Of a stretch of DNA of 64,000 nt, positions 1-64,000 are shown one piece after another. The stretch spans positions 8,805,875 to 8,869,874 of the forward strand of contig OZ316891.1 of assembly GCA_973895155.1 (NCBI GenBank), written 5' to 3'. Within the stretch, counting starts at the first letter, position 1. Each line of letters starts with the position of its first letter. A program made the position numbers and the translations under genes. Origin of the DNA: Marsupella aquatica. Its lineage: Eukaryota > Plantae > Marchantiophyta. Under the pieces are notes generated by a model, which saw only the letters and a program-made list of their open reading frames with translations, searched no databases and was not told the DNA's origin.

Positions 1-243
1 CAACATTGAATTCAGGACCCAGAGACACTACATACCAGTTTTCTTTTGAAAAATAGGTGAAAAACCTCTACTTGGAAAGACACAAAGATGGCAAAAACCC
101 TGCCAAACAATGACCTAATTAATGACGGGGCTTTTGCCGTTAGCTTTTTGCGCTTTTGGGGCTCATGGGTCTCCCCTTCGCACTATTGGGCTTTTTGGCT
201 CGAGGGTTTTTCCTGTGTTTTCCCCATTTATTGGGTTTTTGGC

Positions 244-319
244 GTCTTGGATCATGTAACCTGATTAGAGCACCCCTATTGGTCTTGGATCATGTAACCT
301 GGTTAGAGCACCCCTATTG
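244..319 (+). repeat. 38-bp direct repeat, 2 copies
   Basis: gtcttggatcatgtaacctg(a/g)ttagagcacccctattg occurs twice in tandem. Confidence 0.9.
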
Positions 320-692
320 GTCTGGTAAACCTACCAGCCGTTATGCCTTTGGCATGAGGGGCGAAAAACCATTCCCACCACACCGACTATAAATAAAAGG
401 GGTCGCCTGGGCCCGCCTTGCTGTTATCCTTGGACAGCCTCCTACGCTCCAAAAGTGGGCGGAAAAAGGCCCATCACCTGCCTGCCATTGCTGTGCAATC
501 GCCAAGATCCATTCGCGGATGTTTGATCTGTCGGCTCAGAATCACTTGGGATGGTCCCAGGTCCCATCGATGTCCAATTTGTGAGGATCTTGTGCTCACA
601 CAGGAACTAGAGTGTTGATTTTCCCTCGCTTCTGGAGTGTGCATACTTGCTTGCTTCCCCACGCTCTCGAGCTCTCGTTCGTGCATTCTGGC

Positions 693-836
693 ATGATGGT
701 AGCAAATGCTCGTGGTCAAAGTTTCTCATCAGCAGAGTTGAAGCAATTGTACATGTCCTGGGTGAACATTGGACACAAAACTATTGTTGGTGCAGGGCAA
801 AAGAACCAAGCATTTTGGGACCACGTTCCTTTGTAG
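693..836 (+). pseudogene. Fragment of a PIF/Harbinger-associated Myb/SANT-like (NAM-associated) protein
   Basis: ARGQSFSSAELKQLYMSWVNIGHKTIVGAGQKNQAFWDHV fits the RGxxFSxxEDxxLxxSWxxISxDPIVGxxQKxxxFWxRI pattern of Harbinger ORF1 proteins. It is truncated straight after this, and a TATAAATA lies at ~389. Confidence 0.6.
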
Positions 837-2759
837 TTCTATATACAATGATGACCAAAAGATGCAAAGGTTAGGGTGGGCTCAATAGGACCACCAAAAG
901 TTAAGTTTTAATCGTTTTGTGATAAAATCCAAAGACAACCACCGGAGTTAATTCACGTCTGGAGTTAAAAATGTAAAGTTAAGGTCTTAACCACCAATAG
1001 TTACAATGGTCTTCTTGTGAGAACTTAACAAAAAGGTTACCAGCCAAAAAACTAGGCACTTAACTTTTGTCAAGTCTTTCCCTGACATGAAAACTAATAT
1101 GTGCTTTTGGCTAGGTGTGTCAACAGTCCAACCTCACAAGATCTTTCACACACTTTCAACAACTACTTTGCTGCACTTTGAGACTGGCTTCATTCGACAC
1201 ACTTTTAAACATTCAATTCATGCAATTCTTTGAAGTGGGTTCAATCCACGTCTTGATTGCCGACATGGTCCTATCTCTCTTCCTCCTGCCAGACGCCAAA
1301 TTAAGTGAAGTTCCTGTTCTAGACAACATTCCCAACAGAGTGAAACGCATGAGAAACAATCAAGGCCTTGAGCTAGGAACTAGACCAAAATTGAGATGAT
1401 CTGTTTGGCTCAGGCCAAGAAGGTTGAGGCAGAGCTTGGATGTCAATAAGGTAGGGCAGCAGCGTCCGGCAGTGAAAGAGTCATAGTGAGAGAATCTAGA
1501 TTGTTTAGAGGAATCTCATCTCGAGCAGAATGATATGGTTTTGCCCAATAAGTGTTGCAGAAGGAGACCGAGAATAGGTTTGAACATTCCAACTGGTCTG
1601 TCGAGTCTTCCAATTGCCAGAGTGACCAATCTAATAGAGGTCAAGATCCCCATGGAGATCAAATTTTTGGTTAAACATGGAGTCATTTTAACACACAAGG
1701 TCATGGTGGTGTGTCGGGGGAAGACGGTAGTACAATTGTTGGGATAATCTGGACCGAACAAGACAACATCAACACATGTTCACAACAACCTCCATACACT
1801 CCGACATTGGAAGTATGTGGTTCACCTTGTCTGGGCTACATCCACAGCCGTGCGAGAAATCAAGTAATACAAAACAATCACACCGGATCCATAACCAATG
1901 TGCTAGAGCTCCTCCTCTCACCTTCTCACTCTATCTCCTTCTCACTCTATCTTGGAGAGTAAACTCCTTCAAGTGTGAGCGCGCACAAGTTTGTGTTCCC
2001 CTCAGGTATACCCCCTCCCGTGGTCTATGGGAAACTATAACTCAAAAAAGTGCTATCCTAGTCTACTAAAGCCCCGACTAAAGCCTAGCTAGTACTAATA
2101 CTAGAGGCATAACCTAATTAGCAACACTTCCAATCTAGAAAGTTTTGATTTAAAGTTGCAATAATTGAACTATGTTTCAAATGACATATTTTGATAAGGA
2201 TAATATGCATGCAATATTCTCTTTGGGGAAGGGTGGACGGGGATGGTGATATGGAGCCCTCCACATCAGGTTCTAGTTTAAATACTCTAAGAAATAAATA
2301 TAATAACCTTTTGGAATTTTTGTTAGACACGTACTCTTAGTCTAGAGATAATATGTAGCTGTAATAAATCTACCATAGTTAGGTACTTAGTTGGTTAAGA
2401 TTACATGTGCTACTACTATATTCACTAGCAAGACTTAGTGAGTGAGTGAGTGAAACTTACATGCATAGTTACGGAGCCATGTACAACATAGGAAGAGCCT
2501 TGTCTGTGGAGACACCATATCACCAATGAACTTAGAGTTTAGTAAAACTCTCTTGTTCCCATGTATGCACGGAGTTTCTGGATAAGTGAACCAAGTATCT
2601 CATGATGTGTTGACAACTTTTGCCTTTAATAGAATTTCACATTTGCATGTTTGTTGAGTAGGGTCATTTGCTCAACACATTTTTCTCTTATCAATTAGGA
2701 AATTAATATTCTTGCAACATTTCAATAATTGGTTTCAAAAACTAGCTCTATCTTTCCTT

Positions 2760-4625
2760 GTCAGTCTCAAAATTGGATTTATCCTTTGATCCTGGGTGGG
2801 CGGGGCCACCTGCCCAGTGGAGCATCATTGACACACTTAGATGCATGGTGGGCTTTAATACTCTTCCAAATATGGTCATTACGGAGATTGTTCCGATCTA
2901 TGGTAGACTTGGCCTGGAATGAGATCTATTGGAGATGGATGGTCTGTTGAGGGCGGCTGTTGGAAAGACCTCCCGCTTAGATGGCACAACATGCATGGCT
3001 TTTCTACTGAGAATAGGATGTTGGCGCAAACGTTCCTGGAACTCCTTTACAGCGCAAAACAATTGTTGTTCTGATTACTATTTGTGTGCCAAGTAATGAA
3101 GATGAACAGATAAAATGGAACCATTGAAACACTTCAGAATTGAGAATTGTCGGGTGTATGACTTCCTGGGGCCCAAGACCTCCAACCATGAAGCCTTAAC
3201 AGGATATGGTTTCTTTCCAGATCGGAGATGGGGTGGAATGTGAGTTGGACCAGGCTTTGGGATCTAATTTACCAATGATGAACAAGACCTTTATCTGGAG
3301 GATCATCCTAGGGGGCCTGTTCACTGGAGCCCAAGTGCTCAGAATTGATGTTAGCAATGGGGATTGTAAGCTGTGCAATGGGAGGCTCAAAACTACCCTC
3401 ACCTTTTTTCCAATGCCTGCATGTTGTTCGTTGCTGGAGCCTATGTCAGGGTTTGTTGAGTGTTCTAGATATGCCAATTGGACTTGGGTTGATGAGCCTT
3501 CTTGACACGGCCTGTGGGAGCTCAGATTTTTGTCTTGCACCAAATTCTTTGGAGGCTTTGGATGGGGAGAAACACATAACATGTTCCAGATGGAGGGGGG
3601 GCGGGGGAGCTGGGCAAACGTGTGTTTCATTTGGGGCTTGTTTTGTCTGAGACAATAGAAAGTTTATTTGTTGCTAGTCGGCGTTGCCCCCAAGGCAGGA
3701 AGTTCACCCAACTGTTACGAGCAAAATCCTGGATTGATGGGCTTTGCAGAGGGTGGCTCAGCAACGGTGGGAGCTGTATCACTTCCGTGGGTTGACTCTG
3801 GATGGGGGTGGTGGAGTTTGAACACTTTTGATGGCTGATACCGGGCCATTATACTCCCGATTATACTGTCTTGTGCCCTCAAACTTAGGACTGGCCCTGT
3901 TATTGGTGGTTTTGTGTGGTTTCCCTCCCCCTTGATCTTTGTCCTGGCGATGGGGTGAGGGGTGAGGGATGAACCCTTGCTTGTTTTTTTTGGTGTGTGT
4001 GTGTGTGTGTTGGACAGTCATTCTGCTGTGTGTTGCCTTTCAGGCTTTTGGCCTATTTGTTCGCCCTTCCCGTGGGGCTTTCGATCACGAGGGAGCAAAA
4101 TTTATAAAAAGGTTACCATTCCAAGGAAAATTGGATTTACAATTGGGGTGACAGGCAGATTTTGTGGAATACTATGGACAAAATTGTTATGGATGGTGGT
4201 GTTCTAGCAGCCAAAGTGTTTTCGTGGGAAGATTGGTGATTGCCACAAAGAAGGGGATTGGTGGGAGTTGAGGTAGTTCCCTGGTCAGTCTTTTGACTAT
4301 GTTGTGCAGATTCTGGTCATTCTCATGTGTGTTCCTTTTATCCTCTTGGTTGATTTGGCTGGTGGCTTTCCAATTTCTGGGGATCTTCTTAGTTTCCTCT
4401 TTGATCTACCTCTTTCCCTTAGGCGGTCTGGTCAGGAGCCTGTCCCCCCTTTTTTTCCCTTCTCTCTGGGCGAGCTCCTTCTCTTAGCAGCCCTTGTTTT
4501 GTTTCTCTCCTATATACCCCCCCCCCCCCCCCCCTTCAGGCAGGCTTCACTGTTTTGTTCTGGTTTCTGTGAAATAAAGTTTCTTCCCCTGGTGGGGTTT
4601 CTGTTCAAAAAATAATAATTAAAAA
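2760..4625 (+). mobile_element. Degenerate 3' portion(s) of L1-type LINE (zf-RVT region, 3' UTR, A-rich tail)
   Basis: KTFIWRIILGGLFTG...GDCKLCNGRLKT..(H)LFxxC at ~3280-3420 is a zf-RVT-like CCHC region with many stops and frameshifts. A T-rich 3' UTR-like sequence ends in AATAAA plus an A-rich tract at ~4573-4626. Boundaries are approximate. Confidence 0.6.
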
Positions 4626-4990
4626 AGAGGATTTACAATACCGGAATGTTCTCCCAGTTTTTTAAATAGTTTTTTACAATCAATGAAAAACTCTATTTTT
4701 GTTTGTACTTGATGGTCACAAGATTATGAGTGTAATCCCAAACTCAATAAGATCCCCACCCCCTTTATATAAAAGATATTTTCTTCCCATAATTGTCATT
4801 CTGGTTCAAATGCACAGTTTCATAAATCTCATGGAATCTTAGAAATCCTATGGAAAAAAAACCCAGAGAAAATAGGTTCAAAGTTCAAAGGCCCACTAGA
4901 CAATGCCTATGTATTGCATAACATTGTCAATTGTAAGTGATATTGAGCAAATGTCATCAATAATTGAGATGGTTGGGCAGTTAAACATCA

Positions 4991-5373
4991 CTAGCCCTGA
5001 TTACTCGTTCCTTGAGCATAAATAACGGGGATGACAATAAAATGTCACCAAAATATATTCCATATTCACATTTTTTAAAGTTAATTAATGATATTATAAA
5101 AAACCATCATGTCATCATTTTAATAAACATACAATATTCTTTTCTAGGCACATCCCTCTTTCCATGCACATATGTTATGGTGGGGCCACAAAGCTCACTT
5201 AAAAAAATTAAAAAATCATGATAAAAATAGTTGCATCATTATCATTTGACATACATCATAATCCTGACTTCACCCATCCACATGATGAGACATGGAGTTA
5301 CAGTCTAGAGGCTTCACTCTAGAAGCCTAGGCCTCAACTCTAGCTTGTAGCTGACTCTTTTATAAGTAAGATG
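4991..5373 (-). mobile_element. Non-autonomous Helitron-like 3' end (minus strand)
   Basis: Minus strand ends ...gctcaaggaacgagtaatcagggCTAG|t. It is a diverged inverted homolog of 11578-11938 (shared acatatgttatggtggggcca and gtctagaggcttcactctaga). Confidence 0.55.
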
Positions 5374-5384
5374 GGGAGTCAGCA

Positions 5385-8300
5385 AATAGATAGATAGAAA
5401 CATATACACACTTTTTATATACAAAGGGACCAAACAGAGTACAAAAGAACAAACAAAAGAGGGCCCAAGTGGACAAAACCAAACGAAAAAGAAGTGAGCA
5501 AAAGGGAACCACTAAACACCAAGAAAGAGGAACTAAAAGTAAGAAATGAGCAATAGGGAACCCCTAAAAACCAAGAAAGAGAGACTAAAACTAACCCAAG
5601 CGGACCGAGGTCCTCATCATTCCTAGCGAATGTGGCAAAAAGCTAATGGTCCACATCAAGGGTCAAAACTAGATCGGCAAGGGTGATTGGAACATCCTCT
5701 AGGGGAGCTAGCCGTTGCGGAGGCACACTAGCACCCACTGTAAGAGATCGACGATAGATGGCCCGAGCTTGAGCACGCTGTAAGGTGGCTGAAATGCGTT
5801 GGCGAAAGTGCATGGTCAAAACAGAAAGTGGGGGTCCGGATGGACCCATTCGGCCATGAACATCCCGGCAGCTTGCCGAAGAAGCCCATCAAACTGAGGA
5901 TGAAGACGCCCAAATAGCTCCAGAGCAAGGGGGAGGAAGCTGTCGGGTGAAGCTCGTGCAGCATATTTGGCCCCCTTCGTTGTTGCTGCACGTGACGCTG
6001 CTGCCCCTGCCGTAGTTGCCGCTGTCCAGATGATGTCTTGGCGCAATGGGTTGGCCACCACTACATCTGCCAAAGTCCGTTGACCCTCACGGACCATGGT
6101 AAGATCCACCCGTAACCGCTGTGATGGAAGACCAGGTAACTCGAGTACCACCTCCCACCGCACGCATACCAAAGAGCCAGAGAGAACCTGAGCAGTCGCA
6201 TCGCACACAGCGTCGTGAACAATAATGGTTTCACCTCCCAAACTGCACCGAAGAAGATGGACACCTGTGGCATCACAAGGCTTCCCACAAGTGCAAGAAG
6301 GAGTTAAACCTGCAAGAAGTGGGTGGCCTGGGCAGCCCCATACGAAGACGCATGGCTATGGAGAACTCCGTTGAAGACATCCGCAAATGAGGAATGATTG
6401 GATTGGCTTGAAGCCATCCTCCTACGCCCTTCCCTCCGGAAGAAAGAATCCGAGCTCGGTCCGTGTCAGCTGCCTCGGAGAGGATGCTGGAAAGGGTGAA
6501 AGCGTGCATACGCCCAGCGAGGTCTGCCTGAAGACGAATGGGATCCAAGGATAAAAACTCCTAAAAAGAAGGTAACGCGGCGCAAACGAGATCTGGTAAT
6601 GATGACCGCGCTGCGCGCAAATGAACCTGAAATGGGAGGGAATCCTCCTCTATCTCCATGAGAGATGAAAGTAAAAAAGGGCGATCCTCAATAAGAAAAT
6701 GATCGGCCAACAATGAAAAGGCGGCCGCCCACGCACCCAAAAAGGCCAAAGGTGCAAGGCTCTCAATGGAAGTAAGCCCAAAACCACCCTGCGAAATAGG
6801 AAGACCGAGTTGTCGATGAAGCCACGGAGATGAGAGCCACGTACCCGGCCCTAAAAGAGAGGCCAGAGTTTGACGAATGGAGACATCAAATGCTCGAAGG
6901 TGGAGACAAAGATCCTCGGTAGGGGGATGCGTCCTAGCCAGATAAGACGCACGAGGGTGGATGCACCTCAACAACATCCCAAATGCTGCCTGAGAATCTG
7001 CTAACTTAGGGAGCATAGGAGTAGGGGCTAAGGCAGCCTGTAGAGAGTTAGCGATGAAAGATGAGCAAAAGGAGGCGGTATCGACTGGGGAGCCAAGGAC
7101 CCGAAGACCATCGGCTGGACGTAAGAACCCTGGGGGAAGCGCAAGATCAGAGGGTAACCCAGCTGGACTCCATGCACGACTCTTCATAGGCTGAACTCGT
7201 AAACCAAGGCCCATCAAATGGGTGGAAAGAGTGGCGAGGGCAGAAGTAACCGCGGCAAGAGGACCAATGATGTGGGTGTCATTAGAAAGGGAGGGGAAGA
7301 TACACTGAGGGTGGGCCATGGCGGCTTCCCGTAAAGCTGTAAAATGGGCAATGGCAAAAAGAGGCCCACCCAAAGGGTCACCCTGACGTGTACCTTCTGC
7401 AGAGGAAAGAGTGGTATACACACTTGTAGAGGAGTGATGACTATAGAAGAGTGGGGCCTCGAGTCCATAAAAACAATGGACAAAGGGGATCAGGGACTGG
7501 ATGTCTGGATCCGCCGCCCTCAAAGCACGAAAAATGGCTGCCCGAGAAACCGTATTAAAAGTGTTAGAGACATCAACCTAGAGGACAACCCAATCAGGGT
7601 GGAGGTCCAAGGTAGCTCGAATACCCGCAATAACTGTCTCACAACCGCCAGGAACGCCCACTGCAAACTGATGTGGAGAGAGATGATCCGATAGTGCAGA
7701 GCGAAACTGCAAGGAAAGTGTGCGAGACACAAGTCGAAGAAAAACCTCCCCAATAACAATTGGCCGAACACCCGGTGAAGACTTAGCCATGGCCAATAAA
7801 CGAGAAGCACTCAAGAGCCGAGAGACGGGAGGAGGCAAACGACCGGCTGCAATACACTGGCAAAAGGAAAAGAAAACTGGAAAACCAAACTGAGGATCCT
7901 CAGGGGGGAATAAATCACGAAAATGCTCAAAGACATAGCCGGAGGGGCCACCAACAACGCAACGCGGGGCATGGAGGAAGGCATAGGTGAAGTGGTCCCT
8001 ACTAAATTGAAGATCCTCCTCAGGCTCAAAATCCTCTACGAACAAAGGGAGCTGATCATGGGGCTGCGGATGGAGATCCTGAAGGGCCGACGAGGTGACC
8101 TCGCCAGGGGGGCTGGTGTGGTGGGAGAAAGGGCCTGGACAGCCCAACGATATTCACCAGCTTGGGCTAAACGACAAGAGCGACGAAGACATCTATGCTT
8201 AGGGGGATGAGAGTGGCGAGCTAGGGCAGACAAAGCATGGGCGGTAAAAGATCGGGCGCGAAGAAAGTACTCTTCCTGAAGCTGCTCCCAATCTCCCCGC

Positions 8301-9130
8301 AAAAAACAATGGATACGAGAGGCAGTCTCACGGTGACCCACACAACTACCATGACTAGGGAGGGTAAGAGTCCACTGTGGAAAAAACATCAGTAAAGACA
8401 ATTAGGAGACCTCCATAGGATGCGGCAAGATAAGCTGCATGAGTTGCAACAAGGAGGACCGAACTAAAGGGCGCAACGCCAGAGGAATGTGGTTATAAAG
8501 GCAAGGTCTAATGTACCCTGGATGGTAGGCTGGAAGGGGGTCTAGAGTGCGAACCCAACTCCATGCCTGCTCGGGAGCCTCCAAGGAGGGAGGGGCAGAG
8601 CTAACCGGGTCAATAGGGGGCTGAGGCTGGGATTGTGCTTGCTGGCGACGATGGCACCGGCCCCGCCCGCGATGATGAGGAAGGGAGATGCCAACCCATC
8701 CACACTCAGGACAAGTAGGCAGGGGACGCTCATCCGGGGAGGGAGCAGGGAAAGACTGGACAGGAGGTGGGGGTGGAACAGATGTGGACGAGGAGGCCGG
8801 AGGAGGATGGTGAATGGGTGGAGGGGGAATGGGGTGGGGAGAGGAGCCAGGGCGACGATGGGGTGGGCAGTAGACGGGGGGGGGGGGACTGACAGAGCAT
8901 CGGGCATGGGCTCATCACGAAGATGAGAGAGATCCAGTGAAGAAGAGCAAACACGAAGACGGCCACGAGGGGGAGGGGAGGACGGGGGAGAAGTGTGGGG
9001 TGGGGCTGGGTGCTTGCCCCACGCCAACACTCTCAACGCAGACATGACAGGCCACAACCCGATAAAAGCAAAAACGCATCAAGAAGTGACACAAGGCCCA
9101 ACTGAGGCATGTGAAAAGAAAGGGGAGGCG
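5385..9130 (-). mobile_element. Decayed CRE-clade (R2-group, restriction-like endonuclease) non-LTR retrotransposon
   Basis: Consecutive minus-strand ORF fragments give RT motifs RPIVIGEVFLRLVSRTL, QFAVGVPGGCE, VDVSNTFNTVSR, GTRQGDPLGGPLF and SLSNDTHIIG. These are followed by an RLE domain (HDAVCDA...RVDL...ADVVV...KGAKY...FLPLALELFGRL). There are several stops and frameshifts. The 3' end is near (TCTA)n at ~5386-5398; the 5' end is uncertain. Confidence 0.8.
5493..5594 (-). repeat. ~52-bp tandem duplication in the CRE 3' UTR
   Basis: tgagcaa(a/t)agggaacc(a/c)ctaaa(c/a)accaagaaaga..actaaaa(g/c)taa occurs twice. Confidence 0.75.
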
Positions 9131-9275
9131 ATAGATCTAGCAACTGGATTTCAAGGAGGGTGTTATCTATGGGGAGAGTGATAGGTTGAGTGGATAAATG
9201 GATATATCTAGGAACTGGATTTCAAAGAGGGGGCAATTTGTGGGGAGAGTAATAGGTTGGGTGGGTAAATGGTGC
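9130..9275. repeat. ~72-bp tandem duplication at the putative CRE 5' end
   Basis: gata(g/t)atctag(c/g)aactggatttcaa...ggggagagt(g/a)ataggttg(a/g)gtgg(a/g)taaatgg occurs twice. Confidence 0.7.
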
Positions 9276-10832
9276 AAGGTGACTGACACCTTTAGGCCCA
9301 TCTCACAATTATAAAATAATAAAAAAGAATGTACTCTTGCTTGAATAGCCAAGGAGTCTTTTGGTAAACAAACCATGAGAACTAAAGAACAAGCTTACAT
9401 ACTGTAATGCTTAATTTAATGTGAGTTTGTTAATGCCCATTTTCAGTTAAGAGAAAATGTTACCTTGATTGAACAACCAAGGAAGCTTTTGGTAAACAAA
9501 CTATGATAAAGAAAGAACAAGATTACATATTATAGACTTTTGTTTAAGTATAAGTTTTAGCTCAACTTTTTGGAAACCAAGCCACCATGGACCACCATCC
9601 CGACCACCATGGTGGATAAAGTGCTCCTTGGGGACCACATATTGGTGGTCCATGGGAGTTTGGGCTCCATAACCCTTGATGATAATGAGTCCTATTTTTT
9701 CTAGTTTTGCACCTGCAAGGCAACTAGAGAATGAGGAGATTGGAAAAAAACACCACCAAACATTTCATTTTAACACAATGAACATTAATCTAGTGGAACA
9801 TACCCCTCAGTAATTTGTAATAAATAACTCAACCCAAAATGGCCAAAAATTCATGGTCACTTTGGTGGAGTGTAGCTTGCCTATTCCTTTAGCATAGAAT
9901 CAAAAGTATAAAAATTTGAAGCTATGAGTATCAAGTTACCTGGCAGTTACTACAATTAAACTCAGATCTTTTGGCCAGGAAATGTGGTCCACGGGGGTTT
10001 CAATGACCAACCTTGTCCATGGGGACTTAAAATTACAACTTTTGGACTATAATACTCTCGTAACCAAAATGACATATGTTAGGATACACTAGATGACTTT
10101 GAGTGCAAGAGTCCAAGTTTCTAGTAAGAAGCCTGAAAATGTGTGGCAAAAGCATTGTGGAGCATAATGCCCTCTCAAGATCTGGATCATTCTTAAAGTA
10201 AGATTCTTGTTACCATTATAGAATTAAAAAAATCTCTCAAGCCTTGTTAAGTACACTAGGGTACTATTTACGGACCCCACTAGAGGTCCCTTCCAAAATT
10301 TGAGACTCCACAGCACGTCACATCATTGAGATGCACTGCAAATAGGTATGGATTGGTTTATAAAATAAAATTGCTTCAACATTCGTGTCTGGGGCATGAT
10401 TTTGGTAAAATTGAGGACACCATGCCGTAAACCGTGATGTAAAACTGTTTTAAAAATAACCGTTTTATTACCCTAGGTAACAGACTGTTCAATTAGTAGG
10501 AGGCCCACCTTCAATTTTTTTTACCCTGAGTAATTGCTGCCCACCCGCATTCTGAATTGTATTTCAATTGAATAATAACTAAATCTCTCTCGGCAAGTTG
10601 ATCTGATGACAAAGTAATCGTGGCAATTTTCTCGACCTTCTACTGCCACGAAGGAAGAAGTGGACATGATTCTATGTTGGATCACTCAGCACTCCTTTCC
10701 ACGGCGTCATCATTGCAGTTCCTAACTCGGTGATGCCTCTCGCTACTGTCAGTGTGTCCAACGCATGAGGCACGAGCGAACGAAAGAGAAGCAAGCTTAG
10801 CAGGGTTCAGTAAGGGCCTCATCTACGTGTAG

Positions 10833-10976
10833 ATGGTGTTGAAGAGCCTAGGCATGAAAGAAGGACATAGTTATAAGAAGTGTAAACAGATGATCAAGGG
10901 AGTCAATGCGGACGTTAATGGGAAGGTGGACTTTCAGGAGTTCAAGGAATTGATGTCGTCTGAAGCTTTCTGTTAA
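10833..10976 (+). pseudogene. Isolated C-terminal EF-hand of a calmodulin-like (CML) protein
   Basis: Translates as MVLKSLGMKEGHSYKKCKQMIKGVNADVNGKVDFQEFKELMSSEAFC*, a typical CML last EF-hand with a damaged Ca-binding loop. It is preceded by an in-frame TAG and no upstream EF-hands are seen. It is too short for the ORF track. Confidence 0.8.
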
Positions 10977-11577
10977 TAGGGGGTCCACGAACTAATTTTG
11001 GAGCATTATAGGTAATAATAACCCCTCAAAGCTTGAGTTGAAGTTCTGGTTATGGTGAATCCAACTTTCACCATAATGATGTGGAATCACACTTCTATAT
11101 GGTATTTTGCATAATCCACTCCTCAAAACAAAAGAGATTGTATCTAAAATCAACCTACACAATAAAGGGTCTTAAAGACTTTTATGATTTTTCACTTTGC
11201 ATTTTTGAATGCATTATTGTCCGTACAATTTCATTTCTTTTGAGGAATTATGGATTATGCAAAACACCATAACTGTAAGAAATATAATTTTATCATATAA
11301 AAAATTTAATAAATTATATCATAAAATACAAGATTCTTGTACCTTCCCTTAGGTTTTTGGCCAATTGCTAGCAACCACTTTTTGCATGGCCCTTTTGACT
11401 TAAACTTTCTATTTCTTAGATTCATTTTTAATTATTTATCATAAAAGATCACTCTAGTCTAAACGTTTCCTATTTACAAAGCAATATGAAAATATTACCC
11501 CTCCAAATTTGGGGTATCATCCTAGTTTGTTTTAGGGGACATTATATCTTTAACCATGACATTATTCTATTCAAAAA

Positions 11578-11938
11578 CACATCTTATTATTAAAGCGCCA
11601 ACTCAAGTCTACTTTTAAGAGTCTAGGTCTAGAGTGAAGCCTCTAGACCATAACTCTATGACCATCATGTGCAATAGAGAAACTCATGACATGATGTATG
11701 TATATATCAATTTTCCTTGATAATTTCTATATGCACTATGGCCCCACCATAACATATGTGTATTAAAAATTACTCATGTGCACATAAAGGAGAAGGGTAT
11801 ATTATATATGACTATTAAAATGATAATTTATTATTATTATTTAATTAACCTTCAAAGAATATGAATAGAAAATATATTTTGATAATTTTTTATTATATTC
11901 TCTATTATTACGTTCAAAAAACGGGTAGTCGGGGCTAG
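11578..11938 (+). mobile_element. Non-autonomous Helitron-like 3' end (plus strand)
   Basis: AT-rich body ending in a degenerate hairpin cgttcaaaaaacgggt, a spacer and CTAG|T (11935-11939). Homologous to the inverted copy at 4991-5373. Confidence 0.6.
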
Positions 11939-12159
11939 TATATTAGGATACTGGATTAGGGTAACAGTAGCCTCGAGTGCAAGAGTCCAAGTCGCTATTA
12001 AGAACCCTGAAAACGCGTGGAACTATGCGGAGGCGTCGATCCCCATCCATCAATCGACTGTCGCCCCGTGCCCCTGACCTCTGCCAAATGTCCGTGTCTA
12101 TCTTGGCTGACAGTTCGGTTCCGTCGCTTTGAGCCGACGAAAACCGACAAAAACGCTTT

Positions 12160-12392
12160 CGGCCTTTCCCTCCTTTTCCGGTTTCCCCGTCTTTTCCAGT
12201 TTCCCCGTCTTTTCCAGTTTCCCCGTCTTTTTCAGTTTCCCGTCTTTTACGGTGTCCCCCTCTTTTACGGTTTTCCCCGTATTTTCCCCGTATTTTCCCG
12301 TTTCCCCGGATTTTCCGGGTTTCCCGTCTTTCACGGTTTCCCCGTCTTTTCCCGTTTTCCCTCCTTTTCCGGGTTTCCCGTCTTTTCCCGCT
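12160..12392 (+). repeat. Pyrimidine-rich 18-bp (9-bp subperiod) minisatellite
   Basis: Units such as ttttccagtttccccgtc and ttttccggtttccccgtc. They produce low-complexity ORFs in several frames. Confidence 0.9.
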
Positions 12393-12908
12393 CCATTGAA
12401 CTCGTTCCCCTCGAACTCCTCGTTCTCAGTCACTCGTTCGTTTGTTCCATTCATTGATTCATTGATTCACTATTCAGCCTACTCCTGTCCGAAGGTTGTT
12501 CTACTGTTCGCCATTGAAGGAGAGCTTTGCGCACAGCCACATTTAGATATCAGTCGTGAGGCATTCGATTCACCGACCAGAGAAGCTTTGCAGTGGTCTT
12601 GGATTTGTCCTATTACTGTCACCTGTCGCCCTCTTTCTGGATTGCTATATTGAAGTATACATTTTCTTTCTGTCTGTCGACTGCGGTGGAGTGGTCCGAA
12701 GCAGCATTTAAGTGGGCTGTCGTTTGTTCTCGGTGGATTTGCTGATTGGAGATCTGACATTGGGGCCTTTAGAGTACCATAAGACATCGCTCTTGACAAA
12801 AGATAGTGTGTTGCCATTCGATTTGCAGATTGGGGAAGTAGCTGTGATATATTGGTGCGGAGGTTTGTGGGAGGGTTGGGGAGTTGTGAAGAACTAGCGT
12901 GGACGGAA

Positions 12909-14440
12909 ATGGCGCATCACGGAAGGATTAACGAGGAATTCGAGGATCGTAACGCCGGATGTTCAGATGGGGAACCCGAGGAAGCGGGCCCAGGGGTGGT
13001 GGGAAAGATTATGACCACGTTCACCCACATGAAGGAGAGAGTTGCAGGACATGGCAGCACTCCCAGCACCCCAACCGGCGTCCAGGCGCAGCAGCAACAT
13101 GACTTCGAAGGGGTGCAGTCTCATCCAGATCCAGTCCACAACGATGCTGTGGGAGCTGCTCGAGGACCGGTCGGAGATGGCGTTGGAACAGCAGCGCCAG
13201 TTGGTGGTGTTTCCACAGGAGGGAGTGCTCGTTCTGTTGAAGCCGCTGGAAATTCCCCTAGAGGAAATGGGCATTTTATCCGGGACGCAGGAACCGCTGC
13301 AAGTCCTAAGCTTCCTCGCAAGGATTTAGGAGAGAGGATCATAGATAAGCTACCTGGCACTCACGCGAATCCTTACTCGGTAGGTATTCCTGACCCTCCT
13401 CAAGCTACGAATTCGTACACTGAGGGCGGCAATCAGATGGCTGTGCCAACTAGCCCTTCTGCTCGCGCCCCGTCGTCGCCGAGCCTTATTGGAAAACTGA
13501 AGAACATAGTGACCGGCCAAAAGCTATCACAGGGGACTGCCACCGAGAACGCCACCACTGGCACTGCAGGTATGCTCTCAAGTCATTTCCACGGATTCTG
13601 GTGTGCAGTAATTTAGAACCATTGCAGTATCTGAGAGTTGCAGTACTTGATACGAATTCTAGCCGAGCTAGGAGCTAGGAGCATGCTCATAACTTGTGAT
13701 GCGCCACTAGTTGTTTGCAGTATATGACAAATGCAGAAATGTGAGAGTTGCAGTCCCTGAGATGATGAATTGCAGTATTGAGATGAATTTTATCCGTCTG
13801 GGAGCCATTATCATGCTCATAACTTGTGATATACCTCAAATACTACAATTCGTCATCTCAAATCTTTCATCGCCGATCTAAACATCTTAGACGCTTGGTT
13901 TAGAGAGCCAGAGGAGTAACAAAATTGATTTAGCCTTTGGGGACCACTAGAAGGTTGTTTTGGACTGAATTCACCTCTACTGTATATATGATGGGAATGG
14001 ACTCATCACTCGATCACTTGTACGTAGGAACCACTGGAGAACAGCATCCGATGACTGGTGGCTATGTGCGAAGTCCCACAGACAAGGAGAAGTTGGGGCA
14101 CACAGGTCCTGATGCTGGATCTGCCGAAACATGGCCTTCTCGCAGCGTGCCCGACATAAGCTCCGTCCCTAGTGCTACTCGCACAGATGCAGGAGGCCAG
14201 CCAATTGAGGGACCAACACGGCCTGTAGCTGAGGATACCAAGAAGGACGGACTGATGATTAAGCTAATGGATAAACTCCACATCCATGAGAAGAGCTCTT
14301 CACCAAGAGCCACTACTCCTCATGTCGACACAGGCACACCCACTGCAACTACCGACACAAGGCCTTCGAAAGAAACAGGCTTACCTACAGGGGGACCACA
14401 GACCAGCATAGGCACAGCTACTGGTCCCAAGGAGAATTAG
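12909..14440 (+). CDS. Dehydrin/LEA-like hydrophilic stress protein, 2 exons (12909-13569, 14028-14440; 357 aa)
   Basis: A phase-1 GT..AG intron joins two ORFs in frame. The protein is G/T/P/S-rich and likely disordered, with K-segment-like motifs RKDLGERIIDKLPG, SLIGKLKNIVTG and KKDGLMIKLMDKLH. Confidence 0.7.
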
Positions 14441-15512
14441 CGTATATAATTATGCGAGTTCAAATTTTCCCGACAGTTGTTTTGGTTTTTTCAAAGGGAT
14501 GCTGAAGAGGCCTGTCCCCGGAACTTGTGTATAACGCTAGAGTTGACTATCATTTCGATTGATGGGGTTTTGTGATTTCTACACGTGTTCCCTAGGCATC
14601 TGAGTCGAGAGTGCACCCTTTCCCAATGTAGATTTGTATGATACAGTCTCTTGTCACTTGGAGCATTGTAAATAGTACTGGAAACCGATTTTCCGCATAC
14701 AAATGCCCCGTGTAGATTTGAAATTCAGCAAGGTTAAATTGTTGAATCTCCGTAATACTGGAATGAATATACTTTACATCTAAGTGGGCGGTATCAAGTA
14801 CCCCATTTTGGGTGTCCATTTCGAAGCGGACTAGCAGGCCATTGGCTTTTGACGCATATTGTTGGTCTTCCTCTCATCCCCTTCTTTTCGGTGAAAATTC
14901 TGTTGAGGCTTATGTGTTTGCATTGAACTTCTAGTTTTCATCAATTTCTTTCGTTACATCCTCGGCTCGAAATCTATCAACTACGGCTTTCAATTTCTGA
15001 TCGGTTTCAGAACTATGGAGGCCCTTCCTGACTATTGTGTACAAGTTTTCACCAGTCCTCTTCAGTAACATTTCCCAAACTGTCGGACATGATGGAGCTA
15101 GACATCGTTTTTCCAAAGTTTCCTCAACTGCGATTAGCCTCCTAGAACCAAAACTCAGTTGCTAGTGGGGATGACATGTACATGGTCAACCCTCTGGGTT
15201 TGTTATGGTCTCACGATGACGCTTGAGATCTCCGCCTTATTATAATTGTTTCAGATCTTGTAGTCAATGTTCATAACTTCATTGTCCTAATTAATTTAAT
15301 TTCCTGGGCCTGGGGAATTCAGACTGTAAGACCTCAACCGGCTGTTCTATATGTACAAGAGCCTACATCGAGATTTCAGACCCATCCATCCCGAAGAAGT
15401 GTAGCTTAGGCTGCGCGAGTCTCACCAGGAATATGCACCATGCAGTTGATTCCGATGGGGACTGGATCGATAATTTTCGCGGGGATTTCCGGCCAAATCT
15501 GCCAATATTTGG

Positions 15513-18500
15513 CTACTGAAGAGTGAAGTTTTCCTTATCTCTACCTACTTGGGAGCGGGACTCTGGTAACCCAAAGTAACCTCGCCCAATACTCAGATTA
15601 CGGGACAACTTGGACATCTCCGAAGCGGGGAACAACCGTGCGCGCTTTCTCTCCGTAACGCATGACGGCGACGCATTTGATGGTTTGTCACTCAGTGGCT
15701 TACGATACCCTGGTAAGCTGCTCTCTGCAGGAGTTGATTCAGCCCTGAAAGAAAATCTACCGCTGCTCGGAAACAAGTCGGAAGGTACAGATCTTGAAGA
15801 CTGCGACGTGGCCTGAGGCTGCATGGAAATTATCATCAGTGGGAATTCATAAAGCTACGACCGTGACCTTCAGCAAAAGCTTTAGTGACCTGAAACAGTA
15901 CGCAACCCGGTTAATTGATCTACACTTTGGTATGAACAGGCTTACCTTAAGCCTCTCCGGTCGGGCAGGCTTAGAGTTAGACACAAGAGCTTCTGCTCGC
16001 ATGGCAATTTTCTGGAGCTGTTGCGCAGATTCAAGCTCAGCTTTGGAGGCAGCAAGGTCTTTCTCAAGTTTCGCATTCTGAGCACGAATAGACCCGAGGG
16101 TCGTCTGTAAAAAGGATCAATCGGTAATGATTGTTAGTAATAATGTCTGCCATGGCAACAATCTGGTCTTATCTAGGGAGAAATATAATCCGCACGCTAA
16201 GTCTTTGTCGCAGACCTTGACGTGGTCAATGCCGAAGGACACATGCACAAAATAACATGCTTAAGAAGAATGAATGAGGATAGTCATCGTCATGCCTGAA
16301 GAGCGTTCAGAGTTGCATCTTTCCCTTTCACGATCTCCATAAGTTCCTGCCGGAGCCAAGTGCACCACACGCATGCCAAGTCAGATATTTTGTGACTTTT
16401 GTAGCAAGAGTTGCAATATTAACTAGCTGTGTATTCAGTTGAGCAATAGCTGGTTTCAAAGGGCCAACAGATAGGGTAGTCAGGTCTCCGGGAAGAATCG
16501 GGAATAGTGGACAGACTAGTGTTCAAGAGGAATCCCTGTAAATAGCCTTCGTTAAACATTCAAGTATGAAGGTAAATAAAGAAAATACTTAGCACACCAA
16601 TCGAAATGGTAAGATCCCTCTACCATCTCAGTTGTGAAATGCCGCAGTAATTTGCTACTATACCTGAGCCTTTTCGTCTGCTTTCTTTACTTGAGCATGA
16701 AATCTCTTGTTCTCTCGCACGATTTCCCGCACTCCAGTTTCTTGCTCGGGAGTTAGCACTCTGGTTTTCAAAAGTTTGATCTCTTTCTCATAGTTGTCGC
16801 ATAGAGCCCTGCATACAGAACATTTGAAGTAAACTAACAGAAAACTCGACCGTGTCTGAGACATTCACAGCGGAAGTACAAAAGTCGCTCTGTTAGTTCA
16901 ACTCGGGAAAATGAAAGGACCTTACCTGATGCTTTCAAGCTCAACTTCAAGATCTATCACCTCCATCTTTTTGCCGGCCAACTTAGTCTCCAGTTTTTTG
17001 GCCTCATTGTTTTGAGTCTTCATTTGCTTTATAAACCTTTGCAAACTTACTAAGTTCCATTCGTCAACTCCTACAAACCCAGCTTTCCGCAAAAGGCTTT
17101 TAAGCTCTTCAAGTTCCCATTCTGATTCTTCCCATTGATCCTCGAACATCTCTAATCTGCCTTTTGTTTTATCGAGGGTATCGTCGAGCACTGTATTTGT
17201 ATAAAGCAACCTTTCATTTTCCTGTTGTTTGCACAGCGTGAAATCATTAGTATCTTTTATCAAAAAACTTATGGAGCAATCAATCAGATAACTGTCTGAT
17301 GTGAATATCCACCATGCACAAAAACCAAATTATCCATGGAGGTGAGACGAGTCTGCGTGCTTTCTCCACTCCACTTTTAAAACAGCAAGGGAGAGAGTGA
17401 GTCCGACACAGTTGACACTAAATCCAAAGTGTGGAAACTAAGGTCGCAACCGTCAGTAAGAGTAGAAGGATGAAAATTTCCCAGGGTAGGCAGCAGATGA
17501 GAATTGGTCTGACGTCCTGGCTGTCCTTGTCTCCAATGAACATAAACAATGGACTGAACAGAGCCTACACAGCTAATCGCGCATAAATCCATCTGCAAAC
17601 GAAGAGACCCACCATTGATAGCATCTGCTTTTCGTCTGTGGCGGTCGAGAGTTTCATAGTACATTGTTGCAGTTCAAGTCTAATCTGCTCCAGCTGCGAC
17701 AGTTCGGACAACCTGCAAAACGAGCCAGATATGGTCAGGAAAATGGACGAACTACCTGTTGAGCATTAGACCCTGTATTGGGTGGACAAATAGGATCGAA
17801 GCTCCAGAAACCAACAGGATTGCTCTTTTTAAAGGAACAACGTGACATGAACGACAGCTAGGCTACGGCACGCATTAAAAGAGAGATCTTAGTCACCATT
17901 AAGAAATGAAACGAACCTCAACTCTTGTTCCTGCTTTTCAGCTAATGCAAGTTGTTGCTGAAGCTCTCCACATTGTTGTTGAAGGTCTCTACATTGCTCT
18001 TTGCAGGAATTCAGCTCTATTTCCAACTCCTTCAGCTGCTTCGAGAATGTGCCCAAGTTAGAGAAAAACCGCAAGTATATGAAAGCTGTGTATTCTACTT
18101 TGCGCTCGGCCAGTATCCTGTAGTTCAACAAGTGTTCAAGACTGTAATGCAAGGCATTTCATCCCACCGAGGTGCACCGAAATATAGCCGTAACAATTCC
18201 GAATTATGTTAAAATTCGTCTTTCAGTCATCACACAAGGGTCAGCCAGGCCTAACTACGTAGACAAATAATGAGAGTCACGTCAGAGAATTTGGGCGAAA
18301 TGATACATGGAGCAAGCGACAATATTGCAGCCGTGCTTACCTTCTGGAGTTCTTCAGTGAGCAGGACAAAGTCTCGATTAAGAGTCTCGCACTTTTCCCT
18401 GCTTTCTTGTGCTTGAGCAATCAGTTCAGCCTTTTCCCTCTGAAAGCTTATATGTGCATCTAGAAGTTCCTGTTCACAACATGTTACCGAGGTTTAGGGT

Positions 18501-21500
18501 TATAACCCGGACTGATTAAAAAAACTCCGACTGACAGGCATCATTGAAAATATTTTCTTAACTATACAAGCAGTATACCTCAACAATATCCTCCTTTTCT
18601 TTGGTAAGAGCAGTTACGAGAGCCGTCGTTTGCCCGTCGCTTATCTGTAAATTTTGTTTCTGCCAAGAGCAAACAAAGTTGGAGAAATCACGAGACAGTA
18701 CATGACTGAATGATATTGATACAAAGCATGACAGTTCATCTCCGAGACCACCAGAACATAGCTTTCCGGATAAGACTTTCACATCGAGTTAGAGTGATGA
18801 TCTACAAGAGTTCAAAGCACAAAGTTCACAACAGTCCAGCAGAATGGACAAGCCCATAAGTCATCTGTCTATTCCCAGGTACGTACCAGTCCCTCAAGCT
18901 CATTCCTGGAATTCTCCAGTTCATTGGAGGTTGTCTTGTACTGCTCGTTAACAGCATTGACATCACTCTGGAAACGTTCTAAAGTCGCAGAGATAGCATC
19001 TTTTTCACCTTTCATAGAACCTAGAGCTCTTTCCAACTCAACCAACTTCTCATTGGAGTAGCCTTCAGCTTCCGCCATGGCAAATTCAAGCTTCGCGTAG
19101 GATTCCTGCAATACTCATATTGAAAAATATATCAGAGGTGGATCACTCAAGCCAGCATTTGCTGGATATGCAGGACCTTAACATCGAGAACACCATCATT
19201 TTCAGGACATGTCTAATTTTGAATATCGGATAACAGATTTTCTAGACGTCACCCTAGCTGCCACGAAACTGCAGACAGGATCGATGAGCCAACGGGAGAA
19301 ATATGTTCCGTGCCATGCTAGCTAGAGCCTCTTGTACAAGAACACGAATTTCAGAGCTGAAGCACTTACATGTGATTGACTTAGCTGATAGGTAAGCTTT
19401 TCAACTTCCTCGGTCTTCAATTGCAAGGCAAGCTCGACGGAGCTAAGTTGATTCTTTGCTTTATTGACATTCAGGGCGATTGACTGACGTCTTTGGTCGA
19501 CAACGGAGTCCCGTCGACTAATGTCACGTTGGAGAGAATTACTCTGGCGCAATTGCTTCAACTCTCGTTCCATGTTCACCTTCTCTGTCTGGGGTAACCA
19601 CGTAGTTGCAACTGACGGTCAATTGCGCGAGTTTTACTAGAATATCAGCGTACCATAGACATCGTGCAAAAGGAAAGCTGCCAAGTCAAATGCCTCACGT
19701 ACCTCCAATGCATTCTTATCTTGAATTGTTGTCTTCAATTTTGCTTCAATATCCTTCATTTTGGACTTAGTTTTCTCCAAATCTCTATGCAAAGAGTCCG
19801 TCTCTTTCAATAATGCCGCTGGCAGAGTCTTCGCGGTAGCAAGTTCCTTACGAAGCACAGCAGCTTCAGCTCGATGGTTTTGGCAACGTTGTCGCCAGCC
19901 CTGGAGATGAGCAGGTCAGGACTCCAAAGGTACAAATGAACGAAAGTAGCTACAGATTATGGGGACCCGAAAGGGCAGTGGAATCAGAACCTCTTCCAGG
20001 AGGGAAACAATTAGCATCCCTCGAAAGCATCAGATTCATCGATCCCAACCAAAAATAAATGCTTTCTGATTCAAAGTTTTACGAGGTCAGCTTAAGATCC
20101 AGCTTAATATTTTCTTACTTCTATCTCTTCGAACGCGTCTGCTGCCGCACCTCCGAAATCTTGCAGCTGGCTCTCGAGCTCACCAACCGTCCTGGTCAAC
20201 GTATTCTGAGCACCAATTATAGGACAGTAGTCAATTTTCTTGAGAAAATTCAACGACAAGAAAGGTAAAACATCCTCTATCTCGTAGCAAGTAACATGAC
20301 ACAAGCTGTGCTAAAGACAGCGAAATGACGCATGAGACCTTCTGCTCTTCAACATCCTTCAGTCTATTGTTCAGCCTGCCCTCCTCTTCCTCAACAGCTT
20401 TGAGTCTATTGTTCAGCATGGCGATCTCGTCGAGCTTTTGAGACAATGACGAATTCAAATCAGAAACCTCTTTCTGGGCACCGGCAAACTCTTCACTTGT
20501 CGACCGCAATGCTCTCGTCGTGTTTTCCAATTCCACTGTCAGTCTCTCTACATCAGCCAACCTCTCTTCGCTTACTTTCATCCACAATTTCCTGTCATCT
20601 TTGACTTCTTCCGCAGAGGATTTGAGGCTGGTAAGCTCTACTTCAAGAGATGCCTCTCTGGATGACAGTCGATCTACTTCCTTTTGCGACTGGAGCACAT
20701 CTGAGTGAAGAATATCAACCCTGTCCTCGAGAGCCTTCTTCTCAAGGATCAGTCTCTCAACTTCAGGCACAAGAGGTGACATCTCTTCTCCTTCCTCCCT
20801 CACGTTATTGCTTTGTTGCGAAGACCGAAGTTTTCGTGCAATGGTAGCCATTTCTGCTCTCCTACTATCTAGATCACTCTGTGTCTGCTCCAATCTTCTT
20901 GACAGTAAATTTTTCTCATCTTCTGCCGATTGCAGAGTTGACTTCGTATGACGAAGGTCCTCAGAAAGTCTAGATTCCCTACGCATCAACCTTTCTTCTT
21001 CTGAAGCAGCCTGCTTGATTGCAACAAGAAGGGTCTCTACTTCCAAGATGAACATCGTACCATTTGCTCCAGAAAGCTCAGAAACATCGTACTGTTTGTC
21101 ACACTTTTCAAACCCAGCTGCGGCTTTGATTGCAAGCTTCTCTACAACTGTCTCAAGCCTACCCAGTTCTTCAGTTGCCACCTTGGAGGCATTCATGTAC
21201 TTACTGCGTTCCTCCTTAACTGCCTGTAAGGCAAGCTTCAAATTTTGAACCTCTCCACAAAGACCAGATTCTGTAAGCTGAGATTTTTGCTTTTCCACTG
21301 CCGCCGACTCTGATTCGCTTTCAGCACGTGCTAGAGACACACTTAGACTGCTATTTTCCTCTCTCAATCTGGATAGCTCTTTTGCAATCCCGTCCTCTGG
21401 GTTACGGTTACCTCCAGAGAATGAACTCTTTTCACCTTCCATCGTCTGAAGGCAGGTCGTCAGGTTGTCAAGCTCCTCTCGAATAACAGCTTTCCGTAGC

Positions 21501-24500
21501 AATAAGCTCTCTTTCTCTGAAGAGGCATGCTCGATTTCTGTTTGAAGACTATTCATAGCGGAAAGCAGAGTCTTCCTTTCTCCCTCTCCGTGTAAGTGTG
21601 TTTCGAACAACGAAATCCTTTCATCTTCCATCACCTGAATGCAAGACTTCAGGCTCTCCAGCTCATCCCGAAGGGCATCTTTCCGTAGCAATAACCTATC
21701 TCGCTCTGAATGAACATTCTCGATTTCCATGTGAAGACTATTTACAGCGGAGAGAAGAATGTTTCTTTCCTCCTGTAGGTTTGGTTGAGTCAAATGGCTC
21801 TTTGCATGTTCCATCTCCTGGAGGCAGGTTTTCAGGTCCTCCAGCTCGACTTGAACAGTAGCTTTTCTTAGTAATAAGCTTTCTTTCTCACGAGCGGCAT
21901 GCTCAATTTGTATGTGAAGGTTATCCACGGCTGAATCCAGTATGTTCCTATCTGCCGCTGAGCCTGCAGTACTGTTTTCAAGGACAAGATCGGTACGCAA
22001 GCCTCTGGCACCTGCTAGGCATTCCTGCATAGAATATCACCATAGATATCTTTCAGATGCATGCGAAGGCAACGGAAGAGCTCTTCTACAATTTGCTAGA
22101 CTGAAGTTAACAGTAGCTCACGGAAAGGAAACTGCTATCGAACAGAAGTGTTGGCTGCAACTGACCAATGCGACGAAGTACCAGAGAAATGTACAAGGAA
22201 GTTGAGTGCAAGAATGTAAATGACCTGAAATGCTTTAACATGAATTGTGATAAATTGCAAGCTTTCATTCATAGACGACTGTATTCCACCAAATGGTTTT
22301 CTTATGTCATCCACTTCGGTCTTCAGATCCTCCAAGGCAAAAGACAGCTGCGAGTAGAGAACTTCATTCTCACACTTCTCCACCTACATGATTGGTTTCA
22401 AAATGTAAGGCTTCGATAGTGACGACAGCTGAAGCTGGCAAATCTTACATACAACAGAAGCAGTGCACAAAGTAGAAAAATGTTATATTCTTATTTGGCG
22501 AACATACTGAACTGTAAGGCGAGATGGTAGGCTTACATCGGTCTAGCCTACCATCGGTCTAAACAACAGAATGATATGTGACGACTCTTATGACATACCA
22601 ATTGTAGACAAGGACAAAATGTGGATAAAGTGGGGTGTTCTGAACGAGCAAAGCGTAGAAATCTCAGAAGTAAAATGCGTACATACCTGGAGTTGTTGGA
22701 CCTCCTGCAGTGTGGTGTCTAATTGAGTGTTCAACTTTGCACAAGTTTCCTTTGCCAGATTCAATTCTTCATAAACCTTTACATCAATTTACAAGATTAA
22801 GGTTCACGAACTTTTACTAAATGAAGGTAACTATGGCTTTGCACCAGACCAGGAAATCTTAAAACCAAAGGTAACACTGCTGACAACGACCTTTAATTTC
22901 AAGGCGCAAAAGCCACTCAAATTTCGGGCTCTATATGGATATACAAACCTCTTCTAGATACTGTCTCGACATATCAGCCTGCTCTCTTGCTTGGTCTTCG
23001 AGTCTCTGAAGCTCCCGTCCCATGTATAACTTCTCTGTTTCTAGTCTTCCAACCTGAATGCGCGACACCATATTGTTGTTGGCACCAAATATCACAATGG
23101 TGACGCGAAGTAAACTGTCTTAGAAGGTGCTTAGTAGAGATGGAGCACTTGCATTTTGTCGCACAAAATTTTTTGGTTTGTAGAAAAACTGGACATAATC
23201 GAGGAGACTGATTGTAGTAATGCACCTGGGCACGAAGTTGCCGTATCGTTGCCAAAAAATCACTTTCTTTCGGGCCCTTATCAGAGTCTTGAACCTTCTT
23301 GTGGCCGTTCTTACTAGCATTGCTTTGATTCAGTTGAGTTTGTGCCAAATCCGTTTTGAGTTTCCCGATTTCGCTATCCTTCTCACTCATCTATTACAGA
23401 AGAAGTGTGTCAATAAAGACAAGCCAAATTATCGTAGACACACGGTAGTATGACGTTCCTATATAGTAGGTCGTTATTGAAACACAAAAATATAAGAAAT
23501 TGAACTGATGCAGTACACATGAGAAGGAACTAATGGCCCAGAGAGGGCATGTGCAAATCCAAACTTCATCCCGAAAATGAGCCAAAAGCACTAGGTAGAC
23601 CAAGCAAACAGCTTCAGAAAGGTCTGGCGGACGCTAAGGAAGGTAAGTACCCACTTTAATAACATGGTCGAGTTGCAGTTTGTCATACTCTCCTTGGAGA
23701 TCCAGGAGTTGTTGCTCGAGCTACAGAAACAACCACAGAGATGGGATCAGTTTCAATCCGAAACAAAGGCTCGATCTGAATGTACAATGAGTGCAATGAT
23801 TGGGGTTGAAATTTAATAAATATCATGGAACCGCCAAAAATTCAAATGGAAGACTGAAATCCAGTGCTTGAACTGTGAGGTCGACGTCTGATCTAAAGCG
23901 ACGTGCCGGACTAGTCAAACCCAGCACCTCATTTCCCACAATCCAATCATTCGATGATCGCCTCCTTCTGTTAGCAACTGATGATTTGGGTCCAGGTTCT
24001 GGGAGCGTGAACCCATCATTCATACTCAGGTTGTCTTGGAAGTCCTCATCAAACGAAGAGCTCGTTCCCCTCGTGAACATGTCCTCGTCTTCCTCCATAA
24101 ATACTTCGAATGGAGGTGGCAGTCCGAACGATCGGTCTCTTCTTACGTGAACAGGTAACTCGGAAGGCGTAGTCTTTGGCATTTTTGGTACATCTGTAAG
24201 CTGCAATGACGACAGAAACAAAATAAATATATTCTCAATAAACCTTGAAAACAGACGCTGTGGCCATATTGCAATATGTTGAGGAAAAGTAAAAGGGAGC
24301 GGGAAAACATTTAATATACCACAAGAGGGAGGAGTCCGGACTGTGGTCTTGCACACCAAGTTTCTCGACGATTGTTCTGAGATAAAGCCAGACAAATTCT
24401 CAATTAGGAAAAAGCAGCATGAACAAGCGTATTCTACAATTTACAGTCTCCACAAGTTATTTGGTCATCGAAACCCAAAAGACAGACCAGCAGCGAAAGG

Positions 24501-27500
24501 GCAAAGGCTGACAGTTTAGTCGTTCATAGCATGTCCACTTCGATTTGGTGTACCAACCCGAGGATATCCAGTAGTTATATCTATCCAGGATGTTGAAATT
24601 CAAATCAACTCGATTATGTGGCCTGTCAGCTAGAGAACTCAAAATCTGAAGGGACAGAAGGTAACAACCCTTTTGCTGCGCTTCTCAAACTCACGGTCAT
24701 CAACTGCAGAATTGATGACCATTGTACTGAGATTTTCGATTTTTTGCTGCTGTTCTTTGATTCGGCGTTCCTTCTCTGCTTGTGCCTTCTGAACCTCTTG
24801 CAATTCCAAAGCCATCCGTTCCCTATCCAGTTCCGTCTTCAAGAGCTCAACAAGAGGAGAGAAGTCAGTGGCTTACATCAAAGTGCTTTGGGCAATGGCA
24901 CTTCTCAGGTCCCTTCGGTAGCCTGGTCAAACGATTGCATAACAACTTTACGTGTGTATTCTGCACGCAGAAGTAGAGAGTCCACGCAAATCTCAACGAT
25001 ATATCTTTACTAAAAGATAAGAAAGAAAGCAACAACCAAAAGATAAGAAAGAAAGCAACAAATATTACCTTTAATAGTTCATTTCGAAGATTCAGAATTT
25101 CTTCCTGGAATTGCTCCGAAGGCGACTCTTGGTTCTACGCAAACAGAATCGAAAAGATTAAATAAAATCCGAGAAACCAAACCTATCAAAATGGACGTGA
25201 ACTAATAGGGCCAAGCTTCTGCCATTATAGGTGTCTATTCACAGGATCTTACTTGAAGCTTGTGTAGTAGCTCAGCAATTTCCTTTTTTTGCCGCTTGAG
25301 CAACGCAGCGTCGGTGACTATCTGCAAATTTTCGACAACAGTGAGATACGCCCAGTACTTACGAGAAGCACGAGTAATCTATGTTCAGTATTTATGGATG
25401 GGTGGAATCTGAAAGCATGGAGATCGTACCTCATTCACTTGAGCACAATTCGTGACTCGAGTTGCTCGGCTTGCGAATTGTAGTGTACCTTTGGTTTCAT
25501 CGACATGAACCTGCAAGTCGTACAGAAAGTTAAGTTATCTTGATTCGTATTTCCTCGTTACTTCAGACATACTGACGGAAAGAGGCATCTACATAGCAAG
25601 TAGTAACGTTCATGCAATCTCAACCATTCGACAAAAGGTCGAAGCAGGAGGAGATAATCATACCAAAGCAGGGGTGATGTTGCATATAATTACAGTCCTG
25701 GCATTTCCACCCAAGGCTGGCTGCAAAATTCGTGTCAGTTTGCTGTCACGATATGGGACATGACCTCTGCATCCACCGATGGAGCCACGATCAATTGACG
25801 GGCCAACAATAGTACGAGGTTGGGTACTTCCATGTCCAGCACAGACAGAAAGACATATCAATGGCAATGAAACTCCAGTGCTCACCCTTGCTTTTCAATG
25901 CCTTCACTCAATTTGTTGATGACATTTCCAAGCGTCATCAGACTCTTGTTGATGTGTGTTCCTTCTTTCAATCGAGCACCTTCTGCTCCAGTTTTGGCGA
26001 CCCTTTCTGATCCTGCTAGGTCCACCAGATTCTGCATTGTTCATCGTCAAATGTCTATCCTAACACATTTTGCGTGATGTATAGGATCCAGGTATTCAGA
26101 TATAGGGACACAGACAAATCAACCCATAAAATCGATGGCAAAGCCTGCAAGTCAGAGGACTTTGGGCACATCAGCCAAAGTACAAAGGCTGGGCATGCAG
26201 GGAAGTACATCTCAGCAGCTTAACTGCAAAACACTCTGTTTTTTGAAAGACTCAAAAACACGAAGGCAACACCTGGAAAAGCGTTTTCCGAGGGGAACGT
26301 GTATTTGAGAGTATTGTCAAATCCGCTGTCTGATAAAATACACAAGAAATTTTCCCACAATTGAACGGCCAAGGGTATAAATACCGTACCAAGTGAGAAA
26401 CTCGAACAGGGTCACTATTTTGCAGGATCTCCCGATCTTCAGAGTCATCTTGGTCTTGACTTCTGTCCCTACTCTCTATCACCTGGTCTCGCAAGGACAG
26501 CAAATGGACCTTTATAAGCACTACTAATTTCATATTTTACTCATCACCCTGTGAGGGTCAATAACAGATGCTCACTGAATTAGTGAAAACGTCTATCCTG
26601 CTGGTTTATAAGGCTTTCAGGGGACCGCGTAAAACCGTTAAAACTGCTAACTCTTTCTGCGAACAGTACGAGAGCTTTTCAAAATAGCACGGGACACTCC
26701 ACAGTATCTAACAGGGAACACAAACTGAAGGATGTTCAAATGCTATGTATCTCTATACCACCAAATTGAAGAAAATTCCTTCCTATAAAGCCTAATGAAA
26801 TATAAAACACATGGATGGTTCAGAATCTCTTTACCATGCGGAAAATAGTGTGAGACCTACTGCTGTGTACATTCATATTTGTCTCCCCCACATGGCGATG
26901 AGCTGCGCAGGATGCCAAAACGTTAAACACGTTGTCAAACTCACTATGGGAAGATGATGCGGGGTTTTCAGGTGACTTTGGGTGGTGCTGAGTTCCTTTA
27001 TTAACTACTACGGCCATATCTTCACTTGCAAGTCGGCAATCCACCTTCACTACTTGAAGCAATAAACAATATTTCCGGTTTTCTTATGAAGTACATCGCA
27101 CATTGTCGCTTAATGAGCCGGAAGTACCTTCTCCTCTAGCCATGAGGGCGAGGACGTGTTCCGGACTATCGACAATTTCTTCCTGCAGACCTGCAACGAA
27201 AATCCCCCGCTGCATAATATTCCGTGTTATTAATCTTTGTCATATTTTATGTTGACCCAACAAAAATCTTGCATGACATCTGCGTAAGAGGCTATAGGGT
27301 GTTAAAGGTAAACCTACGATGCAGATCTGCTGACATTAGGAAAACTTTAAGTCTTAACATGAAACTTTCATTTAGAAAGTCACGATACCTCGGAATTCTC
27401 ATGAATCTGAAGCTTGCAATTCTCTGGAGACAACAGATCCTTGATCTCTTCGTTGTAAATCTCCATATAGGACACCCTGAGAAGAAATTCTCGATCTTTG

Positions 27501-28523
27501 GACTGCAAGCACGAACAAATAGTGAGGCTGTCAGACAATCATCTCAGCCAGGGACACCATATGTCAGTGTTAAGAAAATTGTGTAGACAATATCCAACGC
27601 TTTGCTCTTACCAGTTCAATATTTCGGAATACATCTTGTACTGCCAGGGGAATGATTCCTGGCTCTTCTGAGGTACCTCGCATAGTATAGGTCTTACCGC
27701 TACTGGTTTGACCGTACGCAAATATCGTGCCTGCGATTTAGAAACAATGGTACAGTAAGGAACTTGGCTTCCTGGCTTCCACATTTAGTCAATCATAGCG
27801 ACGCGAACAGCTCTGTCAGACAGGACCTCCCACAGTCACATAAGCGCAGCTGATGAGAGGAAGGCTGCAAAATTGTTGCACAGAAATAGCGGGACAACCG
27901 TTTCAAGAATTTTACAAAGAATAAATTCGGTGGGCGAACTTACCATTGAAACCTTGAACTGCAGATGATATAATTTTCTTTGTATGGGCGTCGTAGATGT
28001 CTATAGTTTTCGAGCTAGGATCAAAAACTCTGTCTGCAAGAGAAGACGACATACAAATGAAGTGATGAAGCCAGGAAACCTCCAAGATGTCGACAATTTT
28101 TATACCTACTGGCCCAATTCTGGAAAACCAGTACTAGCTAGATGCAATTTTCGGGAAATCCATGTAGTACCATTTTTCCTTTCGAGGTAATCTTTGCTGT
28201 CGTATACGTAAATCAAGATAGGCTTCGAATTGGTAAACGGCATCTTTCAGTTCACCGGAGCCGAACTCAGTACAGAGCGATTATACTTCTCAAAGAAGTC
28301 AAGCAAACGGACCAGCTAAGATTCCCAGAGAGAACCAATGTAGATAGGACAGACCATACAATCGGGAAGCTGCCGACAACATACCAAAGTTAAACGTTTG
28401 GCCTGATGTGGATGCTCCACTGGAGAGCGCAATGTTCTTTGGCGTCAGCTTCCATGGATTTCCCTTTGAAGCCTCTTGTTTGCTAAGCGGTCGTACTCGA
28501 ATGGAAACCAGAATGTTTTCCAT
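15513..28523 (-). CDS. Kinesin-7 family, CENP-E-like (KIN7N/KIN7O-type) mitotic kinesin, many exons
   Basis: Starts [12 protein letters not shown]. Motor motifs: P-loop [15 protein letters not shown] (~27680-27730), [30 protein letters not shown]...[10 protein letters not shown] and [23 protein letters not shown]. Long coiled-coil exons follow, including a ~1.7-kb exon at ~20338-22026. The last coding exon is inferred as 15818-15513. Not every exon boundary was resolved. Confidence 0.9.
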
Positions 28524-28709
28524 AATGTCCCACCAATTCTGCAATGCTACACTACAAGTACAGCCCTACCCAAACCTGCGCCAATTCTTCCACTGTCAAC
28601 GCGTTCCATTCACTAAATAATAATGTCTTCGTACCAGAAAGCAAGTGACTAGTACTTCCATGAGCTGCCGTGACAGGCCACAACTCCAGCGCTCTGCGAG
28701 ACCGAGTCA

Positions 28710-28962
28710 GCCACTACTCCTCCCAATTAACTACTACAGCACAGAAATCCGTGCGCGCTGCCACTGGCGATCGCTCCTCAGTCCCTTTCTCCTCGCGAAC
28801 TGGTCCTTCCATGACCTTCCGTCACAAGCATCACCGCCAGCACTCTGCGCGAGAACAAATCCCCCACACTACTCCCTACAAATTAATTAACCACTACTGT
28901 ACAGAGATCCGCGCGCGCTACCATGGACGATTGCTGCTCACACTCTTTTCCTCCTCGCGAAA
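28710..28962. repeat. Diverged ~165-bp-period duplication in the kinesin 5' leader region
   Basis: cactactcc...aattaac(t/c)actac...acaga(a/g)atccg(t/c)gcgcgct(g/a)cca...tcctcgcgaa occurs twice. Confidence 0.7.
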
Positions 28963-29224
28963 CACGACGTCGTTCGATCTACCATTGACGTCTTCTTTCA
29001 CAAAACAATCGCTGACATGCCACTGACCAAAGCGCTAAGATGAAACGAGTTCAAAATTCCTCTCAAATGTGCGGATGTGCGGATGTGCGGATGTGTGAGC
29101 AAGCAGCGGGGAATGATCGATCGATCAGCAACAAGGGTTCTCGAGCTGCAGCTCTGTTTTTGGGTCTTGTTAGGAAGGAAAGAAGGAGTGAAAGAGTGGA
29201 GTCGAGTTCGGGAGCGTTCCCACC

Positions 29225-29605
29225 CAAATCAACGGGAAAGCGCATTTTCAAATTTGTACGCCCGCATTCAAAGAGGCGTGCAAGCAGAGTGCAGAGACGG
29301 ACGTCAGTCGGTCGTGGTGTACACCGGCAAAGATAACTACACGTAACTCTCTATAAGTGCACACTCTCAAGAAAGACTCTATAAGTGCACACTCTCGGGA
29401 AACGACGGATCTGGCATTCCTTGATAAGCGCACCCCCCCCCGCCCCTGCTGAGAAGTGCACTTGTTTTTTAGATTCCTTTGTTGAAATTTAGAGCTGAGA
29501 AGTGCACTTGTTTTAGATGCCTTTGTTAAAAATTTATTAAAATTTAGAGCTGAGAAGTGCACTTGTTAGATTCCTTTGTTAAAAATTTAGAGCCCTCCGT
29601 TAGTG
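29225..29605 (-). promoter_or_regulatory. Putative cell-cycle promoter of the kinesin (MSA cores, CHR-like TTTGAA) with short tandem duplications
   Basis: AACGG at 29231-29235 and on the minus strand at 29597-29601; TTTGAA on the minus strand at 29247-29252. There is a CT-rich leader on the minus strand near 29170-29200 and a 3x ctgagaagtgcacttgtt repeat. These are short motifs that can occur by chance. Confidence 0.35.
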
Positions 29606-29919
29606 AAAAGTCACCCTCGTACGTCCTATCCCTGCCTAATTCTGTGCCAACCCTCCTTCAGTGCATTCTATACTCTACTAAGGATGGACATGCATTTTTC
29701 AGTATGTGCAATTTCATGATTTTGTGCCTTTATTGATAAGAGGGTAAGCATTTATAAAGTTGTCATTTAGTGAAATGATTTTCGCCCTGTGTGGGCTTAG
29801 AAAAAATGCTTAAAAAGCGCTTATCCCATGTAAAAGAAAAGGGATGACCTGCACTCATCAAGGGTGAGCACTTATGGAGTGTGCTCTTAGAGAGAGCCGA
29901 CTATACAGTAACACAGTCT

Positions 29920-30290
29920 ACCATGTCTAAGTGCTGCTCTGTGCTAAAGTTACACCTTACACCTTACTGTCTCTAAGTGCAACTCGGTGCTAAGTCTACA
30001 CCTTACTGTCTCTGAGTGCCATTCCGTGTTAAACGTAAACCTTACTGTGTCTAAGTGCAACTCGATGTTAAATTTACACCTTACACCTTCCGTCTCTGAG
30101 TGCAACTCAGTGATAAACGTAAACCTTACCATGTCTAAGTGCCAATTGGTGTTAAGTCTACACCCCACACCATACTTGGGTTAAATGCAACTTGGTGGTA
30201 AATGTGGACCTCACCATGTCTAAGTGAAAACTTGGTGCTAAGTGTACACTTCACACCTTACCATCTCTAAGTGCAACTTGGTGTTGGATA
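29920..30290. repeat. Diverged ~41-47-bp tandem repeat array
   Basis: Recurring tgtctaagtgcaactcggtgctaagtctacaccttac-like unit, about 8 copies. Confidence 0.85.
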
Positions 30291-30669
30291 CCCTATGTAC
30301 AAGGGGTAGTACCAGTTAGGTGCAGCCAACCACGGACCATGATCACGTACAATTGTGACTATGTGTCACAATTACAGAAGATTTTGGGGCCCAGATCTTT
30401 TTTTTTGTGAGGGGGAAATGACCCAGTATCCTTTAGTGTGAATATGGATGCATCGTAATTCTTTCCGTCAGTGGTCTCCGATGGATCACAGTCATGCTCC
30501 ATCACAATCAGTGGATCTTGAGGTTCCACAACGCAGCCCAATTCTTCATATTAGAGACTTTTAAGTGTATTTTTCAAATTACAAATTCAATTCTCAATGA
30601 ATGTTGACAATCATGGGTCATTAGAACAGTCTCTTCAAGATCAACCATCTCTTCAATATCTTTCCAACG

Positions 30670-30885
30670 CCATATTATATGTGGATTTTAGCTATGTTTG
30701 ACTCAACAATGTCAAATCAAAAGCCATATTATATGTGTATTTTAGCTATGTTTGACTCAACAATGTCAAATCAAAAGCCATATTATATGTGGATTTTAGC
30801 TATGTTTGACTCAGCAATGTCAAATCAAAAGCCATATTATATGTGGATTTTAGCTATGTTTGACTCAGCAATGTCAAATCAAAAT
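30670..30885. repeat. 54-bp tandem repeat, ~4 near-identical copies
   Basis: catattatatgtggattttagctatgtttgactca(a/g)caatgtcaaatcaaaagc repeated. Confidence 0.95.
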
Positions 30886-31990
30886 TTGCTGTCGAGAAAA
30901 ATTCTGCAGAAATCTGAAAATTTTGATTGATTGTAACTCTTTTAATCTAAACAAAATATTTGATGTTAGATTATTTGAAAGCTGATTCAAGAGATCTCTC
31001 TAATGCACCACAGCACTCCCAATTTTGTTGTGGATTGAAAATTGACTGATTATTATCTTGCTGCAGAGAAACATTAGTTGACTCACTACTAGTAAATTTG
31101 GAATACACTATCATTGTTTGCTTTGGATATTGGGAAGCACTCATAGACATGAACTTCAATCATCCCTAAGGAATTAAAAACTATCACCTCAAATCTCACT
31201 TAAAACCATCCAAGGCAAGGCAAATGCCAAGCTGATTTGCCAAAGCGATAAGCTGAGTATTGCATGAAGTTGCCATAGTGTAAGCCCCTTCTCAAAAACT
31301 CTGAAACCGACAGAGACCCATTACCAGCTCTACTGGAAAATTACCGGCTCTACTCGACAGAATCCTTGTTGCACCCGGTGTACGTCCCTCTTGTTACGGG
31401 TCTAGTTAGAGACTCTTGTAATTGTGAAAATTCTGTGAAAAATTCACATCATCCCATAAATTCTAAACCATTGGATCCATCTAATTGAACCATCTGGATT
31501 CTTTTCATGTGTGAGCACTTGTGTGAACACTCATGTGGGACAAAAGTGAATACTTGATTCTCAGCCATTGGATGTTTCTAATTGGAGCATCTAGATTTCT
31601 TGTTTGTGGGAACATTTGTGTATTCCTTGCATGTGGGGACACTTGTATGCAGAATCATGTGGGACAAAAATGAGAACCCGTGTCAGATTGTATTAGAATA
31701 TTAGATCATGTCATACCAAAAAATAGATGCATGTCCCTCATTTTTCTTAACCATGTCATAATGGAATGAGGGTACAAAATAAGGAAAAAAAGAGTCAATC
31801 CTAGCCCTTATATCAAAAATGGATTTTTTAGGTACCATCAGATCCGCCTAGACTCTCCTCACACCTCAAATGTCTGTCACAATGCTTGCTCGCATCTGCC
31901 CAAAATGAAAATTAAAATAAATTTTGGAAATTTTGGAAAAATCTGAATATCTAGACTATTATTTAAATATACATATTAACAGTCACCTAC

Positions 31991-32074
31991 AAATAAAATA
32001 AAATAAAATAAAATAAAATAAAATAAAATAAAATAAAATAAAATAAAATAAAATAAAATAAAATAAAATAAAAA
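31991..32074. repeat. (TAAAA)n microsatellite
   Basis: Perfect pentanucleotide run. Confidence 0.95.
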
Positions 32075-33426
32075 ACACTCCCTCATATTGCGTGACCATA
32101 CATGGACACCCGCCGCACGTGCCCATGCACAAACCTTTTCTCTCCCCAATAGCAACACTTTCACAACAATAATCTCGAGGGCCTTACGCCCAGGGGGTCT
32201 CATATCACACACAAAATTTGGGGGCAACAACACATTAAACATAAGTAAAATTTTAATCACTCATTTTTGTTAACCACTAATTCTTTTGACTTTTCAGAAT
32301 ATTCTTATTCAGAAATTGATTAAAACAGCCCTAGTGTTCGTCCACAAAAATTTATTAGTCTTTCACAAAATCCAATAAAAAAAACCTTTTACTTATTCAT
32401 GCATTATGGGTCGAAAGAAAATAAGTGAGGACCGCGGACAACAACAACAATGATCAAACTGATAACAATTTTACAACACTAACAACCCAACCAAAATGAG
32501 GAGACTTTTGCACTATCATGGTTGTTTTCCAAATTTTGACTTTTTTCATGCCAACAAAAGACTGTGAAGCAAAACATGGAAGGGGTCAAAGAGACTGGAA
32601 AAAAAGAGGGGCGATGATCAAGGAGAAAGTAGGAGGCACATGGATGGGAAGACACGGCCTTCAAAGCTCAATGGATGAGAAAAGGGGAACGCAATGATAA
32701 TTTGTATGCAACACATTCTTTTACATACCTATATCTTTTATTCCACTGTAACATCCTTTGCATAATAGCATACTTTCTGCAATGATATATTTTGTACATC
32801 TTTTGCAAAAGGACATCTTTTATGCAATATCATCTTTTATGTAATGTCATCTTTTATGTAATGTCATCTTTTGGGTAATGACATCTTTTACACTAGAACA
32901 TCTTCAATTTGCATAACAATATCTCTGGTGTAATGCACAGGTATTGAACTAGTTTTGCATTACAACCAATCACCCAAAACTTCAAATATGTCCTGAAGAG
33001 CCCTTAATGGCTGATGATAGGAATTATATAACATTACCAAAATTAAACCTCAACTAATATTTTACCCTCAAGTCCTTGCAACACTCAATGGTTCCACCAT
33101 TGGATCATTCCAACTAGCTAGCCAGAGTTACTTTGGTTAATCAAGAGTGCAAATAGTGGAATTATAATGACTTAACATAAAATAGTGACAAAGTATCCAA
33201 TTCCATTCTTTTTGGTGCCCCTGAAGCCTGTAGTTGATCTAAGGATGCACTACACAACAAGGGCACTTGAGAACCTTCAAATCAGGTTGGACTTATCTAT
33301 AGTATTTGTAGTAGTGTTAAATGTTTGGGACAGGCTCCTTCTTGGGCTTCTTGAGGGATGAGGGTATGAAAAAATTCAAATGATGTGTTAGTTGGCTTTA
33401 AGTTACAACTTGTTGGATGTCCTTGT

Positions 33427-33883
33427 TGTTGGGTATTTACTCTTACGTCTAGGTTAGGTATGACGTGGTTGGTACAACAACGTGGGTTGGTACAACTACG
33501 TGGTTAGGTACAACTACGTGATTAGGTACAACTATGTGGTTAGGTACAACTACGTGATTAGGTACAACTATGTGGTTAGGTACAACTACGTGATTAGGTA
33601 CAACTATGTGGTTAGGTACAACTAAGTTGCACACTATATCATAAGAGGCATGTATGCTTGGAGAGGAAAAACCAAGGCTCATTGTTATGGAGCCACTTGA
33701 GAGATAGGGAGAGCTTACACTGTGGAGACTCGGTATAGCCGACGGGCTTAGAGTTCAATAAAGCTCTCTTGTGTGTTCCCGTGGACGTAGCCTCAAGGAG
33801 GTGAACCACGTATCTCTTGTGTCGACTATTGTGCGTTGGATGGTTCATGGGCTTGCCGTTGCGATCGTCGTCTATGCTCAACA
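33427..33883 (+). repeat. Copia 5' LTR (457 bp) with 9 x 18-bp tandem units
   Basis: Starts tgttggg, ends ctcaaca; near-identical to the 3' LTR. Confidence 0.95.
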
Positions 33884-36800
33884 ATTGGTATCAGAGCATG
33901 CTTGGGAGGTGACGTGTGTTCGTGACGGGATTTCATGACGGTTTTTCCAGCGTTGAGTGTCGGTGGATTTCCCAGAGTTCCGTCGCATGGAACTTGGAGT
34001 TTATGGGCTCAACGGATAGATCAGGGCAAGAGCTTTCTAACGGTGTGAAGAAATCGCTGAACGGAGCTCGTGGTGCAGAGAGATCTAAGTTTTCGTCGTT
34101 CTGGATTTTGTGAAGAAAGCTGGCAATCGACTCGGAGGGAGAAGCGTCAAGTGTTTTGACTCAACGGAGAGATTGAGGCAAGACGATTGTTTTGAGTCCG
34201 GGATTGGCTCTTTGATGCAAAGAGGAAGGCTAAGCAAAATCAATTACCTTGTTGGACTTGGTGACGGCACCAAGTGCAATTGATCAACATTCGTTGTTGA
34301 CAAGGTACCATTTTTTTCTCTTTGAAAAACTGATTCGAAATTGGCTATGGCAATTGAGAGAAATCTGTCATCTTTACCAATTTCTTTCTCCCTCGTTCTT
34401 TCCTCGTTTTGGGTGCTTCTTATATCGATCTTCACCGTCTCGGAGTCTAGTTTCCAAATCTGAAATCGGATCTTGATTTCGTCAAAACCCGAGTGAGATA
34501 TCTTGCGTTTGGTGTCAAGGGGTACATTCTGCCGTGTGTATTTTCTGCGCGCGCGACCAGATTTCGACGACGAAGGGTGGTAGGGGGTTTTGGGGGTTTG
34601 AGGACACGTGTCAGCCCCTCGATTGTTCTTCCAAAATTCCCACAGGGTCTGTACAAGGGTCATAGAAGATTCCAAAAAACCAGAGAGCTATTTTTTGACC
34701 GTCCGATAAAGATTTCATCCGCCGAACGGTAACTTTTTTGGTTATTTTTCGGCGAGGTCGTAGCCATTGAAGTTGGCAACGCGGCGCACCAATCACATCG
34801 CAATTCCGACAACGGGTTGTACTTGGTATTTCGGTTATTCCTTGAGGTGGTCAAAACGGGGGAGTTTCCCAAGGTTTTACCCACCTCGATCGAAATTTGA
34901 ATAACTTTTCCGTCAAATTTCGATTTTGATTTTGGTTTTCAGTATTGGACTCCTAGCTTTGTGGGCTACGCGGCGGTGTTGAGTTTCGAGTTTTTTGAGA
35001 AGTTGTGAAAAACAACATTTTTTGTGATTTTCTCATATGAGTGATTCGGAGGAGTTTTTCGAAGACGTGGAACTTGAAGCACGAGGATCACCGCGGAGGT
35101 TTCAGGGGCAGAGAGAGGAGCAGGAGGAAGAGCACGTGACACCGATACCATCACCGGTGCGACGTGTGGTGGAGGAAGCAGTACTACTACCGGAGCTCAC
35201 GGTAGTGCCAAAGAAGAAGATGGGGACTTTCAAGCTTGGGGGACCCAAGTATGAAGTGACAAAGTATGATGGGCGCTCTGACTACTTGCTATGGGAGAAG
35301 CAGGTGAAGGGAGTGCTCTATGCGTCAGGGATGGGCCAACTACTGAGCCCTCGTGAAGACGATGCTGATGAGAAACAATGGGACCGCATGTAGGAGCAGG
35401 GAGTGTGGTGTGTTACACTCTATCTCATGCCTCCCATCATCAAGCAGTTGGGTGCACATAAGGATTGCATGTCCTTGTTTGCGGAATTGCAGAGCAAGTA
35501 TCACCGCAAGGAGTTGTCGAACCGGCTCTACACTTCCTACAAACTGATGAGTTTCAGGATGAAGGAATCCGGTACGAAGTTGCAAGACCATGTGGATGCT
35601 TTCAACGACATGGTCGTTGACTTGGAAAACCTTGGGGAGACTTTGAATGATGAGACGAAGGCTCTGCAGCTTCTTAGTTCATTGCCTCCATCTTACCAGT
35701 CCCTATCACGAGTGTTGTTGCATCGTGATAGGGATACCATTTCATACAATGACGTGGTAAGTTCTCTGCTTGGTGATGATCTTCAGCAGAAGATGCACAT
35801 CACGTCACAGCCTTCATCATCTGGTGCTGCCCTCAATGTTAACCGTGGGAGGAGTATGCAGCGACCAACTGGGGACCGTAGAACCCAGTTTAGATCTAAA
35901 TCCAGATCTAAGTCCAAGGGTAAATCCCCTCAGAGGAGGTAGGTGACATGTTGGAAGTGCAACCAAGTTGGACACTTCAAGCGAGACTGTAAGGGAAAGG
36001 CAGCGGAAACTTCATCGGCAAATGTGGCTAGGGCTGATGGAGAAGCTGATTTACTCAATGATGAGTATGTTTTATGAAGCCGGGGGTATGCCCTGTGCAC
36101 GTCATCTAGGAGAGCAGATGATGTGTGGATTCTTGATTGTGCTTGCTCTTTTCATATTTGTTACATTCGTGAGTTTTTCAGTTCTTACTCTATTTCAAAC
36201 GGTTCAGTTCTGATGGGAAATGATCACTCCTGTCAAATTGAGGGAATTGGGTCTATGAAATTCAAATGTTTGATGGCGCTGTGCGCACAGTGTCCGGAGT
36301 CAGGTATGTACCTGGCATGCGTAAGAATCTGATTTCACTCGATGTGTTGGATTCAAATGGTCATCAATGGAGCGTTATTGATGGTGAACTTCAAGTCAGG
36401 TCGGGAGAGACAGTGATTTTGAAGGGGAGTAGACAAAAGAATTTATATGTGTTACAGGGCAATACTATATGTGGAGAGGCCAATGTAACCAAATCTCACG
36501 AGGAGATGACTCAACTGTGGCATTCACGGCTAGGCCACATGAGTGAGAAGGGTTTGGCTATCTTACGGAAGAATGGACTCATTTCTGATTTGCAATCTTG
36601 TAAATTAGAGTTTTATGAGCATTGCATTCTTGGAAAGCAGCATCGTCGTGCTTTTGGTGTTGGAACTCATCGTTCCAAAGCGGTTCTTGAGTACATACAT
36701 AGTGACGTGTGGGGTCCATCCCCGACTCCCTCACACTCTAGAAAGTTGTACTATGTATCATTTATTGATGATTACTCAAGATTTGTGTGGATTTATTTCA

Positions 36801-37042
36801 TGACGCATAAGTCTGATGTCTTGTCCATTTTTAAGAAGTGGAAGGCCCAGGTGGAGAATCAGACTGGAAACACGATCAAGTGTTTGGATACAAGGGTGAA
36901 GAGTCTGAGGTCAGACAACGGCGGGGAGTACACTTCAATGGAATTTGAAGAGTACTATTCAGAACAGGGGATAACTCGCCATCTCACCACAGTTTATACT
37001 CCACAGCAGAATGGTGTCGCTGAGAGGCTCAATCGGACACTG

Positions 37043-39154
37043 AGTCGCGAATACAACTTTCACCTACTCGTAATTGCTCCGGCGTTGCCTAACTCCAGCG
37101 TTGAGCCCCTCTTAGATTTGCTACCATCATGGCCATTAGGTATGCGACTAACAAAGAGGAGGCTAGTAAGAGCAAGGACAAGACTTGAGAAAAGCGCGCT
37201 CCAATTAACTTTATTGGGCCCATTGCCGATCACGGAAATATGAACTATTTTTCTGAAGAATCACCATAGGGGCCCAAGAAGCCCCACATGAGCCCGATCA
37301 TGGGGCCGCATATTTCTCGGCCAACGGACCCAGGGGCCAAAAGTTATGGCCGACTCAAGCCGCATGCTTGTAGTTTGGGCCCGTTGCCGATCATGGAAAA
37401 ATGAACTATTTTTCCAACGGATCACCATAGGGGCCCGAGAAGCCCCACATGAGCCCGATCATGGGGCCGCATATTTCTCGGCCAACGGACCCAGGGGCCA
37501 AAAGTTATGGCCGACTCAAGCCGCATGCTTGTAGTTTGGGCCCGTTGCCGATCATGGAAAAATGAACTATTTTTCCAAGGGATCACCATAGGGGCCCGAG
37601 AAGCCCCACATGAGCCCGATCATGGGGCCGCATATTTCTCGGCCAACGGACCCAGGGGCCAAAAGTTATGGCCGACTCAAGCCGCATGCTTGTAGTTTGG
37701 GCCCGTTGCCTATCATGGAAAAATGAACTATTTTTCCAACGGATCACCATAGGGGCCCAAGAAGCCCTACATGAGCCCGATCATGGGGCCGCATAATTCT
37801 TGGCCAACGGACCCAGGGGCCAAAAGTTATGGCCGACTCAAGCCGCATACTTGTAGTTTGGGCCCGTTGCCGATCATGGAAAAATGAACTATTTTTCCAA
37901 CGGATCACCATAGGGGCCTGAGAAGCCCCACATGAGCCCGATCATGGGGCCGCATATGTTTTGGCCAACGGACCTAGGGGCCAAAAGTTATGGCCGATTT
38001 AGACTCGATTAGAGTCGCCGCGCATCGATGGACCAAGAGGGGGTTGCCTGGACCAGGGGGGGTTTCCTGGACCAGAGCAGGGTTAGGGCCGTAACTTTTA
38101 GCCCCTTATGCCACAATTTGCGCTCGAGGCCAAGTTATAGAAGGTTTTCAATTATCTTCGTTTCGAGCTAAGTGGCGGGGCCCACGGACCCTTGGGTAGG
38201 GGGCCAAAGATAGGGGACCAAAGCTGGTCCGGGGGTGGCAGGTCCCCAGAAGCATATATGAGGGGAGTGGTCCTCTCAAGTTTGAGCTCGAGCTGATCGC
38301 GATCAACGAAGATACGTCGTTTCGAGTTTTGAAGCGGAAACAAACATAACTCGACGACCGGATCTCCGTTGGGGGAGTTCTTGGGCTCGTTGGAAAGCTA
38401 ATGAAGAAAGCTACCTCATGGTGCTCTCTGATTGTGCATTGGATGATTTTGGTTTTGAGGCTTGCAATGGGGGGAGTCCCTCTTGCCGATCCGAAGTCGA
38501 ACAGTGACCAAACCGCATTTAGTTCCCACGGGGACCTGATGTTGGAGAGGTAGAACCAAGTAGACTCTGGGGGCTGCCATTGAGATCTGGTCCCGATGCA
38601 TGGTGAGAGGTTGAGCGGAACCCGGTTTCGCAGAGAGGTGGCTAAGATCTAGAAACTGAATGGTCCCGGCGTGTTACTACTAGTTTGTGACAAACTGAGT
38701 TTGGGCCATGGGCATGTCCTGGAGGTAGGGCGGTCAGCCATTGACGGGTAGAAAGTAGGGAAGCTTGGGCGACATCCGGTAGATAGACTATTCTGGACAA
38801 ACAGTGATGTCGACCTTAGTTTCAGCTTATGGCAAGGCCATGCGGGCCTGGGAGGCTCTATCCGCTGACCTACTTACTAACGACTGTTGAGCTTGAGGCA
38901 AGACAATGGTCTTGGGAGTTCCGAGATCAAGACAAGTTCTTACCGGTTGGTTGGTTGCTTGTGCAGATAGCAAAGACCGTTGAGCGACGGTTGTGCTGAC
39001 GAGGGCAAGTGCGGCTTTGTATGGGAGGGGTCGCTAACGACAAGGAGTATAGTCGGGGAGAACTTGCCCCAACATTCCGTGTTAGTGCAAGGTTCGACTT
39101 GTTTCAAGGCTGAGAAACGAGTTTGGACGGGCACGTGGTGGGAGGGCCACCACT
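37043..39154. mobile_element. 2112-bp non-coding insertion inside the copia integrase (probable solo LTR with AGT...ACT termini)
   Basis: Integrase ...RLNRTL|LERSRSML is restored when the insert and one CACTG copy (37038-42, 39155-59) are removed. The termini are AGTCGCG...CACCACT and there is no long ORF. Confidence 0.8.
37215..37998 (+). repeat. 161-bp tandem repeat, ~5 highly similar copies
   Basis: Unit ggcccgttgccgatcatggaaaaatgaac...ggccaaaagttatggccgactcaagccgcatgcttgtagtttg. Near-identical ORFs at 37346 and 37507 give the period. Confidence 0.95.
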
Positions 39155-41656
39155 CACTGTTGGAGCGGTCACGGAGTATGTTGAGCCAATCGAGTTTACC
39201 ACAAGAATTTTGGGCAGAAGCTGTCAATACCGCAGCTTATTTGGTAAATCTTTCTCCTTCTAGTGCTATCAATTTCAAAACGCCGTTTGAGATGCGTTAT
39301 AAGCGGCAAGCAGACTATCATGGCTTGCTAGTTTTTGGAAGTGATGCATATGCTCTCACACCAAAGCAGAATAGGACCAAGTTGGATCCTACCTCCAAGA
39401 AATGTGTTTTTCTTGGGTACCAGAGTGGTGTGAAAGCCTATAGGCTATGGGATCCTATTGCCTGTAAGCTCGTTGTCAGTAGGGATGTTTCCTTCAATGA
39501 ATCCAGATTATTGAAGGAGGGGGAGAATACTCAGGTCTCCCGTACTGACAAAGAAAAATCTTCTATCCCGGATCTCGTTGAGGGGGAGATTGGTTATGAG
39601 GTGCATGACCGGAGAAAAGGAGTTGCTCCAATTATGGAGTTGGTTCCTGTGCCAGAGGAACCAGAGGAGTTTGTTGATGCTGGTGAGCAGCAAGTGGATG
39701 CTGTTGAGCTTCAAATTGTACCAGCACAAGCAGATCAACCGGAGTCATCGGCTAGAAGAACATCTGGTCGCATTGTACGCGCTCCACCAAGGTATGGACA
39801 GTGGGTTGATTCATCTCAACTGCAAGAGGATGATTTTACAACTGATGATGAGGGTGATGCGTTAATTTTGGAAGAAGGGGAACCTTCTTCATTTCATGAG
39901 GCAAGTGCTTCAAAGGAGAAGCAGAAGTGGACTGCAGCAATGCAAATAGAGATGCAGTCACTAAAGGACAACAAAACTTGGGAGCTTGTTAAGCTGCCTA
40001 AGGGTCAGCAAGTGGTGGACAGCAAGTGGATTTACAAGCTGAAGGATAATTCCATAGGAGGTGGATCGAAGGTCTACAAGGCTAGGTTGGTAGCAAAGGG
40101 ATTCACACAAGAGAAAGGTGTGGATTACAATGAGGTCTTCTCACCAATTGCTAAGTACTCTACAATACGACTATTGTGTGTACTTGTTGTAATGTTTGGT
40201 CTGCTGCTAGATCAGATGGATGTTGTCACAGCTTTCCTCTATGGCACATTGGAAGAGGTGATCTTCATGAGACAATCGCTAGGTTTTGGGAAGAGAGGAC
40301 AGGAGGAATTGGTTTGCAGATTGCTGAAATCCTTGTATGGGTTGAAGCAGTCACCAAGACAGTGGAACAAGCGGTTTGACGATTGGATTCGGTCACAAGG
40401 TTTTCACAGAAGTGTATTTGACCCTTGTGTGTATTTGAAACCGGTAAAGAATGTTGTCTTTGGGTTCATTGTTTTAGTACTTTATGTGGATGATATGCTA
40501 ATTGTAGCCAAGGATAGGTCTGAGATTGTTAAGCTCAAGGCACTGCTTAGTGCAGAGTTTAAGATGAAGGACTTAGGGCCAACTAAGAGGATTTTGGGTA
40601 TGGAGATCACTAGGGACTTGGAGGCTGGCAAGCTATGGTTGACGCAGAGCAGTTATGCGAGGAAGGTAATTGCAAGGTTCAACATGGGGAATAGCAAGCC
40701 AGTAAGTACCCCGTTGGCTCCACACTTCAAGTTATCATCAGCGTTCTGTCCTATGGATGACACAGAGAAGGGGTTGATGTCAAAGGTTCCGTATGACAAG
40801 GCAGTGGGGAGTCTCATGTATTTGATGACTTGCACTAGACCTGATCTTGCTATGGCTATGGGCAAGGTGAGCAGGTACATGTCGAATCCAGGGAAGGTAC
40901 ACTGGGAAGCAATGAAGTGGATTATCAGGTACTTGAAGGGTACCGTGGATTATGGTCTTTTATTTGATGCGAATGCAAAGAATGCTAAATCATTGATTGG
41001 CTATGTTGATTCTGACTATGGACAAGATTTGGACCGAAGGAGATCAACAACAGGATACGTGTTCACACTTGGCGGTGGATGCATAAGTTGGAGGTCTACT
41101 TTGCAGAAGTGTATTGCTCAGTCTACTACAGAAGCGGAGTATGTTGCAGCTGCGGAAGCAGCAAAGGAAGCGATTTGGTTGGATAGACTTATCATTGAAA
41201 TGGGATTGCCACAGGGGAATGTGAAGCTCCATTGTGATAGTCAAAGTGTGCTCCACCTTGCTGTGAACCAGGTGATGGACAGCAGAGTGAAGCACATTGA
41301 CGTTAGGTACCATTTTATCAGGCAGGCTGTGTCTGATAATTTGTTTGAGCTAGTCAAGATTGATGGTAAACTCAACCCGGCTGACGCATTTACCAAAGTG
41401 ATTCCTTTGGAGAGTTTCTCTAGACACCGTGACGTATTGCAGGTTTTGCAATTGCATCACAAGTAGAGTTTTCTTAACATTCATTGTAATTACTGATATA
41501 TGCTCTTCCTCATTCCTATGTATTAGGCTACGGCTTAGTTCTGGTTTGCTCTAGTTAGAGAGGGAAACCGGTTTGGTTTTTGTCCAGAACTTCCCGCTGA
41601 GGGATCATATACATTGGCAGTATTACTCTCCCCTAGACCAGAGTCAAGGGGAAGAT

Positions 41657-42149
41657 TGTTGGATATTTACTCTTACGTCTAGGTTAGGTATGACGTGGTT
41701 GGTACAACAACGTGGGTTGGTACAACTACGTGGTTAGATACAACTACGTGATTAGGTACAACTATGTGGTTAGGTACAACTACGTGATTAGGTACAACTA
41801 TGTGGTTAGGTACAACTACGTGATTAGGTACAACTATGTGGTTAGGTATAACTACGTGATTAGGTACAACTATGTGGTTAGGTACAACTAAGTTGCACAC
41901 TATATCATAAGAGGCATGTATGTTTGGAGAGGAAAAACCAAGGCTCATTGTTATGGAGCCACTTGAGAGATAGGGAGAGCTTACACTGTGGAGACTCGGT
42001 ATAGTCGACGGGCTTAGAGTTCAGTAAAGCTCTCTTGTGTGTTCCCGTGGACGTAGCCTCAAGGAGGTGAACCACGTATCTCTTGTGTCGACTATTGTGC
42101 GTTGGATGGTTCATGGGCTTGCCGTTGCGATCGTCGTCTATGCTCAACA
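41657..42149 (+). repeat. Copia 3' LTR (493 bp) with 11 x 18-bp tandem units
   Basis: Follows the PPT and ends ctcaaca before TSD CTTGT. Confidence 0.95.
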
Positions 42150-42249
42150 CTTGTGTGCAACTCTTCAGAACTTTTCTTAGGAGGACTCTAAGTGGATTGC
42201 AGGAGTGTGATTCCCCGCCAATCAAGCAAAGCCAACTTGCTTGTGCACT

Positions 42250-43235
42250 GAAGCTGACTAAGCCAACTTCATCATTTAGATCATTTTTGTGCTTTTTAAA
42301 TTCATTTATATTGCAGTGGATAAAAATAACTCCAAGTTTATCACTTACAGAATAGACATGGTGGTCTATTTTAATAAAATCTTAGTAAGTACCAATGAAG
42401 GTAAAAGTTAAGAATAAGGCAAACGCAAAGCTAGTCAATGATTAGTTTTCCACTGAACACACATATTGTGACACAAATGCCTTCTAAGCAAATTTACCTA
42501 AGCCGACCTTAAGCCAAGTTGACACAGGCAGATCAGACCTGAGCTGACCTCAACTGAGCCAATCTGACCAGAAAAAACCTTGTCTAAGCCAAGTTGACCT
42601 TTGCCAACCTAATCTATCTAAGCTAACTTCAAAATTCTTACCAACATTGTGCATTTTTTATTTCATTTCTATTGGATAAAAAAGGTGTGAGTTTACTATC
42701 TAATAGTATAGACATAGCCGTATACTCTGGTAAAAGCTGAGTACCATTGGAACTTGAAGTTGAGACATCAAAATGTACATTCAAAGATATATAAAATAGA
42801 CAAAGCGGGAGACAAAGATAGCCAATGATCAGTTTGCCACACTGTACACAACTCTCTTCTTAGGGTGATTTACCTAAGATGATTTCACTTAAGCTGCTTT
42901 ATCTAAGGTGACCTAAGCAGATCTGACCCCAGCCCACCTTACCTAAGCCAAATTGACATTTTCTGATGTTATATATGCTGAATTCAAAACTTAGAGCAGG
43001 GTCCAGCATTTTTTACTTTCATTTGTACTTGATTTAAAAGTTGAAAGTTTTAGAGCTCATAGATAGACATGGTGACCATATATACTGTGGCAAAATCTTA
43101 GTACCAATGGAGCATGGGGTCAAGAATAAAAAATAGGCAAAGATAGCCCACATTTGTCTGATTAGTATGCCACATAAGACATAATTAAATGCCTTCTAAG
43201 CTGATTTGACCCAGGCAGATCTGACCTAGGAGGAC
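42250..43235. repeat. Old, diverged ~355-bp tandem array (~3 copies)
   Basis: atagacat..., agtacca(a/t)tg, gat(t/c)agt, aaatgccttctaagc and gcagatc(t/a)gacc recur in order from about 42352, 42708 and 43062. Confidence 0.7.
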
Positions 43236-44637
43236 CTAAAGAAAAACAGTATTCATTATAGGAGTGCTTGCTCTCTTGTTTATTTGGGTTTGAGTGGTCC
43301 TCACCCTCTTTCCCCCTTTATTCCTCAAAAAAAAGAAAAACAATTCAATCAATCTACAAATCAATGTGGCATGGAAGAACTAGAAATAAATTAAATCTCA
43401 TAACTCTTTCCATGATAGGTGAAGGGTTGTGTAATGAATGTCTTTTCGCATATGAATGGACATCCTTATTGCTACTTGTGTTGAGATACATGTGTTGACT
43501 TAAAGAAGTTTGGTTCACCCTGTTTAGGGTGCGTCCTTGACCAAAAGGAAAAATTGACTAAATATATTAACACCATACATTGGCCATAGCTTGACAAATC
43601 ACATGCTGAGCTCCATAACACTATACTCTTCTCTCTCTCCACTCTCCAACTCTTCACCATTGATATCTAGTGTGGGCACAATGAAGTGTTCCTCCAAGGT
43701 ATAGGCCCTCCCCACTAGTCTAACCTTAGCAGCACTAATTCATGGTAAAGTACATTGTGTTAGGAGAGTTAACCTATTTAACCACTTGCTTGAGGTAAGT
43801 ATCAACAATTAAGTTGTTAACCCTTGCTACTCTCAACAATGTTGTTATGGATGGGGCACTTGTAAAAGAACCCTACATCTTAATTCTCCCTCCCCCACCT
43901 TCCCTTATCACATCAAACAACTTTCCTTTTGGTAGAGTCCAATTGAGAGAAAAGTGCTTGGAAATTTAAAACTCAATGATGTTACTAAACAATTCACAAC
44001 TAGACCCACATACTGGTTACAGGTCATATTAAAGTTCAATAAAGTGTAAGAAACATCATCTCAGTTAAAATACGGGCTTCAGTTTCCATCACAAAGTGGT
44101 AATATAGAGAGATTTATTACGTTTCTCATGACAAGGAGTGATGTCATACCCGTATATTGATTTGCAATTACCGGGATGCAATTTGTATTTGAAGACTTAA
44201 CCCTCTCTAAATGTTCAGGGATTCACGCAGTCTTTCTTTCTTTTGAAAAGCAGTCACCACTCATCGACTTCAAGAGTGCTGCAAAGTGATGTGTTTGTAT
44301 TCTAACCAAAAACTTGGATTTTAAACGATTTTGGGTGTATTCGGCCCCGGTCTTCATGCCTTACGTTTCTATTGACATCATTGGAGAAAACTTGTTTTCG
44401 CGAAGAAACAACATTGTGATTATGAAGACGTACGAGTTAACAACGCACAACTGGTCCAGTACCAGTCCTTCTGCCAGCCTTCGAAGTAGAGAAACAATTT
44501 AATCCCAAGTCTAGTCCTCCATCTATGTTGAAGTTCACCTCAACAACCTAGTCAGATCATTTCGGTTTACTGACCTTCAAATATTACAGATCGAATTTCA
44601 ATTATAGAAACTTTGGAGGTCCCACATTCTCCGCCAA

Positions 44638-47164
44638 TCATTCTTTGAACCCTTCGATCATAGCCATACCGTTTGACATCTGAAGTACGTTACAACGTGG
44701 GAATCCAGCAGCTCTCAGAATCGCTTGGTACTCCTCCCTGCTTCTCTCCCGGGCACCCTTCAAATACGTCAGCATTATCAGGTCCATACACTCAACATAT
44801 TTACCCTGAATGTTGTTGTCATGCTTGTCCCTGAGAAACTCGGCAACGATTACCTTCCCGTTCTTTGCCGGCAGTGCTTTCCAGCAATTCTTCAGGATTT
44901 GGATGGCTTCTTCATCTCCGTAGTTGTGTAGAATCCACTGCATTCGAGTCCCAAGGCGATGAGTAATGAGAGCGATTGTCAAACAGTCAGTGTCAGTGTT
45001 CTTATTCACTTAAGGTTAAGATCGACGCTGGCAAAATGAGAGAATTTAATATTGTGGAGCCACGATCAATGTATGAAGAAACACTATTGCATTTATTTTG
45101 TTTTCTTGCACACGATCGTAAAATCACTGTATCGCCCCAAATTAGCTACGAACGAAACAACACGACACAGCCAAGTTTGAGACACCTTTCAATGAATACT
45201 CAGAAAACGTTAATTAAGGTAGATGCACTCTAGCTTTTTCTCTTAATTGTGATTCGAACCAATTCGGTCGAAAGTATTCAGAAGGTGGGAGTGACGTCCG
45301 AACCTTAAGAAACATTGCGTCTCCCGATGGCACGCTCTCGAAGAAACTGCCTCCGACATGCTGCACACCTGAGGCACAGAAATTTTGGAGATAAAATCAC
45401 CGAAAGGTAAATAGTGCCATTCAGAAATAACTCTCTACATTTACATTGGATGTGCCTGTCCATGGAAGTTTGACAAAGAAGATCATATCATGGATTGAAA
45501 CTAAGCTATCAAACTTACTGTAGATAATTTAAGAGGGCACAAAAGTTAAGAGCTTGAAGATGAAGATTGGAGACGGGGATCGGTGTGGCTAGGACCGCGC
45601 ACCATTTGCAGGAGCTGCGGCAATAACATATGGCAGGTCGAAATTGATCCCTTGAATATGTGGGCTGTGAGCAACAACCTGAGATACAAAGTATCCCCTA
45701 GATCCGCCCACGTCGACCAGAGTATTCACACCGTCGAGCACACCCGAATGCAGCAAACTGTCCAACGCTCCTTGCGAGACCAGATTGCTGTTGGCTGCCA
45801 TCGCCTTTTGAAACGTTACCCGAAACTCGGGGTTGTCAAACTCATACACAGGCACTCCGAACGCTTTTGTGAAGGCATTGGTAGTCTCATCTAGAACGGC
45901 CTCCGGCAAGCAAAGCTCAGTAGGAAAAGTAATTGAGTTATTGAGCAAATCTGCACAATGTCCGGCGGGATAAGTAGGTCCATATTAGAGTTTACCAAAA
46001 GTTTACCAAACACTAGTACAACAGTCAATTCCCATTTGTTTCCGTTAGCTCCGTACGTACGATTAGATGAAACGACTCTAGATCGAGCAACTGGGAATCG
46101 CTTAATTGCATATCCCTCCCGAGCAGTTAGCATACATTCTGCGGTACGAACATGATCGATCTGTAACACAAATCAAGGTATGTTGCGATGGACCTCAATT
46201 TTTCTATCAGAAACTTGTCGCGAAATAAATTGAGATTTGACACTCCAGTAGTTAAACTCAGACCAATTTGCTAGTAGTAGGAAAGGAATTTTGAACAGGT
46301 CACAACTAGCTTTAGATCATATGCACTTGAATGGACGGCCGGTGGCCATGGCCATGATGCATGACAGCCGGGAATTTGAGATCTCTCGACAATGTTGTGA
46401 CGTGTTCACTGGCTGGCAGTTGTACACAGTCATACTGACTAGAGGATGAACGTTACTATTAATTAGAGCTATGCATGAAGGCTGTGATGGGCTCCCCAAA
46501 AGTTCTTGGACCAATCGTTTGCGACCACAATTGAAAGTCCGTACGTCGCATACAAGAACTAACGCCATGGAGATTGCTACTACTGTCTAGCAAGGAATTT
46601 CCCACATGCACAGCTGACAAGTGATTTTAAAATAACATCTTACTGTAAAATTCTGCACCTGTTCGACGCGATGATCCTCGTGTGTCTTGGCTTGCTACCT
46701 ACCAATGCCCTTATGGGGCCGCATTTGTAGCCAGGATCAAGGATAACACAGAACTAATCGATGAGGTGTGAAGGCGATTACGTACCTGCAAAGGGCGTGA
46801 GGCTCATCGGATTTTCTCGGACGAACCACTGGGAGACTTCCGTAAGTCCATACACAGGTTGCTCATCGCCGTCTAGAGATTCACTAAAGACTCCTTCTCT
46901 CACTAAGGGCCTGAGGAGGCGTTGCAAATTCTGAACCACTGTAGGTCCTGCAGGAGTGGATTTGGTTGGCAGTTGCCGTAGAATTTCCTCAGCCGACATG
47001 GGCATTCTCCCTTCTGCACTAGCGAGGATATCTGGGACGCCTAACTTAAGTACAGCCTGGAGCGCCGTGAAAACGAGTCTTGTGAAGATCAGATTCTGTG
47101 CCACGAGGTGACTGGAATCGATTTGTAGAGTTCTTGCATCATTGATGCTGCTCATCGTGGCCAT
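44638..47164 (-). CDS. Class II (COMT-type) SAM-dependent O-methyltransferase; exons 47164-46786, 45950-45603, 45368-45304, 44937-44638 (363 aa)
   Basis: Dimerisation domain (ALQAVLKLGVPDIL...LQRLLRPL...YGLTEVS) followed by LVDVGGSRG, FDLPYVI, VQHVGGSFFESVPSGDAMFLK|WILHNY, LKNCWKALP and GARERSREEY. All GT-AG junctions preserve frame, including the 65-nt third exon. Confidence 0.92.
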
Positions 47165-50100
47165 GGTTGCAAGTTTGTGCACAGATCTGCGCCTGGACCT
47201 CGCCCAGACCACCGAGTAGGGTTGAAGAGGCCCTATACGGCAACGACCATAGCTCGGCAACCACAAGCCGGATGTGCGAGCTTGAGACGGGGTTATGAAC
47301 GGGCGGCCAAGTCCTAGAAGGTGCCGCTGAGGGAAGGAAATGCACGACATTTGTCCAGGAGGAAGATCGATGCCAGTACTGTCGGACTCCCACTATCAAA
47401 GTTGCAAGCCCCACCAGATTTATCAAGATCTATCCTGCCTCACATGCATAAAAAGGGAAAGTAAAACTCGGAATCTCCGCTTAGCTCTTCGTGCTCTCGA
47501 TCGATCATCCAAATCTATAATTCAAGTTGGTGGATGAATCTGGTCTTATACAACAAGCCTACAACAGAAGTGAACGAAGAGAAACTGAGAATTGAATGCT
47601 TTCTTTCGATATCGATCAATTATTGGAATAGAGAATATTATACTGAAGCAGAACTTATGCGTGCGACACAGATTGGTGTCATCATGTAATTGACTGTAGT
47701 CCTACTGTTACCGACGTTGCTGTCGAGAAAAGTGGAGAAAAAAAGTGGAGAAAAACGTGTGGTCTGACTAGAAGAAAAGTGAGGTTTATAAGTGTACAGA
47801 TGGATTTATGACAGAGTTAGTACAACTTCCAGTTGAATCTTGAAATAGCCTCAGGGTGTGAGGAGTCCAATGTGTGTGCCTGAAAACAAATACATCACAT
47901 AGTTGTCCAGTTAAATATGGAAATATGAGGACTCAGGATATCCCATACACTTACTACCATGCACATATTGAGAAAGTGCATGAAGTGGATGATTGCTCGC
48001 CAGCAGTGTTTCCAAGACAGCCTGCACTAAGACATGGTTGTCTATATCAGAGTGCCAAAGATAAAAAATGTCAACTCGAGAGATAGGACCGCAAAGGTAA
48101 AAGATCCTATCAGGGGAGAGGAAATGGGAAAGACACAAAAGGGATAAAGAGGCCCCACCACTTCAAGAGGCAAAAAGAAACGCAAAAAACCAACGACAGA
48201 GAAGACAAACAGCTGCCATACTCAGAGAAAACACTGAAAAACCTGTCAAAGCTCTCAAGATATATATCACTGCCAAAAAGATAGGAATCCCAAAGTGGGA
48301 GACATGGTCCGAAAAGGAGAAAGAACCCAATAAAGGTTGGGGAGAAGGAAAAGACCCCAAAAAGATCAAAGAGACCCAACAAGTCAAAGATAACCCCAAA
48401 AACCAAAGACTAGATGGATCTAGAAGCCCGACAAGCTACAGCGTGCCTTATGTGGGCTTGTCTCAGCTTCGGGGTTGTCTGGGCTTGTCCAGGCTTCTGA
48501 AAAGGAATGTTTTAAAATTTTGATACCCAATGCCAATGAATCTGTTGGGACAGGGCAAAGCACTTGTAACCAACTCAACTTCCTATTTTGTAGTGCAACT
48601 TAATAAGTTGAAATGTTCCTTATTTGGATTTAATCTTTTGAATTTTCTATGAATTTGGTAGTTTCCTAGACCCCTCTACTGTAGTGTTTAAACACTCAAC
48701 TTATTCCCTTGTCAAAATACTCCTGTGACCTGCATATTTTTATTCAGTTTCTCCCTCTCCATATCCTAGTATTAATAGGCTTCTTAGTATGGAGTCCACC
48801 ACCCAATCATGTGAGATCCCCTCATCTATACAGTGACATAGCATAGATTTGACCTCGAAAAAATGCCATGCAAGTATTAAAACCCTAAACTATGAGAAAA
48901 TATAGGCTATGCAGTACTCAAAACTCTTTACGTTGAGATTGAAACAATCTAAGTATACATAGTAACTCATTAAAATTTCATATTTAATTGTACAGCTCAC
49001 ACTCTGGGGGTCTCATTTCCCCCAAAAAAATGACACATCATATACAAAGAATAGGCTGAGTTGTTTTATTGATACTCAAGGAAGACTCTATAATCCTTGT
49101 TTAATACATTACGGTCTTTTAAATCTATTTTTGAAACTTATAAGAAAAGATAGGTCGAAAACATACTACACACATTGTGATTTTGTACAGCAGCAACTGA
49201 GAAGTGCAATCGGCTAGAAAAGCATTGAGCCTGTTGAGGTTGAATCAACATCCAACAGCTGGATCTATCTGTGGAGAGAGAGAAACATTCCAGGAGGCCA
49301 GTATCATTTGCTCCTTTCTCTCCCTTCCCTTCATGCTTTTAAGCACCAACTGAGGTGAATTCTGATAGAGTATTTAGATTTCACAGTTTCAACAAATGGG
49401 GCAAAAGAATCAGGAAACAATGAATTAGGCAATGAGTCTGATGGAAGTCCATGGCAACCCCATACAAGGCATTGTATGATGCAAGCACAAAGATTTCTGC
49501 TAGAAGGAGAATATTGCTAGTAACTCAAAGGAGTGGTTATTAATGCCACTTTTATTTTGGCTGAATTTTGTATTCCTAGGACTCCAGATGGCTAGCAAGT
49601 TTGCTAGCGAAAGAGGAGTCCCCAAATTGGGTTAAGTTTGCTAGTGAGGTGGTGTATATTTAGGGTTTTTAAAAAATATTTTAGGGGTTTTGCCCTTATT
49701 GGCAAAAAGTATGGTACTGCAGGGAATCATTTTCAGGAAATCCATGATAATGAAAGTATGAAATTCTTTTTTTCCCTATGTGTGAGATGCACTTGAGTAA
49801 CCATTCAAATGTGGATATTGGCCACACTTCACTTTACATGAACTTGGGGGCACAATCAGGGGCAAAACATTTACCAATCCTAATTATCTGCCGGTTGCTA
49901 GATGTGTGTCCCTTTTCTTTGCTGATGAGTTAGAGATCCTCTTGAGGTGGTCTAAAAGAATGGACCAAGCCTTCTATTCAGGGCCCTTGCGTTTGGTATC
50001 TCTAGACCTAACTGTTTGGCTTAGGCATTTTAATTTTAGTGTGTACAAGTGGCCCTCCCCTTTGCTTTGGATGGAGATACACTTAAGGGCCTCACCTTCT

Positions 50101-50282
50101 TGTACAGGAGCTACTGTAGCCTATCTCCCAAATCTCAACTACATGCCTATTTTATAAGGATTCGTGTAGCTTACCCACAGAATTCTGACCTCAAACTATT
50201 GTATTCAAATATATACCAAAGTGCCAAAAAGCAAAAACGTGAAACTGGGAGGCACTATCCCAAAAGCAAAGCAACCCAATAC

Positions 50283-51236
50283 AGTGAATTCAAAGGTGGT
50301 GGGTTACATTGGATCATGTGCCAAAGCTACTGAATAATTATGGATCCTTCTAGAGTTTCCTTATCGTTGACTATCCTTGGCACTGGCTGTTTCCTAACTT
50401 GCGATCTCTAGACTTTACCTTTGCGAGGTGCTATTTAACCTTTTTGGGGGTAATGTAGATGTCAGGAGCCCAATAAGTGAATTCAAAGGTGGTGCCTTAC
50501 ATTGGATCATGTGCCAAAGCTACTGAATAATTCTGGATCCTTCTACTCGTCCTGGAACATGAAAAGTTATTTTGTCCTCGAGCAAAAAATTGAATATTTT
50601 TAGTGAAATATAGGTTATCTAATTTTTTGTGGCAAATATAAATAGGACATTGATTAGGAAGCTTGACATAGAAAAGTTGTGCATATAAGATACAAGAATA
50701 AAAGTACACATGTAAAGAATAGTAATAATGAACAGGAAAAATTTAAGTCTATGGTATTGGTTTCTGCACATACTATACACCAGTAAAGATACTTGTGTAC
50801 TTGTCTTAGGTAATGACACTCAAATGAATTAAAACCATAAATTAGGACACAAAACCATGAGTAGAACTTAAAGACATGAGGAGTGCACTTTAATTAGATC
50901 ATTTTTTCTTCACTCATCATAATAAGGGCTAGAACTTCCGTGAGCTTTGTTAAAGGGTGGATGATCAAAAGTATAGCAAAGATTAAAAAATTTAGAGGGG
51001 TGCCAGATTAAATTCAAAATCTAAAGTATGCAAGGGATGCACCTTGGTAAGACACATTGAATTAAAATACACAAGAGAGGAAGTTTGAATAGACAAAATA
51101 GTGGAAGATGGATTCACCATATAAGAGTTTCCTTCTCGTTGACTATCCTTGGCACTGGCTGATTCCTAACCGGCTATCTCTAGACTTTACCTTTGCAAGG
51201 TGCTATTTAACCTTTTTGGGGGTAATGTAGATGTCA
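50283..51236 (+). repeat. ~195-bp tandem duplication whose second copy is interrupted by a ~580-bp AT-rich insertion (50546-51123)
   Basis: gtgaattcaaaggtggtg...ggatccttcta at 50284 and 50478. The continuation agagtttcctt...gtagatgtc follows directly in copy 1 but only at 51124 in copy 2. Confidence 0.8.
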
Positions 51237-52244
51237 CTAATATGGGTCCTCCAAGGGTGGCTTTACAAGACATTGGGGGACAGTTTCATTTATTTATTTG
51301 GTCTCCAAAATCTGATTAGAGCCATCAATTTGGGAGAAATGTGGAAATTGATGGCTCTAAACTCTTCACTTTACAAAATGTTGGGGGCACTTTCAACCAA
51401 ACCTGTTACCAATCCTACATGGAATGTAGTGGAGCCCAATTTTTCCCTATGTGGAACACTCTTTTGTCCTAGATTTTAGACCACCCCAGTTGGAGGTCTC
51501 TTCTTTTGGCCTATTGGTCCATTTCTATTTAAAAGTCATTTGCATGAAAAGGGACCCCCAAGTCCTTCATAAAATATTATATTCTCACATCTAGAAAGAC
51601 TTTAGCCAAAGACTAGGTGACATTCAGGTGGAGTGGGTCCTCAATTTATCATTGGCTGCACCTGGCTTTACAAGACCTTGGGGACAATAAAAGGATTCAA
51701 AAAATGCTTTTAGCCCCATGACACTATATTTAGTGTGTGCAATGGCCCTCCGGTTTGCTTTGGTGAAAACAACTCCCAAGTCCCCAGACGTCTTGTAAAG
51801 TAATCCTGAACCACTGCTTTTAACATTGCACATCTTTAATCTTTTCTATTGCCACTCATTATCATGAACAGTAGCTCTCATTGACCATCTTTAATTTTTG
51901 ATCTTTTTGAAGTCTGTATTATAAATTCATTGATATTGTGGGGCATCTCAAAGCTTACGTCAATCAAGCAAACAAATATTCTTCGATCTCGCCAACAATC
52001 AAGGCCAAGAAAGAAGAAAGAATATTCAACTATCAAGGGCTTGTTGAATATCAGCTCTAGTGTCTTCAATTAACGTAGCAAAACAATTATCTTTAGACCC
52101 GGCAAAGAATCTGTCCAATATGATTTATCTTTAATTCTGTAAGTAGTGGGTAATTCCAAAAGTAGGAAGGAACTGAAAATTTTTAAATTTTTTATGGTGT
52201 TTAAACTATAATTATTGCTAACATAGCGAAGATAGCATTCTGTC

Positions 52245-52400
52245 TATAAGTTACGGGTTCCCAAATCTAAGTTACGAGGAAACTCCTGTTTACGAGTTTA
52301 CGAGTTTACTAGTTACTTTAATAGTATCCTGGTTTACGAGTTTACGAGTTCATAACTGTTTACTAGTTACGACTTTACTAGTTAGGGCTTTATGAGTTTT
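52245..52400 (+). repeat. Cluster of short gtttacga/gtttacta motifs (TE subterminal-like repeats)
   Basis: gtttacgagtttacgagtttactagttac-type runs. Confidence 0.6.
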
Positions 52401-52597
52401 GCCTTACGCGTTGGTGATCGGGGATCGCGACGTCTTACGGCTACATTCAACGGGACTTAGAAACGGAATGGCGAGCGTGCATTGAAGCGAAGGCAAGGTA
52501 GACCCCGGGCGCTCACTCCTGACTAAAACCCTGCCTCCTCCATTGATCCTTTCGGCCTCCCCATTTCTTTGCGCTACTACAAGAAACAATTTGAGCT

Positions 52598-54195
52598 ATG
52601 GATGGCCTGGGAGCTGATGAGCAGTACCGAGTTGACGCATTGGCAATTCCTAAGAGCGTAGCCGCTCGAATTCCACAAGCGCCCGATAGTTATGCGAATT
52701 TACAGACTTCATTACAGCAGCTAGGTCTGGGGCATCTACTTGCCGTTCCTTGGAACGTAGAACTCGACTCATACTTGCAGGATTTTGTGAAGAGGTCACT
52801 GCTTGCTCCTGAATTTTGACAGACCATTCGAGCTTGACCGAGTCTGTGGACTGTGGAGCAAATTGCTCGTGCCTTCCGCTGCCCTTCAGAAGGAGAAGGA
52901 TTGTATTCAAAGAAGAAAGATTTGTCTACTCCCTACTTCTCTGGGATTTGCAATCTCACAAATGGCTGGAATCTAACACAGTGTACTTATCCAGATTTGA
53001 GAGTGCTGCTGGAATTTCTAGTGTCAATTTTACACCCGAAAAAGCCAACCATTTGCCCAGTGGCTTTGGTGAACCCAATTGTAGCTCCACATAGTGGAGC
53101 CATCGAAGTGAATTGGGCCTTGTTAATTTTCAATGTGATGAAGGATCAGGTGAGGAGCATGAAGGCAGGTAGACCTACCTATCTGCAGGTATATCTGTCT
53201 CAGCTCTATCAGGCTTATGATTGTTTACATCCAGAGGAGAGAACAAAAAGAGGATTACTCCTGATCGAACTAGGCATTGAAGAAGAAATTGGTGTGGAAG
53301 AACCAGTGGATGCTATTCCCTTGGATTCTAATGATCAGAATGTGGATGTTGATATGGATTTGGAAGATGCCTCAGTGGGTGAACTTGAAGTTTCATCTGC
53401 TCATGATATGGAGTTGGTTCGACATCCTCTGTTTAACTTGGTGTATTCAAGAGAAGTCAACGAGGAAAATCAACCTGAAGCTGAAAAAGCTGAGGACGAC
53501 TCTGAGCAACACGAAGCTGTTGCTGACCCGACCATTGCTGTCATCCTGAGGGTTGATCCAACTACTTCTTCAAAGGCAGAGTTCAACCAGCAACTTATTG
53601 ATAAGTTAATTACTCTTTTCGGTTGTGATGATGTGGAACTCTATGATGTTGTCTGTAATTTAAGATCAGAGGTAGTCAGCTTATCATCCCCATTTCCAGA
53701 TCAATTAACTCTTGTCAGGACCACCTCCCCTAGCCTATTGTGGGATCAGCCTTAGAAGAATTCGTTGCTCTCAGTCCTGTTGCACCACCAAACCTGCCTG
53801 TAGAGCCAAGTGAACCTGTTCCTGTGACAGAGGATGTAAATTATGCTGCCATTGTAAACGACTTACTGGACATGCTACAGTGTGAGCCACAGGAGATAAT
53901 GTCAATTGTTAGCAACTTCACTCAGAAATCCCCAGTTGCAGAAATTCCTCATAATCTAGATCCTTACTCATACAGTCCTGATTCCAACTATGAACCCACT
54001 AATGGACCTATCTTCACTCGGGGTCGCTATGAAGATCCTTATGTTAGACGGGATCTCTCTGATGACTCTGACCCGCCTTCGGATAATGATACTTATAGAT
54101 ATTATGACAATTCCCTCGGGGGTCTCACTATATGGAGGACCCCCCCATCACCTGCGATGTTTTTCATGCCTAGACCCCCATACTTATTAAGTTGA
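52598..54195 (+). pseudogene. Disrupted TE-associated hypothetical protein (putative plant transposon protein-like domain plus acidic tail)
   Basis: Intronless frame with two TGA stops near 52817-52837 and a frameshift near 53745. GWNLTQCTYPDLRVLLEFLVSILHPKKPT...VNWALLIF...YLSQLY resembles accessory ORFs of plant TEs (recognised from memory). Confidence 0.55.
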
Positions 54196-54576
54196 AATTT
54201 TTTTTCCTCCCTCTTTCTTTCTTCTAAGAGTCTAAAATCCAAATTGTATTGCCCCTATAATTTGTGAAGTAAAGTGTCACATATCAATATAAAATGCCTA
54301 GAAAGAAAAGATAAGTCTATGTCAGTACCTTGTGAAGTCGTATGTCAGACATGGCACGCCCTGCAACAGTTCTTGCACTTTTGTCGACCTTAAACTTTGA
54401 TCATTTCAATGCATCATTTATATTGTGTACCTAAAAGGTCATCCCAATATAAACCTTACGTGCATAAGTGGGATGGCCTTTAAGGTCACAACATAAATAA
54501 TCCATTCCACCCATTGATCACCAATCCCATGCTCCATCCATACTCCATTGAAAACTTATGTTGAGAGATGTAACAT

Positions 54577-54635
54577 GTGACGGAGGGGAATTGAACCCCT
54601 AATTGAGAAAGGATCTCAAGTTGCCAATCCGTCAC
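54577..54635 (-). ncRNA. 59-nt tRNA-like structure lacking a D-arm (mascRNA-like)
   Basis: GTGACGG ATTGGCAAC TTGAG-ATCCTTT-CTCAA TT AGGGG-TTCAATT-CCCCT CCGTCAC. It has a perfect 7-bp acceptor stem, a 5-bp stem with 7-nt loop, and a 5-bp T-stem with a canonical TTCRANY loop. Confidence 0.6.
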
Positions 54636-54668
54636 CCCCTATCCTATCCCACTACACCCACTAATATT

Positions 54669-54748
54669 AACAAAATAAAACATATATACAAACTCTCAAA
54701 AACTAAACAACAAAATAAAACATATATACAGACTCTCAAAAACTAAAC
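54669..54748 (-). repeat. 40-bp U-rich direct repeat (2 copies) between the transposase stop and the tRNA-like element
   Basis: aacaaaataaaacatatataca(a/g)actctcaaaaactaaac occurs twice on the plus strand. Confidence 0.9.
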
Positions 54749-54761
54749 AGTAACATGATAT

Positions 54762-57700
54762 TCATACCATTGTTTGAAGATATTGATCCAAAGCACGTCT
54801 ATCTATTGGATCCAACACATAGATACGATCCATAACCCCTTCTTTCATGGTTAAACTAACACTAGCAATGACCATTTCAATATCCATCCATTTCAAATCA
54901 GTGGTATCATATCTGAATTCACTTTTGCTCTTACCAATAGGACTATACCAATTTAACAACAGTTCACAAATGTTACCTGATTGCCCTGCAAGTGGAGTTG
55001 GCCTATCCATCAAATCAATTGGTGACCGACAATTGCCCCACCTACTGCCATACTTCTGTCTCATTTGGACAATCCGACCCAACCAAAAATATTTCTTACC
55101 TGCTGAGATTGCCTCCACCACAACCTTATTCTTTCCTCCCTTTCTTTTTCCAGATCTAGTACTTGGAGCAAGACTATCATCAGACTCAAATGCAATTGCA
55201 CAATCAGTGCCAACATCAACAAAACATGAGTTAGGATTGACTTCTTGCACTTTTCTCTTGCCAGTACTATAGTATAGCACTTGTTTCACCCTTGTCAGCC
55301 TATCTTTTGACAAATGCGGATTTCCTACCAACTGGCTTACCAGAGTGGATTTGTAAATCACCTTGCCTTCATAAGTAACAGTAGGCACTACCTTGGTACG
55401 ATTCTGTACATTAGTTACAGCATGGACAACTGATCCAAACACATGCCGAACTTCATGACCTAATGTCTCAAGCTCATCTGAGGGGTCTACATCAAACTGT
55501 ATATCATCTCTGTGTACATCATCTGAATGCATCTCAGGAACAACAATGGGATCTGGTTCTGTTAACCATGCATCTATTCTATTCAGATCATCCTCAGGAT
55601 CTTCCAATTCATGAAAATCTCCAGTTGGGCGAGGACCTATGTCTGGTGGTTGGTGCTCTACTTGCTCCTCAGAATCATTGCAAACAATTGCTTCCTTCAG
55701 AACCACCTCTAGTGGCCAGGTCTCACTTTCCACAACCCAAGGACATGTCCACCATCTCTTTCTAGCTGCTGGTAAGGAACTTCGTGGAGACATCTGCAAT
55801 TGATGCATAAGATCCTTAGCAGCAACAAAACCTTCTTTAAGGGCTGCAACCACTAATTCATTAGTCTCAATGAGAGAATAGTCAAGTAGATTTGGTGCTT
55901 CCTCCCCTTCCCCTATAGGATGAATCTTCCCCCATACATGATCTTGTTTCTTATGTGAACGACCTATCTTCAAGCCTTCTGGTCCATATTCTAGGGCAGC
56001 AAGCCGGTTCAGTCCAACAGCACTATCCAACAGAGAGCCAAAATCATAATTCCGCTCATGGCCACTCATGCCTCCTACCTTGCTGAAGAAAATCTCACAA
56101 CAATCTGAACCTAGCAAGTGGAAGGGAACACCTAGATGTGGGAACTTATCTCGAAAGGCACAAATTAACAGCACAATGAAATGACATGACATGTTAACAT
56201 CATGAAAAGCCTGAATAGACATCATGTCTTTCTCAGTGTGTGCTGCAAAGTTCCCACCCACTGAATGGTCACCAAACCTCAACCACAATCTCCACAAACG
56301 TAGAAAGAATGAAACCTTGGATGCTAACACAATACGGGACCTCAAATCATGAACTGGAGAAAAGAAAATATCTAAGTAATCTGCACAAATCTCCAAGTAC
56401 AACTGAGTTCCTAAACTTCGTTCATGTTGTACATCTCTCCTCTCATACATATCTTTCAGACATTGCTGCACTCTTCTTGCTGCTATTCGTTGTGGACCTG
56501 CCCAATTCTGCCGGTCAGTCCTATTCACATCATCCCAAGCCATGCCATGTTCATGAATTGGATAATGATTGTAGACATTAGCTACATAAGATAAAGATGC
56601 ATGTTGATCTCCTAGCACCAGTAAAGAAGACACTCTGTCTAAGGGGTTTATCATCTTTTTCCCATTATGAGGTTGGTCTTGGTCACCAAAGCCATACAAA
56701 TCTCCATTTGGTAGAATTGACACAGAGTATGTCCACCCTTCCCACCCAACTCCGTACCTTGGGTATGATCCATTCTGCCCTCTGTAATCTTCCAGCATCA
56801 GCTTTCGGCGACGTGCATCACCATCACTAGCATGTCCAAGCAAAGGGCCTACCATAGCTCTACAATATTCATCCCAAAAAGCCTTTAACTGGACCCAATG
56901 CTCTCGTACCCAAGAAGCTGTGAACTTATTACAAGTTGGAAGTGCACACACAACCAATTTAGGTAAGGACTCATGCAGAGGATTCACAATCACAACTCGG
57001 GCATACATGCACTTGGGGCATTGTTCAAATGTACTTACAATTTTATCATACCCCTCATCACCTTCACCTACTAGAATTTCCAAACCATAGGAGCATACAT
57101 GCTGCTCTGAAGGTCCACAGAAACCAATGAGAGTATCATACTTTGCCTCCCACCTGAAACACAGACATGCAATTTTTCAATATCACAGCAATTCCACCCA
57201 AGTGCTACTTGTAAAGTCATTAAAAAAACAATTGGAAAAATGTCCAGTTCCAATTACCTAGGGCGTTCTTTGATCCTTGTTTCATCCTCAGCAAAGATAA
57301 CAGGCACATCCCCCTCAATGCCCAATGAGTGCTTTGCAGCAGACAACACTCTAGCAATCTCCTGAAAGGTTTCCTTCCGTAACCCGGTTCGAAAAGGTGT
57401 GAGTTTTGCTCTATCACGTTTTAGGGTCACAAGGCTAGGGGCTGTCAAGTTTCGTGCAAAACAATGAGCAACTTGACGGCCCCCAAATTGGAACATAGCC
57501 TGAGCAATAGCTCGAGTCCTATTACTGTAACGATTACCTTTTGGCTTCCTGCCTAAATTGCGAGCTACATCCTTCAAGAAATCCCACAAACCCTCCTTAC
57601 CACCAAATGCACCATTCCTGTGTCCATTCAAAATACTCCTAAGAAACAATCTCAAATCCTTCCTGTTTGCTGCAACTCCTAACAACTCCTCTAGTTTTCG

Positions 57701-59338
57701 TTTCCTGGTGCTCAAGGCACATACTTTCTGAGCCTGCAAAGCTAACAACCAACGCTCTTTTCGTCGCACAGAGTTCAGGTTGTGCACTTGATCTCTTAAC
57801 TCTGTGTTGGTCAAATAATCCAAACGTATACCACCAGCAGTGGTTCGGCTCCCTCTGTGGACTACTGCTTCCGCTTCCCTGTGCACCCGTCCACGAAAAT
57901 CATCTTCTAGTGTTATAGAATCACATTCACTACAAGTTAGATTTTCAAATCCTCCTCCATTATGTGATAACCTCAAGCAATCCTTGTGTCTAAAACAGCC
58001 TGCTATACTCACAACACTCTCTCTACTTGGATGGAAAACATCCAAGCAACAACTTGGCTCACAATGCCATGTAATTCCCCCAGACTGATCATCTAAAATG
58101 CCAGAAATATCATAAGACATACCCTTCCATAACAGTCGAGGCACACCTCTCTCTACCCATAATCCCCAGCAAAGCAAACTCAGACCAAGATCAACAGATT
58201 CACACACACCTGAACCTGAACCTGAACTGCTGCCTGTCCGGGACCCATCATCTTTAAAGAACTTCAAAATCCCGCTCTGACCAGGATGTAGGTCCCTAGA
58301 ATCAGTCCTCTTTGGCCTGCCCCTCTTCCCAGACCTCAAGGCAAGCATTTTTGTGTCATGCCTAGTCTCCAATGCATCCAAGTGATCTCGACTCACTAAG
58401 TGTGTCCTCAAATTGGGCTCCAAGGTAAGCTTCTTGGGGCACAAGTCAGTGTGAAGCATTCCACAGACAGTACAGCGAACCTTAAACAGGAAAGACCTGT
58501 TTACATACTCAGGAGTACTGGGATCAGGAACAATAGAGAATAGTTTGCCATCATCCCCAAGCTCAGCATTCAATCGCTGAACTATCTCAACACCTACTTT
58601 GATGGCGTCTGCATGATCATATTCTGGCTTCTCAGAGATGTCTGCTACCTGAACCAAAGTAGAAGGAATGCCCCTTCTCCGACAATAGTTATCCTTGTGC
58701 TTATTGAAGACCAAGTGTTTGGTCTTAAAATTACTAAAGCAATTGGAGATGGATTTAGGGTTCTGAGAGTTGTCTGCATTGCCATAAGTTTCCCTACATT
58801 CAAGACACTCCAGATGCCCTCGAACATCTGTCCCCTCATCCCAGGTACGAATTCTCCAATTGTGATCACCATAACCCTTCTTATGTACCCATTTCTCTAA
58901 CCTCATCCACTCATCTTTCCATAGCTTTGATGGGACATCTCCCATCAATTGTGACTCAAAAGAAGCCCTTACAGGGGAGGGTGCTAGTGCCGTTGGCCCC
59001 AGTTGTGGTGTCCCAGTATTTGGACCCAATGATGCAGGAGTGCAAGGATGATAGGGTACTGGTGGGATCCTCCCACCATCTCCAAGTTCTTGTTGTACAA
59101 CAATAACTCTTCCATCCAGCTCAGACAGATCAATTAATTTCTCATGTACAAGTTTCACTCGACCAGGAAGTCTCTCATCCCAAAAATCAAAGTCAAAGTC
59201 TAGAGTAGAGGCAATACGAGCCCTAAAATCATGTAGGGTGTGTCCTTCTTTGAATGACAAAACACAAATTGGTAAATCAGCCTTGTCATCCCCAACTTTG
59301 CGTATTAATTTAACAGAGTTGGGTTTAGGGGCTGCCAT
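54762..59338 (-). CDS. P-element/THAP9-like DDE transposase, 2 exons (59338-57258, 57153-54762; 1490 aa), intact
   Basis: A 104-nt GT..AG intron joins the 694- and 773-aa ORFs in frame. Motifs appear in P-transposase order: RYSNRT...APSLVTLKR (HTH-like), FAEDETRIK..R|WEAKYDTLIGFCG (D1), HASDGD (D2), DQPHNGKKMIN (DxxHxxK), DRQN, LLGSDCCEIFFSKV (E). There are N-terminal Zn-finger-like motifs and a C-terminal FWLGRI...NWY domain. Confidence 0.8.
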
Positions 59339-59833
59339 TGCAATACAAATCTAGAACATGCATAGCACCATTGCTTTTGGAGTTGATAACAGAAAGACCT
59401 GCACAAATACATTTGAAATACACACAAGGGAAACACATTAGGATCTTCAAGAGATGCAATGACAACATACACATTCTCATGTAATGTACATAATGTCAGC
59501 ATACATTTAACAATAGAAGTGCTAATAGGCCAAAACACTTTATAATGCAATCCATCATACATGCAAATGTATTCAGTGAAAATCATGATATACCGCTAAA
59601 GTTGGATAAAATATCTTTGGACAAAATATCCTTTTCGCCTGCTTTTCTAACAATTCCCGAAGTTTAGTGCTTCTGCTCATCAAAATACAGCACTATTAGT
59701 GACCTTAATTATGACAAAATGTCAACACTAATAAAATTGGGTACTACCACCCATGATGCACCTTAAGTATGTGCCTTGCTCATACCCCACTAAGACGTTG
59801 AAACCTAAGTAATAGGTTTGTTCATTATTCAGA

Positions 59834-60508
59834 TCACTGGAGCCATGAAATGTGGTCCCTGATTGGAGTCTTGAGGTGTGGATCAATAGGATGACGGGGG
59901 CAATAAAACATCTGTCGCTGTTGTCCATGTGCTTCATGGTCCCAGATGTCCCTATCATGAGCGAACCCTTTGCTTTTGATCATCTGGAGACAATCTGTAT
60001 GCCAGGCATTTGGACATCGTAGACATTGTACCATGTTCTTGACCATCTGACCCTCAAGACTCTGATAACATGTCACACATGTATGCAGTGGGCAGGACTT
60101 TGCATCAGCTACCAAACACCCAAAGCAATAAAATCGTACACAAAAACGATCAGAGCATTTTCGCACAATTGTAGGTGACGGTCCCACAGTGCGGCACCCA
60201 TAACACATGGCCTGGTCCTGGTTACAATTTGGGCAAAACCATGGCTTCCCTCCATGATGGAGGGGAAGGACTACACAGGGGCAAGAGTCATTAGGGGCTT
60301 CATCTCCAACCACATAATGAAATTGCCTGTGACATGGCCCATCACAAATTACCAACTTCCCACCATGCTCACAAATTGCACAAACATGAGGGCTAGTTTG
60401 TAGAATCTCTTGCTCAGAGAACAACGGAATACGCAATACCTCTTCCAAAGAGGCTCCTCTGTCAGAGGACTGTGTTGCTTTCTTTATGTTTGAAGTCCTT
60501 GTCGGCAT
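59834..60508 (-). CDS. Stand-alone EDM2/NSD-type composite PHD-finger protein (224 aa)
   Basis: CAICEHGGKLVICDGPCHRQFH...WFCPNC...CYGC...CPLHTCVTC...QCLRCPNAWHTDCL...FYCPRHPIDPHLKTPIRDHI mirrors the EDM2 PHD region as I recall it (CAICDNGG..., YFCPNC, CPLHKC, CRRCPKSYH, YCQEHEIDEELLTPVRDHV). Intronless. Confidence 0.8.
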   Translation of the reverse strand: MPTRTSNIKKATQSSDRGASLEEVLRIPLFSEQEILQTSPHVCAICEHGGKLVICDGPCHRQFHYVVGDEAPNDSCPCVVLPLHHGGKPWFCPNCNQDQAMCYGCRTVGPSPTIVRKCSDRFCVRFYCFGCLVADAKSCPLHTCVTCYQSLEGQMVKNMVQCLRCPNAWHTDCLQMIKSKGFAHDRDIWDHEAHGQQRQMFYCPRHPIDPHLKTPIRDHISWLQ

Positions 60509-60824
60509 GGTTCAACTGCAATCATCACAAAGCACATCACATATGAGGGGGACATGATGATAGTGAGCAATCCATAGACAAAGATAAGGTTAATCATAGC
60601 ACCTGCTCCAATGATCTGCAAACCTCCCTCCCAGATGAAGTCAACTACACAGTGCAACCTGAACACCCACCAACCAAGACATACATAAATACAATGCCAG
60701 CTTGCAAAACTTTGCCACATAATGGGAATGAAAAATATTCTCATATATCATGGATGGTACAATTGCAGCCTTGCAAACAAAGGCCTAGTCATATATGAAC
60801 AACGCATCCATGTACTATCAGGGA

Positions 60825-61223
60825 CTACAATGTCAAGCATCCATGGGTTGTAACCTTAGCTTGATCTGGAATACTATCTGGGGCTACAATATCAAGCTCA
60901 GTTGAATGTGGAATACTATCAGGGACTACAATGTCAAGCGTGTCCGGGATGACAATCTTGCGTAAAAGACACTCATTTTGAGGCCAAATGGTTGGCCTTA
61001 TACAAGAGCACTTCCAACGACGTGTGACAACTTTGCCATGCTTTCCCATGTATGTCCTAGTAACAAGCCTTCCACGCATTTTCAAGCAGAAGCAATGGAA
61101 CCATTCAAAATTCCCATCACCAACCCTGCACTTGACACAAGGTTCACACCAACAGCATTCATCTGGATGCTGCAGAAGGAGCTTCTCATAATTCGCTTCT
61201 AATGTAATGCCCAATATAGCCAT
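60825..61223 (-). CDS. Small Cys-rich protein with an ING-like PHD signature and LDIVxPDS repeats
   Basis: CCWCEPCVKC...EWFHCFCL...RWKCSC, then LDIVVPDS and LDIVAPDS. A third copy is out of frame at ~60815-60838, so the ORF may be frameshifted. Confidence 0.5.
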   Translation of the reverse strand: MAILGITLEANYEKLLLQHPDECCWCEPCVKCRVGDGNFEWFHCFCLKMRGRLVTRTYMGKHGKVVTRRWKCSCIRPTIWPQNECLLRKIVIPDTLDIVVPDSIPHSTELDIVAPDSIPDQAKVTTHGCLTL

Positions 61224-62067
61224 GGCACTATTTTTTTATACTCGGTGAATGGCCAGACGATTAGACGTGCAATGACAGGCAACTTACAATTCACTAGGTA
61301 CACTATGTGTTCTAGCAAACTGCTTCACCGCAAGTGTTGGTGCTCACTGCTGCAAGCGCTGATGACAACCTCTACAATTCCTTTTGCAACCTGTGAACAA
61401 AATTGAAACCACCATTCAATTTCTAAGTTTCAAAAACTTCCCATTACATGAAGACAACCAATTGGCCATGCATGTTACTACAGCAATAAAATAATAACCC
61501 AATCGCTCAACAGACCTGAATAGCTAACCTGAATAGGATCAAGTTCAGAATCCAGAATGGTAATGCCCTTGCCCAGAAGCTTGAGAAACAAAAGAGAATT
61601 TAAAATCAAGCACGAGCGTCATCCACGTCTTGACCAGGCCCGCCACCCAGTATGGCTGGAGGCTGTGGTCCCCCCTGGCTGAGTAAACACTTAAAGAAGT
61701 CTTCTCTTCTAGATGACTTAAAGAAAATTGCAGGAACCAGCCAACGGGACACCAAGGCATGTAATAGAGAACCAGATTTGTGCGGGTGTGTGGGGGACGA
61801 CAGAAGTCAAGTTACAAGATTTTTTTCCTGGGGTCCAGCCCACGGATGGAGATCATGTAAGGTGGTCAATCATGGCAAGTGCAATCATTGGAGACCTGTA
61901 CTCGCGGTTACTCTAACGATGCATCCAAAAAACATGTGCGTCAAGTCGTCGATGCGGACACAGAAGGAGAGATGAGTATGGACAACGTCGAGACAAATGA
62001 CGACAATACTGAGCTAGTATTCGGCTGGGAAGTTGGAGCTGGATCTCAGCAGTGGCTCCAAACCTTA

Positions 62068-62177
62068 TCTGCGAGGGCATGGCGAGCTCTGGAGGACAAA
62101 ATACTCAAAGAGCTTATCGCCATTCACGGAGCTCAGAACAGGAATTTTATAGCTGAAAAGCTAAACGGGCAGATCAG
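62068..62177 (+). pseudogene. R2R3-MYB first-repeat exon fragment
   Basis: ARAWRALEDKILKELIAIHGAQNRNFIAEKLNG(RSG) resembles RGHWRPAEDxKLKELVAxYGPQNWNLIAEKLxGRSG. It has a +1 G frameshift, ends at a CAG|GT donor-like site, and no downstream MYB exon is seen. Confidence 0.7.
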
Positions 62178-62439
62178 GTGCTTCTCGTCTATGACCGCTA
62201 CCAGATCGACTCTAGGTGTGCCATGCGTGATAGATTTGGGCGTCAAATAGTAGCAAGCAAGCAAGTACGATCGTCAAAGTAGGCAGCGCCTACCTCCCGA
62301 TTGAGCAACGCAGCAATGCAGCTCCAATCCTGGCACTCCGGTTTGAGATATTGCAACACTCCCTGCAGTAGCCACCTCCCGTTTCAGCAAGCTAGCAGCT
62401 CCCGTTTTAGAAAGCAGCAATGCAACACTCTCGACACCC

Positions 62440-63310
62440 ACCTCCCGGAGCGCAACACTCTTGCTCGATCCTTCACTCCCGGGTTCACTTCAAGCAGCAG
62501 CGCAGCTGCAAAGTCTCGCTCTCCCCTTCACTCCCGGGTTCACTTCAAGCAGCAGCGCAGCTGCAAAGTCTCGCTCTCCCATTCACTCTAATCAGCACAC
62601 GCAACTGAGAAGTCTCGCTCTCCCCTTCACTCTAATCAGCGCACGCAACTGAGAAGTCTCGCTCTCCCCTTCACTCTAAGCAGCAGCGCAGCTGAGATGT
62701 CTCGCTCTCCCCTTCACTCTAAACAGCAGCGCAGCCAGGAACTCTTGGTCGATCCTTCACTTCAAGCTGCAACGGCAGCAGCACAGCCGAGAGTGCAACA
62801 CTCTCGCTCTCCCCTTCACTCCAAGTAGCAGCGCTTCACTCGATCCTTCGCTCGATCCTTCGCCAAGAACTCTCGCTCTCCCCTTCACTCTCGCTCTCCC
62901 CTTCACTCCTTCGCTCGATCCTTCGCCGAGAACTCTTGCTTGATCTTTCACTCCAGCCGCAGCAGCAACGCAGCTCGATCCTTCTCCGAGAAATCTTGCT
63001 TGATCCTTCACTCCAGCCGCAGCAGCAACGCAGCTCGATCCTTCACTCCAGCCGCAGCTCGATCCTTCACTCCAGCCGCAGCTCGATCCTTCACTCCAGC
63101 CGCAGCTCGATCCTTCACTCCAGCCGCAGCAGCAACGCAGCTCGATCCTTCACTCCAGCCGCAGCAGCAGTGCAGTCGAGAGCACAACAGGAGTCGATCC
63201 TTCACTCCAGCAACAGTGTAGTCGAGAGCACACTCTCGCTCGATCCGACCTTCACTCCAAGTGCAGTCGAGAGCACACTCTCGCTCGATCCGACCTTCAC
63301 TCCAAGCAGG
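62440..63310 (+). repeat. Complex nested tandem array (24-, ~41-43- and 55-bp units)
   Basis: Recurrent gctcgatccttcactccagccgca and ctcgctctccccttcactc motifs. Confidence 0.9.
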
Positions 63311-64000
63311 AGCACAACTGGTTTAGACCCCGTTTAGACCATTTGCTGCAAGGTACAAACAAAAGAGACTCTGTTGAGGCAAAGAGCGGGTGGGGCCAAA
63401 GGGATAGTGGAGGGAAACGACACGGGAGGAGACTGACAAGGGCCAATTGAGGTAAACGAGACACGTTAAACAGAAAAATTTCAAACTTAATCCCGGTCAA
63501 ACCCTAAACGTGAGTCCCCATAAAACCAGATCATTCTCAAATTCTTGCCATGTTAACATATTAGAAAAATTAGGAAAATATATTGGGAATGTTATGTGTG
63601 CCATGTGTACCAATGACATAGTGACACGTGTACTTTACATAGTCCGACACAAAGACCCCCTAACTTCTTTGTATGCCTTCCATCTACAAAGTCAAAAATA
63701 TTAATATCCCTATTATTCTTACAAGTTGTCCAACATATAAAGTTGGCCCTATTGTTCTTACACAAATCTTCTTAAGTCTTCCGAGAAACCCAATTAACGG
63801 ACCCTATACTTCGTCGCACATGATATGAGATTTTCGCGGAGTGAGACCCCCGAGACAATTCCCTTGAGTCATCACCAAGGCAGGGGTTTGAAGATGTTGA
63901 TACAGCTTTGAGGTCAAACCCAAACCTAGTAGCAGTGATTACGTCCTCTACTCAGACTCCCAGGAATGCTACTATCAAGAAGAAGTATCCCAAGCTTCCC

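Follow-up and report, generated by a model that had tools for sequence, protein, structure and literature searches.

Does a cluster of open reading frames (ORFs) near one end of the window (the whole stretch of 64,000 nucleotides analyzed here) form a single mobile element, and what might chromatin-reader genes do within it? A first-pass annotation had proposed one multi-gene, P-like, multi-copy element between 54577 and 63510. The element ends, the target-site duplication (TSD), the read depth and a predicted transposase fold agree with this proposal, and we put the probability that the unit is a P-superfamily DNA transposon at about 95%. The features identified are the following, with the evidence in brackets.

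54107..54114, plus strand: TSD, left copy, ACAATTCC, 8 bp (repeat analysis and empty-site joint)
54115..63854, minus strand: whole element, 9,740 bp (ends, TSD, empty-site joint)
54115..54129, plus strand: terminal inverted repeat (TIR), 15 bp, CTCGGGGGTCTCACT, element 3' end
54577..54635, minus strand: 59-nt mascRNA-like tRNA mimic (fold, and Rfam match below cut-off)
54669..54749, minus strand: U-rich 40-bp tandem duplication, between stop codon and tRNA mimic
54762..57153, minus strand: transposase exon 2, with D804, D853xxH856, E1047, helical insertion and C-terminal domain
54783..55232, minus strand: C-terminal beta-barrel, tentatively BAH-like (structure comparison)
57154..57257, minus strand: transposase intron, 104 nt, GT..AG
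57258..59338, minus strand: transposase exon 1, with two C2H2-like zinc fingers, a Cys/His cluster and D685
59834..60508, minus strand: 224-aa NSD-type PHD cassette gene, stand-alone cargo (Pfam, NSD2 match, codon periodicity)
60825..61223, minus strand: 132-aa Cys-rich ORF with an EWFHxxC motif (codon periodicity)
62077..62169, plus strand: degenerate MYB-repeat fragment (Pfam E 0.0025-0.009, below cut-off)
62376..63306, minus strand: CpG-rich tandem array, GAGTGAAGG x17, presumed 5' leader
63499..63507, minus strand: telobox, then a pyrimidine-rich tract, presumed promoter region
63840..63854, minus strand: TIR, 15 bp, element 5' end
63855..63862, plus strand: TSD, right copy, ACAATTCC

TIRs and TSD had at first not been found; both exist, beyond the interval then proposed, and place the element at 54115-63854. 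The TIRs are short and perfect (15 bp), and the TSD is a perfect 8 bp. A P-type TSD of 7-8 bp had been expected, and 8 bp was measured both in the window and in L001, a complete 6.1-kb relative with a TIR of 26 bp and the transposase as its only gene. L001 has the start CTCGGGGG of the window TIR at each of its ends, and the related locus L003 has it at the 3' end. A 10-bp, Mutator-like reading of the TSD at the window site was excluded by the terminal C conserved in L001 and L003. De novo TIR/TSD pairs in the related loci were mostly short chance matches and were discarded, L001 alone being kept. A joint corresponding to the empty site (54105->63854) is present in four of four public runs, with a similar joint in a fifth, and the window copy is inserted within the ORF of a different repeat. 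By analogy with P elements, transposition would be of the cut-and-paste type.

In runs X1, X3 and X5 the element is covered about 20-55 times as deeply as unique-looking contigs, a ratio that is not a copy number, and in the public reads the copies are nearly identical to one another; the host genome likely contains tens of such near-identical copies. The tandem array differs in length among them (deletion joints in reads) and one unit of the 40-bp duplication is absent from some. Organism C (run X6) shows a low depth, 11-28 in most bins.

The transposase and its family

As first annotated, the transposase ORF is intact, encoding 1,490 aa after splicing with zero internal stops. The intron is backed by the intronless relatives L001 and L002, which align in one piece over residues 1-1486, and the alignment of L012 breaks at the residue where the window intron falls. 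The two C2H2-like zinc fingers occupy aa 178-214 and 289-319, and a further Cys/His cluster is conserved.

The motif order had been matched to P/THAP9 transposases, and this holds for the catalytic core and fails for the N-terminus. The P-superfamily DDE triad with a D(2)H motif, the motif being as defined in a section of PMC3698922, is present in the window transposase and its homologues: among those covering each column, D685, the first catalytic residue, is conserved in 47 of 47, D804 in 52 of 55, D853 and H856 in 50 of 50, and E1047 in 46 of 48. On the other hand, neither a Pfam match to THAP nor a C2CH or AVPT-like pattern was found in the window transposase; THAP is absent from plants according to a section of PMC7776569. 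Because the N-terminal THAP domain is missing, the element belongs in the P superfamily, outside the canonical P/THAP9 family.

The P transposase went undetected when the PDB was searched by sequence and by profile, and fold comparison alone recovered it. The fold in question is that predicted for P0006, a relative 50% identical over the core, rather than for the catalytic core of the window transposase itself; it matches the Drosophila P transposase 6p5a with a Foldseek E of 5.2e-11 (TM 0.73 by target) and, in structure comparison (VIA), with Z 25.3 and rmsd 3.6 over 419 aligned residues, the next row being at Z 9.1. Folds of hAT, Transib/RAG and Mutator type were rejected at Z 8.8 or less, against 25.3 for the P transposase. 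The top Atlas clusters of P0006 bear TNP-like Pfam families. By way of this relative the window transposase is predicted to have the P-element fold, with a helix-turn-helix (HTH), a split RNase H and a helical insertion. In the P superfamily the insertion domain has residues that bind GTP, listed in PMC7776569.

With 5,997 clusters at E<=0.001 the family is large, yet Pfam barely sees it, giving weak P-family matches in 1 of 56 and 2 of 37 relatives; its members have therefore probably escaped annotation in the genomes of bryophytes and ferns. Zero relatives were returned by single-sequence locus scans of metagenomes and viral contigs, or by alignment scans of prokaryote genomes and viral contigs.

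Cargo, other internal features and the tRNA mimic

The second ORF had been described as a PHD module, and tandem PHD and variant PHD fingers are indeed present. Pfam PHDvar_NSD matches with E 5.8e-8; PF23004 scores 33.1 bits, above its cut-off of 27, and PF23011, PF22908 and PF00628 also match, below cut-off. NSD2 matches with E 4e-6, or 1.2e-8 by profile. The first-pass annotation had called the 224-aa module EDM2-type; the tools name the cassette NSD-like, not EDM2, and no named EDM2 sequence was returned in any search. The gene corresponds to only the PHD portion of a far longer host protein, and its nearest Atlas cluster is of streptophyte origin (0.93). Six stand-alone homologues, 45-82% identical, have 64 invariant columns in common and terminate at or just past one shared motif; these could be host genes. 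The ORF has a codon periodicity typical of coding sequence and matches the transposase in CpG depletion and codon pattern; a splice-acceptor-like site lies 8 nt upstream of its ATG and AATAAT (59829) directly follows its stop. The protein likely reads histone marks, and the gene is probably maintained by selection on the element.

Linkage of the PHD ORFs to the transposase, anticipated in the first-pass annotation, was found in close copies and not in distant ones. The PHD-ORF depth is similar to that of the transposase in five runs (X1-X5); since no contig of another copy covers both, the longest ending at 59769, linkage in these copies rests on depth. The PHD gene is present at 0 of 55 related loci; the sequence available ahead of the projected start reaches 1.2 kb or more in 17 of these and 2 kb or more in 13. 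Because close copies carry the gene at transposase-like depth, while these distant loci, and L001, are without it, the cargo is lineage-specific and does not define the family. We see the element as a P-superfamily variant of seedless plants whose chromatin-reader cargo belongs to its own lineage.

The 132-aa ORF had been called an ING-like PHD. It likely codes, by its codon periodicity, and the ING label found no support: there is zero Pfam match at E<=10, zero homologue among 15 candidates, and the best PDB match is YNG1 at E 6.8. Of a complete C4HC3 PHD of ING type, EWFHxxC is the sole motif shared. Nor does the ORF match the 224-aa cassette (probability 0.1). The MYB fragment was recovered, below the Pfam cut-off and antisense to the other ORFs of the element; it is degenerate and likely a captured, dead host exon. 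The repeat array and the telobox noted at first are both present, and L001 and L002 likewise have teloboxes upstream of their transposase.

The tRNA-like fold reported downstream of the transposase is real and mascRNA-like. It begins 126 nt past the stop and comprises an acceptor stem, a GG loop without D stem, a 6-bp hairpin and a T arm (5-bp T stem, TTCAATT loop). In 2,412 shuffled 64-kb windows the pattern occurred 19 times with GU pairs allowed and once with Watson-Crick pairs only. Rfam scores remain below cut-off (mascRNA/menRNA 23 bits against 42.5; tRNA model 20.8 against 29), ARAGORN called zero tRNA at the mimic, and in longer windows the fold does not reach significance (z 0.54 and -0.59). 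Its expected linkage to the transposase does not extend to relatives: the mimic is missing from all 55 related loci, with zero tRNA or mascRNA match at E<=10 by Rfam in 10 of them and zero by ARAGORN in 34. Divergent copies (X2, X3) have two base changes in its 5' acceptor strand.

Possible roles of the PHD cargo

A role of the cargo in anti-silencing or target choice was the original inference, and the arrangement of signals suggests that it may help the element stay expressed. Acceptor-like sites are found at 61391, 60516 and 59399, one upstream of each ORF, and the poly(A)-like AATAAT at 59829 ends the PHD ORF, all being consensus matches only. Because of this order, we propose that one promoter at the 5' end would serve all three ORFs through alternative splicing. 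The PHD protein would be translated from a short message, and the transposase message would skip the cargo and read past the AATAAT signal. EDM2 binds H3K9me2 and suppresses proximal polyadenylation (a section of PMC7529245); like EDM2 at H3K9me2-marked introns, the PHD protein would recognize methylated H3 on the element and promote read-through, the element thereby keeping its transposase mRNA coming despite host silencing. Since tRNA-like structures are substrates of RNase P/PRORP (a section of PMC4919922), the mimic could direct cleavage by protein-only RNase P, fixing the 3' end of the transposase message. We hold the read-through role of the cargo tentatively, at somewhat less than even odds. 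A wider scenario, for a large and undescribed P branch of seedless land plants in which zinc fingers replaced THAP and a BAH-type reader was gained, while in this member the separate PHD reader, together with the BAH-type one, mimics the host BAH-PHD read-through machinery so that the silencing mark on the element's chromatin promotes the transposase, and an RNase P-cut mimic replaces normal 3'-end formation, is unlikely to hold as a whole.

Alternatively, the PHD protein could be a targeting partner that binds a histone mark as well as the transposase; jointly with the BAH-like domain it would tether the transpososome to chromatin bearing the mark, such as that within other repeats, where harm is small. 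The C-terminal barrel, conserved across the transposase family, fits this: its nine best structural rows are all BAH-containing chains (Z 6.0-6.5, rmsd 3.5-5.0, 78-104 aligned residues), and the BAH-PHD cassettes of EBS and ORC1b are among the matches. So do the position of the window copy in a repeat ORF, the Tudor or SAP domain of some transposase relatives, and the capture of readers by transposons documented in a section of bioRxiv 2021.11.30.470311. However, this is a single insertion site, and L001 has intact ends and TSD without any PHD gene. The barrel is BAH-type only tentatively, as its Z values lie in a range called common, chromo, Tudor and PWWP barrels are close behind, and Foldseek gave nothing at E<=0.001 (best E 0.084); it could instead be a DNA-binding SH3-like barrel. 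Targeting is in our view doubtful.

The 5' half could also be host DNA acquired by Pack-type capture (MYB exon, PHD exon, Cys-rich ORF) and carried as a passenger, with ORFs that would have stayed intact owing to the youth of the family. The MYB piece lies antisense and has degenerated, the cargo is missing in 55 of 55 relatives, L002 bears a different extra ORF, and the copies are nearly identical, therefore leaving little time for decay. Against this, the six PHD homologues with the same short architecture and C-terminal end point to a long-lived stand-alone gene, and the transposase-like CpG depletion and codon pattern suggest long residence of the PHD ORF in the element, making passenger status unlikely. 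A single-copy set of domesticated host genes, the outcome against which the first-pass annotation had set its proposal, would suit the intact ORFs and the low X6 depth, but is largely refuted by the perfect TIRs and TSD, the empty sites, the insertion in a repeat ORF and the multi-copy depth of X1, X3 and X5, and is very improbable.

Comparison with known systems

P elements are a textbook animal system. The window element resembles P element and THAP9, as far as sections of PMC7776569 and PMC3698922 describe them, in its predicted fold, DDE with D(2)H, short TIRs and 8-bp TSD. It differs in a transposase without THAP and with two C2H2-like fingers and a tentatively BAH-like barrel, of 1,490 aa against 751 in the P element (about 15% identity to the Drosophila transposase), in extra genes inside its ends, in its land-plant host and in being near-invisible to Pfam. 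The open-access literature searched returned no report of a land-plant P-superfamily element with PHD cargo; Repbase, outside this search, may list relatives.

Among plant DNA transposons, the Mutator-like VANDAL elements likewise carry a separate gene with an accessory role, VANC, and they also have variable tandem repeats in their non-coding parts (sections of PMC5735166). This is a loose analogy: VANC recognizes DNA motifs and has been demonstrated to counter silencing (same sections), whereas the putative accessory here is a PHD cassette with a histone-reader-type fold, in another superfamily. With EDM2 (of the ASI1-AIPP1-EDM2 complex, in a section of PMC7529245) and NSD2 it shares a multi-PHD cassette of NSD-like Pfam families, but is a reader-only protein of 224 aa located in a transposon. 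Transposon-borne readers (PHD, chromo) were proposed to serve targeting or evasion in bioRxiv 2021.11.30.470311, whose relevant section describes fusions, mostly with retrotransposons and hAT, and mentions no P-superfamily element, separate PHD gene or BAH; its supplements may list P-type or BAH fusions. The tRNA mimic resembles mascRNA/menRNA and plant mitochondrial t-elements in its D-stem-less, tRNA-like fold of about 60 nt, located 3'-terminally in a longer RNA (a section of PMC4919922), but scores 23 bits against 42.5 and lies in the presumed 3' UTR of a nuclear transposon.

With a copy that is intact, recently amplified and bounded by defined ends, two questions become testable: how a P-type enzyme without THAP locates its ends, and whether a histone reader borne by a transposon works against silencing or directs where the element inserts. 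The element could also yield a tagging tool for seedless plants.

Boundaries, insertion site and layout of the element

The ends of the element, a P-superfamily transposon of 9,740 bp (54115-63854, minus strand), were located by comparison with public sequencing runs. An empty-site joint, 54105 to 63854, is present in four of four runs, and a similar joint in a fifth. Since the contigs carrying it are about 92% identical to the flanks of the element, they represent insertion-free other copies of the host repeat. A perfect 15-bp inverted repeat (54115-54129 and 63840-63854) lies at the joint points together with a direct repeat, and from the window alone target duplications of 8 bp or 10 bp both fit. 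L001, a complete relative of 6,096 bp, has 26-bp terminal inverted repeats (TIRs) starting with the same CTCGGGGG as the window element, and a perfect 8-bp target site duplication (TSD); the 3' end of L003, another relative, is the same. The terminal base is therefore C and the TSD 8 bp; the 10-bp reading is ruled out by this common terminal C. The first-pass annotation had found neither TIRs nor TSD, but its expectation of 7-8 bp for a P element is borne out by the window and L001. A passage of PMC7776569 describes P elements as cut-and-paste transposons making an 8-bp duplication.

The element splits an ORF of its host, another multi-copy repeat (52838-54114 and 63863-64000, plus strand); the frame is continuous across the empty site, and the flank ORFs have no Pfam match. 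Lone TIR-like words (C..GGGGGTC) at 32190, 49003 and 51562, for which neither partner nor TSD was found, are perhaps ends of old non-autonomous relatives.

Layout of the element (coordinates, strand, feature, basis)
63506-63499, minus: telobox (sequence)
62376-63306, minus: tandem array (sequence)
62077-62169, plus, opposite to the other parts: MYB fragment (weak Pfam match, below cut-off)
61223-60825, minus: 132-aa Cys-rich ORF (sequence)
60508-59834, minus: 224-aa PHD ORF (sequence)
59338-57258 and 57153-54762, minus: two-exon transposase ORF, 1,490 aa (intron supported by relatives)
126 nt past the transposase stop, minus: 59-nt tRNA-like fold (fold)

Support for the intron comes from intronless relatives, whose alignment runs across it, and from a further relative, L012, which breaks at the same residue. 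CpG observed/expected is depleted in the coding body (0.24-0.37, 54762-61235), without CHG depletion, and high over the 5' array and end (0.75-0.87, 62301-63854), which resembles a protected promoter island.

Elsewhere in the window we noted a Copia-type LTR element (33473-42038, ORFs judged by sight; LTRs 97% alike across 300 nt), whose pol region contains a 161-bp five-copy tandem array (37214-37997), and a broken non-LTR retroelement (5816-8911, minus; weak RVT_1 match, E 0.08), whose C-terminal frame looks endonuclease-like by eye. Two exons belong to host genes: one of a plant O-methyltransferase (46778-47392, minus; PF08100, E 3e-15), the other long and coiled-coil (20231-22036, minus).

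Copies, transposase and relatives

Read depth was compared in six runs (X1-X6) from four studies, one of the runs being possibly the source of the window; depth as such is not a copy number. Contigs about 1 kb long that show 0-4 differences reach a depth of 454-526 in X1, versus 18-28 for flank and empty-site contigs; the corresponding values are about 1,600-2,200 versus 23-51 in X3, and 94-130 versus 5.5 for comparison contigs in X5. Such ratios suggest that the element has tens of near-identical copies. Depth of the cargo ORFs resembles that of the transposase in X1-X5 (507-662 versus 455-738 in X1; 123-153 versus 111-195 in X5, a single spike of 427 set aside), and none of the contigs listed spans both transposase and PHD ORF. 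X6, from a third organism code, has low-depth coverage in every one of the 30 bins. Over the 5' tandem array, depth drops in X3-X5 and deletion joints occur, so array length varies. Among the differences listed (40 of 776; 40 of 425), 16 of the 23 classed in the transposase are synonymous, positions 56054 and 56187 being left out. Over 54039-61416, element depth scaled to a unique-looking contig differs by a factor of about seven between X4 and X3, two runs of one organism code; either a burst in copy number or an effect of assembly would account for this.

Pfam and PDB sequence searches returned nothing for the window transposase. Homologues numbered 94 among 7,998 scored candidates, the named ones being from Riccia and Adiantum, and a profile search related 5,997 clusters to it. 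Of the 122 core sequences, 37 were placed in a midpoint-rooted tree, which contained no known P transposase; there the window protein clusters (bootstrap 100) with three proteins of Riccia sorocarpa and four others. A seedless land plant is therefore the likely host. Conservation points to D685, D804, D853xxH856 and E1047 as the catalytic residues. Because the intron splits this core, we folded an uninterrupted relative, P0006 (pLDDT 82). For this model, Foldseek and VIA-align both rank the Drosophila P transposase first: the former gives E 5e-11, against 7.5e-4 for the next family, and the latter Z 25.3 with rmsd 3.6 over 419 aligned residues, against 9.1 for the next row. The protein cluster resource Atlas agrees, and weak matches to P-family Pfam models were seen for 1 of 56 and 2 of 37 relatives. 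The window protein has two C2H2-like fingers and no THAP domain. A model of only its C-terminal 211 residues (pLDDT 81) gave no significant Foldseek match; the nine best VIA-align rows are BAH-containing chains (Z 6.0-6.5 over 78-104 aligned residues), and chromo, Tudor and PWWP barrels rank just after them. We tentatively call this modelled domain, which the first-pass annotation does not mention, BAH-like.

Relatives differ in make-up. L001 (192-6287) is a simple candidate autonomous element; its one ORF, about 1,490 aa long, has no intron, and cargo is absent. L002 (1181-8234) has an intact 1,517-codon transposase frame, then a separate 174-codon ORF (7003-7524) with its own telobox, without Pfam match and unmatched in other loci, possibly a different cargo gene; a TIR-like end lies at 8234, and the 5' end was not found. 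Fused C-terminal Tudor (PF21743, E 1e-8 to 1e-9) or SAP (E 6e-10) domains in the relative proteins P0076, P0114 and P0139 suggest that the family acquires chromatin or DNA-binding modules repeatedly.

Cargo ORFs and tRNA mimic

The 224-aa ORF encodes an NSD-like PHD cassette, which may be of EDM2 type, as the first-pass annotation also has it. Six of 23 candidates are homologues (213-304 aa, 45-82% identical, 64 invariant columns), all stopping at or just past the same C-terminal motif. Their profile matched none of 55 related transposase loci (17 with at least 1.2 kb upstream) and no other protein among 252 collected. The 132-aa ORF has an own-frame coding score resembling that of true exons; family and homologue searches were empty, and its earlier description as ING-like finds no support. 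The degenerate MYB piece looks like a dead captured exon.

The acceptor stem, the T stem and the hairpin between them in the tRNA mimic consist of Watson-Crick pairs throughout; its T loop is canonical and the D stem is missing. The best Rfam matches fall below cut-off: mascRNA (23 bits, E 0.037 on 701 nt; cut-off 42.5) and tRNA (20.8 bits; cut-off 29). The architecture, a pattern set after the sequence was seen, has one occurrence in the window; 2,412 shuffled windows contain 19 in all (one if pairs must be Watson-Crick). Folding of the minimal 61 nt gives z -2.4; in longer windows the fold is not significant. The mimic is missing from each of the 55 loci, the 3' region being covered in 18 of them. 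The fold is real and lineage-specific.

Proposed mechanism and comparison with known systems

An acceptor-like site precedes each ORF, a poly(A)-like signal lies just past the end of the PHD ORF, and the sole telobox is at the 5' end; this suggests one promoter, which would serve all ORFs through alternative splicing and polyadenylation. A passage of PMC7529245 reports that EDM2 promotes read-through at H3K9me2-marked introns, and a reader role is therefore favoured for the PHD protein. By this analogy, it would keep transposase mRNA flowing under silencing, a reading we hold at roughly 40% and prefer to the others. That it acts as a targeting partner is rather unlikely, and that the PHD cargo is a passenger is more doubtful still. 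Domesticated host genes are a very improbable explanation of the cluster. The element is bounded and recently amplified, with an intact transposase and cargo within its ends. Element and cargo are solid; that they make up a new functional system is the conditional part.

The open-access literature, searched mostly at listing level, yielded no report of a P element from land plants that carries PHD cargo or has a BAH-like domain. Chromatin-reader capture by transposons (bioRxiv 2021.11.30.470311), accessory anti-silencing genes in transposons (PMC5735166) and tRNA-like processing signals (PMC4919922) are already known. The element departs from the canonical P/THAP family on the THAP feature, and has all the features tested for the P superfamily.

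Follow-up and report, generated by a model that had tools for sequence, protein, structure and literature searches.

An intact, probably recently mobile DNA transposon with a predicted P-type transposase in the liverwort Marsupella aquatica

Structure of the element and its genes

The window, i.e., the whole 64-kb stretch of Marsupella aquatica DNA that was analyzed, contains at positions 54115 to 63854, on the minus strand, what appears to be a complete DNA transposon of 9740 bp, delimited by its inverted ends, a target duplication, and contigs in which the target is joined. The terminal inverted repeat reads CTCGGGGGTCTCACT at the 3′ end of the element (54115 to 54129, plus strand) and matches the 5′ end (63840 to 63854, minus strand) in 15 of 15 positions. 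The two copies of the 8-bp target-site duplication, ACAATTCC, lie immediately outside, at 54107 to 54114 on the left, recognized as a direct repeat and from the relatives, and at 63855 to 63862 on the right, recognized as a direct repeat (both plus strand).

The transposase gene is on the minus strand and comprises exon 1 (57258 to 59338; residues 1 to 694), delineated by the open reading frame (ORF) and by fold and profile comparisons, and exon 2 (54762 to 57153; residues 694 to 1490), delineated by the ORF, profiles, and the fold of the relative P0013. With the predicted splice, the 2081 nt of exon 1 and the 2392 nt of exon 2 form an ORF of 4473 nt in which the terminal stop is the only one. 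The 1490-residue frame (751 residues in Drosophila P) is hence unbroken, as stated in the earlier note (no stops or frameshifts over 4473 coding nt).

The ends of the element and a second intact ORF, of 224 codons (59834 to 60508, minus strand), fall outside positions 54762 to 59338, to which that note referred. The second ORF encodes an NSD-type triple PHD-finger cassette (Pfam PHDvar_NSD, E 6e-8) and matches residues 657 to 795 of NSD2 (E 4e-6); it resembles PHD1-3 of that protein, but is a stand-alone reading frame in a transposon. A third ORF, Cys rich and of 132 codons (60825 to 61223, minus strand; ORF call), had no Pfam match and no counterpart in the fetched loci or proteins, and may not be a gene.

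Evidence for transposition

Exactly two exact copies of the 15-bp terminal repeat occur in the window, against about 1.9 inverted 15-bp pairs expected by chance in 64 kb. Because this pair alone is not significant, it is the duplication, the joined target, and the related loci that make the case for an element. The window by itself, with an 11-nt direct repeat, permits a duplication of 8 or 10 bp; we chose 8 bp because in the related loci L003 and L021/L023 identical CTCGGGG ends go with duplications of 8 bp, and the 10-bp option was rejected by this comparison. The end motif, CYCGGGG..CACT, is shared by nine related loci. Among the relatives, L003 is a complete, intronless 6.1-kb unit, L011 to L013 present one end with three different flanks, and L001 has 15-bp ends without a duplication.

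Contigs from three of four sequencing runs (X1, X2, and X3, of which X1 may correspond to the source sample) join position 54105 to position 63854, skipping 9748 nt. Since they differ from the window by 9 to 10 letters per 110, these contigs are other copies of a host repeat and not an empty allele. A flanking ORF that is interrupted by the element is open across the joined site, with 173 codons free of stops. Contigs from the element itself differ from the window by 0 to 7 letters per 0.2 to 1.1 kb, and their depth is about 25 to 60× that of near-identical contigs at 47.4 to 49.8 kb (X1, X2, and X3). Judged by contig depth, which is not a true copy number, there would be tens of near-identical element copies.

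The element sits in a multicopy repeat and the depth is also high on the 50- to 54-kb side, as would be seen with an immobile fossil or domesticated gene whose multicopy signal stems from amplification inside the host repeat. We regard this explanation as very improbable, given the perfect ends and duplication, the intact ORF, the near-identical contigs across the element, and the other host-repeat copies that are without it. The same observations agree with the initial description of a potentially active element; from the sequence data, it is intact and has probably been mobile recently.

Domain organization of the transposase

The predicted protein begins with a ubiquitin-like β-grasp domain (residues ~5 to 85), followed by two C2H2-type zinc-finger-like units of the form CxxC...HxxxxxH (178 to 214 and 289 to 319), a basic GRP motif (KRGRPKR, residue 338), and a Cys/His-rich region modeled with low confidence (385 to 480). 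A long helix (511 to 544) and a helix-turn-helix (HTH) region then lead to the first putative catalytic residue, D685, in the sequence AEDET (57286 to 57284, minus strand). Exon 2 encodes the other two residues of the presumptive RNase H core, D804 (56825 to 56823) and E1047 (56096 to 56094; both minus strand), together with a D-x2-H motif (D853/H856), an insertion domain, and an acidic linker. It ends in a domain of ~210 residues (~1280 to 1490), conserved in the family and additional to what is present in Drosophila P, which includes the sequence FWLGRI at residue 1383. The zinc-finger-like motifs, KRGRPKR, and FWLGRI had all been pointed out previously.

The BAH/Tudor label attached to the FWLGRI region, in contrast, found no support in Pfam, solved-structure profiles, or the Atlas: the C-terminal domain gave no usable Atlas match for BAH/Tudor, no match below E 0.98 against PDB profiles, and DUF3104 as its sole Pfam match (E 0.01, in 3 of 18). 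For the N-terminal domain, a DIX identity is not claimed because VIA-align returned generic ubiquitin-like folds (Z 6.3 to 7.8); the Foldseek DIX matches were at E 0.02 or worse. Whereas Drosophila P has a THAP domain, the protein described here has the ubiquitin-like domain and C2H2-type fingers, with no Pfam THAP match in 38 family members and none among the fold matches listed, the region 385 to 480 being a low-confidence model.

Relationship to the P superfamily

The fold was predicted for P0013, an intronless relative 48% identical to exon 2 and modeled at pLDDT 86.5, in place of the spliced protein of the window. Foldseek placed the Drosophila P structures 6pe2 and 6p5a at the top (E 5e-10 and 9e-10), the next being RAG1 at 5e-3. 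With VIA-align, the model superposed on 6p5a with Z 24.1 and a root mean square deviation of 3.4 Å over 417 residues (13% identity), compared to Z 8.3 for the next match. The alignment covers 417 of the 442 residues of 6p5a, from residue 128 onward, and takes in the HTH, the split RNase H domain, and the whole helical insertion domain, which by its fold is of the GTP-binding type. Representatives of hAT, MULE, and Transib were rejected, Hermes, ISCth4, and RAG1/Transib being listed at Z 7.2 to 8.3 versus 24.1 for P. The structural comparison of the relative thus points to a P-type RNase H fold and not to another DDE superfamily, and supports the assignment of the transposase to the P superfamily.

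Sequence profiles lead in the same direction. Against the PDB, the family profile retrieved 6p5a first (E 0.0027), aligned over residues 122 to 247 with the HTH included and D685 opposite D230; D853-Q-P-H856 aligned with D339-T-P-H342 of Drosophila P. Related proteins matched PF12017 (P0106, E 6e-5) and PF21787 (E 9e-8). Among 128 nonredundant relatives, D804 is conserved in 125, E1047 in 125, D853 in 124, and H856 in 127. The D/D/E triad and the D-x2-H motif of Drosophila P have their equivalents here. Neither exon had a match to a P family in Pfam, the Pfam matches of related proteins are weak and the family is not found at curated cut-offs, and PDB sequence searches with exon 2 and with the close-relative profile A1 missed P. 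A metagenome scan with a single protein likewise gave no match, while a scan with the alignment did find relatives.

Of the eight listed GTP-contact residues of Drosophila P, only D444 and D528 correspond to identical residues (D955 and D1044) in a mapping taken from a weak, 3.9-bit alignment and, for D528, from the DxxE motif. According to this mapping, K385, K400, V401, F443, and N447 would be replaced by G, N, W, L, and F, and S409 by A, although 20 of the 35 close relatives have S there. The change of K400 to N is seen in 35 of 35 close relatives and that of V401 to W in 34 of 35, and the counterpart of N447 is hydrophobic in most. The GTP pocket therefore seems partly changed relative to Drosophila P.

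Drosophila P has CAT-type ends. These changes in the pocket, the 13% structural identity, the lack of a THAP match in Pfam, and 15-bp ends that read CYCGGGG, unlike those of Drosophila P and zebrafish Pdre2 (CAT), would all suit a sister superfamily with the P fold but with ends and DNA-binding domains of its own and no need for GTP. However, the sequence profiles do converge on P, which is the rule by which Repbase defines a superfamily; the HTH, RNase H, and insertion domains superpose in their entirety; and the duplication is still of 8 bp and the ends still close in a 3′ G. We consider a separate superfamily improbable and retain the assignment to P. As in Drosophila P, the ends start with C and finish with G and the gene contains an intron, although animal P ends start with CA and here the motif is CYCGGGG..CACT. 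Similarly, THAP9 and Pdre2 have a P-type core, an 8-bp duplication, and short inverted ends (of 13 bp) in common with the present element; the conserved GTP contacts, the CAT-type ends, and the THAP domain described for them (PMC10983969) are not apparent here.

The intron and the proposed splicing switch

The intron (57154 to 57257, minus strand) is a predicted 104-nt GT-AG intron (GTAATT...TTTCAG) in phase 2, with an AT content of 66% versus 56% in the exons. We infer the splice at 57257-57154 from the relatives, which read the same words in one frame, and from L015, where a GT-AG intron of 119 nt sits at this codon. As the earlier note had it, the intron closely follows the first catalytic Asp motif (nine codons past D685), and its retention would bring an immediate TAA and end the protein at residue 694. 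That this product would hold only the N-terminal DNA-binding part is accurate insofar as the putative DNA-binding parts are kept, but the first catalytic Asp, the HTH region, and the ubiquitin-like domain are kept as well. In Drosophila P, by comparison, the intron is near the end of the gene.

In Drosophila P, retention of IVS3 yields a repressor. Regulated retention of the 104-nt intron by tissue or stage might similarly generate a 694-residue DNA-binding repressor, since the truncated product would lose two of the three catalytic residues. The intron position also seems old, being shared with L015. Moreover, six bacterial-style gene calls (P0001, P0002, P0010, P0011, P0014, and P0019) start at or just after the intron codon and form one clade with the window (support 0.989, 47 to 78% identity), and P0020, just outside that clade, starts there too. 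Yet the immediate TAA arises because an ordinary GTAA donor falls in phase 2, the GTGA donor of L015 giving TGA in like manner, and 95% of shuffled introns (n = 20,000) contain an in-frame stop. Furthermore, 68 of 80 related loci have no interruption at the intron codon and read through it, including the complete-looking, intronless elements L001 and L003; L020/P0041 resemble L015 in sequence yet are continuous at this codon, and L006 to L008 and L010 to L013 are split at other positions. The early stop precedes the normal one by 2494 nt, and a stop so far upstream is a typical trigger of nonsense-mediated mRNA decay in plants. The splicing-controlled repressor/transposase switch put forward earlier is accordingly unsupported, and we hold it to be quite improbable.

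Relatives in seed-free plants

Named relatives of the transposase were found in Riccia, Calypogeia, and Adiantum, i.e., in liverworts and one fern, which corroborates the initial impression of a P-superfamily-like transposase in a plant. In the literature surveyed, which lay outside Repbase and Yuan & Wessler 2011, no P elements are described for liverworts, mosses, or ferns. According to two recent reviews, plants have six or seven terminal inverted repeat superfamilies, and the seven named by Gao omit P. The earlier note held that P is not a standard land-plant superfamily, but P-type elements are less absent from plants than this implies: a literature survey gives them for a few seed plants, and in the green lineage the algal P element P-2_cRei of Chlamydomonas is reported to be active (PMC9977147). 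As the family is invisible to Pfam at curated cut-offs and its Riccia members are annotated as "hypothetical," it is probably an unrecognized part of seed-free plant genomes, and probably a widespread one.

A model for the element and its PHD gene

Taken with the fold modeled for its relative, the data make it quite probable that the 9740-bp element, with its 15-bp ends, 8-bp duplication, and P-fold transposase, is a likely recent cut-and-paste mover in a seed-free land plant. Its intron would be spliced as an ordinary intron, and retention, if any, would more likely lead to nonsense-mediated decay than to a dedicated repressor. Binding of the ends, for which animal P elements use the THAP domain, would fall to the C2H2-type fingers together with the basic motif and the HTH region, and D685, D804, and E1047 would excise the element and join it into the target with an 8-bp stagger. 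In what is the weakest step of the model, the triple-PHD protein, whose gene sets the 9.7-kb element apart from Drosophila P, would probably be a histone-tail reader that aids expression in, or insertion into, repeat-rich chromatin.

The PHD ORF has 10 stand-alone homologs of 213 to 239 residues (43 to 80% identity in the alignment). None of the 80 related loci carries it, so that in this lineage it may have come along as a passenger. We presume its cassette to be comparable to that of Arabidopsis EDM2. The latter protein has two and a half atypical PHD repeats; it binds chromatin marked by H3K9me2 and keeps polyadenylation from occurring prematurely (PMC7529245). A more far-reaching reading, rather unlikely in our estimation, is a large, still active, undescribed P branch of seed-free land plants in which THAP was given up, the GTP site was rebuilt or lost, and, in the present lineage, an EDM2-like triple-PHD reader was captured. 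This reader would keep the transposase mRNA full length in silenced chromatin or aim insertions into other repeats, making a two-gene P element that reads chromatin.

With an intact, multicopy element and intronless relatives, one can test whether all of the P superfamily shares the GTP cofactor and the 17-nt cut or whether these are an animal specialty, and an active native element could serve as a gene-tagging tool in bryophytes. The PHD cargo is in turn a candidate for a new way in which transposons handle silencing. The element also carries GC-rich degenerate tandem repeats near its 5′ end (62283 to 63304; repeat families D1 to D5 and D7; GC 0.54) and, on the plus strand, a 92-codon ORF (61972 to 62250) whose Myb-like match is weak (PF00249, E 0.009, short of the curated cut-off) and is to be taken as a lead only.

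A probable P-type transposase encoded in a liverwort genome

The two-exon gene model advanced in the earlier note proved exact: exon 1 (59338-57258, minus strand) and exon 2 (57153-54762, minus strand) translate as 4473 nt into 1490 aa with no internal stop. In the window sequence they are separated by a 104-nt GT-AG intron in phase 2, whose retention would end the transposase at residue 694. We infer that this intron is removed by splicing, because relatives run through the same words in a single frame and because the codon is likewise interrupted, by a GT-AG intron of 119 nt, in the related locus L015.

Pfam gave no match for exon 1 or exon 2. Searches returned 64 and 7 relatives, the named close ones being from Riccia sorocarpa, R. 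fluitans, Calypogeia fissa, and Adiantum nelumboides (Riccia up to about 60% identity across the core), along with two distant non-plant matches; the nearest named transposases were from liverworts. A family profile search at E 1e-30 or below retrieved 977 cluster representatives. P0013, a relative that lacks introns and shares 48% identity with exon 2, was chosen for structure prediction since its whole core sits in one piece (pLDDT 86.5). The assignment to the P superfamily was supported by Foldseek, which placed Drosophila P transposase at the top (E 5e-10) and RAG1 next (5e-3), and VIA-align of the same model against 48,161 chains gave P a Z of 24.1 (rmsd 3.4 A, 417 residues), with the next match at 8.3. 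A profile of 47 diverse members likewise ranked 6p5a, the Drosophila P structure, first (E 0.0027), aligning D685 with D230 and D853-x2-H856 with D339-x2-H342. In 128 non-redundant cores, out of 175 rows spanning at least 330 residues, D804 and E1047 of the predicted catalytic triad were each conserved in 125 and H856 in 127. By its predicted fold, triad, D-x2-H motif, HTH, inverted ends, and 8-bp duplication, the element behaves like a P element.

Element ends, target site, and copies

The transposase gene belongs to an element that extends beyond the coordinates given in the earlier note. Exactly two copies of the 15-mer CTCGGGGGTCTCACT are present in the window, in inverted orientation: one spans 54115-54129, the other 63840-63854, and each is bordered on its outer side by ACAATTCC. 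About 1.9 such pairs are expected by chance in 64 kb, so the pair alone may be fortuitous. In contigs from three of four DNA runs, position 54105 is joined to 63854, skipping 9748 nt. These empty-site contigs differ from the window by 9 to 10 letters per 110 and therefore represent other copies of the host repeat. Within-element contigs differ by 0 to 7 letters per 0.2 to 1.1 kb, and their depth was 454-526 in run X1, 2046 in X2, and 1636-2162 in X3, against depths of 18, 36, and 36, respectively, in identical contigs from 47.4-49.8 kb. This suggests that the element is present as tens of young copies, contig depth not being equal to copy number and X1 possibly being the source sample. The element is genuine and, in keeping with the earlier view of it as potentially active, was probably active recently.

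The window by itself allows a duplication of 8 or 10 bp, taken here as 8 bp because relatives have that length: L003, a complete element of 6096 bp with 26-bp CTCGGGG ends, and L021/L023, a family member within another transposase gene. The end motif was present in 9 of 80 related loci; at L011-L013 a single end is flanked by three different sequences, and at L001 ends were present and the duplication was not found. L001 (308-9065), a relative of 8.8 kb that lacks introns, has an additional 3.3 kb 3′ of the transposase, and a 174-aa ORF (7003-7524) falls within this extension. The L021/L023 insertion (L021:2694-2716, L023:37-60) lies near codon 848 of the other member's transposase gene.

The host repeat is multi-copy; its ORF (52838-54114 plus 63863-64000), interrupted by the element and open through the empty-site junction, had no Pfam match, and our guess is that it is LTR-retrotransposon-like. 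One-base insertion variants among copies, at 60512 (immediately 5′ of the PHD-finger ORF described below) and 61455 (more distant in the 5′ direction), are consistent with untranslated sequence there.

The proposed intron-retention switch

The retained intron had been proposed to act as a switch between a 694-aa repressor and the full transposase. This proposal is unsupported, as the stop follows from the donor sequence and most relatives lack the intron, and we regard it as improbable. A phase 2 intron with the common donor GTAA yields TAA straight away (TGA from GTGA in L015), and 95% of shuffled versions of the 104-nt intron contain an in-frame stop. Reading is continuous through the intron codon in a single frame at 68 of the 80 related loci (a few degenerate, some possibly RNA-derived); a single locus carries the intron, and the others do not span the codon. 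Other subfamilies are split elsewhere. In favor of the switch, the window clade unites Riccia, Calypogeia, L015, and several proteins with gene calls starting at the intron codon (support 0.989; FastTree, midpoint root), so that the intron is probably old within it; old introns, however, require no special role, and L020/P0041, though similar to L015, is continuous. Moreover, the premature stop lies 2494 nt ahead of the normal one, and stops so far upstream usually lead to mRNA decay in plants. An apparently altered GTP pocket and a PHD cargo are better leads than the splicing switch.

GTP pocket and PHD cargo

Eight GTP-contacting residues are named for Drosophila P transposase in PMC7776569. 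On a weak alignment to the window protein, the D444 and D528 equivalents are retained and S409 is A, with S found at this position in 20 of 35 close relatives. By the same weak alignment, the remaining five, K385, K400, V401, F443, and N447, correspond to G, N, W, L, and F.

Within the element ends, upstream of the transposase and on the same strand, lies an intact 224-aa NSD-type PHD-finger ORF (59834-60508, minus strand). Ten stand-alone homologs are of matching size and keep nearly all zinc ligands; the ORF was absent from all 80 related loci, many of them short or from the intronless branch. It may resemble the PHD cassette of EDM2. PMC7529245 describes that cassette as binding to chromatin marked with H3K9me2 and as suppressing premature polyadenylation. 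The two insertions with identified targets (the window element and L021/L023) are both in other repeats, a number too small to indicate preference.

Accessory domains

The exon 1 model (mean pLDDT 63) has a confident beta-grasp domain at residues 5-85, with many ubiquitin-like matches (Z up to 7.8), and two confident units each ending in CxxC...HxxxxxH; it also shows a Cys/His region of low confidence, one long helix, and the HTH region. No THAP match was found across 38 family members, the Cys/His region being modeled at low confidence. The exon 1 parts and the C-terminal domain are all conserved among full-length relatives, and the BAH/Tudor label once given to the latter drew no support from sequence tools. 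The distant relatives P0086, P0089, P0090, and P0061 carry other add-on domains (Tudor at E 1e-9, C1, SAP, YqaJ-like nuclease); domain capture therefore looks common in the clade.

P elements in plants

In the portions consulted, Gao 2023 names seven TIR superfamilies for plants, P not among them (PMC10741241), and Mhiri 2022 counts six (PMC9033089). Elliott and Gregory 2015 list P across all major groups, its columns, as we read them, marking flax, cotton, neem, coffee, and Chlamydomonas, leaving Selaginella unmarked and giving no data for Physcomitrella (PMC4438587); these listings count against novelty. P-2_cRei is mobile in Chlamydomonas (PMC9977147), and in fungi P elements are seldom found (PMC5751038); further background is in PMC3698922, PMC10983969, and PMC4455052. 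For moss, Blasia, and hornwort, the main-text passages searched in PMC7466625, PMC13182070, and bioRxiv 2022.10.21.513199 showed no P family, and our literature search, Repbase entries being outside its scope, found no published description of this plant clade. Such elements are probably common in seed-free plants.

Other features of the window

A 601-aa stop-free frame at 20234-22036 (minus strand) had no Pfam match. A Ty1/copia element at 35394-41463 (plus strand) has gag, integrase, and RT matches, and an exon fragment at 46781-47392 (minus strand) encodes the dimerization domain of a plant O-methyltransferase. Taken with the liverwort origin of the nearest named transposases, these two features point to a seed-free land plant as host, most likely a liverwort. 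At 49800-52400 lies a repeat region of very high depth that contains short direct repeats and is distinct from the P-like element.
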